From a virus (Duplodnaviria; Caudoviricetes), in IMG/VR virus record IMGVR_UViG_3300014059_000970, positions 1 through 64,000 of that record: a stretch of 64,000 nt of DNA; one strand, written 5' to 3'. The translations under genes and the position numbers were made by a program. Position 1 is the first letter of the stretch, and the number at the start of each line of letters is the position of its first letter. Under the pieces are notes generated by a model. The model did no database searches and had not been told where the DNA came from. It saw only the letters and a list, made by a program, of their open reading frames with translations. Shown here in pieces: positions 1 through 64,000 of the stretch.

Positions 1-2
1 CG

Positions 3-287
3 GATTTTAATATAACTATTTTGAATAAGTCGGGCCAGGCGGTTGATATTTCTTCTGTTTCTGGCCCGATTCTTTTTAAGTTTAAAAAACCAGACGGCAC
101 ACAAATTGAAAGGTCAGGTTCGTTAGCTAGTGACGGAACTGATGGAATAGTAACCTACAGAACAGTAAGCGGAGATATTGATTTGTACGGCAATTGGAGA
201 TTACAGGTATTTCTAGAAGCGTGTTCAAAAGAACTATATAGTAAGATTTTAAAATTTACTGTCTTTAATAATTTAGATTGCTCATAA
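3..287 (+). CDS. Small Ig-like (BppU N-terminal-like) structural protein, 5' truncated by window edge
   Basis: Frame is open upstream of the annotated TTG at 21 (DFNITIL...). FKKPDGT...DGTDG.v.Y.T..GD.D..G.W..Q motif is shared with 2951..3268. Confidence 0.6.
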   Translation, partial: DFNITILNKSGQAVDISSVSGPILFKFKKPDGTQIERSGSLASDGTDGIVTYRTVSGDIDLYGNWRLQVFLEACSKELYSKILKFTVFNNLDCS

Positions 288-302
288 AATGGAGGACAGT
301 AA

Positions 303-2942
303 ATGGCGTTTCCTACTGGTTGGTCTGGATATGAAGAAGTATATATTATAGACTTTCCATCTTCTGGAACCGGACAAATTTTTCATACACATACAAGTGG
401 CTTTTCTAGCTCTTGGAAATCTGTTGTAGCGTCTGATGGTAGAGATATTCGTGTTACAACAGCTAATGGAAATAGACTTCCAGTTGACGTTATATACATG
501 GACGCTGGTAATGGTTATTTAGAGTTTAATTTAACTGGACTATATCCGCGCGACCCAAGAGAGCGTATTAGATTTTGGGCAGGAAATACGGGAGCATCAT
601 TTGAACCAGCTACGGGAGCTTATGGACAATATGCGGTTTATCCAGACTATTTATACGGTTATTATCCTACTGGCGGCGGACTAGATAGAACTAGAAACCA
701 AAATCATTTAACTGGAACAAATACGCAGACAGGACAAAACTTTGCTGGATTACGAACCACTTTATATAATGGCTCGGCCTATAGTATGTGTAATGTCGGA
801 ATTACTGGTAATCCGCTTAGCCTGTCTTTATTTTATAATACTTCTGTTAATAGTGGTAATCAAACTTTAATTGGGCTATTTAATAGTAATAGTACCGGTA
901 GTTCAATGGAACTTCGATTAAGAGGTACTGACGATAGAACAACTATAACCGCCAGAGGACAGACAACGATAAATGTTCTTATTGGAGACAACTTTGAAAC
1001 TGGCGTTTGGGGCCAGATAGGCGGTTCTTTTGTCGCTGATAATAATAGGAATGTATACACAAACGGAATAAATCAGAACAGCACTTCTACGCGCATAATA
1101 CCTAGTGGACTTAATAGATTTGGTATTGGTGCGTTTTTGGGTTCTTCAATATCTGGATATTCTTCTGCCTCTGTGTGCTTAGCTGAAGTATACACTGGGG
1201 TTAAGAATGATACGCAATTTTTATATGACTATGTTAGTTCTACTGGTAATTTTTACAGCACTGGATGGAGGTCAGCTTTTAATCCAGTTGGATGGTCTGG
1301 ATACGACGAAGTAACTATTGTATATGAAGCTTCTGGTAATTTGTATGACCAAGTTTATTTATTGTCTACGGCACTTTTAAGCAACACATTATTAACAGTA
1401 GCAAATACTAGCGGTGCAGACCTTCGTATTACTAAAACTGATAACGCAACAGAACTTCCTATTGATGTTATAAATTTCAATAAAAGCCAAACTGGTATGA
1501 TTGCCTTTGCTTGGCCTGGGGTTAAAATTTCTGGACAACAAGACAAGATTAGGGTTTGGGCCGGAAATACTGGAATTAGTCAATATCCAGATACTGGTGT
1601 TTTTGGAAAGCATAGCGTTTATAATACTGGTATTTTGGGTTTTTATCCAGACGGCGGCGGTGACGATAGGACTAGAAATCAACTCAATATGAATAGGATT
1701 AACGTAAGTCCAGGTGGGTTGGCTGGTCCGCTTTCTGGTCTAAAGGCAACTAATTATAGTTCTATAGGAACAATGTCTGCTGTCGCATTTCCATCTGCAG
1801 AAATTAGATGGCCACTTAATATATGGTCAGTTTTTTGGACAAATATAACAAATCAAGACCAAATTGTTGCTGCGGCTGGCGTTTCTACTTCAAATAGTCG
1901 ATATAACAATGCTATTCGTTTAAATAGTTCTACTGGAGTTACTCATCATTTAGATGTTAATGCTGGTTCTTTAGAAGTTATTGCAAGGTCTGGATATAGT
2001 GCTTCTAATTGGTATTCTGCTGACGCTTATAATAATGAAGGAATTGTTAAAAGTATTTACTTTAATGGCAAACATCAAAATAGTGGTTCTGTAGGTATTA
2101 CTTTTGGTATTTCCAATATGTCTATTGGGGCATATTCTGGAGCAACAGTTCCTTCAACGGGACTTCCATTAAACGGGCGCGTTTCTTTGACTTCGTTTGA
2201 TATGTCTAAAAGATATGGATACGAGCCGATTTATAACCATGAAATGATTTTTAACCACAACAGCTTCTATAACGGAGCCGGATGGACGCCGTTTACTGGA
2301 TTTGGTGGGGGTGGTGGTTCTGAAGGAAGTCTAATTTCTATAGAGTCAATTGTTAACGCCTATACATATACCCAAGGAATGATTAATGTAAATCTTAACT
2401 TTGGTGGCAATATATATTCTAATACCTCATCTATTGGAGATATAAGGTCTATTGTTAGATTCGTTGGAAGTTCAAATTCGACAACAAACGAAGTTGGGAC
2501 ATTACAATCTAATTTTGGACTACAGCTTGATGGTATTGATGGCTCTGTAACAAGTTCCGCCGCAAACCTAAAGATGGGGGTTGGGTTTGCTGGACAGTCA
2601 AATAGCAGGACTTTTTCTAGTCTAGAATCTGCCGTTATAAGACTACTAGAAGCAGAAATTAACGCCAGAACATCTAGTCAGGGAGTTATTTTAAGAGGAA
2701 TAGACCTATCGGCTAATAGTGCAAATAATACCCAAATTGAAGCAAATGTTATCCTAAGCATTCCTTTGTCCTCATTGTCCGAGGTTTTAAGTTCTCTTAA
2801 CGGAACCCTGACCATTCCAATTACCGGCTGCACAATCGAAGATAATATAGTGGAGTTCGTGGTGTATTTAACTATGAATAGTGAAAATCCACTCTATATT
2901 TCAAGGAATAAAACTAACACTTTTGTTCACTTACAAGAATAA
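303..2942 (+). CDS. Virion structural protein with two tandem DUF2341-like + LamG/concanavalin-like repeats
   Basis: Internal duplication (AFPTGWSGYEEV / AFNPVGWSGYDEV; DGRDIRVT / SGADLRIT; IRFWAGNTG / IRVWAGNTG; DRTRNQ twice), GGGGGS linker, GGAGG RBS. Confidence 0.6.
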   Translation: MAFPTGWSGYEEVYIIDFPSSGTGQIFHTHTSGFSSSWKSVVASDGRDIRVTTANGNRLPVDVIYMDAGNGYLEFNLTGLYPRDPRERIRFWAGNTGASFEPATGAYGQYAVYPDYLYGYYPTGGGLDRTRNQNHLTGTNTQTGQNFAGLRTTLYNGSAYSMCNVGITGNPLSLSLFYNTSVNSGNQTLIGLFNSNSTGSSMELRLRGTDDRTTITARGQTTINVLIGDNFETGVWGQIGGSFVADNNRNVYTNGINQNSTSTRIIPSGLNRFGIGAFLGSSISGYSSASVCLAEVYTGVKNDTQFLYDYVSSTGNFYSTGWRSAFNPVGWSGYDEVTIVYEASGNLYDQVYLLSTALLSNTLLTVANTSGADLRITKTDNATELPIDVINFNKSQTGMIAFAWPGVKISGQQDKIRVWAGNTGISQYPDTGVFGKHSVYNTGILGFYPDGGGDDRTRNQLNMNRINVSPGGLAGPLSGLKATNYSSIGTMSAVAFPSAEIRWPLNIWSVFWTNITNQDQIVAAAGVSTSNSRYNNAIRLNSSTGVTHHLDVNAGSLEVIARSGYSASNWYSADAYNNEGIVKSIYFNGKHQNSGSVGITFGISNMSIGAYSGATVPSTGLPLNGRVSLTSFDMSKRYGYEPIYNHEMIFNHNSFYNGAGWTPFTGFGGGGGSEGSLISIESIVNAYTYTQGMINVNLNFGGNIYSNTSSIGDIRSIVRFVGSSNSTTNEVGTLQSNFGLQLDGIDGSVTSSAANLKMGVGFAGQSNSRTFSSLESAVIRLLEAEINARTSSQGVILRGIDLSANSANNTQIEANVILSIPLSSLSEVLSSLNGTLTIPITGCTIEDNIVEFVVYLTMNSENPLYISRNKTNTFVHLQE

Positions 2943-2950
2943 GGAAACCG

Positions 2951-3268
2951 ATGGCAATAGGCGAAATTCATGTTGGCGATATTGGTACTATATTTTTAGT
3001 TACCGTTAAAGATGAAAACGACACGGTCGTTGACCTTTCTACGTCTGTAGCTAAAAACCTAATATTTAAAAAGCCAGATGGTACGATTCTAACTAAAGCA
3101 GCGTCTTTTGTTACTGACGGCACAAACGGTGAGATTCAGTACATCACGGTTGATGGAGATTTGGACTCTCACGGCAAATGGGCCATACAGGCATTTATTG
3201 ATTATGGGTCAACGGAGTGGTATAGCGATATTGATAAATTTACAGTATATAACAATTTGGGGTGCTAA
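2951..3268 (+). CDS. Small Ig-like (BppU N-terminal-like) structural protein
   Basis: Paralog of ORF 3..287 (FKKPDGT, DGTNG, GDLD..GKW.IQ, KFTVYNNL). Confidence 0.6.
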   Translation: MAIGEIHVGDIGTIFLVTVKDENDTVVDLSTSVAKNLIFKKPDGTILTKAASFVTDGTNGEIQYITVDGDLDSHGKWAIQAFIDYGSTEWYSDIDKFTVYNNLGC

Positions 3269-3756
3269 ATATGTGTATTAACGAAAACATGACGCTTATA
3301 CTTCGCGCCCTCATTAATGATTTGGATAACGAGGATTATTCTGACGAAAGACTTGAGCAATTAATCTCCATTGCAGCCCGATTTGTTATTCAGGACACCG
3401 TTGCCGCATATACTGCCGACGTAATGAGCCCAGATATAACTCCAGACCCATACGCAAATAACGACGATATCTTTGTCAATTTAACTGTTGTAAGGGCGGC
3501 CTGCATGGTTGACCAAGGAAATTTAAGGGTAAGGGCCGCTATGGCTGGACTATCTGCGACCGCTGGCCCTGCCTCATTAAATGTAGGCGGTGGTAACTTT
3601 AGTGCATTTAAGGATTTAATTGCACTTGGACCATGTGCTATGTATAAAGAAATGCTTCAAGACTATATTTTGGGAAGTGGAGTTATTTGTCATGGTATAT
3701 TGAGTCCTTTCATTAGTAATACATTTGACCCTGATAATTATAGAGGAGACAGATAA
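3262..3756 (+). CDS. Putative head-tail adaptor/connector protein (start probably ATG 3271)
   Basis: LRALINDL...YSDERLEQLI pattern typical of head-tail connector proteins; structural context. Confidence 0.45.
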   Translation: MLNMCINENMTLILRALINDLDNEDYSDERLEQLISIAARFVIQDTVAAYTADVMSPDITPDPYANNDDIFVNLTVVRAACMVDQGNLRVRAAMAGLSATAGPASLNVGGGNFSAFKDLIALGPCAMYKEMLQDYILGSGVICHGILSPFISNTFDPDNYRGDR

Positions 3757-3812
3757 TGGCAAAACCAATTCTTGAATATGCACCAGTTCAATTAATTTTA
3801 AAGGAGAACTAA
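3756..3812 (+). CDS. 18-aa mini-ORF MAKPILEYAPVQLILKEN
   Basis: GAGGAG RBS upstream; ATG overlaps previous TAA and its own TAA overlaps the next ATG (TAATG at both ends). Confidence 0.4.
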   Translation: MAKPILEYAPVQLILKEN

Positions 3813-6268
3813 TGGGTCTACCATTTATATTTTATAACTATCCAACCGGAAACGACACAATTAATATAGGGATTTTAACAACAGTCGCACCTTTACTAGA
3901 ACCTGTTTCTGCTCAATTTATTTCTGATAATACGCTACTAGATTTTACTCCAACAAAAATTTCTGGGGACGGAGATATAACTTACGAATTAGGAGCCGTA
4001 GATGGATTACCTAGTAATATATTTGTAAATCAAAATAGTGGACGTGTTACTGGTATTTTAAATACTAGTTTAATGACAAAGAAAGTTTTCACTCTTACCG
4101 CTACTAATAATTTAGGTAGTGATAAAATTTGGATTCCTGTTAGTGTGCATACTAGCACAGGATATATTAATAATGCAAGCAGTTTCCCATATTATTGTAA
4201 TGTTGCAAATCGTAAATATATCGTAGAAGAAGATATTATTACTGATGGACCTGGATTAGTATTAACAAATAGTAATATATCAATTGACGGTAATGGTAAG
4301 TCTCTGATATATAATAATGCTAGTCAAGTTGTAATCCCTAATCATAGTTTTGAAATTATGTCTGGAGCGGACCCAACTAGAGCTAGTGGATGGAATTTTA
4401 GTTTAGCTACTGGCGCAGTAAGACATAATGAGCCTGCCATAGAAAATAAAGTTTTTGATGGCAGTTGGGGTGTTAAATTTCCAATTACAAATGGTCGTCA
4501 AACGGTTAGTGGCTTAAGTCAAATTACACTGGAGTCTGGTCAAACATATACTTTATCTGCTATGTTTTTCCATGGCGAAACAGGCAATTATGCTTATACA
4601 AGTCCTATTTATAGCTCAGGATTTGTTACTTTAGACAACGGTGTAAATAACCCAATTACTTTAACTGGAAACCCAGGAGCTAGAGGTATACAGCTAAGAG
4701 AAAGATATTTTGATACCAGTGGTCACTCAAATAACAACTATTATATTACATTTGGTGCTACAGGGTCAGCTAACATTTCTAATGAATTCTTGTATGTTGA
4801 CGATATTAAAATTAGAAAGACTCGTGAGTATGGTATAACGACTCAAATTTATAGTTGGGGAAATGATTTTGACGCCAATAGATATCCAACAACTCATTAT
4901 GACTTCGCTTCTGGTGGAAGTGGTCCGCTTGCAACTATTAGTAATTTGAATATTATTCAGGGTCAAAATCATGGTTCTTGGTGTCATGGAGTATTTATCC
5001 ACACGCTATCTGGGATTTCAATGGATAACTGCACAATAAAAGTAACTGGACAAAACACTTCTTGTATAAATGGAGATGATTTAGGTTCAAAATATAATTA
5101 TGTAATTGATAATTATTTACAATCAGATATTCCTTCATTAAGTAGTCGCGATAATAAAAATGGAGCTGTAATATTTGCTATCCAAGGAATTGTTGCTAAT
5201 AATACACTTAGAAATGGTCCAGCGGTTGGAATTTGTATTCAAGACACAAAACCACTAGTTAGTATAGTAAGACGAAATGATATAACGCTAAAAACTAGGT
5301 ACACTAACTCTTACGGTATTCTTTATGGTAGTAGCAGTGGAGAAGTAAGTTATAATACTGTTGTGGCTACGGGTGACGACGATTGCTGTTTAGGTATTAT
5401 GCTTCAAGGAACAACTAGTGGCGCAACGGCAAAATATAATCATGTCGATGTAAAACTTATTCCTCGTATATCAGAATATGGCGGCGACCAAGCTAATGGG
5501 GTTTATGGTCTTCAACTTGAGACGGCGGATGAATGTGTTGTTCATAATAACTATGTAAGAGTTACAGCAACTACAGGTAGTCAAGCGCACGCATTCCGTG
5601 TTGGTGGTGGAACTGCGACATTAAGACATCTAGTATATGATAATGAATTCGTAGCACATAGAGAAAGCGGTTCAACAAAAGCGTGTTCTTCACAGGCTCA
5701 TAGAACTTTAGACGATACTTCAATTATAAGTGGAAATATTTTTAGAAGCGATAACCAATTTTTCTCTGATTTGGGAGACTGTAATGGTATTTTGACAGAT
5801 TGTAGTTGGGAAGTAACAGATACTGGTCAGCCGTTTCGAGTTATGAATCTATATTTTAACGACACGTCAACTGGCTTAAGAATTGTAAATCCTATTTTCC
5901 TTAACGAAGCTGCTAGACTAGCGTTTTCCACCGGAAATGTATTAGGGGCAGCCTACCAGACCGGAGATGCGCTTACTGCGGTTTCAGATTATAGTATTTT
6001 ATGGAATACTACAATTAGTGTATTAAATAACAGTAATCCAGTTTCTGGAGCAACCATTATTACAAACGACACCCTAGGTTCTGGTAGCCATACTGGTGTG
6101 TCCGATATAAATGGTCAATATATTTTTACTTTATCAGAATATAAAGTTCGAGGAAATATAAAAAGCGTTTTCTCTCCATACAATGTAAGTGTTTCGTCTG
6201 GTTTATTAACTGGGAGTGGGTCTTTTAGTGTTACGGGATTACAAACAATTAATATAGGTATTACATAA
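3812..6268 (+). CDS. Tailspike/adhesin-like protein: Ig-like domain, CBM-like domain, parallel beta-helix
   Basis: GLPSNIFVNQNSGRVTG...FTLTATNNLGS Ig-like repeat; IPNHSFE...W...YVDDIKI CBM-like segment; periodic xxNxI repeats (VANNTL, VRRNDI, VSYNTV, AKYNHV, VHNNYV). Confidence 0.55.
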   Translation: MGLPFIFYNYPTGNDTINIGILTTVAPLLEPVSAQFISDNTLLDFTPTKISGDGDITYELGAVDGLPSNIFVNQNSGRVTGILNTSLMTKKVFTLTATNNLGSDKIWIPVSVHTSTGYINNASSFPYYCNVANRKYIVEEDIITDGPGLVLTNSNISIDGNGKSLIYNNASQVVIPNHSFEIMSGADPTRASGWNFSLATGAVRHNEPAIENKVFDGSWGVKFPITNGRQTVSGLSQITLESGQTYTLSAMFFHGETGNYAYTSPIYSSGFVTLDNGVNNPITLTGNPGARGIQLRERYFDTSGHSNNNYYITFGATGSANISNEFLYVDDIKIRKTREYGITTQIYSWGNDFDANRYPTTHYDFASGGSGPLATISNLNIIQGQNHGSWCHGVFIHTLSGISMDNCTIKVTGQNTSCINGDDLGSKYNYVIDNYLQSDIPSLSSRDNKNGAVIFAIQGIVANNTLRNGPAVGICIQDTKPLVSIVRRNDITLKTRYTNSYGILYGSSSGEVSYNTVVATGDDDCCLGIMLQGTTSGATAKYNHVDVKLIPRISEYGGDQANGVYGLQLETADECVVHNNYVRVTATTGSQAHAFRVGGGTATLRHLVYDNEFVAHRESGSTKACSSQAHRTLDDTSIISGNIFRSDNQFFSDLGDCNGILTDCSWEVTDTGQPFRVMNLYFNDTSTGLRIVNPIFLNEAARLAFSTGNVLGAAYQTGDALTAVSDYSILWNTTISVLNNSNPVSGATIITNDTLGSGSHTGVSDINGQYIFTLSEYKVRGNIKSVFSPYNVSVSSGLLTGSGSFSVTGLQTINIGIT

Positions 6269-6996
6269 TGAGTAGCTGGAACTGGAATTTACAAGATTTT
6301 ACAAATACTACTAGTGTTCTTGGCACAATTAGTGGTAATATAGTTGGTGGCGGAACTGCGACTAGCGGCATTAGCACAGGTGGTCCTGGTGGAAGTTTTT
6401 CTAAATCTTTTAATTTAAATGGTAGCACTCGGGTAGAAATAACCCCAGATAGTGGATTAAATGCAATTAGTGGACAACTAGGTGTTTCATGGTGGATGTA
6501 TGGAATTGATTATACTACTACATTAGCAGAACAGTTTGCTGGAGTTGTATGTAAAGACGGGGCTGGTCCTGGTGATGAATGGGGAATAACTATTAATGGA
6601 GGGACTGGATTACGTTTAAGACAAAATAATGTTAATAGGGCTTTTTCTGGACCAATTAGTACTGGGGCATGGCATCATTATGTGATGGATTATAATGGTA
6701 CAAGTATACAATTCTATGAAGATGGAGCTGTTTTAGGAGCCGCTACTGCTGTAAGTGGTATAGACTTATCTAATACACAATCACTTTATTTTGCTAGAGA
6801 TAATACTAATGGTAGAGGACTTATAGCCCGTATGGCTGGAGTCACTATTAGTGATACTTCTTTTGGAGCAACTGGAGTAGCCGCTTTATATTCTGAAGGA
6901 TTTGCGTCGTCTGGTGATTCGGTGGTGGTTTTTACTATAAACCCATTAGTCTCATCAATTTTAGGTATTAGATTAGACCCTCTAAGCAGTATTTAG
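6268..6996 (+). CDS. LamG/concanavalin A-like domain structural protein
   Basis: SFNLNGS, GAWHHYVMDYNGTSIQFYEDG motifs. Confidence 0.7.
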   Translation: MSSWNWNLQDFTNTTSVLGTISGNIVGGGTATSGISTGGPGGSFSKSFNLNGSTRVEITPDSGLNAISGQLGVSWWMYGIDYTTTLAEQFAGVVCKDGAGPGDEWGITINGGTGLRLRQNNVNRAFSGPISTGAWHHYVMDYNGTSIQFYEDGAVLGAATAVSGIDLSNTQSLYFARDNTNGRGLIARMAGVTISDTSFGATGVAALYSEGFASSGDSVVVFTINPLVSSILGIRLDPLSSI

Positions 6997-7004
6997 TGTA
7001 TAAT
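6996..7004 (+). promoter_or_regulatory. Conserved phage promoter-like motif GTGTATAAT
   Basis: Intergenic, 36 nt before ATG 7040; the same motif recurs at other gene starts. Confidence 0.55.
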
Positions 7005-7039
7005 TTAGTATATTTAACCTTTCAAATCGGAACTATATC

Positions 7040-7699
7040 ATGATAAACTGGAACGACTACCCAAATAATAACACAGCAATTCCTTTGCTTTTCAACACAG
7101 TTGGCACAGGCGGAACCGCACAAACCATTTCTAATGGAGGTGTTGGCATTTTTATCGACGCAAGTACCTCGTTTTTAACCACGGGTATTACTTTTACCGC
7201 TAATCATGGTTCTAGAACCGGTATACACTTAGTTAATATTCCAAGCGGTACTATTACAGGCACAAACGTAACATGTACAGTATTTTATACTTCCGGTACT
7301 ATTGACGGGGTTGATGTTACCAATCGTTTAGCTGCTGCGTTTTCAGTAGGTAGATATGGTCAGGCTCCTTCTGGATTCTCTGATATAAATATTTCTAATG
7401 GTGCTGTACTTGCTACACTATCTGGTGACCTTACTTCTACTATGAAAGCAAGTGTAAATACTGAGGTTCTGGATGTTTTAAATGTAGACACATTTGCTCA
7501 GTCTGGACAGGGTACTCCTCCAGCTACAATTTCATTTGGTGGAGCGATAAATTATCTATACAAGGCTTGGAGAAATAGAAAGAGCCAAACCAGTAGCGAA
7601 TATATTCTATATAATGATGACGCAGTAACCTCTGACCAAAAAGCCACAATTACAGGTACAACCACTGTTGTAGTTGGTGAAGTAACGTCTGGCCCATAA
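7040..7699 (+). CDS. Thr/Ser/Gly-rich putative structural protein
   Basis: Long ORF in virion module; composition. Confidence 0.45.
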   Translation: MINWNDYPNNNTAIPLLFNTVGTGGTAQTISNGGVGIFIDASTSFLTTGITFTANHGSRTGIHLVNIPSGTITGTNVTCTVFYTSGTIDGVDVTNRLAAAFSVGRYGQAPSGFSDINISNGAVLATLSGDLTSTMKASVNTEVLDVLNVDTFAQSGQGTPPATISFGGAINYLYKAWRNRKSQTSSEYILYNDDAVTSDQKATITGTTTVVVGEVTSGP

Positions 7700-7722
7700 A
7701 ATCCTTTAAGGAGAATAACTAA

Positions 7723-8517
7723 ATGCCTAGCGGGATACAAGGCCTTGGCTCAACAATATCAATTTTGTTTCCAGGTAGACAATGGTTAGTAGAACCTGGA
7801 ACTACAGGAACAGATTCACGATACTCATTAGTTGGTTTGTATAGTCAGGGAAATAGTAGTGGAAGTTCAGGTAGCGGAAGTGCAGTTTCTATGGACTCTT
7901 CCATTAATTCCTATACTACTAGCCAAGGCCAAATGAGATTGGCTTTAAGGTTCTCTGGCCTATCTAGCTCTATTGTTAATCTTTATGGTAACCTTGGAGT
8001 TCTTGGTACGGGCGGTCTTCTAGGAACCCTATTTAGCACCCAATCTATACAATATAACTATAGTCCTTATCTATATAGTAGAACTGGGGCTGAAAGTGGT
8101 CAACTTGGAAATATTTCAGTTCATGGTGGACTGAGGGTTCCATATATAAGAGACATTAATAAGAATACTTCGGTTTTCTCTAGAATGCAGTCTAGGTTAA
8201 GAAATGACGAGACATTAACTATTTCGGGAATTGTCTCAATAACTGGAAACTATAGATTCGTAATTAACGCCAAAAACGAGAATAATCAGGTAATCAATCT
8301 AACAACAACCTCTGGAACAACTGTAATATTTACTAGTCCAAGTAGCGAAGTTATTAGAAGGGGAGCGTCTTATGTAACAGACGGAACAGATGGAAGTGTG
8401 TATACTATTACTAGTGGTTCTCAATTTGCTGAGAATGGAACTTGGTGTTTACAGCTACAAACAACTGGAATGGGCTCTATATACACATCTAAAAAATACA
8501 GATTTCAAGTGGGGTAA
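7723..8517 (+). CDS. Structural protein with C-terminal BppU-like Ig domain
   Basis: C-terminal ASYVTDGTDGSVY...ENGTWCLQ resembles ORFs 3..287 and 2951..3268; AGGAG RBS. Confidence 0.5.
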   Translation: MPSGIQGLGSTISILFPGRQWLVEPGTTGTDSRYSLVGLYSQGNSSGSSGSGSAVSMDSSINSYTTSQGQMRLALRFSGLSSSIVNLYGNLGVLGTGGLLGTLFSTQSIQYNYSPYLYSRTGAESGQLGNISVHGGLRVPYIRDINKNTSVFSRMQSRLRNDETLTISGIVSITGNYRFVINAKNENNQVINLTTTSGTTVIFTSPSSEVIRRGASYVTDGTDGSVYTITSGSQFAENGTWCLQLQTTGMGSIYTSKKYRFQVG

Positions 8518-8519
8518 TA

Positions 8520-8738
8520 ATGGGTTATTTAACAAATGCTACTGGTGCCGTTGCCGGTAATCAAAAATTAGGGAATGTTACTGTCAATTTTGGAGTAAAA
8601 CCAACAACAGAAAATGTCGCATCTCCATCTACTGACGACGAAGGCTATGGTGCCTATGAGGGAGCAAAATTAATAGACCTTACAAGCATTAGTGGAAAAT
8701 ACGAAGATAGGTTTGACGACGTAACATATTATGGCTAA
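8520..8738 (+). CDS. Hypothetical protein
   Basis: Tightly packed ORF in operon. Confidence 0.5.
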   Translation: MGYLTNATGAVAGNQKLGNVTVNFGVKPTTENVASPSTDDEGYGAYEGAKLIDLTSISGKYEDRFDDVTYYG

Positions 8739-9252
8739 TCCTTTTACTGGTATTATAACACAGGGTTTTAAAGACCAACACAAAAATATGATAGACGCAT
8801 TATTGGAAGATGATGCGTTAACGATAGCCTGCACACTTATATACAGCGCCACAAAACAAACAGAATGCCCTAATTGTACAATTAATAATATATCGGGCAA
8901 GTCGTCTGGTAGATATAAAAGTGGCGGACCAATTCCTTTTACTAATGGCGAATGTCCATATTGTTATGGGGCTGGAAGAACAACGGCCGAATCAACAGAA
9001 ACCCTATATTTAATGCCAATTTGGGACAGTAAGAAATGGTTATTAGATGACCCGGCCATTAATATTGCTGACATATCAGTTCAAACCATGAGTAAGATTA
9101 CCACATATGATAAATTGGCTAGGTGTTCAAAGATTAAAATAGATACTGCCGTAGAAAGACTTGGCATACCAGAATTTACAAGACTCGGACTTCCACGACT
9201 AATTACATTTGGGGCCAGCAACCATATTATTACGTCTTGGAAACGAGCATGA
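8731..9252 (+). CDS. Putative head-closure/neck protein with zinc-binding motifs
   Basis: CPNC and CPYCYGAG motifs; position in neck gene block. Confidence 0.4.
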   Translation: MANPFTGIITQGFKDQHKNMIDALLEDDALTIACTLIYSATKQTECPNCTINNISGKSSGRYKSGGPIPFTNGECPYCYGAGRTTAESTETLYLMPIWDSKKWLLDDPAINIADISVQTMSKITTYDKLARCSKIKIDTAVERLGIPEFTRLGLPRLITFGASNHIITSWKRA

Positions 9253-9887
9253 ATGACGTTGAATTAACCGTAAACATATTAGAAAGCGACAAGAAAATCG
9301 CCGCCCTAATGATGGAAGATTTAATAAAGCAGTTGAATAGTGCTTTTAGAAAGAAGATTCCAGAAATAAAGCAAATTACTTCAGACCTTCTAAAACAATA
9401 TATCGAGGCCCATCCTACATATACTGCAATAACAAGCGGTTCGTTAAGATATGAACTGGGTTTGGTTGACCCATCAGCACGACTATTAAATATAATTGAC
9501 CAATTGACCAGAAGCATAAAGGTTAAGTTTGAGCCATTTGAGGCAGATGGAAAATCCTTTACCGGCGGAATTACTATTAATGCAGTTAAATCAGATTATT
9601 CAGATATCCTAAAATTACAGGACTCAATAGTAGTTACTAAAAAGGGTGTAAAACTAGAATGGTTGCGTTGGTTGTTATTAGAAGGAAGGGCAGTATTAAT
9701 AGAAGACTATCATGTTCAGTTTGGTAGGTTTGGTAGAGCCGGCGGTGCTATTATGGTCAAGGGCGGTCAGTGGCAAATACCGTCACAAAACGCCGGAAGG
9801 GCCACAGATAATTTTATAACAGACGCAATTAGAGATATGAAAGGTCCACTTAAGGAAAAACTTGAAGAATGTATAGCATCAATTTAG
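9249..9887 (+). CDS. Putative neck/tail-completion protein
   Basis: ATG 9249 overlaps upstream TGA (ATGA); position between head-closure-like and terminator-like genes. Confidence 0.4.
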   Translation: MNDVELTVNILESDKKIAALMMEDLIKQLNSAFRKKIPEIKQITSDLLKQYIEAHPTYTAITSGSLRYELGLVDPSARLLNIIDQLTRSIKVKFEPFEADGKSFTGGITINAVKSDYSDILKLQDSIVVTKKGVKLEWLRWLLLEGRAVLIEDYHVQFGRFGRAGGAIMVKGGQWQIPSQNAGRATDNFITDAIRDMKGPLKEKLEECIASI

Positions 9888-10822
9888 GTCTTAAAGGTGG
9901 CCAAAGACATATAGCCGATGATGGCCTAGCGAATTCTCTTGAAATAAACCTAAAGATGTTTTATGACTGGGCGTTTTTATCTCAATTGGGTGGATGGACA
10001 GAAGTTGCGGTTCCGACAAGTGGAATTTATAGTGCAGACTTTAGTAGGTTAAGGCCAGTTAGTGACCCAAATTATACAAATGGCCAGGTTTGGGAAACTC
10101 CAAGAAAAGACCTAGTGTGGGAATCTGGCGTAGATTATACAAATAAAACGGGCGGAACAGACAACCCTTTACCAGTTGGAAACCCAGTTATTAATGGAAC
10201 GCCAGTTAGTACGGGCTATTATGTTGATTATCAAAATGGCCAAGTAATTTTTACTAATGCAATTTCCACATCCTCAACCGTAAAATTACAACACTCTTTT
10301 AGAACCGTTCAAATTTACAGGGCAGACGACGCTCCTTGGTGGAGAATAATACAACAAAATTCTTACCGTCCAGATAGTAACCAATATCTACAACTAGGAA
10401 GTGGAAACTGGAGTATTTTTGGACAACATAGAATTCAGTTGCCCGCCGTAGTTATAGAGGTAGTTCCAAGAGGAACCGCCGAGGGCGTTGAACTTGGTTC
10501 AGACTCCTTAAATCATAAAAGAGATGTTTTGTTTAATATATTGGCCGAAACAGCTTGGCAAAGAAATAATTTAATGGATATATTTAACGCCCAAACAGAA
10601 AGGGGTATACACTTATTTAATACAAATGATGCCGTTTCAGAATGGCCTTTTGATTATCGTGGTAGCCTTACTGGAACTAAAACATATCCATATTTTGTTA
10701 GTGAAACCGGGTATAGGTGGCGTGTTTGTGATATGAGAGAAAGCTACATCAGTGATGTTTTACAGGTTCATAGCAATTTGTTTATGGCAACGGTAAGAAC
10801 TACTATGGAAACAATAATTTAG
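9869..10822 (+). CDS. Putative tail terminator/neck protein
   Basis: VDYQNGQVIF; QLPAVVIEV...DVLFNILAET..RNNLMD pattern; precedes major tail candidate. Confidence 0.45.
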   Translation: MYSINLGLKGGQRHIADDGLANSLEINLKMFYDWAFLSQLGGWTEVAVPTSGIYSADFSRLRPVSDPNYTNGQVWETPRKDLVWESGVDYTNKTGGTDNPLPVGNPVINGTPVSTGYYVDYQNGQVIFTNAISTSSTVKLQHSFRTVQIYRADDAPWWRIIQQNSYRPDSNQYLQLGSGNWSIFGQHRIQLPAVVIEVVPRGTAEGVELGSDSLNHKRDVLFNILAETAWQRNNLMDIFNAQTERGIHLFNTNDAVSEWPFDYRGSLTGTKTYPYFVSETGYRWRVCDMRESYISDVLQVHSNLFMATVRTTMETII

Positions 10823-11777
10823 ACTCATATTCTTTAATTTTGTCCCATTTTCTAGCTAAACGATAAGGTGTTTCGGTTTGTTCTAGTTGTTTTAGTAAAT
10901 TATAAGCCCTTGTCCATGAGCAATTAATATAATAATAGTTACCGTCTTTTTTCTTATTTATAGACAATGGTGAATAGGACTCCTTATCTTCTAGTTCATA
11001 TAATATATTTGCGGACCATTCCATTACTTCTTTTGTTCCAATTAGCTCAAATACCATTTTATTATTTACAATTCCTATATGCCCGTCTCCGTCTATAAGT
11101 CCAATAATGTAGGATAGTTGCAAATCAAAATCGTTAATATTTGGAGGTAATAGAGTTAGGCTCTTCTTTTCGGTAATGTTCCAATTTTTATTGAGAGACT
11201 TTATCCATTTTTCGCAGTTTCTTATTTGTAAAGCCGAATAGTAATAAATATTTTCTGAATATTTTCCGTACCCCCTATGTTTTCCTTGGCCGATTTTTCC
11301 TGTAAATTCTGTTTGAGATACCATTTCTTTTAGTAGGCATTCGTCTGTACTTTTTAGATTTATTGCTAAAAATAGTCTATCTCTACAATTGCCTATACAT
11401 CCGTCCGCAGCTATAAAACCAGCCCAATAGCAATTTTGAATGTTTGGAGTTGTAAAAAACTCTTCGTTTTGAGAATATAGATATGAATATTTCCTAGTTT
11501 CAATTTTATATTTCCGTATTAAATTATTAACATGTGTTTCTGAAAAGTTAAAATCTTTAGCTATTTTTGCAATTGTATATTTTTGTTCTATATAGAGTTT
11601 TTCGAGTTGCTCTTTTGATATTTCCTTTTTTGGTCGTGTTGGTATGTTAAACCTTTTTAATGCTCTAAAAACAGTACAATGATTACACCCCAATTCTATA
11701 GCTATTTCTCTAGCGGTTTTTGTTCCATTGGTGTAGTTTGTTAATAGATACTCTTTTGTAATAAGTGACTTTTTCAT
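10803..11777 (-). mobile_element. Free-standing double-motif LAGLIDADG homing endonuclease with N-terminal HTH repeats
   Basis: YWAGFIAADGC and YIIGLIDGDGH motifs; two HTH-like N-terminal segments; AGGAG RBS; antisense to flanking genes. Confidence 0.85.
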
Positions 11778-11806
11778 ATATTCTCCTAAAAGTGTTGCAA
11801 TAGACT

Positions 11807-11839
11807 ATTATACACGAGAAAGGTCAAATGGTGTATAAT
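11807..11839. promoter_or_regulatory. Back-to-back pair of GTGTATAAT promoter-like motifs
   Basis: ATTATACAC (11807-11815) and GTGTATAAT (11831-11839) form an inverted repeat with a 15-bp spacer between divergent genes. Confidence 0.65.
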
Positions 11840-11913
11840 TAAATATAAAATATATTTTTTATCAGACAAAATCGTCTTCAGTAAGTATTAATACTAAATA
11901 TAGGTACTAAATC

Positions 11914-13122
11914 ATGCCAGTAAACTCACGCGTATATTTTGCGACCCATAGCGTAGCCCTAAAACAAACTAGTGGTGCTTTAACATTTGAAACAGGCCAT
12001 TTGTTAAAAGGCGCTCAGTCAGTAGGAATTACATCAAACTTCAATATTACTCCTTTATTTTCATTGGGTTATCTACCAGTTTATGAAAACTTGGAAGGTA
12101 TTCCAGACGTTGAAGTAAACATTCAAAAGGCACTAGACGGATATCCTCTTGCTTATCATTTAGCTACAACTGCCGCCGCTGACCCAACTCTAGGTGGTCG
12201 TTCAATTGCTCGTTGTGACATTGGTTTAGCTGTCTACGCAGATACAAGCACATTTGCTAGTGGTACTCCTCAAGCTGTTTGTGCCGTTTCTGGAGCTTAT
12301 ATTAATTCAGTAGCCTATAACTTTGGAACAGATGGTAGCTTTACTGAAGACACTAGTTATGTTGCAAATGACAAGATTTGGACTCGTACACCTGGAGTTG
12401 GTGGCGGAACACCAAACTATGGTGAAATAGACTTGGTATCAATGCCAACTATTACTTGGAATGCCCATATGGCTGCAAGTTTAAGTCCAATAGCTGTTGG
12501 TGGTGTTGCCCAGTCAGAAGACTTCCTATGGGACTTACCAACAGGAACATTAAACTCAGACGACAATGGCGCTGTTAACCATCCAGACGTAACAGTTATT
12601 CCAACAGAAATTCAAGGTGTTACACTATCTGGTACAAACCCAACACAGGCTGGTTCAGATATTAGAAGTGCTCACGTTCAAACAGCAAGCGTTTCAGTTA
12701 GCTTAAACCGTGAATCTATTACAGAACTTGGCCGTCGTGGTCCTTATAGCCGTACTATTCAGTTCCCAGTAGAAGTTACTGCTGAATTTACAAGCACAAC
12801 ATCTGAAGGTGACCTAGTATCACATACAAGTAGAGGTATCTTTGGAACTGACACCGGAGCCCTTTGCTCTACTGCTAATGAAAACTTAAGAAATAGAACA
12901 ATTCGTCTTTGCACTTGCGAAGGAACTCGTATCTATCTAGGTAGAAAGAATAAGTTATCTTCAGTTAGTTACGCTGGAGGTGATGCTGGTGGTGGTAACG
13001 TAACAACAACTTATGGTTACACAACACAAAACGAATTTACAGTTATGCACCAACGCGACCCACATATTAGTGGAGCTTCTTGGTGGACTAACCGTACAGT
13101 TAGTAACTATTTGATTCAATAA
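11914..13122 (+). CDS. Putative major tail tube protein
   Basis: GAQSVGITSNF and VQTASVSVSLNRESITELGRRGPY..TIQFPVEVT beta-rich motifs; own promoter motif; downstream hairpin; lies upstream of chaperones and tape measure. Confidence 0.6.
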   Translation: MPVNSRVYFATHSVALKQTSGALTFETGHLLKGAQSVGITSNFNITPLFSLGYLPVYENLEGIPDVEVNIQKALDGYPLAYHLATTAAADPTLGGRSIARCDIGLAVYADTSTFASGTPQAVCAVSGAYINSVAYNFGTDGSFTEDTSYVANDKIWTRTPGVGGGTPNYGEIDLVSMPTITWNAHMAASLSPIAVGGVAQSEDFLWDLPTGTLNSDDNGAVNHPDVTVIPTEIQGVTLSGTNPTQAGSDIRSAHVQTASVSVSLNRESITELGRRGPYSRTIQFPVEVTAEFTSTTSEGDLVSHTSRGIFGTDTGALCSTANENLRNRTIRLCTCEGTRIYLGRKNKLSSVSYAGGDAGGGNVTTTYGYTTQNEFTVMHQRDPHISGASWWTNRTVSNYLIQ

Positions 13123-13130
13123 TAAAAACT

Positions 13131-13169
13131 GGAGGTTTTGGGGTTAGGGTTTCTAGCCCCAGAACTTCC
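13131..13169 (+). terminator. 17-bp RNA hairpin (3 G-U pairs) after major tail gene; attenuator or mRNA stabiliser
   Basis: GGAGGTTTTGGGGTTAG-ggttt-CTAGCCCCAGAACTTCC; all mismatches are G-U compatible on the + strand; no U tract. Confidence 0.6.
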
Positions 13170-13180
13170 TTGGGACCAGG

Positions 13181-14185
13181 ATGACAGAAAAAGACAAGTT
13201 AGCCCTAATCTATAGGATTACTTCGGGCTATACTATAATAAAAGACTATATATTGGACACCGTTACTGATTCTTTATGGAATGAGTCTTTGTATGTCTAT
13301 AAAGAAGTTATTGAAAAGAATAAGTTTGAGGGATTATTAACAGAACAAGATGCTAAAAAAATCTTAATAGTGAATGGATTATGGAGATTTGAGGACGATA
13401 ATAATTTAATAGAAATAGATAAATCATTAGATAGTTGTAAGTTAGAACTATATAATAATTATGGGATGCCGGCTAGTGTTATAAGACAAATTAGGAATAG
13501 ATTAGATATAATAAAAAAAGAAAAGAACAAGAAGCTGAATACTAAACATTCTTTAGATAGATTTACTATAGAAGGATTGGCCGATTACGCATCTGAAGTT
13601 TATGTATTTTCTAAAAGTGTTCTTGATAGGAATTATAACAAAGTAGAAGTTAATCCAATAATGCTGGACAGGATAATTATGGAATATAGGCTAGCGATGC
13701 CATCTAATACAGAAATAAGACTAATATCTAGAACTGAACCGTGGCGTTCTTTATGGTCGACTAATCCTAATTGTTTTAGGGTAATTGGGCATGAGCAAAA
13801 CTCGCTAATTATGTTTAGTAAAATGTACGATATGGTATATGAGCATTCAGAAAGACCACCAGAAGAAGTAATTCAAGATGACGACATGTTAGATGGTTGG
13901 TTTATTTCAATGAAGAAAAAGTCAGACGCCGAAAAGGCAAAGAGTAAACAAAACGTTTTAACTAATAGGCATCCTAAAGCACAAGAAATTTTCGTGTCCG
14001 CATTAAGTTATGAAGACGCTAGGTCTGGTAAGGGACTTAATCCAAGTCAAATTAGCGAAGTAGAAAACATGAATGATATTAAGGGCAAGATAATTCAAAA
14101 AGAGATTGCAGAGTTGGTTAAGACAAAGGAAGTTGTAAGAGATATGGACATTCCATCAGTAAGAATAGGAGTAACAAATGGATAG
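13181..14185 (+). CDS. Hypothetical protein, possible tail assembly chaperone
   Basis: Position between tail tube and tape measure; helical, charged. Confidence 0.4.
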   Translation: MTEKDKLALIYRITSGYTIIKDYILDTVTDSLWNESLYVYKEVIEKNKFEGLLTEQDAKKILIVNGLWRFEDDNNLIEIDKSLDSCKLELYNNYGMPASVIRQIRNRLDIIKKEKNKKLNTKHSLDRFTIEGLADYASEVYVFSKSVLDRNYNKVEVNPIMLDRIIMEYRLAMPSNTEIRLISRTEPWRSLWSTNPNCFRVIGHEQNSLIMFSKMYDMVYEHSERPPEEVIQDDDMLDGWFISMKKKSDAEKAKSKQNVLTNRHPKAQEIFVSALSYEDARSGKGLNPSQISEVENMNDIKGKIIQKEIAELVKTKEVVRDMDIPSVRIGVTNG

Positions 14186-14495
14186 TTTTGCTAAAAACAA
14201 GCTAAAACAGGATATTAAGAAAAAGATAACGACAACAATGATAGGCGCATTATCTTCATTTGAAAATAGAATGGGAAAGCTTTGGGGATACCACAAGTCA
14301 GAAGAAGAGGCTTTAACACCACAAGAAGAAAGGTTCTTGGCACTGTGGTTAGAAATTAGAGAAGAGATTTTAGATAGGGGAAACGCACAGATAGGGGCAA
14401 TTTCTTCTAATCTGGACAATTACGATATTGAGACAGTAAAATACAAGTATACTTTTTATAACAGGAGAGACAATGACACAGACCCAAGAAATTAG
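14178..14495 (+). CDS. Hypothetical protein
   Basis: GGAG RBS, overlapping operon ORF. Confidence 0.55.
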   Translation: MDSFAKNKLKQDIKKKITTTMIGALSSFENRMGKLWGYHKSEEEALTPQEERFLALWLEIREEILDRGNAQIGAISSNLDNYDIETVKYKYTFYNRRDNDTDPRN

Positions 14496-15288
14496 TTTTA
14501 CAGTAGCGGACGTTGAATATAAGGTTCGTCAACCAACTTTAGATGAAAACCGTCAGGCGCAATCGGAATATAACCGCGCTTTTAATCTGGCCTTAAAGTC
14601 AAAGTGCCCATTAGAAATTCAGGTATCTGACATTTTAAAGGAACAGGGCCTTTGGAGCGACAAGCAAGAGCAAGAGTATAATAAGTTAAGGGACACTATT
14701 CTAGAAAAGGAATTTGTTCTACATAAGGGCGGTATTTATAAGTCAGAAGCCCGTAAAATTGCTATTGAGTTGAAAAATCTTCGTAGAGAAATGGAAGCCC
14801 TTTTTTCGCCAATTTCTAATTTTAGAACCAGAACATGCGAAGGTCAAGCACAAAACGCCAAGTTTGACTATTTGGTTTCAGCCTGTGTGGTGTATTCAGA
14901 TGGTAGACCATACTTTGCTAACTATGAAGACTATTTAAATAGACAAGCAGACCCAGTTGCCCTTGTAGGCTCTGGTAAGTTTGCCGAACTACATTATCGT
15001 CTGACCGAAGATTTCCAAAACGACTTGCCAGAAAACAAGTTTTTAAAAGAACACGGATTCGCGGACGATAAGAATAGGCTTATAGATAGTAAGGGAAGAC
15101 TTATATCAGAAGATGGCAGACTAATTAACGAAGATAATAACTTGGTTGATGAAGACGGCAATCTAATTGATATCCTTGGTCACAAAATTGATAAAGAGGG
15201 TAATTTTATTGTAGAACGTACTCCGTTCTTGGATGATTCGGCAGATAGCGTAAAGGACAGTGCCACTACTAAAAAAAGTAAAAAATAA
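14473..15288 (+). CDS. Putative tail assembly chaperone with 7-aa repeat
   Basis: YKVRQPTLDE N-terminus; repeat RLIDSKG RLISEDG RLINEDN NLVDEDG NLIDILG HKIDKEG; directly upstream of tape measure. Confidence 0.45.
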   Translation: MTQTQEISFTVADVEYKVRQPTLDENRQAQSEYNRAFNLALKSKCPLEIQVSDILKEQGLWSDKQEQEYNKLRDTILEKEFVLHKGGIYKSEARKIAIELKNLRREMEALFSPISNFRTRTCEGQAQNAKFDYLVSACVVYSDGRPYFANYEDYLNRQADPVALVGSGKFAELHYRLTEDFQNDLPENKFLKEHGFADDKNRLIDSKGRLISEDGRLINEDNNLVDEDGNLIDILGHKIDKEGNFIVERTPFLDDSADSVKDSATTKKSKK

Positions 15289-15291
15289 TAA

Positions 15292-18200
15292 ATGGCTTTC
15301 AATCTAACTGCCAATATAAATGCTAGGCTAGCTAATGGTGGCGCTATAGCTTCTCAATTGAGAAAGCAGTTAAGTGCTAATCCTATTGGTATAAATGTTA
15401 AATTAACAGGAAGTGCAGAAAAGGCATCTAAAGCCCTTACCGGTTCATTAAAAGATTTAAATGCGCAGATAAGGGCTATTTCTGCTAATTCTAGAACTGC
15501 ATCTTCAGCCATTAATCAGTTAAGTGCGTCTTTTAGTAAGTTTAAGTCAGGGGCGCAAAACCTAGCGCAAACATCAAGGGCAGCCAAAACAATAACAGCC
15601 GAAACAAAGAAGGCGACGGACCAAGTTGGAGAATTTGGTAGAGTTGCCGGTTTAGCGCTTCGTAGAAATACTGGCTTCTTATTAGCTACTGGCGCTGTAT
15701 ATGGTTTGGGCCGTGCTATTACTTCTAGTTTTAGCGAAGCTATTAGATTTGAAAAAGAACTTGTAAAGATTGCTCAAGTAAGTAATCGTTCAGTGGCGTC
15801 ATTAAAGCCATTAGCAGATGAAATAACTCGTTTGTCAGTTGGACTTGGCGTTGCTTCTTCTGATTTGGTTGACGTGTCTTTGATTTTAGCTCAAGCCGGT
15901 CTTTCTGCTAATGAAACTAGACAAGCGTTGGACGCTTTAGCTAAAACAACCCTAGCCGCAACATTCGGTAGTATTCAAGATACTACTGAAGGAGCTATTG
16001 CTTTAATGGCTCAATTTGAAATTAAAGCTAAAGATTTAGGTAAAGCCCTTGGTGCCACCAATGCCGTTTCTGCTGCGTTCGCCGTAGAATCTGAAGACAT
16101 TATTGCTGCTGTTAAGCGTGCCGGTGGTGTTTTTGCTCAGACATCAAAAGGTGTAACGTCACAACTTGGCGCATTTAATGAATTTATTGCAGTGTTTAGT
16201 GCCGTTCGTTCTACTACTCGTGAAAGCGCCGAAAGTATCGCTACTGGTTTACGTACTATTTTTACACGTATTCAACGTCCAGCAACAATTCAGTTCCTAA
16301 AAGAATTAGGTGTTGAACTTACAGACCTAAATGGTAGATTCGTTGGCCCATTCGAGGCTGTTAATAGATTGTCTAAAGGACTAGAAGGATTAGACCGTAG
16401 AGGTTCATCATTTGCTAGAGTAGCTGAAGAACTTGGTGGTTTCCGTCAAATTGGTAAAACGCTAGCTTTACTTTCATCGTCTACTCAAAGACTTGAAGCT
16501 TTACAAGTTGCTCAACAGGGACAAAACTCCGTTAATAAAGATGCAGAACAAGCACAGCAATCATTAGCAAATGCTATTCAAAAGACTAAAGAAAATTTTA
16601 CTGCCCTTATCCGTGAAATTGGACAAACAAAAACATTTGATTTTCTTGTCAGAACAACTCTAAAGTTTGCTAACGCCCTTATTAAATTGGCTGATTCAAT
16701 AAAGCCATTAATTCCATTATTAACCGCCTTTGCTGCCGTTAAAGGTATTAATATAGCTGCGCGTTTTTATCCAGACTTTAAAAAGAGTTTAGGCGGTAAG
16801 GGTTATGCCGTTGGTGGTAGGGTTAGTGGTGGTAAGGGAGGAAAAGACGATATTCCTGCGATGCTAACTGCTGGTGAATATGTTATCAACAAAAAGTCAG
16901 CTAATATGATTGGTAGGGAAAATCTTGATGAATTAAATAGAGTTGGTCTTGCTAGCGGCGGTCCAGTTGGTAGGGTTAAAATGGCAACAGGAGGAGACCC
17001 AGAAGAAGAATTAGCTCAATTAAGAAAGCTAGATGCTAAACTTGGAAAAGGACAAGGAGCTAGAAAGGAAAGGACTAGACTTCTAAACTCTATACGAGAT
17101 AAAACATTAAGAAATGAAACTACAGACCCATCACTATTAGGCATTGGTCGCGGAGGCATAACTCCAAGATTTGAAGCAAATTTAGGAGGTCGTAGTGTTT
17201 CTGGCAATAGTGGTGCTACTCTAACAGGAAATCTTTCAGAAGCAAAACTCCAAGAAAGAATAGCTCAACAAAATAAAACAAGACTAGAAAAGAACAAAAG
17301 GTTTAACGCCGAACAAGCTAGGCTCCAAGAAAAAGAATTAAACATTCAAGCAGAAAATATTAGAGTTCAAGAACTAGCAAAAGAAAATAATAGACAAACA
17401 ATTACTACTCCAAAACGAAGAATTCTTTCATCTTTACAATCTTCAGTAAATTCTTTTGCTGGAGTAGGTGGATTAGGTAATATACCAAGTCAACAAACTC
17501 TAGACCCAGCCATTATTGCTTTAAGACAACAACAAGCCTTATTACAAAACGCTAAAAAACCACCTAGAGTTACTGGTAGTAGAACAACTAGTATAAGAGA
17601 TATAATGAGAACGTTAAGCGTTCCAGTTGGTGCTGCTCCGCTGTCAGATTTACAGTCTTCTGATTTTGGTGATTTTGATGGGTCAAGTCAAAACGTAACA
17701 AGTACATTTAGAAGTAAAAGACGTGTACCGACCAGTCAATTATCATTTAGAAATAGGGCAAGATTATTAGGAACTCAATTTTCAACAGGATTACAAAATC
17801 AGTTACCAACATTCTCTCGTCTTGGAGACACAAAAATTGGTAGAGCTGTTACATCTAGATTACCAAAGGGTTCTCGTCTTGTTGCCGCTGGAGCGTTAGC
17901 TGGAGGAGTTATAGCTGGAGATAAAATTGGTGGTACTTTAGGTGGTGCGATTACTGGAGCAACTGGCGGAGCTTTTACTGGAGCCGCTTTGGGTTCTGCT
18001 TTTGGTCCAGTTGGAACTGGAGTTGGCGCTGCTGTTGGAGGTATTATAGGGGCGCTTCAAGGATTTATTGATGCAGACCTAGATGCTAAAATTAAAAACG
18101 CGTCAGACAATATAATTAGAAGCATTAGTGATGTAGAAACTGGATTTGAAGGTTTCCAACAAGCAATAGCTCGCATAGGTAGTGGAGATATTAGCGCAGC

Positions 18201-20394
18201 CTTAACAGAATTAACTGGTAGTTTTGCCGGTCTATCTCAAAACGTAGTTAATTCTTCTAGAGTAGAAAGGGGCCTTAATCCAGAAACTATAGATACGAGA
18301 TTATCATTAACAGAAAACGAAAAACAACAAGCTTTTGCTGGTTTAAGTGCTAATCGTAGACTAGAAGTTATAGCTGAAGAAAATAAAAATATAGAAATTT
18401 TTGGTAATAGAAAAAGCGACCTTGGAAGTGCAGGAGAGGCCGCTAAGTCTGCGTTAAACGAACAGCTTTCTAGAGGTATTGATTTTGATAAAGCTGTTTC
18501 AAGTTTAGGTCCATCAGGACAAGTTGCTTTAGCGTTTGCTACGGCTAAAGATAAAAGTGCCCAAATAGCGCTTGGACAAGCAGCAACTTCTGGAAGAGAA
18601 AATCTTCAAGCAACTGCAAGAGCACAAGTTCTTGGTGGAGATTTAAGAATACAAAACGACGAAGAAATTAAAAGAAAAGAACTATTAAAAAAGGGCGCTC
18701 AAGAACTTGCAAACATAAATGGTCAAACAGACCTATTTATTGAAAGAATGACAAACCTATCTGCTGTGTTAGATAGGGCTTCTCAAGCTGGAGAAGGTTT
18801 TAGAAGAAGTAATGAGGCTCTACTTTCTCGTCGTAGTGGCGGCGCTGGTATACGTTCTCAAACTAGAACAAACGTTTTTGATAACACTAGGGCGTTTACA
18901 GAAGCAGATATAACTAAAGAAGCATTAAGAGTTAATTCTTTTCTAGGAAATAATGCCAATAGTAGAGAAGCAACTCAAAGTGTTATTGGGGCAAAACAAC
19001 TACAAACTAAACTTCCAGGTATTTTAAACGCCCTTTCTGCTGGTGTTAGAGCTGGAGGTGAAAGTAATACATTATTACCTGAATTAATTAATAAAGGTCT
19101 TGGTGGCGTTCCAGAAGTATTAAGAAATAAACTACAATCAGACATTAGAACAAAGTTCTTTGCTAACGACCAAGCCTCACCAGACGATATTGCTAATGCT
19201 TTAGCTGGTGGAGATGTTACAGATTTACAAGGTAGCTCACAAGAAGTAAGTAATACATTTAAAAAATTAGTAGATGTAACAAACCAAAAGATTACTGAAT
19301 ATGAACAAGTTCTAGACCAATATATTCAATTAAATAGAGAGGCTAACGACGCTCAAGATACTCGTCTTCAAATTTTAAACGATAGCAATAATGAAGAAAA
19401 GGCACTTCTTGGACAAGAAAGATTAACTATAGCAGATAAAAGTCGTGGCTTTAATACTCAATTAAGTCAATTCGCTGGAAGGGCCGGTTCTGGTTCTAGT
19501 GTACAAGAATTAATTGCTAGAGAAGCCTCCTTAAATGCAACAAGAGAAGGTGGATTTACTGGGTCTTCAGATGAAGTAGCTAGACAAATGGCTAGACTAA
19601 CAGAACAACAAAACGAATCATTAAGGGCTTTAGAATTAATCGCCGGAAATACTGAACGTCAAAATGCCATATCAGAAGAACTAAACGGCCTAATTGATAG
19701 TCGTAGACAAGCACGCCAAATATTTGAAGATTTCGCATCTGGTTCACCAACAGAAAGAAGACAGATTGAAAGAAATATTGATTTGGCCAGAAGACAAAAC
19801 GAAGGAGAAAACTTCTTTGGAGAAAGATTAAAGCAGGCTAAAGAAGGTCAAAACGCCTTGCAGGCTATTATTGGTGCTACTCAAGGCCAGGCCGGACTTA
19901 AAGCATTAGACCAACAACAAATTAGTTTCCTAGATAGAAGTGGGGCTGATAGACTATTTGGTGCTGCTGGTGTAAATCCAGGAGTAGGAGTGGGCGGACT
20001 ACTTAATAATAACGACGCCTTCTTCCAACAAGGGTTTTCACAACTACAAGACATAAATAGACAACGTGGTGCCGCCGCCGCTGGTATTGAAGATATTAAT
20101 AGGAGAGACGCTAACCAAGTTGAACAAAATGGTAGAAATGCCTTTAATTCATTCCAATCTGGACTACAAAACGCTTTAGCAAAAGGCGGATTAGTAGATA
20201 TGTTAAATTCAACACTGTCAAATCTACCAGAAGTTATCCAAATTGGTGGAAGTGTAGACCATAATATTAACATTAACGGCGCAGAAGTATTGGCAGGCAT
20301 GGAACCAACCTTAAGAAAGATTGTTATTGACCATGTAAACTTTGAAATTAATAAGAGAATGAATCCATTAACAGGAGAAACCGCTCCAGCATAA
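15292..20394 (+). CDS. Tail tape measure protein (TP901-like N-terminal domain)
   Basis: 1,700 aa, Ala/Gly/Gln-rich; FEKELVKIAQV...LAQAGL...RESAESIATGLRTIF core; AVGGRV...DDIPAMLTAGEYVI motif; Gly-zipper segment. Confidence 0.9.
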   Translation: MAFNLTANINARLANGGAIASQLRKQLSANPIGINVKLTGSAEKASKALTGSLKDLNAQIRAISANSRTASSAINQLSASFSKFKSGAQNLAQTSRAAKTITAETKKATDQVGEFGRVAGLALRRNTGFLLATGAVYGLGRAITSSFSEAIRFEKELVKIAQVSNRSVASLKPLADEITRLSVGLGVASSDLVDVSLILAQAGLSANETRQALDALAKTTLAATFGSIQDTTEGAIALMAQFEIKAKDLGKALGATNAVSAAFAVESEDIIAAVKRAGGVFAQTSKGVTSQLGAFNEFIAVFSAVRSTTRESAESIATGLRTIFTRIQRPATIQFLKELGVELTDLNGRFVGPFEAVNRLSKGLEGLDRRGSSFARVAEELGGFRQIGKTLALLSSSTQRLEALQVAQQGQNSVNKDAEQAQQSLANAIQKTKENFTALIREIGQTKTFDFLVRTTLKFANALIKLADSIKPLIPLLTAFAAVKGINIAARFYPDFKKSLGGKGYAVGGRVSGGKGGKDDIPAMLTAGEYVINKKSANMIGRENLDELNRVGLASGGPVGRVKMATGGDPEEELAQLRKLDAKLGKGQGARKERTRLLNSIRDKTLRNETTDPSLLGIGRGGITPRFEANLGGRSVSGNSGATLTGNLSEAKLQERIAQQNKTRLEKNKRFNAEQARLQEKELNIQAENIRVQELAKENNRQTITTPKRRILSSLQSSVNSFAGVGGLGNIPSQQTLDPAIIALRQQQALLQNAKKPPRVTGSRTTSIRDIMRTLSVPVGAAPLSDLQSSDFGDFDGSSQNVTSTFRSKRRVPTSQLSFRNRARLLGTQFSTGLQNQLPTFSRLGDTKIGRAVTSRLPKGSRLVAAGALAGGVIAGDKIGGTLGGAITGATGGAFTGAALGSAFGPVGTGVGAAVGGIIGALQGFIDADLDAKIKNASDNIIRSISDVETGFEGFQQAIARIGSGDISAALTELTGSFAGLSQNVVNSSRVERGLNPETIDTRLSLTENEKQQAFAGLSANRRLEVIAEENKNIEIFGNRKSDLGSAGEAAKSALNEQLSRGIDFDKAVSSLGPSGQVALAFATAKDKSAQIALGQAATSGRENLQATARAQVLGGDLRIQNDEEIKRKELLKKGAQELANINGQTDLFIERMTNLSAVLDRASQAGEGFRRSNEALLSRRSGGAGIRSQTRTNVFDNTRAFTEADITKEALRVNSFLGNNANSREATQSVIGAKQLQTKLPGILNALSAGVRAGGESNTLLPELINKGLGGVPEVLRNKLQSDIRTKFFANDQASPDDIANALAGGDVTDLQGSSQEVSNTFKKLVDVTNQKITEYEQVLDQYIQLNREANDAQDTRLQILNDSNNEEKALLGQERLTIADKSRGFNTQLSQFAGRAGSGSSVQELIAREASLNATREGGFTGSSDEVARQMARLTEQQNESLRALELIAGNTERQNAISEELNGLIDSRRQARQIFEDFASGSPTERRQIERNIDLARRQNEGENFFGERLKQAKEGQNALQAIIGATQGQAGLKALDQQQISFLDRSGADRLFGAAGVNPGVGVGGLLNNNDAFFQQGFSQLQDINRQRGAAAAGIEDINRRDANQVEQNGRNAFNSFQSGLQNALAKGGLVDMLNSTLSNLPEVIQIGGSVDHNININGAEVLAGMEPTLRKIVIDHVNFEINKRMNPLTGETAPA

Positions 20395-20395
20395 T

Positions 20396-31362: not shown

Positions 31363-32186
31363 CCGAACTGATAGCCTTTAACCTCTTCTGGCACCGAACC
31401 AGAAGCCCTTATAGAATTTAGCTTCTCACACAACTCAGATGCTTTTGACTTGGTGATTTTCTTATAATTCTCTATCTTAATATCATTAGAAGCTAGCCAT
31501 TTCACACCATTAATATTCAAATCAGAGAAAGTTTTATCTATCATTTTCTCTTGTGTAGAATTAATAGTTTCGTATTGGTCTATGATTTCTTCTGGACTTA
31601 CTGCCTCTTCTGCGCTAATAACATTCTTTAGACGAAGTAACTTACGATAGGCTCTACTCTCTGCACGACTTTCTGCCATAGCTACTGGGTGAAGACTATA
31701 TGCGCCCTTACAATTATTACTTCCGGCGTCAGCACACCCATCTACGCTATATCCATTCTCTAATAGAATTCTTACTCTAACAGTAGCGTGATTATGATTG
31801 TCTGGAGTTGGCACTTGTGCAATTTCAGAAGACGACTCCGCTACATCATATCCTAAAACCTTTGGAGTTATCCTTCTTAATCCATCTAGAGTAGGATGCC
31901 CGTCTTGAAGTTCATCAGGGGCCATTTGACCTAATACCCACTTTGTCCAATTTGGGTCATCAAAGGTCATTAATTCTTCACCCTCTACTTCTACTCCGCT
32001 AACTTTTACAGAAGTCTCTGGTAGGGCGTTTTCTAAAATCGCATCATCTTCAGACTCCAATTCTCGTAGTTTAGCTACTACAGAACTTTTGGGAGTTAGA
32101 GAATCCGCTTCCTCTCTTGTTACTCCGTATTCATTTACTAACAAATCTCTTAACTCTGAAACCGACTTTGACGTTGTGTCAATCAT
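31350..32186 (-). CDS. Putative single-strand annealing protein (Rad52/Sak-like)
   Basis: PTLDGLRR...ATVRVRI...DGCADA...AMAESRAESRAYRKLL and C-terminal ITKSKASELCEKL, resembling phage SSAPs. Confidence 0.4.
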   Translation of the reverse strand: MIDTTSKSVSELRDLLVNEYGVTREEADSLTPKSSVVAKLRELESEDDAILENALPETSVKVSGVEVEGEELMTFDDPNWTKWVLGQMAPDELQDGHPTLDGLRRITPKVLGYDVAESSSEIAQVPTPDNHNHATVRVRILLENGYSVDGCADAGSNNCKGAYSLHPVAMAESRAESRAYRKLLRLKNVISAEEAVSPEEIIDQYETINSTQEKMIDKTFSDLNINGVKWLASNDIKIENYKKITKSKASELCEKLNSIRASGSVPEEVKGYQFGWRL

Positions 32187-33006
32187 ATTTATCTCCTAGT
32201 ACAATTCTTCGTTCACCCAGTTCTGGGAATTTAGTTCCTATTTTATTTAATATTTCGACTAAATCAGATACGAGTCTCAGTCCATAGGTTTTGGATAGAT
32301 TCTTTTTCTGCCTTAATCTAATGATGCAACAGCCAGCATTGAGCAAAAGACCGTCCTTAATATTATCCGTTTTTTGGGTCTTCTTTAAGTGTTCTTCTCC
32401 CCAAATTGGCTCAAAATGCGTTGGACCGTCAATTTCAACGGCGGTATTTAGTTTTGGCAGCCAAATGTCCAAGTGAACCTTTTCGTTAAGTAGACTTTGT
32501 TCTTTGTGAAACTCTACTTGAAAACCACGATTAAGAAGTTCTGCGACAACAAAGTGTTCTAATTTAGACCCATCTTTTGCTACCTGTAATCTCTTTTTTG
32601 TAGCCTTTTGTTGCATTTCTTCAATTTGAAGGGCCGACCTATTATTCCAGTTTTCCCTAGCAATTTCAGAACGCCTCTCCCTTTCTTCGTCAGAAATGTC
32701 TTCCCACTTATTTGCTACTGACTGCCCTATCTTTATTTTTTCTTCTTCGGTCCTTTGTCTTCCAGCAGTAGGATGTTCTACTCTTCCATTTGCTAATGCT
32801 AGAGCTTGGGCTTCTGACCTATTCCTAAATTGAAATCCAATCTTGGAAGCATGACGGCGAACCTTATTTGCATAGGTTCCGTATCTATCTCCAATTTGCG
32901 CCGTTGTTAACCCGGCCACATTATGACATTCATTCAATATAGCCTTTTGTAGCTCAACATCAAGTGCTAAAAAGTCGTTCCAGTTGTTTACCATTAAAGT
33001 CCTCAA
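32179..33006 (-). CDS. NUMOD3-like repeat + DUF559/Vsr-like endonuclease (probable homing endonuclease)
   Basis: GRQRTEEEKIKIG; SKLE...HLDIWLPKLNTAVEIDGPTHF...D.IKDGLL..AGCCIIR. Confidence 0.7.
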   Translation of the reverse strand: MRTLMVNNWNDFLALDVELQKAILNECHNVAGLTTAQIGDRYGTYANKVRRHASKIGFQFRNRSEAQALALANGRVEHPTAGRQRTEEEKIKIGQSVANKWEDISDEERERRSEIARENWNNRSALQIEEMQQKATKKRLQVAKDGSKLEHFVVAELLNRGFQVEFHKEQSLLNEKVHLDIWLPKLNTAVEIDGPTHFEPIWGEEHLKKTQKTDNIKDGLLLNAGCCIIRLRQKKNLSKTYGLRLVSDLVEILNKIGTKFPELGERRIVLGDKYD

Positions 33007-33403
33007 TTATTAATTCTGGTTCATGCCATGTGCTTGCTAGTATATCAAACCTATCTTGATTTCTAGCTATTAACTTATTACTAAATACTTTTCGTAACAT
33101 ATCAATAGGGTATGGCTGATAAATATACTCTAAATCCCATGGGTAATAGTATTTAACATTATCACCCATCATATTATTCATTACATTTGCTGTAAATATA
33201 TCTGTTGCAATAATTTTGCCGTCATACAAATAACCATAAAGTAGTTCTACGACAGGAAAATTAATTTTGTTTGGTATTGGGCCGGGCTCACAATAAAAAA
33301 CCGTAATGTTAATCTGGCTTGATAACTTATTTAGTTCAGCCGTCATACTTAAGAATTTTTGTGAATGGTCGGGCTTATCTATTAGAATTGCTAAGTTTTT
33401 CAA
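32960..33403 (-). CDS. Hypothetical protein of glycosyltransferase cluster (GT-B N-lobe-like)
   Basis: IIATDIFTA...KYYYPWDLE pattern; operon context. Confidence 0.4.
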   Translation of the reverse strand: MKNLAILIDKPDHSQKFLSMTAELNKLSSQINITVFYCEPGPIPNKINFPVVELLYGYLYDGKIIATDIFTANVMNNMMGDNVKYYYPWDLEYIYQPYPIDMLRKVFSNKLIARNQDRFDILASTWHEPELIIEDFNGKQLERLFST

Positions 33404-34076
33404 TTATTATTTGTCCTAGTTTATTTTCTGTGATTAAATTCTTCTTTTGAGATAGTACCATCGCGTCCCTATCTTTTTTTGAAAGTTCAAGTAGCTCAAT
33501 TGGATTTGGATGGTTATAGACGGATAAAATATTGTTATAAACTAATGAGTCTGACATTATTCTATTTGTACAGATTGTAAGTTTAGAAGACTTGCTCAAT
33601 TTAACTAAATCTTGCTGTGTGCCTAAACCCACATATCCTGGACAATTAATAAACGCGCCTATTATTTTTACTCTATACTTTTTATGTAGTTTATTATATA
33701 TGTCGTGTACAAACTCTTGGTTGTTGCCGTCAAATCCAATTACTATGTCCGATTCAAGTTCTTTGCTTGGAAGTTCGGGCTTGTACTTCATTGTATTCGC
33801 AAAACCAGGCAGATTCATCTCAAAGTTGTCTGGAAAGCGAATTTTTTCTCTTCCAAGGATAATTGTTTTCGGATTGGTTTTCTTCCTGAAATTATCAATC
33901 TCTGGTATTAGGGCAGAAGGCTCTGGTAAAACTAGAAAGTCGGGATTTTGTTCCTGAAATGCCCTATGAATATTTCTGTCAAATCCGGCGACCTGTTGGC
34001 CGTTAGTTCCAAATCCATTAGCTACGCCGTCTAGTTCTTCTCTATAAAAACTGTCTATACAAATCAAAAATTTCAT
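33375..34076 (-). CDS. Divergent glycosyltransferase-like protein
   Basis: NPDFLV...ANTMKYKP...ESDIV...YVGLG..QDLVKLSKSSKLTI pattern; context. Confidence 0.35.
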   Translation of the reverse strand: MKFLICIDSFYREELDGVANGFGTNGQQVAGFDRNIHRAFQEQNPDFLVLPEPSALIPEIDNFRKKTNPKTIILGREKIRFPDNFEMNLPGFANTMKYKPELPSKELESDIVIGFDGNNQEFVHDIYNKLHKKYRVKIIGAFINCPGYVGLGTQQDLVKLSKSSKLTICTNRIMSDSLVYNNILSVYNHPNPIELLELSKKDRDAMVLSQKKNLITENKLGQIIIEKLSNSNR

Positions 34077-34756
34077 ATTTGTTCCATTAATTTTAAATCA
34101 TATGAAGAGTCTATATCAATAGCCCTTCCGTTAATCGGCTCGAATACTTTAAATATTCCGCCACGAGTTATTATATCGTTGATTGCTTCAAAGCCAAACC
34201 AATAAGATGTTTTTTCTTGTTTAAGTATTTGCTTTAAGATGTCCAGCTCTGGTCCGGTGAAAAAGGCAATTTGCGCCCATTTTGTTGGAATTTTATAGAA
34301 GACGTTTTCTAAAACTCCGTTATTGTAAATACATCCAACTTCTTCATCTTTCATTATAGAAGACACGACAACGGCAGACTCTTTATTAAATGGCAGGTCT
34401 ATACACTGTTTGTTAAATACAAGGTCGCCATATACTACTAATACTTTATTTGTCTTTGCCTTTTTTAGACCCAGTCCAATACTATATAACACATTGGTTG
34501 ACTCGTAATCTTTATTATAGATAAAGCGCACATTCTTTACATCTGACGATAACTTATCAAATTGATATCCACCAACTACAATAATCTCACAGTGCCTAAA
34601 GCACGAGTTAATAATCTCTATCTGTTTTGATAGGATTGTGTGTTCATCATTAATTTTAACTAAAGACTTTGGACCATAAATTTTCATTCTTTTGCCAAGA
34701 CCGGCTGCTGGAATTATTATTGTGTATTTGTCTCTATAAGAAGGCCTGGATTCCAT
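34073..34756 (-). CDS. Nucleotidyltransferase (NTP_transf; sugar-phosphate/phosphocholine cytidylyltransferase-like)
   Basis: IIIPAAGLGKRM...GPKSL, IIVVGGY, YNKDYESTN..YSI, YGDLVF, DIDSSYDL. Confidence 0.85.
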   Translation of the reverse strand: MESRPSYRDKYTIIIPAAGLGKRMKIYGPKSLVKINDEHTILSKQIEIINSCFRHCEIIVVGGYQFDKLSSDVKNVRFIYNKDYESTNVLYSIGLGLKKAKTNKVLVVYGDLVFNKQCIDLPFNKESAVVVSSIMKDEEVGCIYNNGVLENVFYKIPTKWAQIAFFTGPELDILKQILKQEKTSYWFGFEAINDIITRGGIFKVFEPINGRAIDIDSSYDLKLMEQI

Positions 34757-35121
34757 GAAAAAATAACTTTTGGTATATGTATTCCTATTTCTTGACTTAA
34801 TAACTGTAATAGTAATTCACTGATATTTTCCTTGTCTCCAGCTAGAGGAATCTGCGTTCTAACAAATATAGGAGAGTTTAAGTTAAATCCCTTATGAATA
34901 ATATCTGGACAGAATGAGGGGTTATATCTAATAACTTCATATCCATTATGTATTTCCTTTATGTCTCCATATAGAACTTTATTAATTGTGGTTTGAAAGG
35001 TGTCCTCTATTATTTTTCTATTAAGAACGCTAAAGCCATCGGGAACCAATCCGTAAATAACATTAGGATTTGGATTTTTCAGTAAATCGAGAAACTCTTT
35101 AATTGTTTTTACAATATGCAT
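34717..35121 (-). CDS. Hypothetical protein, possibly degenerate GT-A fragment
   Basis: VLYGD...PSF...PIFVR...HIPKVIF resembles the GT2 C-terminal half. Confidence 0.3.
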   Translation of the reverse strand: MHIVKTIKEFLDLLKNPNPNVIYGLVPDGFSVLNRKIIEDTFQTTINKVLYGDIKEIHNGYEVIRYNPSFCPDIIHKGFNLNSPIFVRTQIPLAGDKENISELLLQLLSQEIGIHIPKVIFSWNPGLLIETNTQ

Positions 35122-35813
35122 TTTTGTTTATTTCTTTCTAGTCTTAACATTAGTAAAAACTTTTTAGTATATTCAAAGTAATAGCTATTATATATATATG
35201 GAGATATCAACATCATTGCTTGTTTCTTATTTTCTGCATATGAAAATTTCAACAGCTCTTCTTGTATCTTTTTAGTAATTACTTTTGGCCACTTGTTGTT
35301 AACTTCTGGAAATCCGTTTATGATAAGAAGAAATTCTCGCCTGTTATAGTTCTTAAATATAATGTGCCAGCTATCGTCTTCTAATTCAAAATGAATGTTC
35401 CACTTTATACCAGAACCCTCTAAAGTCTCTTTAACTAACTCCATTAGCTTTTCGTTTTTATCTGGATTGTCTTTGACGATTACATATAGTTCTTTTGGAG
35501 GATTATCAAAACGCCTAATTTTATTTAGGGAGTCCTTTAGGATTTCTCCTTCTAGGAATAAAACTATAGGAATATATTGTATTAGGTTTTCTTTTTGTAT
35601 TTTTTGAACTAGGTCGGTTGTATCCTTTTGCTCTTCTAACCAAGACTCTGGTCTATAATATGGACAAACAAAGTCTTTTATAACCGTGCCGTTTTCTGTT
35701 CGTATGACTTTTAGACCTTTTTCTCTATAGAATTGAGCCCTACCAATACGACAATCAATTTTATCATTGTAAAAGATACATCCCTTACAGTTCGTGTCTG
35801 GTGGTGCAAACAT
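35109..35813 (-). CDS. Hypothetical protein with N-terminal Cys motif
   Basis: CKGCIF...C...CPYYR; operon context. Confidence 0.5.
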   Translation of the reverse strand: MFAPPDTNCKGCIFYNDKIDCRIGRAQFYREKGLKVIRTENGTVIKDFVCPYYRPESWLEEQKDTTDLVQKIQKENLIQYIPIVLFLEGEILKDSLNKIRRFDNPPKELYVIVKDNPDKNEKLMELVKETLEGSGIKWNIHFELEDDSWHIIFKNYNRREFLLIINGFPEVNNKWPKVITKKIQEELLKFSYAENKKQAMMLISPYIYNSYYFEYTKKFLLMLRLERNKQKCIL

Positions 35814-36132
35814 AATGACAATTGTCTCTCTTTGTTGATATTGTCTTGAAGTTAAATTGGGCCAAAAAGCGCTTAATATTATCTAGGGTGTCCATTGACT
35901 TCACCGCACCAATCATTGAGTTAATCTCATCTATAGATTTTGAAGAATCTGAAACAGCCCTAGCAAAATCAAATACCTCTATACCAATTATCGTCAATGT
36001 TCCACCAATTGCAAATTTCGGTAATATTTGCTGTATTACATTGTATTTCTCTTTAAGCTCAAGTGGGTCTAAATTAACTGTCGCGTTATTCACAGACCCG
36101 TCCGGTTGGGACAAAATTTCCTGAATGTTCAT
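35785..36132 (-). CDS. Hypothetical protein, possibly degenerate SAM-methyltransferase fold
   Basis: ILPKFAIGGTLTIIGIE resembles the LKPGG motif; no SAM-binding glycine loop is visible. Confidence 0.3.
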   Translation of the reverse strand: MNIQEILSQPDGSVNNATVNLDPLELKEKYNVIQQILPKFAIGGTLTIIGIEVFDFARAVSDSSKSIDEINSMIGAVKSMDTLDNIKRFLAQFNFKTISTKRDNCHYVCTTRHEL

Positions 36133-37079
36133 TCTATGTATACCCTAGAAGCATGCTTGCTAAGTTCCTCCCTCCATCTATTAATAAACATAGGCTGGCT
36201 AAACTTAGAATGCAAATTAGTTTTAAAATTACTAATCTTATTATATAGGGCTTTATCGAAAGATAGCTCTTTTATTTTGGAAATTATTTCTTCTTGGGTT
36301 GTAACTTGTATACAGTTGAGGTTTTGTTCTAATAGTCCTTGGTATATTGGCCACCCATATGTTACGATTGGCACGCTATTATTAAGAGCATATAATATAT
36401 CATAATTAATATCAGCCTGTGGAGCGGTATTGACGAATAACCTAGCCCTTCTAAAAAGACCTTTGTAATCTTCAAATGTTTCTACTTGACCGGCGTATGG
36501 TAGATTTGGATGATGTCCTATAAAAACGGCCGATGGGAAATTTTGTTTAATTAGATTTATAAGTCCCATATCATGCTGTAAAGATACGGTACAAAGTATA
36601 TCTATGTCTTTTTCGCTTTCCCAGTTTTTTGGAACTATGCCATAATTAATACAAGTGTCCGATTCATACTGTTGTTGAACATATTCTGACGTTGATATAT
36701 GTGGGAACGGAGTTAGTTGCTTATTCTTTTCTCTAAAAAACGCATTTTGATTGTTCTGGTCATGGTCAATAATAAGACCAGGCGCGTGCAACTGTCTGCA
36801 TATTTGGAAAAACTGATTATGGGCATGTCTGCTATTAAAGATAACAAGGTCTATATCAACATGGTGTACTTCGTTTAAATCCCTAAAAATATGTAGGTTT
36901 TTATATTCGGCCTTCATAAATCCAGGCCACTGATATGCCGACATGTCTAGACAACCATAAAAGTCGTGGCCGGTTTGTAATAATTCAACATCAAACTTGC
37001 CGTCATAGAAGAAGGTAAGAATGTTTAACTTGCCGTCTTTTTTTGTGGCTTTTCTTACTAAATTACTTATTATAGACAT
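36129..37079 (-). CDS. Glycosyltransferase (GT-B/GT4-like)
   Basis: INYGI, FRRARLFVNT, LYALNNSVPIVT, KFSQPMFINRW. Confidence 0.65.
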   Translation of the reverse strand: MSIISNLVRKATKKDGKLNILTFFYDGKFDVELLQTGHDFYGCLDMSAYQWPGFMKAEYKNLHIFRDLNEVHHVDIDLVIFNSRHAHNQFFQICRQLHAPGLIIDHDQNNQNAFFREKNKQLTPFPHISTSEYVQQQYESDTCINYGIVPKNWESEKDIDILCTVSLQHDMGLINLIKQNFPSAVFIGHHPNLPYAGQVETFEDYKGLFRRARLFVNTAPQADINYDILYALNNSVPIVTYGWPIYQGLLEQNLNCIQVTTQEEIISKIKELSFDKALYNKISNFKTNLHSKFSQPMFINRWREELSKHASRVYIE

Positions 37080-38130
37080 CTAAACACTCCTTCATTTTAT
37101 TTGCAACTGTTTGATATGAAAATTTATCTAGAATAAATTGTCTAGTGTCGGACTTTTCACGACTTTTATATTCGTGTCGCATTGCGTCTTGTAGGTCAAG
37201 TATATCAATTTCCTGCCATGTTTCATTTCCAGTATATATGTGCGGTAATGGAGGATGCTTACAATCTATTGGAGTTTCAACACTATTTACTCCTATAAGA
37301 TTTGGATAAAAAATTGACATAGGAAATGTATTATTTGTGCAAATCACAGGATTATTAAAATAAAGGGCGTCCATAATAGGCATACAAAATGCCTCTCCAC
37401 GAGAAGGACAAACAAAACAATCACACATCTTATGTATTGAGTATATGTCTTGTTCAGATATGGCGCTTTTAATAATAATTTCTGGAATATATTCCTTTCT
37501 TAATCTGGCTCGCGTTCTCCATTCGTTTATTTCTCCAGCCAAGTCGGTTTCATTGGTCTTAATCAAAAGAGTTACGTCTTCTTGTGGACTAAATTCTCTA
37601 TGAAAAGCCTTAACTAGAGCTAGGATATTCTTACGCTCATTGTTCTCACCAATAAAGTAGAATATGTACTTGCCATCGGCCTCTTGTAAATTAAATGGCT
37701 CTGGTTCAGCAATAGGGGCTTTATATGGAATTGGAACAATGTTTATTTTTACCTTTACTCCACTAGATACAAGACTTTGCTTTTCCATTTCAGAGTTAAC
37801 CCATACTTCATCAAGTAGGTTTATCTTTTGGACCCAGCCGGTCTTTTGAAGATTTCTTGTTTCTGTAAAGAACACGCCTATATTATAGCAGTCGTGACTT
37901 TCTAATAGGTCTGGTAGAACATTTTGAATTAGAACATCTATCTTGTCTAATTTTGTATTTTCGGCAGCTTCTGCTCTTTTTGAAATCTTACCACCGTTGC
38001 CACCCATATATACGGGCCTTGCAGCAACTTTATGGCCGGTCATTAATAGGGCGTCTAGATACCTTCGAGCGGCGATACTCCAACCATCTGTGTCGGGGCC
38101 ACGATATTGTGCTAAAAATAATATATTCAT
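37063..38130 (-). CDS. Glycosyltransferase family 4 (GT-B)
   Basis: ERKNILALVKAF, DCFVCPSRGEAFCMPIMDAL...PVICT. Confidence 0.85.
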   Translation of the reverse strand: MNILFLAQYRGPDTDGWSIAARRYLDALLMTGHKVAARPVYMGGNGGKISKRAEAAENTKLDKIDVLIQNVLPDLLESHDCYNIGVFFTETRNLQKTGWVQKINLLDEVWVNSEMEKQSLVSSGVKVKINIVPIPYKAPIAEPEPFNLQEADGKYIFYFIGENNERKNILALVKAFHREFSPQEDVTLLIKTNETDLAGEINEWRTRARLRKEYIPEIIIKSAISEQDIYSIHKMCDCFVCPSRGEAFCMPIMDALYFNNPVICTNNTFPMSIFYPNLIGVNSVETPIDCKHPPLPHIYTGNETWQEIDILDLQDAMRHEYKSREKSDTRQFILDKFSYQTVANKMKECLDVYNK

Positions 38131-38849
38131 TGGTTATACTCTGTTATAATTTTACATATGCGTATTAGTTCGTCTTGACTATATACGCCCTTCATCATAT
38201 TAATCATTTTGTGGACCCACTGGACATTTCCAACTATATATCCTTTTTTATTATTAATTCTATCTAACGAAGCTGTTCTATCTGGTTGTTGGCCAAGTTC
38301 TAATTGAATACCAGATATGGCACATTTGCCGTTTTGTCTATCCCATAATTCTTGCAGATATTCAATGGTAATGTTAAATTCTTTATTTCTAGATACCGCT
38401 TCTCGTTTTAGAGTTGACCAAAACTTACCAGGAATATCTTTAAAACCAGCCCATCTTGGGTTTTTGTTTCCCTTAATATCTGGAATTTTTCTATATAGTG
38501 GTTTTTTACGATTTGTGTAGTCTACATTTCTTTCAATACATTTTGATTCACCACAACATTTAACATCTCCACATAATAATTCATGAGTAGTAACATTTCG
38601 TTTTTTTCCACATTCACATATACATTCGTTTTCATAGCTACCATTTTTCTTAGAATCGAGCCTTTTAACTACAAACAATTTATTTATAGTTTGCCCAGCT
38701 AGTTCTTTAATATTGTTTCGTTTTTCGCTAGAGATACGGCGATTAATGCTTTGTATAGAACAATTGTATATTTTTGAAATTTCTATTGTACTATAACCGT
38801 CTAAATACAATTGGTTAATTTCTTCAATAGGTAAATTTAATTTTTTCAT
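38127..38849 (-). mobile_element. HNH-type homing endonuclease-like protein (start probably ATG 38849)
   Basis: CICECG; QNGKCAISG...ASLDRINNKKGY..GNVQWVHKMINMMKG; N-terminal HTH. Confidence 0.75.
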
Positions 38850-38882
38850 TTTATAACCATATAGGATAGTTTTGTATAACAT

Positions 38883-38892
38883 ATTGTACACC
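38883..38892 (-). promoter_or_regulatory. Promoter-like motif GGTGTACAAT upstream of HNH gene and glycosyltransferase operon
   Basis: One-mismatch variant of GGTGTATAAT; lies between genes if the HNH gene starts at 38849. Confidence 0.45.
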
Positions 38893-38928
38893 GATTGTTG
38901 ATTCTCTATACAGTTATTTAAATAAATT

Positions 38929-39600
38929 TTAACTAGATTCTTCCTCTTTAAAGCAGTTGCGAAATTTGTCTTTTCTAAATCCAGCCTTGAAATACTTTAG
39001 ACACCTAGAAATAATCATCGCTTCGTCAAATACGTCAGCCAAGGCGGTGTGGGCCGCACTTTTAGGCATTCCAAAATATTCTCGTAAACTATCCATCGAA
39101 CGACTTTTTAATGTACTGTCCCATACTAGTAATAAGTGGGCAATATGTCTTAAGTCTATAATCTCGTGATTAAATAGGCGCTTAATCTTAAATTTCTCAT
39201 TAAGTCTATTAGCTATAATAAGGTCGAAGTTAATAATGTTAACTCCACTAGCTATAGGGGCGTCGTATTGAGTCTTGCCCTTATTATACTTTTCAACGTG
39301 CTGTACGAACTGTGGCCATACAACTTCTAATAGTGGTGATTCTGACCACTTCTTTAATAGTTCTTCTTGAGTGCATCCACGAAGTTTACAGTGCCATGCT
39401 ATTGTTTTGATTCTATCGTCAGTTAAGTATGTAGCTAAATCGTCTATTCCTTCTGGACGAATATTTGAATTAAACTCACTACCGGGAATAATATCCAAAG
39501 TAAATGGGTCAATAATAACACAAGCCAGTTCTACAGGATTACATGTTTCTGGAGTTGGCAAATCTATTTCATAGTCAAACACACAAATTGGTTTTAACAT
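38929..39600 (-). CDS. dnaQ: DEDDh 3'-5' exonuclease (DnaQ/epsilon-like)
   Basis: ExoI VFDYE, ExoII NIINFD, ExoIII AHTALAD. Confidence 0.8.
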   Translation of the reverse strand: MLKPICVFDYEIDLPTPETCNPVELACVIIDPFTLDIIPGSEFNSNIRPEGIDDLATYLTDDRIKTIAWHCKLRGCTQEELLKKWSESPLLEVVWPQFVQHVEKYNKGKTQYDAPIASGVNIINFDLIIANRLNEKFKIKRLFNHEIIDLRHIAHLLLVWDSTLKSRSMDSLREYFGMPKSAAHTALADVFDEAMIISRCLKYFKAGFRKDKFRNCFKEEESS

Positions 39601-41270
39601 TAATTTCCTTTTTCTATTAAATGCGCGAATTCGATAAAGTCTGGATAATTTAATTGGTCCATACCAACCCTAGCTCGCTCTCCTAAAATCTTATTAGTTC
39701 CTAACGCCTTACATATATTATATATTGTCTCTCTATTAATTCCGTTAAAACCCTGTCCAGGATTTGTAAATCCTCCATTATTTAACCAAGAGAGCCATTG
39801 TACTCCAGTATAGTTATGTGCTAGCTGCGGATTCTTTGCTACTTCTGACGTTGCCCACAATATGAATTCTTTGTTTGTTAATCCTTCAATCATGTTTGGT
39901 ATGTTCATATCGCCTATTTGTATTGGAGCGTCCCACTTACCTTGTAGACCAGTTAATTTAATTGATTCAAAATGTGCCGTTAATTTATTTGCACAAATGT
40001 CCCAATCAAAATTCTTCTCGGCTCCTTCTCTAGCTGACCTACTGCGCTTTTCTTTATACTTTTTATCTAAAGACAGAAACTTATAGAAGGCTTCCGCTGC
40101 AAACTCATTATCTGGAGCAACCCTATCTGCCTTCATTTGTAAATCACGAGGAATGCTCGCTGGCTTTAATGGAATTCCATGTGTTAATTTTACACAGTCT
40201 TCCATTGCAGAATAATCTACAGAGGCAATTACCACCCCACAGGCCGCTGCTTCTAATTGGCCCAATCCAAGACCTTCGCAGTTAGCATATTGGACATATA
40301 AATCCATTGTATTATATGCGTCTACTAATTGGTCTTCTGTATATCCGTTTCCAACACTAGGAATCGCCGCATCTGGACTATTACTAAAGTGTGACCATAC
40401 TGGCGCACTTAATGGTCTTCCTCCTCCACAAAACTTGGACACGAAATGTTTTCTTGTCCTATTGCAAACATAGCTAAAGTATACCCTATTCATTAGTCCG
40501 AATTCATTTAATAAATCGGGCAAGTCCCATCCGTTATCTGGATAGCTTGTGTGTAAATAAAGGTAGGTCTTTTTACCTATTTCTGTATTGCCGTACTTAT
40601 CTAGATAGATTCTAAATGCCTTGAATAATTCAGCAAATAACTTTCTTGGCTGATTACGCATTGTCGTGCCAATAATATAGGCGTCTTCTGGAAGGCCCAT
40701 TCTCTTTCTGGCTTCTATCTTGTCTTTTACTTTATAGATTTTTGTATCTACGCCGGGGTATAATGCCCCTAAAGGATTGAATCCATACTTTCGTAGATAT
40801 GGAATGCACCAGTCCGCATAAGTAAACATTGAGTCTGAATCTTTAAAATTATCAAACCAACTTACTTGTTGTGGAATACTATCGCATGTATATGATGTGC
40901 AAAAGTGAAAGAACTTCCTAAATGGAGAAGAATGAACGTGGTTAGCGTTCCACGGGTCTTGGAAGGTAAAAACAATATCTGGCTTGAAATCTAAAGCTAT
41001 ACGGTCAAATCTCCAAGCTCCATAGCAATTATTTTGTGCGTTAGAATTAAAAAAATCAAATTCTGGATGGCCGGGCCTTACTGCAACCGGGTAGCACTTC
41101 CATTTAACATGAGAATAATCGCTGTCTTCTATTGCTCCAAAACCAGATAGCTCTGCTACCTCAAACTTATCATTAGCAACTAGGCGAGGAATTAGTTCTC
41201 TACCTATCTTACCAAAACCACTTTTTGCAGAAGAAATTTCTGTGTGGAATAATATCTTTATCTTTTTCAT
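39600..41270 (-). CDS. Glycosyltransferase family 4 (GT-B)
   Basis: SGFGK, FKPDIVF, PGVD, RNQPRK, YNTMDLYV..ANCEGLGLGQLEAAACG. Confidence 0.85.
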   Translation of the reverse strand: MKKIKILFHTEISSAKSGFGKIGRELIPRLVANDKFEVAELSGFGAIEDSDYSHVKWKCYPVAVRPGHPEFDFFNSNAQNNCYGAWRFDRIALDFKPDIVFTFQDPWNANHVHSSPFRKFFHFCTSYTCDSIPQQVSWFDNFKDSDSMFTYADWCIPYLRKYGFNPLGALYPGVDTKIYKVKDKIEARKRMGLPEDAYIIGTTMRNQPRKLFAELFKAFRIYLDKYGNTEIGKKTYLYLHTSYPDNGWDLPDLLNEFGLMNRVYFSYVCNRTRKHFVSKFCGGGRPLSAPVWSHFSNSPDAAIPSVGNGYTEDQLVDAYNTMDLYVQYANCEGLGLGQLEAAACGVVIASVDYSAMEDCVKLTHGIPLKPASIPRDLQMKADRVAPDNEFAAEAFYKFLSLDKKYKEKRSRSAREGAEKNFDWDICANKLTAHFESIKLTGLQGKWDAPIQIGDMNIPNMIEGLTNKEFILWATSEVAKNPQLAHNYTGVQWLSWLNNGGFTNPGQGFNGINRETIYNICKALGTNKILGERARVGMDQLNYPDFIEFAHLIEKGN

Positions 41271-41278
41271 TATGACCT

Positions 41279-41324
41279 TAAATAAAAATAGTGGGGACAG
41301 ACACCATCGTCAGCCCCACTATTT
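41279..41324 (-). terminator. Intrinsic terminator after ssb
   Basis: AAATAGTGGGG...CCCCACTATTT inverted repeat followed by a T-rich tract on the - strand. Confidence 0.7.
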
Positions 41325-41326
41325 AA

Positions 41327-41713
41327 TTAAAATGGGATGTCTGCTCCGTCGCCCTTACTATTTCCAACACCAGCTAATTCTGGTTCTGGCTCTTGAACAC
41401 TTCCGGTGTCCTTCTTATAGCCACTAAAAACAGTAAGCCTATTGGCATTAACAACTATCTTACTTCTCTTACTGCCGTCAGACTCCCATCTTTCTTGACG
41501 TAGTTCTCCTTCTACTAGAACCGCGTCTCCCTTTGATGGAACCTTCTTACCCCATGACTTAACATCAAAATAATCGGTTTCATCTACCCATTGGTCGCCC
41601 TTCTTAACTCTACGATTAACCGCTACCCCAAACTCTACCACGCTGTTGCCACTTGCAAAAGTCTTAACTTCTGCGTCTCTTGTGACATTTCCTTGTAATT
41701 GAACACTGTTCAT
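41327..41713 (-). CDS. ssb: Single-stranded DNA-binding protein
   Basis: MNSVQLQGNVTRDAE...VLVEGELRQERWE, acidic DIPF tail; GGAGG RBS before ATG 41713. Confidence 0.95.
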   Translation of the reverse strand: MNSVQLQGNVTRDAEVKTFASGNSVVEFGVAVNRRVKKGDQWVDETDYFDVKSWGKKVPSKGDAVLVEGELRQERWESDGSKRSKIVVNANRLTVFSGYKKDTGSVQEPEPELAGVGNSKGDGADIPF

Positions 41714-41723
41714 CTTTGTCCTC

Positions 41724-44700
41724 CTAAATTTGGTTAACAGACTCAACAATGAGGCTGTTCTTATCACTTCTTTTCCCGGTAATTAAAACACAATTACCTT
41801 CTTGTAAAATACATTCAAACTGTTCCCATGCGTCAGAAAACACAACTATAGCTTCACAAATTCCGCTATCGTCCGACGCCGTAATAAACGCCATTTCTTT
41901 TCCTGCGTTTGCGCCATTTTTAATTGTATTGGTTTTTATCCTATCAATTTGACATGCTATACTAATATAGCTATTTTGATTATTGAAACCATTATTAAAT
42001 TCTTGGCATGTGCAATTTGCCCTATATTTATTCTGGCTTTCATCTAAAAATGTTGCCGTTAAACAAATACCTAATAGGGCGTTTTCTAATTGTGCTACTT
42101 GGTGTGGCTTATCAAGAAGTTCATATGGTGGATTATGAATAGACTCTATTAGACCATTAATAACTGCCACCCTATTCTTATTAGAACAAGCGCCGTTTTT
42201 TCCAGATGGAGAAAGTAGCATTGCTTCTAATATACCTAGAAGGGTAGTCTTTTTATTTAGAATTATGTTGTTTTTTATCCAAAGTCTTTCCCTGTCAGTC
42301 ATTTCTGACCAGAGTTTGAACTCAAATACCATTTTAATTCTAGGAATCTTGAAACAGTCGCACGCACCAGAATTAATAAGGGATTCCATTGCCCTAGAAT
42401 CAATCTTTGGCATCTTATCTGGAGGTACTGCTTTTAGCAAAAATTCAAACCACTGAATGTCTGGATGAATAAACTGCCTTAATTTTTCAACAACGCTTTC
42501 TCCAACATGCTTAATATCACTTAACCCAAAATATATCTGTTTATCAATAAGGTCGAAATGTGAGTTTAACCTTAATATACTTGGTGGTTGAACAAATATA
42601 TCAAATGATTTAGCGTCGTTAACTAACTCATAGATTTCCTGTTGTGGCTTTGGCTTTTGCTTTGAGTAATACAAATAAGCGGTATAAAATTCCAATGGAA
42701 AATAAGTCTTTGCATAAGCAGACATAAAAGAGAATAGAGCATAACTCAAGCTGTGGGATTTATTAAACGAATAACGCTGTGATTTTTCAATCCAGCCGAA
42801 AATCTCTTCTCCAATCTCTTTACTTACAACCCCTTGCTTTTCAATACCTTCAATAAACTCAACTTTAACTTTAGCCATAAGGTCGGCCTTCTTTTTACCA
42901 ATAGCCTTACGCAAAGCATCGGCCTGCTTTAAGTCGAAACCGGCCAATAATTGGGCCAACTTCATAGCAGATTCTTGGTAAATCAAAAGACCATATGTTG
43001 CCTTAAGAACACTAATAGTAGAGTCGTGAACATAGGAAACTTCCTCACCTAAATTTTTTCTAATAATATAGTGTTCAGTAACGCTTTTACCATCTTCTAG
43101 TTTAGCTTCCAAACAACCGGGACGAAGCACAGCCATAAGTCCGCTTAAATGCTCCATACATTCTGGTTTTAAATCTTTAGACTTTCCTTGTCCAAGTCTT
43201 GAATCTAACTGAAAACAGCCTTTAGTCTTTCCTGTTGCAAATAAATCCCAAACGGCTTGGTCTTCTAAATCTAAAGTATTAAAGTCAGTGTTAAACGCTG
43301 GATTAAGCCTAGCTATCATAGCCATCTTATCTAGGAAATTTAGACCTAGAATATCCATCTTACACAAACCGATAGCTTCCATATAGTTCATAGTAAGACC
43401 GCCGATTGGTTTCTTGGTCTTGGCATCTAGAACCATTGGACATATTTTATCTAGCTTGTCTTTACTCACCACGACACCGGCAGCGTGCCTTGAAACATTG
43501 GCTTTTACACCTTCTAGGCTCATAGCTTCTCTAAATCTATCAGCATAAGGACCGGCCAATTCTCCATTCTCATCAAGATAGCACCATTCCTTAAACCTAT
43601 CAGCCCTATTTTCTAGACACCACCTTAAGATTGAAGAACTGCCTTCTTCCATTTCTTCCATTTCTTGGAGTTCGTCTGTAATCTTATGTTCTTCAATAAT
43701 ATTTGCAGTAATACGCTTAACCTCTTCGTGGGTCATTTCATTGTATGCACTAAATACTTGGCTAATAGCTTTCTTACCCTTTAGATTGCCAAATGTGATA
43801 ATTTGAGTAACTCTATCAGCGCCATACTTTTGCTTAATGTATTCTACAATTTCATCACGATGCTCAACCTCAAAGTCGCTATCAATATCTGGAAGGCTAC
43901 CAGAACGACCTTCGTTATAAAAGCGCTCAAACATTAAGTCATACTTAACGCTATCAACTTTAGTAATGCCTACTAGATATGATACTAGACATCCGGCGGC
44001 AGAGCCACGACCAACGCCAGTTAGCCATCCCTTTTGACGGCAATAGTCAATAATATCCCAAACGATTAAGAAGTAGCCGAATAGATTGTTACGCTTCAAA
44101 ACGTCTAGCTCATACTTAACCCTATCGGCATACTCTTGTTTTCTTTCTTCTGGAATCTTACCAACTATAAGCCTTTTCCATCCTTCTCTACAAAGCTGAG
44201 TAAAATACTCCTCTTCAGTCAATCCATTTGGACAAGGAAAATCTGGTAATTGTGGTGAAGATAGAATATGATAATCTTCTATTTGGGCCAGAATCTTATT
44301 GGTGTTTTCTAGTTCTTCTTGAGTATGGCCATATTGGACCATTTCCTCATAAGTTGGAATATGATAATTGTCTGAAATAAAGAATGTGCGAAGTTGAAAG
44401 TCGGGCTTCATGGCCTCTTTCATACTTACGCTCATATTACTACACAATAGAATTCGCTGTAATTGTGCATCAGAATGCCTGCAATAATGCGCGTCTGGTG
44501 TGGCGATACATGGAATTCCTGTAGTTTTAGATATTTCTCTTACGGCATTTGTTACAGTTATTTGGTCTGTATTATACTCTCGGTCCATTAACTGACATTC
44601 TAGCCAGAAATTACCCTTTCCAAATATCTTTTCTAAATACAGGGCGGTTTTGGTAGCAGACTCTATGCCAAACTTTTGAAAGCTATCTGATACATTACTG

Positions 44701-45128
44701 CCAAGGTGGCCAGAAAACCCTATAATATTTCCGTCTAGGAATTCTGCTAGTTGTTCTAGAGATAGACGTGGCTTACTATAGTAGTGATTTTCATCTTTAT
44801 TGCTAGCTTCAACTATTTTTAGAATTTGAGACCAGCCCGCGTCGTTCTTTGCAAGGATAACTAGGTGACTGCACTTCCTATTTTCATTTGTTTTAATAGA
44901 GGCGTTGTCATCTGATATGTATAGTTCAATACCTAGAATAGCTTTTAATCCCATTTCTTTCATGGATTGTAAAAAGGCTATACTATTACTTACATTTCCA
45001 TGGTCACTGATAGCGCATCCAAGACTTTCTATTTCTATAATTCTTTTTGCAATATCTTTGGTTTTGGAAAGTCCGTCCAATAACGAACAGTCGCTATGTA
45101 CATGTAATGGAGTATATGTTTTATTCAT
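41724..45128 (-). CDS. dnaE: DNA polymerase III alpha subunit (family C)
   Basis: PHP HVHSDCSLLDG, GRGSAAG, PDIDSDF, KMDILGL, YSFNKSHS, C-terminal OB fold. Confidence 0.97.
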   Translation of the reverse strand: MNKTYTPLHVHSDCSLLDGLSKTKDIAKRIIEIESLGCAISDHGNVSNSIAFLQSMKEMGLKAILGIELYISDDNASIKTNENRKCSHLVILAKNDAGWSQILKIVEASNKDENHYYSKPRLSLEQLAEFLDGNIIGFSGHLGSNVSDSFQKFGIESATKTALYLEKIFGKGNFWLECQLMDREYNTDQITVTNAVREISKTTGIPCIATPDAHYCRHSDAQLQRILLCSNMSVSMKEAMKPDFQLRTFFISDNYHIPTYEEMVQYGHTQEELENTNKILAQIEDYHILSSPQLPDFPCPNGLTEEEYFTQLCREGWKRLIVGKIPEERKQEYADRVKYELDVLKRNNLFGYFLIVWDIIDYCRQKGWLTGVGRGSAAGCLVSYLVGITKVDSVKYDLMFERFYNEGRSGSLPDIDSDFEVEHRDEIVEYIKQKYGADRVTQIITFGNLKGKKAISQVFSAYNEMTHEEVKRITANIIEEHKITDELQEMEEMEEGSSSILRWCLENRADRFKEWCYLDENGELAGPYADRFREAMSLEGVKANVSRHAAGVVVSKDKLDKICPMVLDAKTKKPIGGLTMNYMEAIGLCKMDILGLNFLDKMAMIARLNPAFNTDFNTLDLEDQAVWDLFATGKTKGCFQLDSRLGQGKSKDLKPECMEHLSGLMAVLRPGCLEAKLEDGKSVTEHYIIRKNLGEEVSYVHDSTISVLKATYGLLIYQESAMKLAQLLAGFDLKQADALRKAIGKKKADLMAKVKVEFIEGIEKQGVVSKEIGEEIFGWIEKSQRYSFNKSHSLSYALFSFMSAYAKTYFPLEFYTAYLYYSKQKPKPQQEIYELVNDAKSFDIFVQPPSILRLNSHFDLIDKQIYFGLSDIKHVGESVVEKLRQFIHPDIQWFEFLLKAVPPDKMPKIDSRAMESLINSGACDCFKIPRIKMVFEFKLWSEMTDRERLWIKNNIILNKKTTLLGILEAMLLSPSGKNGACSNKNRVAVINGLIESIHNPPYELLDKPHQVAQLENALLGICLTATFLDESQNKYRANCTCQEFNNGFNNQNSYISIACQIDRIKTNTIKNGANAGKEMAFITASDDSGICEAIVVFSDAWEQFECILQEGNCVLITGKRSDKNSLIVESVNQI

Positions 45129-45666
45129 TTAAATACTTAATTGCTTTTTCTAAATTGTGGATATTGTCTAAGAACATACCTAGGCCAGCATTACATTTAG
45201 AGCAAAGTAAGCCTCTCACTTTAAGTGTTGTATGACAATGGTCTAATACTAACTTATCTAACTCTCCACATATCGCACATTGATATTGTTGTTTTTCTAA
45301 TAAGGCTAAATATTCTTCTTTTGTTATATTATATTTTTGTCTTATTACATTTATATATCTTTGGTCTGGATTTTTATCTCTATATTGTTTTTCAGCTTTT
45401 TTATCGCATTGTTTACATCTGTTTCTAAGTCCATCTTTACTTCTAAGTCTTTTAGAATATTCTTTAATTTCTTTTTCTAACTTACAAAATGAACATATCT
45501 TCGTTCCAGTCGTAATTATTCCTGGATGTTTAGCTATTCTCTCTCTATCATATTTTAGCTCACAACTTTTGCATCTAGTATCTAGACCATCGGCATAAAC
45601 TTTTCTAGAATTAAATTCTGATAGAGGTTTTCTATCTCTACAAACTCTACAACTTTTAGTGTCCAT
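45121..45666 (-). mobile_element. Endonuclease VII-family (HNH) homing endonuclease-like protein
   Basis: QQYQCAIC..LVLDHCHTTLKVRGLLCSKCNAGLG; two N-terminal Zn-finger repeats. Confidence 0.85.
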
Positions 45667-45692
45667 TCTATAATTTTACTGAATAATCGTAT

Positions 45693-46016
45693 CTATTGGT
45701 CTGTGAAAACTTCATAACTTTCTTCAAATCGGCAGTTTTGGTCAGTGCAAATAGTTTTTGTAACTAGTCTATAGGTAATAGTAACTTCGTCGCCCTCTTT
45801 ATACGACCCTTCCGGTACAAGTACCTCTACTATCTTGCCGTTTTTAAATGTATTAAGAACCGCCTGTGGTGGAGCGTTTGGTAGTCCTTCTGGAACAACA
45901 ATAGCCCAAACCTTGAATCTATCTGTCTGCCATTCTCCATATTCAACTTTAGTTTTAGGTCCACTAGAGCATCCTAATAAGAATGTCGTTAACAATGTCA
46001 TTATATATTTATTCAT
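45693..46016 (-). CDS. Putative lipoprotein
   Basis: Signal peptide MNKYIMTLLTTFLLG-C with lipobox. Confidence 0.6.
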   Translation of the reverse strand: MNKYIMTLLTTFLLGCSSGPKTKVEYGEWQTDRFKVWAIVVPEGLPNAPPQAVLNTFKNGKIVEVLVPEGSYKEGDEVTITYRLVTKTICTDQNCRFEESYEVFTDQ

Positions 46017-47056
46017 TCTACCTCTCCTGGTGGTTTGTATCGACCAATTTTATATCCTTCCTTACTCATATGCTCCATAATTACATCTATATCTCTAAAG
46101 TCAAGAATATAGTTGGTTTGTTCGCACATTGTCATATATTCGCCCTTCTTACTAAAGTGGCACTTGGTCTGACCCTGATTTACTATTGGTTTAATGTTAG
46201 TTCCTTCAAATGACTGTTTAGCATAAGAACAGAACTTACACGGCGACTTAAAATCCTTTGGATGAAATCGGCCCTGCATCTTTGGCCTATCCAAGTATTT
46301 AATCTTTTCATATACTTCCCTAATCTGTCTTTTAGTCTCTGGTAGGTCGTCTCTACTAAATGGAATAGTAAAAGGCCCGCCATCGTTCATAAAGTAAATA
46401 GTGACAAATATATCATCAATGTCTGGATATAGGATTGAGGCGGCTAAATGGTATAGGCGTAATTGGAAGTCGTTTTGTAAATACTCGTATGTCTTTTCTT
46501 CACGAGTTGCCCAGTTAATCCTTTTGCCCGTCTTATAGTCTACAATCTCGTATGTAGATTCGTCATTCTTGATTAGAAGGTCGATGGTTCCATTTAGAAT
46601 TAATTCCCTAGCCCAGTCGTCTTCTAGCTGAATACTAAAATGACGTTCTGGCTCGACGATAGTTTGGTTGAAAGGGTCAAACTTGCCGTTGTAATCTTTA
46701 ATGGCGGTGTTAACCCATTTTATTACTATTTTATGGTCTGAATCGTCCCAGACTTGATGTGAAAACGCTTTTGCGTAATAATTAAATATAGCGTCAATAA
46801 TGAAGTCGAGGTCGAAATTCTTTGGAGAAGTCGAGTATTTTCCTACAATCTCATCGTCAATCTTACGCTTGTTCTGTTGTCTAGCTAACTTAATCTTTGC
46901 AAGCACTTCCATTATTTTGTGGACGATGGTGCCCAAATCTGTGCGTTTGTTTGATTGTTCAGGATGGCCAAGTCCATAGCTGAGTAGGAATTTTAACTCA
47001 CAGATGTCGAGCGTCCCCGCCATTGAACTTCTTAAATAAGTAATAGGTATTCCCAT
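46013..47056 (-). CDS. PD-(D/E)XK nuclease (AddB/Cas4-like exonuclease)
   Basis: GTIVHKIME, E, GTIDLL, EIVDYKTG, QLRLY; N-terminal Cys plus C-terminal CxxC...C. Confidence 0.85.
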   Translation of the reverse strand: MGIPITYLRSSMAGTLDICELKFLLSYGLGHPEQSNKRTDLGTIVHKIMEVLAKIKLARQQNKRKIDDEIVGKYSTSPKNFDLDFIIDAIFNYYAKAFSHQVWDDSDHKIVIKWVNTAIKDYNGKFDPFNQTIVEPERHFSIQLEDDWARELILNGTIDLLIKNDESTYEIVDYKTGKRINWATREEKTYEYLQNDFQLRLYHLAASILYPDIDDIFVTIYFMNDGGPFTIPFSRDDLPETKRQIREVYEKIKYLDRPKMQGRFHPKDFKSPCKFCSYAKQSFEGTNIKPIVNQGQTKCHFSKKGEYMTMCEQTNYILDFRDIDVIMEHMSKEGYKIGRYKPPGEVE

Positions 47057-47596
47057 TTATTTCCTTATATTGTTTGAAACTTTACAGCACCAATCTATGA
47101 ATTCTTCTTGAGATAATTTCCACTTGATGCAGTTTATTGTTTTATGAACCCATTGAACGTTTCCCTCAATATATCCTTTGTTGGAATCTATTCTGTCTAA
47201 TGAGCCAGTTTGTACTTTTCGTCCTTCGATACTTAATGATGTAGGAAATATTAAAATAACTCCACTTAAAGCACATTTATATTCTTGTTTTTCTAGTATT
47301 TCTTGTAAATACTCTATCGAGACACTAAATTCCATATCTCTGGTTTTTGCGCCGTGCTGTAAAATACAGAAATAAGAACCACTTACATCTTTATGTCCTT
47401 TTCTTAATTTTAAATTATTCCTGCCGGTTCTATTATTGTTTGGTTTTATACTATATTTTTGTAGTATTCTCCTGACGGTTGTATGTGATTTTGCGCCAAT
47501 AATAACAGATATTTCTCTTGAAGATTTCTTGTCTTCAACATACATTCTAACTATTTCTTCATCTGTTTCTGAATATACTTTATTCATATCTCCCAC
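47057..47596 (-). mobile_element. HNH-type homing endonuclease-like protein
   Basis: KQEYKCALSG...SLDRIDSNKGYIEGNVQWVHKTIN; paralog of 38127 and 59211 ORFs. Confidence 0.75.
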
Positions 47597-48465
47597 CCTT
47601 GGGTTTTTAGAAATTCGTAAACTTTTGCATTTTGTTCTTGTATTGTCATGTCTGTATTATCAATTACTAAATTATAGTTATCAAGAGGGTAGTTATCTAA
47701 CGCTGTTTCGCTCTCGTGTTGGTCTTTGCCCTTATTAATATCCCTCAATAATCTACAAGTTATTCCATGTGCTGAAACGCCTTCTACTTCATTAATAAAT
47801 CGCGTATCTCTTATAATTGCATATTTTGGAGCGTCTTGTTTTATTTGATTCATTGTTGCGTTAACATGGGCGTTGCCATACATCTTACGCATAATCTCTG
47901 TGCCAACAAATTGAAGAACTTCTCTGGCAGTCATAAAGCCGGCGGCGCGATATTGAAGATTAATTCTAGATAACATCTCCTGCGTTACTTTTATGTTTCT
48001 CCATTCATGTTTACTATCTTCTTGAAAATCTTCATCTGATAAGGACCAATCACACAACATGTTTCCACTCTCTTGATATAGAGTTTCTTTAGTGATAATT
48101 CCAGGCATATCTTCCCACTTTAAATGAGTAAGACTATTCTTTTGTTCATCAGTCCCATAACACTGTTCATATGTAAGACCTAACATCTTAATACAGATTT
48201 CTTTCTTAAGGCAATCGGCAAAACTATATAACTTAATATGTTTGTCTAGATACTCTTCTTTAAAGCCCGACATATATGTACTATTAGAATCGTAGTCTAC
48301 AATTCCTTCGGTGCAATTATGCCACCAGACATATAACTTTCCTTGTGGTGTTATTTTAAATTCTCTAACATAATTTAGCTTCTTCATTACGGACCCCAAT
48401 ATATAATTGGCTGCCGTATCCTTACCTGATTGCTTCTTTCCTGAAATTCCTAAAATCTTTGTCAT
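47584..48465 (-). CDS. Deoxynucleoside monophosphate kinase
   Basis: GISGKKQSGKDT, SFADCLK, REVLQFVGTE, DTRFINE, HESE. Confidence 0.85.
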   Translation of the reverse strand: MTKILGISGKKQSGKDTAANYILGSVMKKLNYVREFKITPQGKLYVWWHNCTEGIVDYDSNSTYMSGFKEEYLDKHIKLYSFADCLKKEICIKMLGLTYEQCYGTDEQKNSLTHLKWEDMPGIITKETLYQESGNMLCDWSLSDEDFQEDSKHEWRNIKVTQEMLSRINLQYRAAGFMTAREVLQFVGTEIMRKMYGNAHVNATMNQIKQDAPKYAIIRDTRFINEVEGVSAHGITCRLLRDINKGKDQHESETALDNYPLDNYNLVIDNTDMTIQEQNAKVYEFLKTQGWEI

Positions 48466-49505
48466 AATTTGTCTACATAGGGTCCAATGATTTTCTTGAC
48501 TGTTTCTATATTACATTTCCCAATGTCGTCTTCATAGCTTGGTGAAATGGTTATAATGTTATGTGTATATTGACAATGTTCCTGAACATGCTTTACTAAT
48601 ATTTGTCCCGGCTGACCAGCATCAGGAACTACTATAATTGTTTGTGCTAACGATGAATCTAAAACTGACTTCTGTGCATCACTAAACTTTGAGCCAAAAG
48701 TGCCAACTGTCATAGGAAAGCCGGCTTCGTGTAATCTCCAAGTATTAGCACTACTTTCTGTTATAATTATAAGGCCGGTATCGTCAATAACTTTCTTTGC
48801 ATTGTAGAAATTATATAGGGCGTTATATGACGGAAAATTGTCCGAGTTCTTCCATTTTGGAAAAGTCCTACAAATTCCTTCGGGGTTATGAAACTCCTTA
48901 CAGTGTGGACATTTTTCATGAACGCTTCTACCCAAACACGCAATAATATAGCCGTCTTCATCAATCTGCGGTACAACAATCCTGTCATAAAACGGCTTAG
49001 TCTTATTATCGCAGTAGCCGACCTTAAACTCACTTAAAGTTTTCTCTTTGTACTGTCTATCTATGAAATATTTTGGAGGCTTCAGTTTGGAAAGAAATTC
49101 TTCTGGAGACAGGCGAAACGAATACGATGCTGGTATTGCGGACCTATTAATAAAATTGGTCAACTTATTATCAAAACTATTATCTGGTGCTTGATATTTT
49201 GCCCCAAAGAAAGATTCAACCCAAACTATAGCCTCTTGCCTAGAAACTTTCCTATTGCCCCTAATTGATAGAATCGCACTAATAAATCCTATTATGCTTC
49301 CGCCATATTCCTCTTGGCAGTTTCCTGTAAAACATTTCCAGTTACCTGGGCTAGTATGTCCATCTTTATATATTGTTAACGAACTCTTATTATCGCCATC
49401 ATGGATTGGACATTTCCCACGAAAGCACTTTGAACTTTCCCATAGTTCTAGACCAAAATGCCTATTAATTTTGTCAAAATTTTGAACTATGTCTTCTAAA
49501 ATCAT
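48462..49505 (-). CDS. dnaG: DnaG-like primase (CHC2 zinc finger + atypical TOPRIM)
   Basis: CPIHDGD...WKCFTGNC, DRIVVP..D..G.II...GR, KWKNS, LYN; TOPRIM acidic motifs altered. Confidence 0.8.
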   Translation of the reverse strand: MILEDIVQNFDKINRHFGLELWESSKCFRGKCPIHDGDNKSSLTIYKDGHTSPGNWKCFTGNCQEEYGGSIIGFISAILSIRGNRKVSRQEAIVWVESFFGAKYQAPDNSFDNKLTNFINRSAIPASYSFRLSPEEFLSKLKPPKYFIDRQYKEKTLSEFKVGYCDNKTKPFYDRIVVPQIDEDGYIIACLGRSVHEKCPHCKEFHNPEGICRTFPKWKNSDNFPSYNALYNFYNAKKVIDDTGLIIITESSANTWRLHEAGFPMTVGTFGSKFSDAQKSVLDSSLAQTIIVVPDAGQPGQILVKHVQEHCQYTHNIITISPSYEDDIGKCNIETVKKIIGPYVDKL

Positions 49506-49762
49506 TTAGCGTTCCAAAACTGGCCAACCTTACGAATTAGACTAGTTTCGGCTCCCTTAAAATCCGTACCACACTCTAATGAATATGTGTCTTGAGATAT
49601 TGTAGCCACGACCCTATCTTCTGCCATAGCATAAATTACAATAAATCCACATTCCTGTAATTTTTCGTAAGCTCTGAGTTGGACCTGTTCTAGCCCATAG
49701 CCGGCCTCTTTAATACTATCAACTAAAATCTGCGCCGCTCTATTAATTAGATGTGTTTTCAT
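49502..49762 (-). CDS. Hypothetical protein
   Basis: Coupled ORF with GGAG RBS. Confidence 0.5.
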   Translation of the reverse strand: MKTHLINRAAQILVDSIKEAGYGLEQVQLRAYEKLQECGFIVIYAMAEDRVVATISQDTYSLECGTDFKGAETSLIRKVGQFWNAK

Positions 49763-50526
49763 AAATTTTCTCCTAATAAATCGTAAATGTTGCCAGACTT
49801 GTCTAATTTAGACAGTTTTAAAATTCCGGTTCGTGGTCTTTTGTCTTGCTCTCTTTGGTCTTTTAAATTTTGTTCTTTATTTACTTTAATAGTATCTAAT
49901 AGCGTTTTATCAAAAATATAAGTTTCATATTTTTGATTATATACATCTACTTTTAGTAGATAGATATCTCTAGAAGAATAATCTTTCGGAGAAAAAGAAG
50001 AAAGGTCTTGATTTTCCATAGTTGTGCTTTTTACTTCTATAATTTCTCCATTTAACACAAGGTCGCCAACTGGCGATTCTTTTGCCGAGTATACTATAGC
50101 CACTAACCCTTGAGATAATGTTGCATTCATTCCGCTACGACAAGGAACCCCTAACTCTGTTTGAGTAATATAGTTGTCTCTAAAAGAATTCCATAATCTT
50201 AATATTGATTTTTTATTAGTATAATCAAATTCATATGGTAGTTCAGAAAGAACGGTTCCGTCTTTAATCATATCTTTCCAATATTTGTCTATCGTTGAAG
50301 CGGATATTTTTGGATTTGTTTTTTCACTTATTTGTTTACACGAACAGTTATCTCCAATCATTTCTTTTGTTTCAAGTATCTGCTTTCGTATTTGTTGTGG
50401 TGTTCTATTTTTTCTCTTTGGTGGTTGTTTTTTTATCTTTTTTCTAACCACTTCTTTAACCGGAGAATATTCTATATTTCCGTTTAAAATACCAATTAAT
50501 AGTGTCTTATTTTCTTCTTGTATCAA
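49759..50526 (-). CDS. Bsp6I-family type II restriction endonuclease-like protein with N-terminal HTH-like extension
   Basis: D...EVKST...DLSSFSPK and KVNKEQNLKDQREQDKRPR resemble the Bsp6I family as I recall it; adjacent to a C5 MTase. Confidence 0.6.
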   Translation of the reverse strand: MIQEENKTLLIGILNGNIEYSPVKEVVRKKIKKQPPKRKNRTPQQIRKQILETKEMIGDNCSCKQISEKTNPKISASTIDKYWKDMIKDGTVLSELPYEFDYTNKKSILRLWNSFRDNYITQTELGVPCRSGMNATLSQGLVAIVYSAKESPVGDLVLNGEIIEVKSTTMENQDLSSFSPKDYSSRDIYLLKVDVYNQKYETYIFDKTLLDTIKVNKEQNLKDQREQDKRPRTGILKLSKLDKSGNIYDLLGENL

Positions 50527-50536
50527 AATTGGTTCC

Positions 50537-51448
50537 TTATATTAAATTTTTAACTATTCTAGAAACAAGTATTGGAGATACCGAATTTCCAGCTTGTTTA
50601 TACAAATGTGTATTGCTTACTACTTCTTTAAAGTTTGAAGTAAAACCTTGTAGATTTAAACACTCCCTAGGTATTAATTTTCTTATACCAAAAGAATCCC
50701 GTATTAGTGGAACGTTATGTCCTCCTCCGCCCATATTAGCGGTTAGTGTTGGACATAATCCGTTAGCGTTTCGTCTTACATATATTCTTCTTAGTTGATA
50801 TACTGAATCGTCTTTAATATCTGAATCTAATAGATTATAGTATTGTGAATTTGAATTATAATAATATTTATCGTCTTGTTTTCTTAAATCTAGACAATCT
50901 TTAACTGTCTTTGTTAGAGGTATTTCTGTAGGAAATGTAAATTCTTGTTTTATATCTTTTCTAATTCCTACGAAAAACAATCTTTCTCTACATTGTGGTA
51001 TATTTGCATGAGTATGTAATCCAAGAACCTCTGTGTGTACTTTATACCCAGAAGAATCTAATAATTTGTTAATATACTTAAAGTCTTCACCATTATTTGT
51101 TTTTAGTATATTTTTAACATTTTCTAGAATAAAGTATTTTGGTTGCGATTCTTTTAGGATTCTCGCAATATGTTCTATAATCGTTCCACGACTATCTTTT
51201 AGACCTAATTGGTTTCCTGCAAGACTAAATGGTTGACAAGGAAATCCAGCGCAAAAAACATCATGGCTTGGCAAATTACTAACTAATGTTATATCTGTAA
51301 ACATATTACTATTTGCAAAATTTGCTTCATATGATTTTCTGGCGTTTTCATCAATTTCTATTACTGCTACACATTCTGTTTTTGGTTCAATATCGCAAAA
51401 TCCAAAATGGAACCCGCCAATACCGGCGCAAGCATCAACTATTTTCAT
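50537..51448 (-). CDS. DNA cytosine-C5 methyltransferase (Bsp6I-like TRD, predicted GCNGC)
   Basis: AGIGG, GFPCQPFS, ENVKN, PQCRER, KQAGNSV; TRD YQLRRIYVR...CPTLTANMG.GGHNVP. Confidence 0.9.
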   Translation of the reverse strand: MKIVDACAGIGGFHFGFCDIEPKTECVAVIEIDENARKSYEANFANSNMFTDITLVSNLPSHDVFCAGFPCQPFSLAGNQLGLKDSRGTIIEHIARILKESQPKYFILENVKNILKTNNGEDFKYINKLLDSSGYKVHTEVLGLHTHANIPQCRERLFFVGIRKDIKQEFTFPTEIPLTKTVKDCLDLRKQDDKYYYNSNSQYYNLLDSDIKDDSVYQLRRIYVRRNANGLCPTLTANMGGGGHNVPLIRDSFGIRKLIPRECLNLQGFTSNFKEVVSNTHLYKQAGNSVSPILVSRIVKNLI

Positions 51449-51458
51449 TCATACCTTT

Positions 51459-52910
51459 CTAAAATTCTATGTCATCGCCTGGTTTATCGTCTTCTTCATC
51501 TGGACTTCCATACTTGTCTTTAACTAAAAATGCGTTTTCTCCTTCTGTTACTTTTGCTATAGCTCCTTGGAAATAACAATTTATATAGTCTAACGGATGT
51601 CGACCACCGCCATGACGCGCCTTTAATACTACTAACTTGTGAGTACCGGCACTTGGACAATCAGCCATTTCTTCTTCAGACTTTTCTTTGAAGATAGTAA
51701 AATTAGAACAGAGCCAAATAATTCTATCTGACCCGCTAGCAGCCGCCGTTGATTCTTTATCCACACCGTCGCGGTTTAACTGCAAAAACATTAATATTGG
51801 AATACCGTATCTGACAGCAAAATTATGCAGAGAGGTCATCATAAAGCCCAATAATTGGTATTCTTGTAGGGCGCTACTAATGCCTTCTGAATTCATCAAC
51901 TTAAGATAGTCATATACTATTACACAAGGCTTGGCCTTTCCACTACTATCTAGGCCCACATCCTTGACTATCCAACGCCTCATAACCGCTAATTGTTCCT
52001 CGAAAGGCATACCAGCGATTGACTTATGGAAATATGGTAATTTTTTCTTTTCTATCTCGGCAGCAGCCCGTTTGACCGATTCTTGTTCTTTTGGCTTTTG
52101 AGAGAATTTACCAGTTTCAATGTTGTAAATATAACATTCACTAGCCATAGCAAGAAGACGGTTAATATGGTCTTCTTTAGACATTTCCGTGTCCATATTT
52201 AAGACAGGAATATTGTGTTTGTCGGCTATATGAAAGCCCATATTGCCTGAAATAACGCTTTTACCAACACCAGAACGAGCGCCTATTAAATTAAGCGTGC
52301 CCTTTCTTAAACCACCACCTATAGAAGCGTCCCATAGTTTAAAGCCAGTTTCAACACCAACTTGGTCTAATGGATTATCTGCTAGAAACTGAACATAGTC
52401 GCTAAGCCCACTACTGATTTGAGACGGGGCCTCATCAACATCGTTTAGCAAAGACGAAAAGTCAAATATCTTATTTTCTGCAATGCTTAGAATAGATGCT
52501 ACACTTTCATCTCCAGTTATAGCATTAAGGTCGCTACCCGCCTCTTCTAGATGAGTTTTTAATAGTCTGGTTATTTCTAGCTTACGAATTTTCGCAGCAA
52601 ATCTACGGGCATTCTTTTCAGAAACCGCACAATTAAATAGGCTCTTTAAGTGATTCTGAAACTTAACATCATCAAAATAAGTATCTAGGCCCAGTTCACT
52701 ACCAGCGGACAGAATAGAAACAATATCTATCTTGTCTACGTTTTCGTGTTTAAAAATCTGTCTTATCGCAGCGTAGGCGTACTTATTATATTCAACCGTA
52801 AAAGTAGACTCTTGAATTAAATCCGCAATATCTAAATATACTTCTTGACCGTGCTGTGCCACGGCCGCTAAAACAGCGCGTTCTGCGGAAACATCTACTA
52901 ATACTTTCAT
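51459..52910 (-). CDS. dnaB: Replicative DNA helicase
   Basis: AERAVLA N-domain, GARSGVGKS Walker A, DTEM, VYDYLKL, QLNR, KARHG. Confidence 0.92.
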   Translation of the reverse strand: MKVLVDVSAERAVLAAVAQHGQEVYLDIADLIQESTFTVEYNKYAYAAIRQIFKHENVDKIDIVSILSAGSELGLDTYFDDVKFQNHLKSLFNCAVSEKNARRFAAKIRKLEITRLLKTHLEEAGSDLNAITGDESVASILSIAENKIFDFSSLLNDVDEAPSQISSGLSDYVQFLADNPLDQVGVETGFKLWDASIGGGLRKGTLNLIGARSGVGKSVISGNMGFHIADKHNIPVLNMDTEMSKEDHINRLLAMASECYIYNIETGKFSQKPKEQESVKRAAAEIEKKKLPYFHKSIAGMPFEEQLAVMRRWIVKDVGLDSSGKAKPCVIVYDYLKLMNSEGISSALQEYQLLGFMMTSLHNFAVRYGIPILMFLQLNRDGVDKESTAAASGSDRIIWLCSNFTIFKEKSEEEMADCPSAGTHKLVVLKARHGGGRHPLDYINCYFQGAIAKVTEGENAFLVKDKYGSPDEEDDKPGDDIEF

Positions 52911-53470
52911 TAATCCCTACCAGTTATACAACCATCACAAACATATCTTCTATGGGCAAGAGCCCCGCCAACTTCAAACTCCCTATGACAACGAACACAT
53001 TCAACTTCATATAATGTAGCGCGAGCCATTCTTTGGGCTGGCCTTCCTTTTTTAAGGGCCTCTTTATCTTCCTTTACCAAATGCTTATTTGCACTAAACT
53101 CTTCCATTTCAAGAAATACGTTCTTTCTTGGACCCGTATTTAATCCTTCTGTTCTACAGAATTTTTCTCCAACTCCTTTACTACCGCGTTTCTTTGGCCT
53201 AGAGCCTTTTCTTCTTGGAGATTCTTCTTCGTCATCATCGTCTTCCATTCGGATTTTTATTACTTTTTTCTTTGGCCTTTCGGTTGGCTCAAAGTCTTCT
53301 TCAAAATCCTCTTCAATTGGCTGGGACTTTGGTAATATAATCTTGTCTTTTCTAGGACGACCACGTTTCTTTGGAGTTTGTGAAACTTTTGGTTCGCTCG
53401 CTAAAGCAGCGGCAAAAGCAGCCTTTTGCTCATCTGATAGCGTTGCTAAAAAATCTTCCATCTGACCCAT
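52910..53470 (-). CDS. AT-hook, acidic-tract and zinc-finger protein
   Basis: PKKRGRPRK; EEDFEEDFE, EDDDDEEE; CVRC...CDGC. Confidence 0.55.
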   Translation of the reverse strand: MGQMEDFLATLSDEQKAAFAAALASEPKVSQTPKKRGRPRKDKIILPKSQPIEEDFEEDFEPTERPKKKVIKIRMEDDDDEEESPRRKGSRPKKRGSKGVGEKFCRTEGLNTGPRKNVFLEMEEFSANKHLVKEDKEALKKGRPAQRMARATLYEVECVRCHREFEVGGALAHRRYVCDGCITGRD

Positions 53471-53471
53471 A

Positions 53472-53966
53472 CTAACCTCTTTGATAACTCTTTGCTCTTT
53501 GTAAATTTTCTAATTTGTCCGACATCTTACTTATTGTAGTGCCGAGAAAACTTAATCTCTCTATTTTTTGTTCGCTGTATGATATAAGTTTTAACAACCT
53601 ATTAACTACTTGATTATCTCTTGCTATTAATCTACCGCGCATTTCATATCTAGTATAGGAATCGTAATCACTCCATTTGGCAGCTATGAAATAGTCTAGC
53701 TTATCTTTAAGCCATTTCAATGTCGCCGCCTCTTTATTATGAACGCGCTGAATATAGTATGAATACTGCGCCAATTGATATGCTTTTTCAGCACACTCAA
53801 CAGCGCCTAGTTTTTCTAATTGTGGATGCGTTAGGTTTAATATTTCTTCAGTTTCATTTGGAACCGTTGGTTTGCTTAAATTATGTATTGACTCGAACTC
53901 GTCCAATAACTTATGGGCAAGCTCCATTTGTTCTTCTAGGGTTTGGCTTTTAGCTTGTTCTTCCAT
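53472..53966 (-). CDS. Helical hypothetical protein (possible UvsY-like mediator)
   Basis: All-helical/coiled-coil character, lies between recombinase and helicase; function is a guess. Confidence 0.3.
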   Translation of the reverse strand: MEEQAKSQTLEEQMELAHKLLDEFESIHNLSKPTVPNETEEILNLTHPQLEKLGAVECAEKAYQLAQYSYYIQRVHNKEAATLKWLKDKLDYFIAAKWSDYDSYTRYEMRGRLIARDNQVVNRLLKLISYSEQKIERLSFLGTTISKMSDKLENLQRAKSYQRG

Positions 53967-54346
53967 TCTTCTTCTTTCTCATTGTATGGCAAAACTATCA
54001 GAGTTATACCATTAAGTTCGCACCATTCGGCCTTGTTTCTATCATTAGCTTGGCCCTTAAAAAAGTCCATTTTAGTATTGTGGTAAAGTGGGGTAAATTC
54101 ATAGTGTTGTCTACCATGGACTTCCACAGCTATACCAAGTGTAGGAATATAGAAGTCTAAAAATAGTTTCTTCTTTCCTTCTATGACAATGGGAATTTCT
54201 TCATAAATGCCACAGGTCGAATAAAGACTATGTAGTATTTCTTTTGCTTTGGCATGAGCCTTACTTGTTGGTCGTTTATTACCTTTTGCCAGTTTCTCTG
54301 GAATTTTCCAGTTTAACTCTTCTCCATCGAGCGTCTTAACTAACAT
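53936..54346 (-). CDS. DUF559/Vsr-like PD-(D/E)XK endonuclease
   Basis: LFLDFYIPTLGIAVEVHGRQHY...D..K.EWC..NGITLI. Confidence 0.75.
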   Translation of the reverse strand: MLVKTLDGEELNWKIPEKLAKGNKRPTSKAHAKAKEILHSLYSTCGIYEEIPIVIEGKKKLFLDFYIPTLGIAVEVHGRQHYEFTPLYHNTKMDFFKGQANDRNKAEWCELNGITLIVLPYNEKEEEWKNKLKAKP

Positions 54347-54704
54347 AGACGTAATATACCCATACCTTTTTGTTATGTTTTTTAGCTAGTTCTATCATAT
54401 GCTTACTGCCTTTAGAAACGCCGTCATATAAAACCAATACAGAATCTCCTAATTCGGCCATATCTTCGTTTCTTCTATATCCTGCACCTTTTCCGTATTT
54501 ATCCCATTCAGCAGGCATTATTGTAAGGGTTTTATTTAATTTCGTAGCAAGTATTTCTCCTAGTTTGTCGGCTCCATTTGCTCCACCAGATATAATTTCT
54601 GTAACTTCATTCCTTACGATATCTCCTAGGTCTAAAGTTAAAATAGCGTTATATAAATGTTGAATATTAACAATTGTTCTAGAGCCGGCTATAACTAATT
54701 TCAT
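54336..54704 (-). CDS. SLOG/YspA-like (DUF2493) protein
   Basis: IAGSR, IISGGANGAD, AEWDKYGKGAGYRRN, DGVSKGS.HM. Confidence 0.85.
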   Translation of the reverse strand: MKLVIAGSRTIVNIQHLYNAILTLDLGDIVRNEVTEIISGGANGADKLGEILATKLNKTLTIMPAEWDKYGKGAGYRRNEDMAELGDSVLVLYDGVSKGSKHMIELAKKHNKKVWVYYVYVS

Positions 54705-55660
54705 CCTAGCATTTCCTTTACTTTAGCAAGCATGTCTTTATATAGGTCTTTGTCATCTTTTAATAGATTACGGGCCTTTTCTTTACCCTGAGCCTGTCTG
54801 CCGTCTGGAAACTTTAACCATGCGCCGGATTTAGCAACAATTCCTATATCTATAAGCATTGATAGAAGGTCATAGTATTCATCTAGGGCTTCACCATATC
54901 TCAATAGAGTTGTAGTTTTACCTCCAGGTGGTCCTAGCGCAGAAGTATCGCATTGCCAGTGCATAAGTTGCCCAACCTGCTTATCGCCGTCCATGAACGC
55001 CTCGACGTGAGTGACTTTCAATTTAACGTCCGCCGCATATTGTATTTTTTGACCAGACGCCTCCATCCATGTAGCGGGTCCGTTGCCCTGATTTGCAATT
55101 AAATGCGTGATACATATTAGAATGTTATTCTGGACGGGCAAGATATTCGCTGCCCGTTTGGTTAATGTAGCAAGCATCAGCGGAATATCATCACGAAATC
55201 TTTCGGAAATCGTGCCCGCGTGACGGCTCGACGAACAAAGTTGTGATGCGGAGTCTAGTATAAACACAGAATTCTCTTCTGTCTCTATCAAATTCATCAG
55301 AATTTCAAGATAGTCGTCTCCGCTTAAGATTTTCTTTTTAGTAGATTTGATAATCTCTATTTTATCTTTATCTAAACTCAGCCCTGGAATTCCTTTTAGG
55401 TCGCGTGGCTTAAGTCTTCCTTCTACGTTTAGATAATATACCTTACAGCCAGCCTGTTGAGCCTTGGCTGCGAAATGTAAAACGCTTGTAGTCTTACCTA
55501 ATTTCTTCTGTCCAGTTACAATAACGAAAGACCCAAGTGGAATTCCGCCGCCTAAAACTATGTCTAGGTTTGGGCTAAAATTAATAACTGGCTTAACTTC
55601 ATCTGCTAAATCTTGTGCTGACGTAAACGCATGTTTGTAGTCTGCTCTAATATCACCCAT
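54701..55660 (-). CDS. recA: RecA/UvsX-like recombinase
   Basis: LDIVLGGGIP.G, GQKKLGKTT, ILDS, SGQKIQYAADV, GIVAKSGAW. Confidence 0.85.
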   Translation of the reverse strand: MGDIRADYKHAFTSAQDLADEVKPVINFSPNLDIVLGGGIPLGSFVIVTGQKKLGKTTSVLHFAAKAQQAGCKVYYLNVEGRLKPRDLKGIPGLSLDKDKIEIIKSTKKKILSGDDYLEILMNLIETEENSVFILDSASQLCSSSRHAGTISERFRDDIPLMLATLTKRAANILPVQNNILICITHLIANQGNGPATWMEASGQKIQYAADVKLKVTHVEAFMDGDKQVGQLMHWQCDTSALGPPGGKTTTLLRYGEALDEYYDLLSMLIDIGIVAKSGAWLKFPDGRQAQGKEKARNLLKDDKDLYKDMLAKVKEMLG

Positions 55661-56057
55661 CTAATTTATCCAATAATGTTTTCTTGTTATTAGGACGTTG
55701 AAAATTCTCTCCACCAATATTGTCCTCTACTATTGGTTTTTTAACTTCCTTCTCAATCTTCAATTGATATTCTTTAATAACCGGTAAAAGCCAAGGCGCT
55801 CCAAGACTGTAGATTTTTGAAGTTCTTTTGTCCCGAAGCGCCTTTATTATAGCCGAGTCTGAATAATTGTCTAATAGCTTTTTTGCAAGATTTGTTTGAG
55901 AACGATAAAACTGTTTCCATTGAGGCTGTTCCCAAAACTTAACCGGAAGTTCCCGTTTCGTTTGTTGTGCGTTTTTTTCACAAATTAACTCACATATATA
56001 TTGAAGTGGAGTTATCTCTTTTCCCGGCGAATATTTAGACTTATACTTCTTTGACAT
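55653..56057 (-). CDS. Hypothetical protein
   Basis: Coupled operon ORF. Confidence 0.55.
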   Translation of the reverse strand: MSKKYKSKYSPGKEITPLQYICELICEKNAQQTKRELPVKFWEQPQWKQFYRSQTNLAKKLLDNYSDSAIIKALRDKRTSKIYSLGAPWLLPVIKEYQLKIEKEVKKPIVEDNIGGENFQRPNNKKTLLDKLDG

Positions 56058-56442
56058 TATTAGTCTTCTTTGCTTTTACTCCCTTTACTGCTTTTAAAAC
56101 TTCAGCATGTTTTTCTAAAGAATTAAAATCGTTTAAAAGAGCCTCTCCAGCGGCTTTAACAGAAGCAATAATGTCTTCTCTTTCTTCAGTTGTAATATTT
56201 GTTTCTTTTCCAGCAATAACTACGGCTTGTAGAGCGTTCTCTTTTTCTAGTTCTTCTACTCTTGCTTGTAGCGTAGCAATCTTGCCTTCAGCAATTTCTA
56301 AAGCACCGCCTAATTCTTCCGCTATCTCAAAATTTTGTTTAGCAATTAGTTTAGCTAATTCTAAATCAAACTCTAATGAGGTTATAACTTCCTCTTGACT
56401 TGGCCCATTAACAGAGGCCACATTTCTTACTGACTTATTCAT
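56041..56442 (-). CDS. Coiled-coil hypothetical protein
   Basis: Heptad-like Glu/Ala/Leu-rich sequence. Confidence 0.5.
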   Translation of the reverse strand: MNKSVRNVASVNGPSQEEVITSLEFDLELAKLIAKQNFEIAEELGGALEIAEGKIATLQARVEELEKENALQAVVIAGKETNITTEEREDIIASVKAAGEALLNDFNSLEKHAEVLKAVKGVKAKKTNNVKEV

Positions 56443-56956
56443 TTTCTAATCCTTTTGGTACTGCATGTTCTTGTCTAAAAATATGGTCGTCTACATTCTT
56501 ACTAGTAATACGAGTTCTTCTAATTTCGTCCATTGTTTCAGAGGCCGTACTATTCATAATAGCTATGCCCTTTCTTCCGCCTTCTGATTTTCTAGTTAAT
56601 AGACTGCCGGGATTAATTCTCTTTAGGGCAACTCCTACTAGGTAGTCGACATGGCCTAAATTAGCTGGTTCTGTTAACTTACCCTTAATATACTTAATGC
56701 ATGATAAGGCGTCCATCTTTGGCATACCTTGTTCAATTAACTTATCGTATACCGCCTTTTCAACATCCTTTGGAACAAAACCATTTTCTTTTGCATTTAA
56801 TTCCCTGACGTTAGATAGGTTTTCATCTATATACTTTCTTACTACCGTCTCGCTTCTAGCTGTCTTATTAGCTATCTTTGTTACAGAAAGACCGGCTTCA
56901 ACCATTGCGGTAATTGCCCACTTTTCTGTTTCTGTTAGTGCTGTGCCTCTAGCCAT
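56435..56956 (-). CDS. HTH-domain protein
   Basis: LTETEK..I..MVEAGLSVTKIANKTARSETVVRKYI. Confidence 0.6.
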   Translation of the reverse strand: MARGTALTETEKWAITAMVEAGLSVTKIANKTARSETVVRKYIDENLSNVRELNAKENGFVPKDVEKAVYDKLIEQGMPKMDALSCIKYIKGKLTEPANLGHVDYLVGVALKRINPGSLLTRKSEGGRKGIAIMNSTASETMDEIRRTRITSKNVDDHIFRQEHAVPKGLENE

Positions 56957-56964
56957 TTTATCTC

Positions 56965-57333
56965 CTATACCGTATTGTCTTTAGCTATTCTATTCGCTTG
57001 TAAAAATAACTTTTCTTGTTTTGTTGTTAAAAATCCAACATATAAATCAAACGCCTCTTGATTGACTTTCTTAAATCGTCCAAGTTTGTTCTTTTGTTGG
57101 AACATGGCATTAATTGGATTCATTAATTGGCCATTATCGTCTACCCTCAATTCCCTTCTTACGCCACAACATCTGGCATAAGTAAATTCATTTTCTTTTG
57201 TTTGGGTATAATTTCCGTCCTTTACTACTACATTGTCTTTACTGTCCTTTCCCTTCATAGTATAGTATGTCACTACTTCTGTTGGTTTAATTGGTTCAGC
57301 AAACGACTGGACTGTTCCTGTACGTTCTTTCAT
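56965..57333 (-). CDS. Hypothetical protein
   Basis: Operon ORF with AAGGA RBS. Confidence 0.55.
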   Translation of the reverse strand: MKERTGTVQSFAEPIKPTEVVTYYTMKGKDSKDNVVVKDGNYTQTKENEFTYARCCGVRRELRVDDNGQLMNPINAMFQQKNKLGRFKKVNQEAFDLYVGFLTTKQEKLFLQANRIAKDNTV

Positions 57334-57344
57334 TGGTTTTCCTT

Positions 57345-57680
57345 TTAATTAGATTTTCTTTGTCCATCCGAGTCCCGCTCGAATGTCTTCATCCCATCTC
57401 CGAGTTTGCCAGTAAATGGCTTGTTCCTATACTCGTTATGTTTCTTATTTAAAAACGCCTTATGGTCTTCACTCATAGAAGATGAATTTTTATCCATCAA
57501 CGAACCTAGAGTATGTGGCGTACTTATTACTATACCTCCGTATAGCCTAGAAACAGCGTCGTTTTTCTGACAAGACGGACAATTTGGCTTAAGCCCAATA
57601 ATCTCGTCCATCTTACAGCTAATCTCAAATTGAGACCCACACCCGCCATCTTCCTCGTAACACTCAAAATCGTAATCCAT
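57345..57680 (-). CDS. FmdB-family zinc ribbon protein
   Basis: YDFEC...CGSQFE...CPSC...SRL. Confidence 0.7.
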   Translation of the reverse strand: MDYDFECYEEDGGCGSQFEISCKMDEIIGLKPNCPSCQKNDAVSRLYGGIVISTPHTLGSLMDKNSSSMSEDHKAFLNKKHNEYRNKPFTGKLGDGMKTFERDSDGQRKSN

Positions 57681-57691
57681 AAAATCCTATA

Positions 57692-59116
57692 TTATAGTAA
57701 GTAGTTACCTGTGTCTCTGATTGGAACGCCGCTCCAGTTGCTCACATTATGTGTTCTCCAGTAATAAGTACCAGAAGAAGATGGATGAATAAGTCCTGTT
57801 ATTTCTGCTAGGCTACCAATTGTAATCCATGGTCTTGTATTAGACACTGTAACATTTGGGAACTGAGTTGGCTTACCTCTTAATTTAAGAGCTTGTCTTT
57901 GAATTTTATCACAATTCTCTAATATTAGTTTAATACCGCCATAGGCATCAACTAGCCATGTTTCTGATTGAGACGTATAGCTATTATATGATAGTTTAAC
58001 ATCTTCAAACTTAATAACTGCTGCGGTTTCTGTATAAATACCAGATGGCTGCCAGCTAGTCATATCTAGTAGTTTAGCTGAAAGAGCATTATTATCACAC
58101 TTTACATTTTTAAATGTATAGTTGTCGTTATTTTCGCCGGGGCCGGCACCAATTAGTTCTAATATTCTTACGTTGGGTTGTGTTACTAAAATGTCATCAC
58201 AATAAAATGTGCCGCCGTGCTTTGCTACAACAGCACTGTGCTTTCTAGGAGTAGTCCAAGCTAGTCCGAACTCAAATTTTTGAACGTGGTGACCAATAGC
58301 TTGTTCTGATGAAATTAGGAAGCCAGTTGTGCAGTCGGTCATATACACGTCTGTCCATAAACAGTGGTCATTATTTCCAGCAAAAATTTCGCCTGAAGCA
58401 GCCAACGAAACGCCAATTTCGCAATTCATAATATTAATTGATTCAAATTGGGCTTTAGTAGTTCCTAAACCAGCAACGGCTCCATGGGCTAGTAAAATAC
58501 CTACAACTCCTGTTCCCATAACTGTTCTAGTTGGAGAGCCGATTAAAGAAACACTGTCCCATGTTAAACCTTGGCCAGAAATACAAACCATTGGTTGATG
58601 AGGTCCACCGTGCCAAACAAGTCTAGAAGAAGGACCAAATAAAGGATGAACTTGACCGTCGATAGTTCCAACACTGTTTCCTAGACCTTGTATTCTACCG
58701 CCCATTTGGTATGGGAAGTTAATTGTACTAGAAATTCTATAGGCTTTACCTGGAACAAAAACACCAAATCCACTAGCAAAGGCAGCGTTAATACAGTTTT
58801 GAATAGCGGTTGTACTTTCTGCGTTAGCAACAGCTCCAAAACTTTCAATATTCAAATACCCGCCACTTAAAGTAGCTCCACTTATATTATAAGTGTTGCT
58901 AGTAACTGTATTATCATAATAATTATTAACAACAGGAACATATCCATCGCCGGCCTGCCATCCAGTACCCACTATTTCGCCAAAAGCGTCTTGAGTGCCT
59001 AGTCTTACAACCGTAGTTATTGAAGTGGTGCCCTTATTAAAGGTAATACCAGAGATGTTTTGTTCGCCTTGTATAGCCATTGTGCTTATTATAATATGTA
59101 GGATATTGGTTGTCAT
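57692..59116 (-). CDS. Pectate-lyase-3-like beta-helix protein (tailspike/depolymerase-like; alternative start 59080)
   Basis: NIESFGAV...STTAIQNCIN....GVFVPGKAYRISSTI motif followed by beta-helix-like repeats. Confidence 0.7.
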   Translation of the reverse strand: MTTNILHIIISTMAIQGEQNISGITFNKGTTSITTVVRLGTQDAFGEIVGTGWQAGDGYVPVVNNYYDNTVTSNTYNISGATLSGGYLNIESFGAVANAESTTAIQNCINAAFASGFGVFVPGKAYRISSTINFPYQMGGRIQGLGNSVGTIDGQVHPLFGPSSRLVWHGGPHQPMVCISGQGLTWDSVSLIGSPTRTVMGTGVVGILLAHGAVAGLGTTKAQFESINIMNCEIGVSLAASGEIFAGNNDHCLWTDVYMTDCTTGFLISSEQAIGHHVQKFEFGLAWTTPRKHSAVVAKHGGTFYCDDILVTQPNVRILELIGAGPGENNDNYTFKNVKCDNNALSAKLLDMTSWQPSGIYTETAAVIKFEDVKLSYNSYTSQSETWLVDAYGGIKLILENCDKIQRQALKLRGKPTQFPNVTVSNTRPWITIGSLAEITGLIHPSSSGTYYWRTHNVSNWSGVPIRDTGNYLL

Positions 59117-59210
59117 TTCTACATACTAGTACACCAATCTGCAATTTTTTGAAATTGACACATAACTAGTTACCACTAATAGCTTTACGCTTATTTAGCA
59201 GGTTTTTATA

Positions 59211-59909
59211 CTAAAAAAGGCCCTTATATTTACAAACCTTATAACACTGCTCTACATATTGCTCGTCTGTCATAGCCATTTTACTATGGTTGATTAATTT
59301 ATGAACCCATTGTACGTTTTCTTCGCTATATCCTTTAGAGCTGTCTTTTCTATCAAGAGAAGCTGTTTTTTCTGGATAAAAAGATAAAACTTGTCCAGAT
59401 AATGCGCATTTTCTTTCTTGTTTTAGAAATAAATCCCAAATATATTCTATAGAAATATTGAAGTAAATATTCCTTAATTCCGCATTTGCTCTAATTTGTG
59501 AAAAATGCCCTCCCGATATTTCTCCATGACCACACCAGTCTCTATGATTTTCTCTTGTTTGTCTATGTAAACATCCGCAAGATATCCTTTGTGTTATTTT
59601 TTGAGCTTTTAATTTAATTTTGTTTCCGCATTCACATTCACATTCACACATGGTGTGATTTATATTATCGTATTTTTCTTTATATATATTAGTAACTGTT
59701 AATTTACCAAATTTATCGTTAATTTTGGTTTTACATTTTTTACTAGATTTTCTAACTTCAATTTTATAATGATGTAAGTAATTTAGTATTGTTTGTCCTC
59801 CACACCCATACATCTCCCCTATTTTATCTGACGATAAGCCTTGTTTTACATATAGGTCATTTAGTATTTTAGGAGTTATCTCCTTGATGAATTTTTTCTT
59901 TTTTGGCAT
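59211..59909 (-). mobile_element. HNH-type homing endonuclease-like protein
   Basis: KFGKLTV, CECECG, SCGC, KQERKCALSG...ASLDRKDSSKGY..NVQWVHKLIN. Confidence 0.75.
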
Positions 59910-59914
59910 GATAT

Positions 59915-59924
59915 ATTATACACC
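59915..59924 (-). promoter_or_regulatory. Promoter-like motif GGTGTATAAT, 5 nt before ATG (possible leaderless mRNA)
   Basis: - strand reads GGTGTATAAT-ATATC-ATG in an 18-nt intergenic gap; no SD sequence. Confidence 0.55.
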
Positions 59925-59927
59925 AAA

Positions 59928-60521
59928 TTATTTTACTCTTACTAAATTTTTGTAAAGTGGAGTCATATAGGGAACCCATTTTTCGCTTATTTTTGACCAA
60001 GGAGAAAGTCCCAAAATAAACTGTTGTGGACCTGGCTCTTTAGGTTCTTTTAATAAGGTCATATTTGCCTCTTTTGGAGTTCTATTAGCCTTTCTTCTAT
60101 TACAGGTCATACAGCAAGTTACTATATTTGTCCAATTTGTTGGGGTTCCCTTATAGCCTTTTTTCTTCCAAGTTTCTCTAGGAACCACATGGTCGTAAGT
60201 AAGATGCTCTCCATCTATTGATTGGTGACCGCAATAACAACAAGTCATCTGGTCTCTTAAAAAGACGTGTTTTCTAGAAAACGACAGCTTTTTCTTGTCC
60301 TGCCTAATATAGACCGGAGAACGAACTACTGCTGGAATAGGAAAATGTCTTCCACCACAAGTTAGAACTGAATCGTCATAGTAATCTATAACTTCAAGTC
60401 CTTCTCTTGGATTCTCCATATTAACAATTGCTTGAACTACCGCTCGTTTCCATTCTATTGTTGCCAAGGCACTAAAATCTGCGTTAAGCATCAGTACCCG
60501 TCTGTTGTGCTGTTTCCTCAT
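59928..60521 (-). CDS. HNH endonuclease (McrA-like)
   Basis: VLMLNADF, FSRKHVFLRD..CCYCG, TYDHVVP, WTNIVTCCMTCNRRKANRTP. Confidence 0.85.
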   Translation of the reverse strand: MRKQHNRRVLMLNADFSALATIEWKRAVVQAIVNMENPREGLEVIDYYDDSVLTCGGRHFPIPAVVRSPVYIRQDKKKLSFSRKHVFLRDQMTCCYCGHQSIDGEHLTYDHVVPRETWKKKGYKGTPTNWTNIVTCCMTCNRRKANRTPKEANMTLLKEPKEPGPQQFILGLSPWSKISEKWVPYMTPLYKNLVRVK

Positions 60522-61149
60522 TAAGTCTATCCAATATCTTTTGAATTATTGGCTCCCTTACAATGTCCGAGTTATTTAAATTAACCATTCCTATGCCTTC
60601 AATGTCATACAATTTAGACATTAAAATCTGCATTCCGCCCTGTTTTTCTTTGAAAAGGTCGCTCTGGAATATGTCTCCAGATAGTACCATTTTACTACCG
60701 TAGCCCATTCTTGTCAAGCCCAAAATTAGCTGGTCATAGGTACAATTCTGAACTTCGTCAAAAATAATGAAAGAGTTTTTGAAAGTAAGACCGCGCATAT
60801 ATCCGAATGGAACTATGTCGATTACTTTTGTAGCAACCATAGTCTCTATCTCTTTCTTGGTTGCGACTTCAGATATAATGTCCATTACTGGTCTGATATA
60901 TGGAGTTAGATTTTCTTCTATATTTCCAGGTAAGTGTCCGGTTGGTAGGTCGGACTGTACTAATGGTCTGCTGATTATAAGTTTGTCGTATTTTTTAGCA
61001 AGTAGGGCGTTGATACCAAACAATGTTGCTAAAAATGTTTTTCCTGTTCCTGCTGGTCCGTTACAAAATGTTATTTTATTTTTTAATAATGAATCTAAAT
61101 ATAGTTGTTGGTTATCTGTTTTGGGTTGAATAGTATTCTTGTTCTTCAT
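60484..61149 (-). CDS. phoH: PhoH-family ATPase
   Basis: PKTDNQ..Y, GPAGTGKT, GHLPG, YMRGLTF, DEVQN, GD..QSDL. Confidence 0.92.
   Translation of the reverse strand: MKNKNTIQPKTDNQQLYLDSLLKNKITFCNGPAGTGKTFLATLFGINALLAKKYDKLIISRPLVQSDLPTGHLPGNIEENLTPYIRPVMDIISEVATKKEIETMVATKVIDIVPFGYMRGLTFKNSFIIFDEVQNCTYDQLILGLTRMGYGSKMVLSGDIFQSDLFKEKQGGMQILMSKLYDIEGIGMVNLNNSDIVREPIIQKILDRLNEETAQQTGTDA

Positions 61150-64000: not shown

What the first reader, a model, noticed from the sequence alone, without database searches (positions are those of the whole stretch)
32960..41270. Nine-gene glycosyltransferase/nucleotidyltransferase cluster inside the replication arm
Seen: two clear GT4 enzymes (39600, 37063), a third GT-B (36129), an NTP-transferase (34073) and five mostly overlapping ORFs. 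Several of those five look like degenerate GT or methyltransferase folds. The block is interrupted only by dnaQ and an HNH gene. Inference: a multi-step glycan pathway, possibly with pseudo-enzyme subunits. There are two possible substrates. Virion proteins are supported by the [S/T]G bias and by the GGTGTACAAT motif upstream of the 38849-to-32960 run. DNA hypermodification is supported by proximity to dnaE/dnaQ, but no hydroxymethylase or TET/JBP-type gene is visible in this window.
Basis: partly seen in the sequence, partly recalled or inferred. Interest (0 to 1): 0.75.

Follow-up and report, generated by a model that had tools for sequence, protein, structure and literature searches.

The report
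Conserved phage glycosylation gene module
Nine soluble sugar-transfer-type genes sit in fixed order inside the DNA-replication operon of a large uncultured phage clade; they probably build a glycan on a phage-made product, but what they glycosylate is still unknown.

Summary
Nine co-oriented, mostly overlapping genes at 32960-41270 (minus strand) are interrupted only by a dnaQ-like exonuclease and an HNH endonuclease.

Gene content:
- A 556-aa GT4 and a 355-aa GT4.
- Two divergent GT-B-like proteins (316 and 233 aa).
- A stand-alone GT-B N-domain (147 aa).
- Two GT-A-like proteins: 234 aa with a Cys4 head, and a truncated 134 aa.
- A LicC-like NTP-transferase (227 aa).
- A methyltransferase-fold remnant (115 aa).

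The module is conserved. In 62 of 62 related viral loci with enough flank, six genes occur in the same order between dnaE/SSB and a nuclease/annealase-like pair. The 147-, 234- and 134-aa genes occur in 56, 39 and 18 loci.

The 556-aa GT4 is phage-restricted and as conserved as the replisome genes. 46 of 257 homologs carry intein-size insertions at four or five sites; intein domains were confirmed in those checked.

Known routes to glycosylated DNA are unsupported. This genome has a canonical ThyA and no TET. Five complete relatives lack TS-family, TET and C5-methylase genes. None of the nine proteins has a membrane segment.

Best reading (about 45%): cytoplasmic glycosylation of phage proteins. 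Notes from this scan described the same module and its inteins on other genomes.

The parts
39600..41270 (-). GT556: the core GT4 glycosyltransferase of the module (GT-B type, with a C-terminal extension of about 110 aa). It is phage-restricted and intein-prone.
   Evidence: PF00534 at 25.7 bits and phrog_2170 at 2e-21. The family alignment has invariant R205, K210, E332 and E340. 118 of 556 positions are at least 90% conserved in 77 sequences. 526 representative clusters match at E<=1e-30.
38929..39600 (-). dnaQ-like 3'-5' exonuclease. It interrupts the module here; in relatives it lies between the two dnaE halves.
   Evidence: PF00929.
38127..38891 (-). HNH homing-type endonuclease, a mobile insertion. 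The real start is probably an ATG at 38881 or 38849.
   Evidence: PHROG endonuclease/HNH families at 5e-26. Homologs occur in only 3-4 of 80 loci. Sequence read.
37063..38130 (-). GT355: second GT4 glycosyltransferase.
   Evidence: PF00534 at 4e-15 and 56 bits. Present in 62 of 62 loci. The window has E-x7-D at the EX7E position. Family conservation is low: 7 positions at 90% or more.
36129..37079 (-). 316-aa divergent GT-B-like protein with no conserved E-x7-E.
   Evidence: The family profile hits GT4 C-domains in the PDB at 5e-5. hhalign to the GT556 family gives 76%. Present in 62 of 62 loci. There are no invariant columns.
35785..36132 (-). 115-aa remnant of a class-I methyltransferase fold. 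It lacks the SAM-binding Gly-rich motif, and the window copy also lacks the first strand.
   Evidence: Profile from relatives: 2.5e-17. The Atlas model of ortholog L019:13672-14085 has TM 0.73-0.79 to Methyltransf_11/23/25 clusters. Alignment. Present in 62 of 62 loci.
35109..35813 (-). 234-aa protein: an N-terminal Cys4 module followed by a GT-A / nucleotide-diphospho-sugar-transferase-like domain without a DxD motif.
   Evidence: Four invariant Cys. AF2 pLDDT 82.9. Foldseek and VIA Z 11-13 to hyaluronan synthases, mannosylglycerate synthase, GMPPB and IspD. No acidic residue at the DxD position. Present in 39 of 62 loci.
34717..35121 (-). 134-aa GT-A-like fragment. It is N-terminally truncated compared with the 190-200-aa orthologs.
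   Evidence: The family profile hits the chondroitin polymerase K4CP GT-A domain at 0.0015. Alignment. Profile from relatives: 6.8e-9. Present in 18 of 62 loci.
34073..34756 (-). LicC-like (MobA/NTP_transf_3) nucleotidyltransferase, presumed to activate the donor.
   Evidence: PF12804 at 2.4e-12. All NCBIfam hits fall far below their cut-offs. The family profile matches S. pneumoniae LicC (1jyk) over its full length at 5e-11, against 2e-5 for GlmU. Present in 62 of 62 loci.
33375..34076 (-). 233-aa compact GT-B-like protein, related to the 316-aa family.
   Evidence: hhalign of this family against the 316 family gives 95%. Profile from relatives: 1.4e-14. Weak PDB hits to CapJ and CheY-like domains. 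Present in 62 of 62 loci.
32960..33403 (-). 147-aa stand-alone GT-B N-terminal (acceptor-side) Rossmann domain plus crossover helix. It has no donor domain.
   Evidence: AF2 pLDDT 95.4. VIA Z 15.2, rmsd 2.5 A over 146 residues to GT4 entry 6eji. Z 12-13 to BshA, MshA, GlgM and HepE. Present in 56 of 62 loci.
41327..45128 (-). Upstream flank: SSB (41327-41767) and an unsplit DnaE (41724-45128).
   Evidence: Pfam SSB, and PHP / DNA_pol3_alpha / finger / HHH domains.
30976..33006 (-). Downstream conserved flank: HTH+PD-(D/E)xK-like protein (32179-33006), annealase-like protein (31350-32186) and a small Cys4 protein (30976-31362).
   Evidence: Present in 60, 61 and 57 of 62 loci. Conserved residues. 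The functional names are my inference from motifs; no Pfam or PHROG match passed.
30240..30270 (-). Strong terminator-like hairpin where the minus-strand arm meets the plus-strand structural arm.
   Evidence: 14-bp stem with 8 GC pairs, followed by a T-run.

Best explanation
The block is a self-contained, cytoplasmic glycosylation module that belongs to the core genome of a large uncultured phage clade.

Proposed steps:
1. The LicC-like nucleotidyltransferase activates a phospho-sugar, or another phospho-alcohol, as an NDP/CMP donor.
2. GT556, the only strongly conserved and clearly catalytic glycosyltransferase, puts the first residue on an acceptor that is the same across the clade. Its acceptor-side N-domain is as conserved as its donor side.
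3. GT355 and the fast-evolving GT-B-like and GT-A-like proteins extend or vary the glycan.
4. The proteins that lack catalytic motifs act as non-catalytic partners or substrate-holding subunits. These are the 147-aa half GT-B, the 115-aa methyltransferase remnant, the DxD-less 234-aa protein and the truncated 134-aa protein. The model for this is GtfB or Alg14.

The most likely acceptor is a phage-made protein, such as virion or fibre proteins, glycosylated in the cytoplasm before assembly.

Shown: gene content, folds, motif loss, synteny, absence of membrane parts, and absence of known hydroxymethyl-base enzymes. Inferred: the order of steps, the complex formation and the acceptor.

I put about 0.75 on 'conserved soluble glycosylation module acting on a conserved, non-lipid acceptor', and about 0.45 on the protein target in particular.
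For: - Folds and families.
- Conservation and collinearity: 62 of 62 loci keep GT556-GT355-316-115-NTP-233 in order, and at least 561 viral contigs encode GT556 relatives.
- GT556 conservation: 118 positions at 90% or more, including R205, K210, E332 and E340 and a Trp/Tyr-rich N-domain.
- Intein-size insertions in 46 of 257 homologs. They sit at about residues 102, 108, 123, 206 and 331, the last inside the E-x7-E motif. This argues for an indispensable enzyme.
- The family is essentially phage-only: 12 hits in 185,579 species genomes, all MAG contigs from mixed phyla.
- No hydrophobic segment reaches a membrane-span level in any of the nine proteins, and there is no Wzx/Wzy/PGT-type gene.
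- The accessory families lack catalytic motifs.
- [S/T]G dipeptides are in excess in structural-arm proteins: O/E 1.57, up to 2.5, against 1.19 elsewhere, while G[S/T] is not.
- Soluble multi-GT protein glycosylation has viral and bacterial precedents. PDB neighbours include chlorovirus B736L and GtfC/GlyE of serine-rich-repeat adhesin glycosylation.
Against: - No glycan, acceptor or expression data exist.
- The module sits in the replication/recombination operon on the strand opposite to the virion genes. In mycobacteriophages the glycosyltransferases lie among the structural genes.
- The [S/T]G excess can come from fibre or beta-helix repeats.
- The GGTGTACAAT motif is not significant.
- Structural neighbours of GT4 and GT-A folds are generic. 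DNA-modifying phage GTs give the same neighbours: BshA, MshA and TarP (Pyle et al., bioRxiv 10.1101/2023.12.21.572611, read).
- 'No invariant residue' in families at 15-25% identity may partly be alignment error.
Confidence: 0.45

Rival explanations
1. The module glycosylates phage DNA, as in T-even phages and the MT/5mYOX/GT clusters. The glycan would be built on a modified base as protection against host nucleases.
For: - Fixed position between dnaE/SSB and the recombination genes.
- This genome has a C5 DNA methylase and a T4-type dNMP kinase a few kb upstream.
- Heptose, hexose and HexNAc mono- to trisaccharides on 5hmC are documented, and those GT-B and GT-A enzymes resemble BshA/MshA and TarP (paper read).
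- An Atlas feature lead to T4-Gluco-transf scored 0.89.
Against: - ThyA is canonical: PPCH and PFNIASY motifs and a full C-terminus, with E 4e-62 to solved thymidylate synthases.
- No Tet_JBP or ThyX in this genome.
- Five complete relatives of 197-230 kb that carry the core module have no TS-family, no Tet_JBP and no C5-methylase gene.
- PF09198 is absent.
- The GT-like families are acidic to neutral, with median pI 4.9-6.4.
- Seven to nine GT-type genes exceed any known DNA glycan pathway.
Confidence: 0.13
2. The module modifies a host envelope glycopolymer or glycolipid from the cytoplasmic face (teichoic acid, LPS core or a glycolipid). The purpose would be to block superinfection or re-adsorption, as with TarP/TarM or the cyanophage sugar clusters.
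For: - Nearest characterised relatives are envelope enzymes: WaaG, PimB, TarS/TarP, GlcNAc-PG synthase, and LicC, which feeds phosphocholine to teichoic acid.
- Iyer et al. 2021 (PMC7824862) read phage GT clusters this way.
Against: - There is no membrane protein, flippase or lipid-carrier enzyme.
- Those cyanophage clusters are sporadic and polymorphic, whereas this module is fixed and collinear in 62 of 62 loci.
- GT556's acceptor domain is highly conserved across a clade whose contigs are binned with many different phyla. That fits a phage-encoded acceptor better than a host-specific one.
Confidence: 0.2
3. The module makes a soluble small-molecule glycoside or oligosaccharide, or glycosylates RNA. 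Possible roles are an anti-defence metabolite, a compatible solute or a tRNA modification.
For: - GT4 includes small-molecule enzymes (BshA, MshA, sucrose-phosphate synthase, GlgM), and these are the top structural neighbours.
- All nine proteins are soluble.
- Earlier notes report that the genome is rich in unusual tRNA-like RNAs.
Against: No gene for making an aglycone lies in the module, and there is no precedent for such a pathway as a core phage trait. This is speculation without a specific test passed.
Confidence: 0.15
4. Most of the small ORFs are decaying gene fragments without function, and only GT556, GT355 and the NTP-transferase matter.
For: - The window copies are shorter than their orthologs: 115 against 138 aa, 134 against about 190 aa, and 233 against about 285 aa.
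- Catalytic motifs are missing.
Against: - The 115-, 316- and 233-aa families are present and intact in 62 of 62 loci, and the 147-aa family in 56.
- These families persist at only 15-25% identity, which means long-term purifying selection on open frames.
- The AF2 model of the 147-aa protein is very confident, at pLDDT 95.
Confidence: 0.05

Closest known systems
Phage DNA sugar hypermodification (T4 alpha/beta-glucosyltransferases; MT + 5mYOX/TET + GT clusters of Pyle et al., bioRxiv 10.1101/2023.12.21.572611 / Cell Rep 2024)
   Same: Phage-encoded soluble GT-B and GT-A enzymes, sometimes several in a row, located near replication genes. They have the same generic structural neighbours (BshA, MshA, TarP).
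   Different: Those pathways need a hydroxymethyl-pyrimidine maker: a TS-like hydroxymethylase, or a C5-methylase plus TET. None is present in this genome or in five complete relatives. They also have one to three GTs, not seven to nine GT-type genes.
Mycobacteriophage virion O-glycosylation (Freeman et al. 2023, Cell Host Microbe; known to me and cited in PMC12619734, not read here)
   Same: Phage-encoded cytoplasmic glycosyltransferases that decorate the phage's own capsid and tail proteins, with no export machinery.
   Different: There the genes lie among the structural genes and number about two. Here the module lies in the replication operon, has nine genes including pseudo-enzyme-like ones, and is a core trait of the clade. 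No glycan has been shown here.
Autonomous glycosylation of giant viruses (chlorovirus capsid glycans; Mimivirus fibril gene clusters; chlorovirus GT4 B736L, PDB 3oy2)
   Same: Virus-encoded multi-enzyme soluble pathways, combining nucleotide-sugar synthesis with several GTs, that act on virion proteins. B736L is among the PDB sequence hits of the GT556 family profile (4e-6).
   Different: Those are eukaryotic viruses, with no gene-order or close sequence relationship to this module. The similarity is at GT4 family level only.
Serine-rich-repeat adhesin glycosylation of streptococci (GtfA/GtfB, GtfC, GlyE and others)
   Same: Cytoplasmic O-glycosylation by a catalytic GT4 helped by a non-catalytic GT-B-fold partner, then extended by GT-B and GT-A enzymes. 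GtfC and GlyE appear among the structural neighbours.
   Different: The matches are weak: Z 8.6-9.7, below the generic GT4 hits. No SecA2/Asp export genes are present. Whether any protein here partners GT556 is untested.
Split GT-B enzymes (Alg13/Alg14 and bacterial two-chain homologs; from my own knowledge)
   Same: A GT-B half encoded as a separate polypeptide, as with the 147-aa N-domain protein.
   Different: No matching donor-half-only partner was identified, since the adjacent 233-aa protein seems to have two domains of its own. No fused form was searched for.
LicC, CTP:phosphocholine cytidylyltransferase of Streptococcus pneumoniae (PDB 1jyk)
   Same: Best full-length sequence match of the NTP-transferase family profile (5e-11). 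The window copy keeps the G-x-G-x-R...P-K signature.
   Different: Identity is low and the substrate cannot be inferred. No LicA, LicB or LicD partners are present. Many relatives replace the Gly-rich signature (consensus E-I-T-K-G-M-K-S).

Membership tests
GT4 / Pfam Glycos_transf_1 (GT556, 39600-41270) | Sequence membership in the GT-B donor-domain family | tested here: met
   PF00534 scores 25.7 bits, just under the 26.4 cut-off. However, phrog_2170 matches at 2e-21 over residues 7-437, most homologs are precomputed as PF00534, and the family profile hits PimB', BshA, MshA and B736L.
GT4 / Pfam Glycos_transf_1 (GT556) | E-x7-E motif and the Arg/Lys pair that binds the donor phosphate | tested here: met
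   E332 and E340 are invariant, and R205 and K210 are invariant, in 40 and 77 sequences. The roles of these residues are inferred by analogy.
GT4 / Pfam Glycos_transf_1 (GT355, 37063-38130) | Pfam score above the cut-off; E-x7-E motif | tested here: inconclusive
   PF00534 at 56.1 bits passes. The window has E-x7-D, and the motif is not conserved across 74 orthologs. Alignment error is possible.
GT-B glycosyltransferase (316 aa and 233 aa) | Two-Rossmann GT-B fold with conserved donor-binding acidic residues | tested here: inconclusive
   The 316-family profile hits GT4 C-domains at 5e-5, and the 233 and 316 families are related at 95% by hhalign. There are no invariant acidic residues. No structure model was made for either protein.
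GT-B glycosyltransferase (147 aa) | Both Rossmann domains present | tested here: not met
   The model covers only the N-domain plus the crossover helix: Z 15.2 over 146 residues spanning chain residues 2-356 of 6eji. It has the fold of half an enzyme and is not an enzyme by itself.
GT-A (GT2-like) glycosyltransferase (234 aa) | GT-A fold | tested here: met
   Residues 75-234 give VIA Z 11-13.3 to hyaluronan synthases and mannosylglycerate synthase. Sugar-1-P nucleotidylyltransferases score equally, so the two classes cannot be told apart.
GT-A (GT2-like) glycosyltransferase (234 aa) | DxD metal/donor-binding motif after strand 4 | tested here: not met
   The position reads N-G-F in the window and S/A-G-F in most orthologs. 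Only the four Cys are invariant.
Class I SAM methyltransferase (115 aa) | Rossmann-like methyltransferase fold | tested here: met
   This was tested on the 138-aa ortholog, not the window copy: TM 0.73-0.79 to Methyltransf_11/23/25 clusters. The window copy matches that family's profile at 2.5e-17.
Class I SAM methyltransferase (115 aa) | Gly-rich motif I (SAM binding) | tested here: not met
   The motif is absent from 27 of 28 aligned members; only L079 keeps G-G-S-G. The window copy lacks the whole first strand.
NTP_transf_3 / LicC-like nucleotidyltransferase (227 aa) | Pfam score above the cut-off and the G-x-G-x-R ... K signature | tested here: met
   PF12804 at 47.8 bits against a cut-off of 27. 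The window has A-A-G-L-G-K-R-M-K...P-K. LicC matches over its full length at 5e-11. Substrate specificity cannot be tested with these tools.
Phage DNA glycosylation pathway | A co-encoded enzyme that makes the hydroxymethyl-pyrimidine acceptor (TS-like hydroxymethylase, or C5-methylase plus TET/5mYOX) | tested here: not met
   This genome has a canonical ThyA, no Tet_JBP and a C5-methylase. Five complete relatives have none of PF00303, PF12851 or PF00145. The window's genome is only 81% complete.
Envelope polysaccharide pathways (Wzx/Wzy or ABC type) | Membrane-embedded initiating transferase, flippase or polymerase | tested here: not met
   The maximum 19-residue hydropathy is 1.58 or lower in the window copies of all nine proteins; family medians are 0.93-1.20.
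Mycobacteriophage-type virion glycosylation | GT genes embedded among capsid and tail genes; O-glycans on capsid and tail-tube C-termini | not testable with these tools
   The gene position differs: replication operon, opposite strand. Glycans need mass spectrometry.

The most novel reading that the evidence does not exclude
The GT556-centred module is an indispensable, clade-defining system that glycosylates phage DNA or a replication or packaging intermediate. It would use an acceptor chemistry that needs no hmC or hmU, which would be a new class of nucleic-acid glycosylation. This would explain its fixed place between the replisome and recombination genes, its replisome-like conservation, and an intein load otherwise typical of DNA-metabolism proteins.
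Probability: 0.1. Interest if true: 0.9.

Novelty: new variant of a known kind. Interest (0 to 1): 0.62.

Why it matters
Phage glycosyltransferases are usually sporadic accessory genes. Here a seven-to-nine-gene soluble glycosylation module is a fixed core trait of a clade with no cultured member. That clade is seen in hundreds of viral contigs, including complete 200-230 kb genomes.

The lead enzyme is conserved like a replisome subunit and is colonised by inteins at several sites, which marks it as indispensable. The module also contains long-preserved half-enzymes and motif-less enzyme folds, which suggests a multi-subunit glycosylation machine.

Finding the acceptor would show what these abundant aquatic phages must glycosylate in order to reproduce. 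It could also reveal either a widespread form of virion glycosylation or a new nucleic-acid modification. The module is small enough for heterologous reconstitution.

Tried and rejected
- Near-identity DNA search of the block against 50,697 phage records found nothing.
- The search for related loci with single proteins (GT355, DnaE) found nothing. Only the GT556 family alignment worked.
The contexts of the closest homologs (P0002, 84% identity, and others) could therefore not be read.
- Cultured phages carry only distant single GT556-like genes at 20-25% identity: S-EIVl, S-CBS4, TJE1 and Mae-JY09. The conserved 275-aa flank protein also has no cultured relatives.
- A Pfam scan of the 18 members of the 134-aa family gave only noise.
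- PDB profile searches gave nothing significant for the 115-aa family and only weak CheY and CapJ hits for the 233-aa family.
- The Atlas lead from the 233-aa protein to T4 beta-glucosyltransferase was not borne out. PF09198 is absent from this genome and four relatives.
- 'Moraphages' (PMC12619734) have four core GT orthogroups, but they also have T4-like virion genes and other polymerases. The window's structural ORFs hit no informative PHROG. I could not show that the two clades are the same.
- GGTGTACAAT as a shared promoter was rejected as unsupported. The promoter scan did not rise above background.
- pI and hydropathy are only soft arguments.

Full report
**What is there**

The window is the first 64 kb of a 122.8-kb IMG/VR virus record that is estimated to be 81% complete. 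It has a plus-strand structural arm (303-30326). A minus-strand arm converges on it at a strong hairpin terminator at 30240-30270.

On the minus strand the gene order is as follows:
- DnaB, C5 DNA methylase, primase, dNMP kinase, PD-(D/E)xK nuclease, EndoVII
- DnaE (1134 aa, unsplit), SSB
- GT556, dnaQ-like exonuclease, HNH endonuclease, GT355
- ORFs of 316, 115, 234, 134, 227 (NTP-transferase), 233 and 147 aa
- a 275-aa HTH+PD-(D/E)xK-like protein, a 278-aa annealase-like protein, a 128-aa Cys4 protein and a free LAGLIDADG endonuclease

Neighbouring genes of the block overlap by 1-47 nt, and no convincing internal terminator exists.

**Are the small ORFs genes, and is the block conserved?**

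Near-identity searches found nothing. GT556, however, has more than 2000 homologs, mostly about 550 aa long and 37-84% identical. An alignment of these (A1) retrieved at least 561 viral contigs, of which 80 loci were fetched.

I clustered the ORFs of those loci and built profiles without the window's proteins. Every one of the nine window ORFs was recovered:
- 115 aa: 2.5e-17
- 134 aa: 6.8e-9
- 233 aa: 1.4e-14
- 316 aa: 4.7e-36
- 234 aa: 9e-28
- 147 aa: 1.6e-26
- NTP-transferase: 9e-69
- GT355: 4e-91
- GT556: 6e-172

62 loci have at least 7.5 kb downstream of GT556. All 62 carry GT556-GT355-316-115-NTP-233 in that order. 56 add the 147-aa gene, 39 the 234-aa gene and 18 the 134-aa gene. 60 or 61 continue with the nuclease-like and annealase-like genes.

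The window therefore has the fullest, nine-gene form of a seven-gene core.

Two features are particular to this genome. In relatives, dnaE is split into two genes and dnaQ lies between the halves. Here dnaE is whole, and dnaQ together with a rare HNH gene lies inside the module.

**What the proteins are**

- **GT556 and GT355** are GT4 enzymes and are distantly related to each other (hhalign 94%).
- **The 316-aa family** matches GT4 donor domains (5e-5).
- **The 233-aa family** is related to the 316-aa family (95%).
- **The 147-aa protein** folds with pLDDT 95.4. It superposes on the N-terminal domain plus crossover helix of GT4 enzymes: Z 15.2, rmsd 2.5 A over 146 residues, with BshA, MshA, GlgM and HepE at Z 12-13. 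It is half a GT-B.
- **The 234-aa protein** has four invariant cysteines ahead of a GT-A / NDP-sugar-transferase-like domain (Z 11-13.3). That domain has no acidic residue at the DxD position in any ortholog.
- **The 134-aa family** matches the GT-A domain of chondroitin polymerase (0.0015). The window copy lacks the first beta-alpha-beta unit.
- **The 115-aa family** has a class-I methyltransferase fold: TM 0.73-0.79 for a 138-aa ortholog. It has lost the Gly-rich SAM loop in 27 of 28 aligned members.
- **The NTP-transferase** passes PF12804. As a family it matches pneumococcal LicC over its full length (5e-11), much better than it matches GlmU.

None of the nine proteins has a membrane-span-like segment.

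**Unequal conservation**

GT556 has 118 positions conserved at 90% or more in 77 sequences. These include the Arg/Lys pair, both glutamates of E-x7-E, and a Trp/Tyr-rich acceptor-side domain. GT355 has 7 such positions.

The 316-, 234-, 233-, 147-, 134- and 115-aa families are only about 12-34% identical to the window copy, mostly 15-25%, and have few or no invariant residues. Most GT556 relatives have a CxxC...CxxC pair that this lineage has lost.

GT556 is practically confined to viruses. In one genome per 185,579 prokaryote species there are 12 hits, all on MAG contigs from unrelated phyla.

Pfam confirms Intein_splicing, Hint and LAGLIDADG domains in the proteins checked, except for the insertion at site 206.

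At 50% clustering the family has 526 representatives at E<=1e-30.

**Target**

Known DNA glycosylation needs hmC or hmU, made by a TS-like hydroxymethylase or by a C5-methylase plus TET. This genome's TS homolog is a canonical thymidylate synthase, and there is no TET or ThyX. Five complete relatives of 197-230 kb that carry the core module have no TS-family, TET or C5-methylase gene. PF09198 is absent. The DNA reading therefore survives only if the chemistry is new.

Envelope pathways normally include membrane proteins, and none is present. A fixed module with a highly conserved acceptor domain also fits a phage-encoded acceptor better than a host-specific one.

The [S/T]G excess in structural proteins is real (O/E 1.57 against 1.19; 2.2-2.5 in two large proteins) but is not specific. 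The GGTGTACAAT motif is not enriched.

I therefore favour cytoplasmic glycosylation of phage proteins, at about 45%. GT556 would initiate, the variable GT-like proteins would extend or act as scaffolds, and the LicC-like enzyme would make a donor. The rivals are host envelope or glycolipid (0.2), a small molecule or RNA (0.15), DNA (0.13) and gene decay (0.05).

**Comparison and novelty**

No cultured phage has this module. The structural genes of the window hit no informative PHROG.

Published analogues cover parts of the picture but not this conserved architecture. They are T4 and MT/5mYOX/GT clusters, mycobacteriophage virion glycosylation, giant-virus glycosylation clusters, GtfA/GtfB systems and split GT-B enzymes.

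Earlier notes of this scan independently describe the same replication-linked GT cluster, with a degenerate methyltransferase and a half GT-B, on other genomes. They also describe inteins in this GT family. This is therefore a recurrent feature of the clade, not a peculiarity of this window.

I class it as a new variant of a known kind.

Noticed in passing
window 41724-45128 compared with loci L005, L008, L019, L022 and others (about 3800-9000 in the loci): DnaE is one 1134-aa gene here. In the relatives it is split into an N-part of about 635 aa and a C-part of about 545 aa, with dnaQ and one to three small ORFs between them. Some relatives show three pieces.
   Followed up: partly
homologs of window 39600-41270 (P0025-P0259): The GT556 family is an intein hotspot. 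46 of 257 members carry 140-410-aa insertions at about residues 102, 108, 123, 206 and 331, the last inside the E-x7-E motif. Six members carry two insertions. The insertion at 206 has no Pfam match.
   Followed up: yes
window 39600-41270, residues 269-296: Most family members have four conserved cysteines (CxxC...CxxC, a likely zinc site) in an insertion of the donor domain. The window copy keeps only the first; the others are Thr, Ser and Ser.
   Followed up: partly
window 50537-51448: A C5 cytosine DNA methylase (243 bits) lies between DnaB and primase. Five complete relatives have no such gene, so it is a lineage-specific acquisition.
   Followed up: partly
window 30323-30976, 38127-38891, 45121-45666: Three free-standing homing-type endonuclease genes (LAGLIDADG, HNH, EndoVII-like) lie in 15 kb of the replication arm. 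The HNH gene sits beside the relocated dnaQ.
   Followed up: no
loci of the L022 type, NTP-transferase orthologs (for example L022:14098-14793): In many relatives the Gly-rich G-x-G-x-R signature of the nucleotidyltransferase is replaced by a consensus E-I-T-K-G-M-K-S, while other residues (W160, E190, N193, D220) stay invariant. The catalytic consequences are unknown.
   Followed up: no
G000 71214-75418 (beyond the window): A canonical ThyA, a sigma-70 region-4 protein, a third GT4 (73422-74468) and an IMPDH/GMP-reductase-like gene lie together. Complete relatives also have a third GT4 of about 350 aa outside the module.
   Followed up: partly
window 23709-23805 (minus strand): ARAGORN calls a 97-nt tRNA-Ile(GAU) antisense inside the 1400-aa ORF 22614-26816. 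This is probably a false call.
   Followed up: no
window 303-29959: The large structural-arm proteins have no PHROG match apart from one weak hit, so the virion module is very remote from described phages. [S/T]G dipeptides are in excess while G[S/T] is not.
   Followed up: partly
window 31350-32186 and 32179-33006: These are two strongly conserved flank genes: a 275-aa basic protein with an HTH and a PD-(D/E)xK-like core, and an acidic 278-aa protein with an A-E-S-R-A-x-R-K-L motif. They look like a nuclease/annealase recombination pair but match no Pfam or PHROG family.
   Followed up: no
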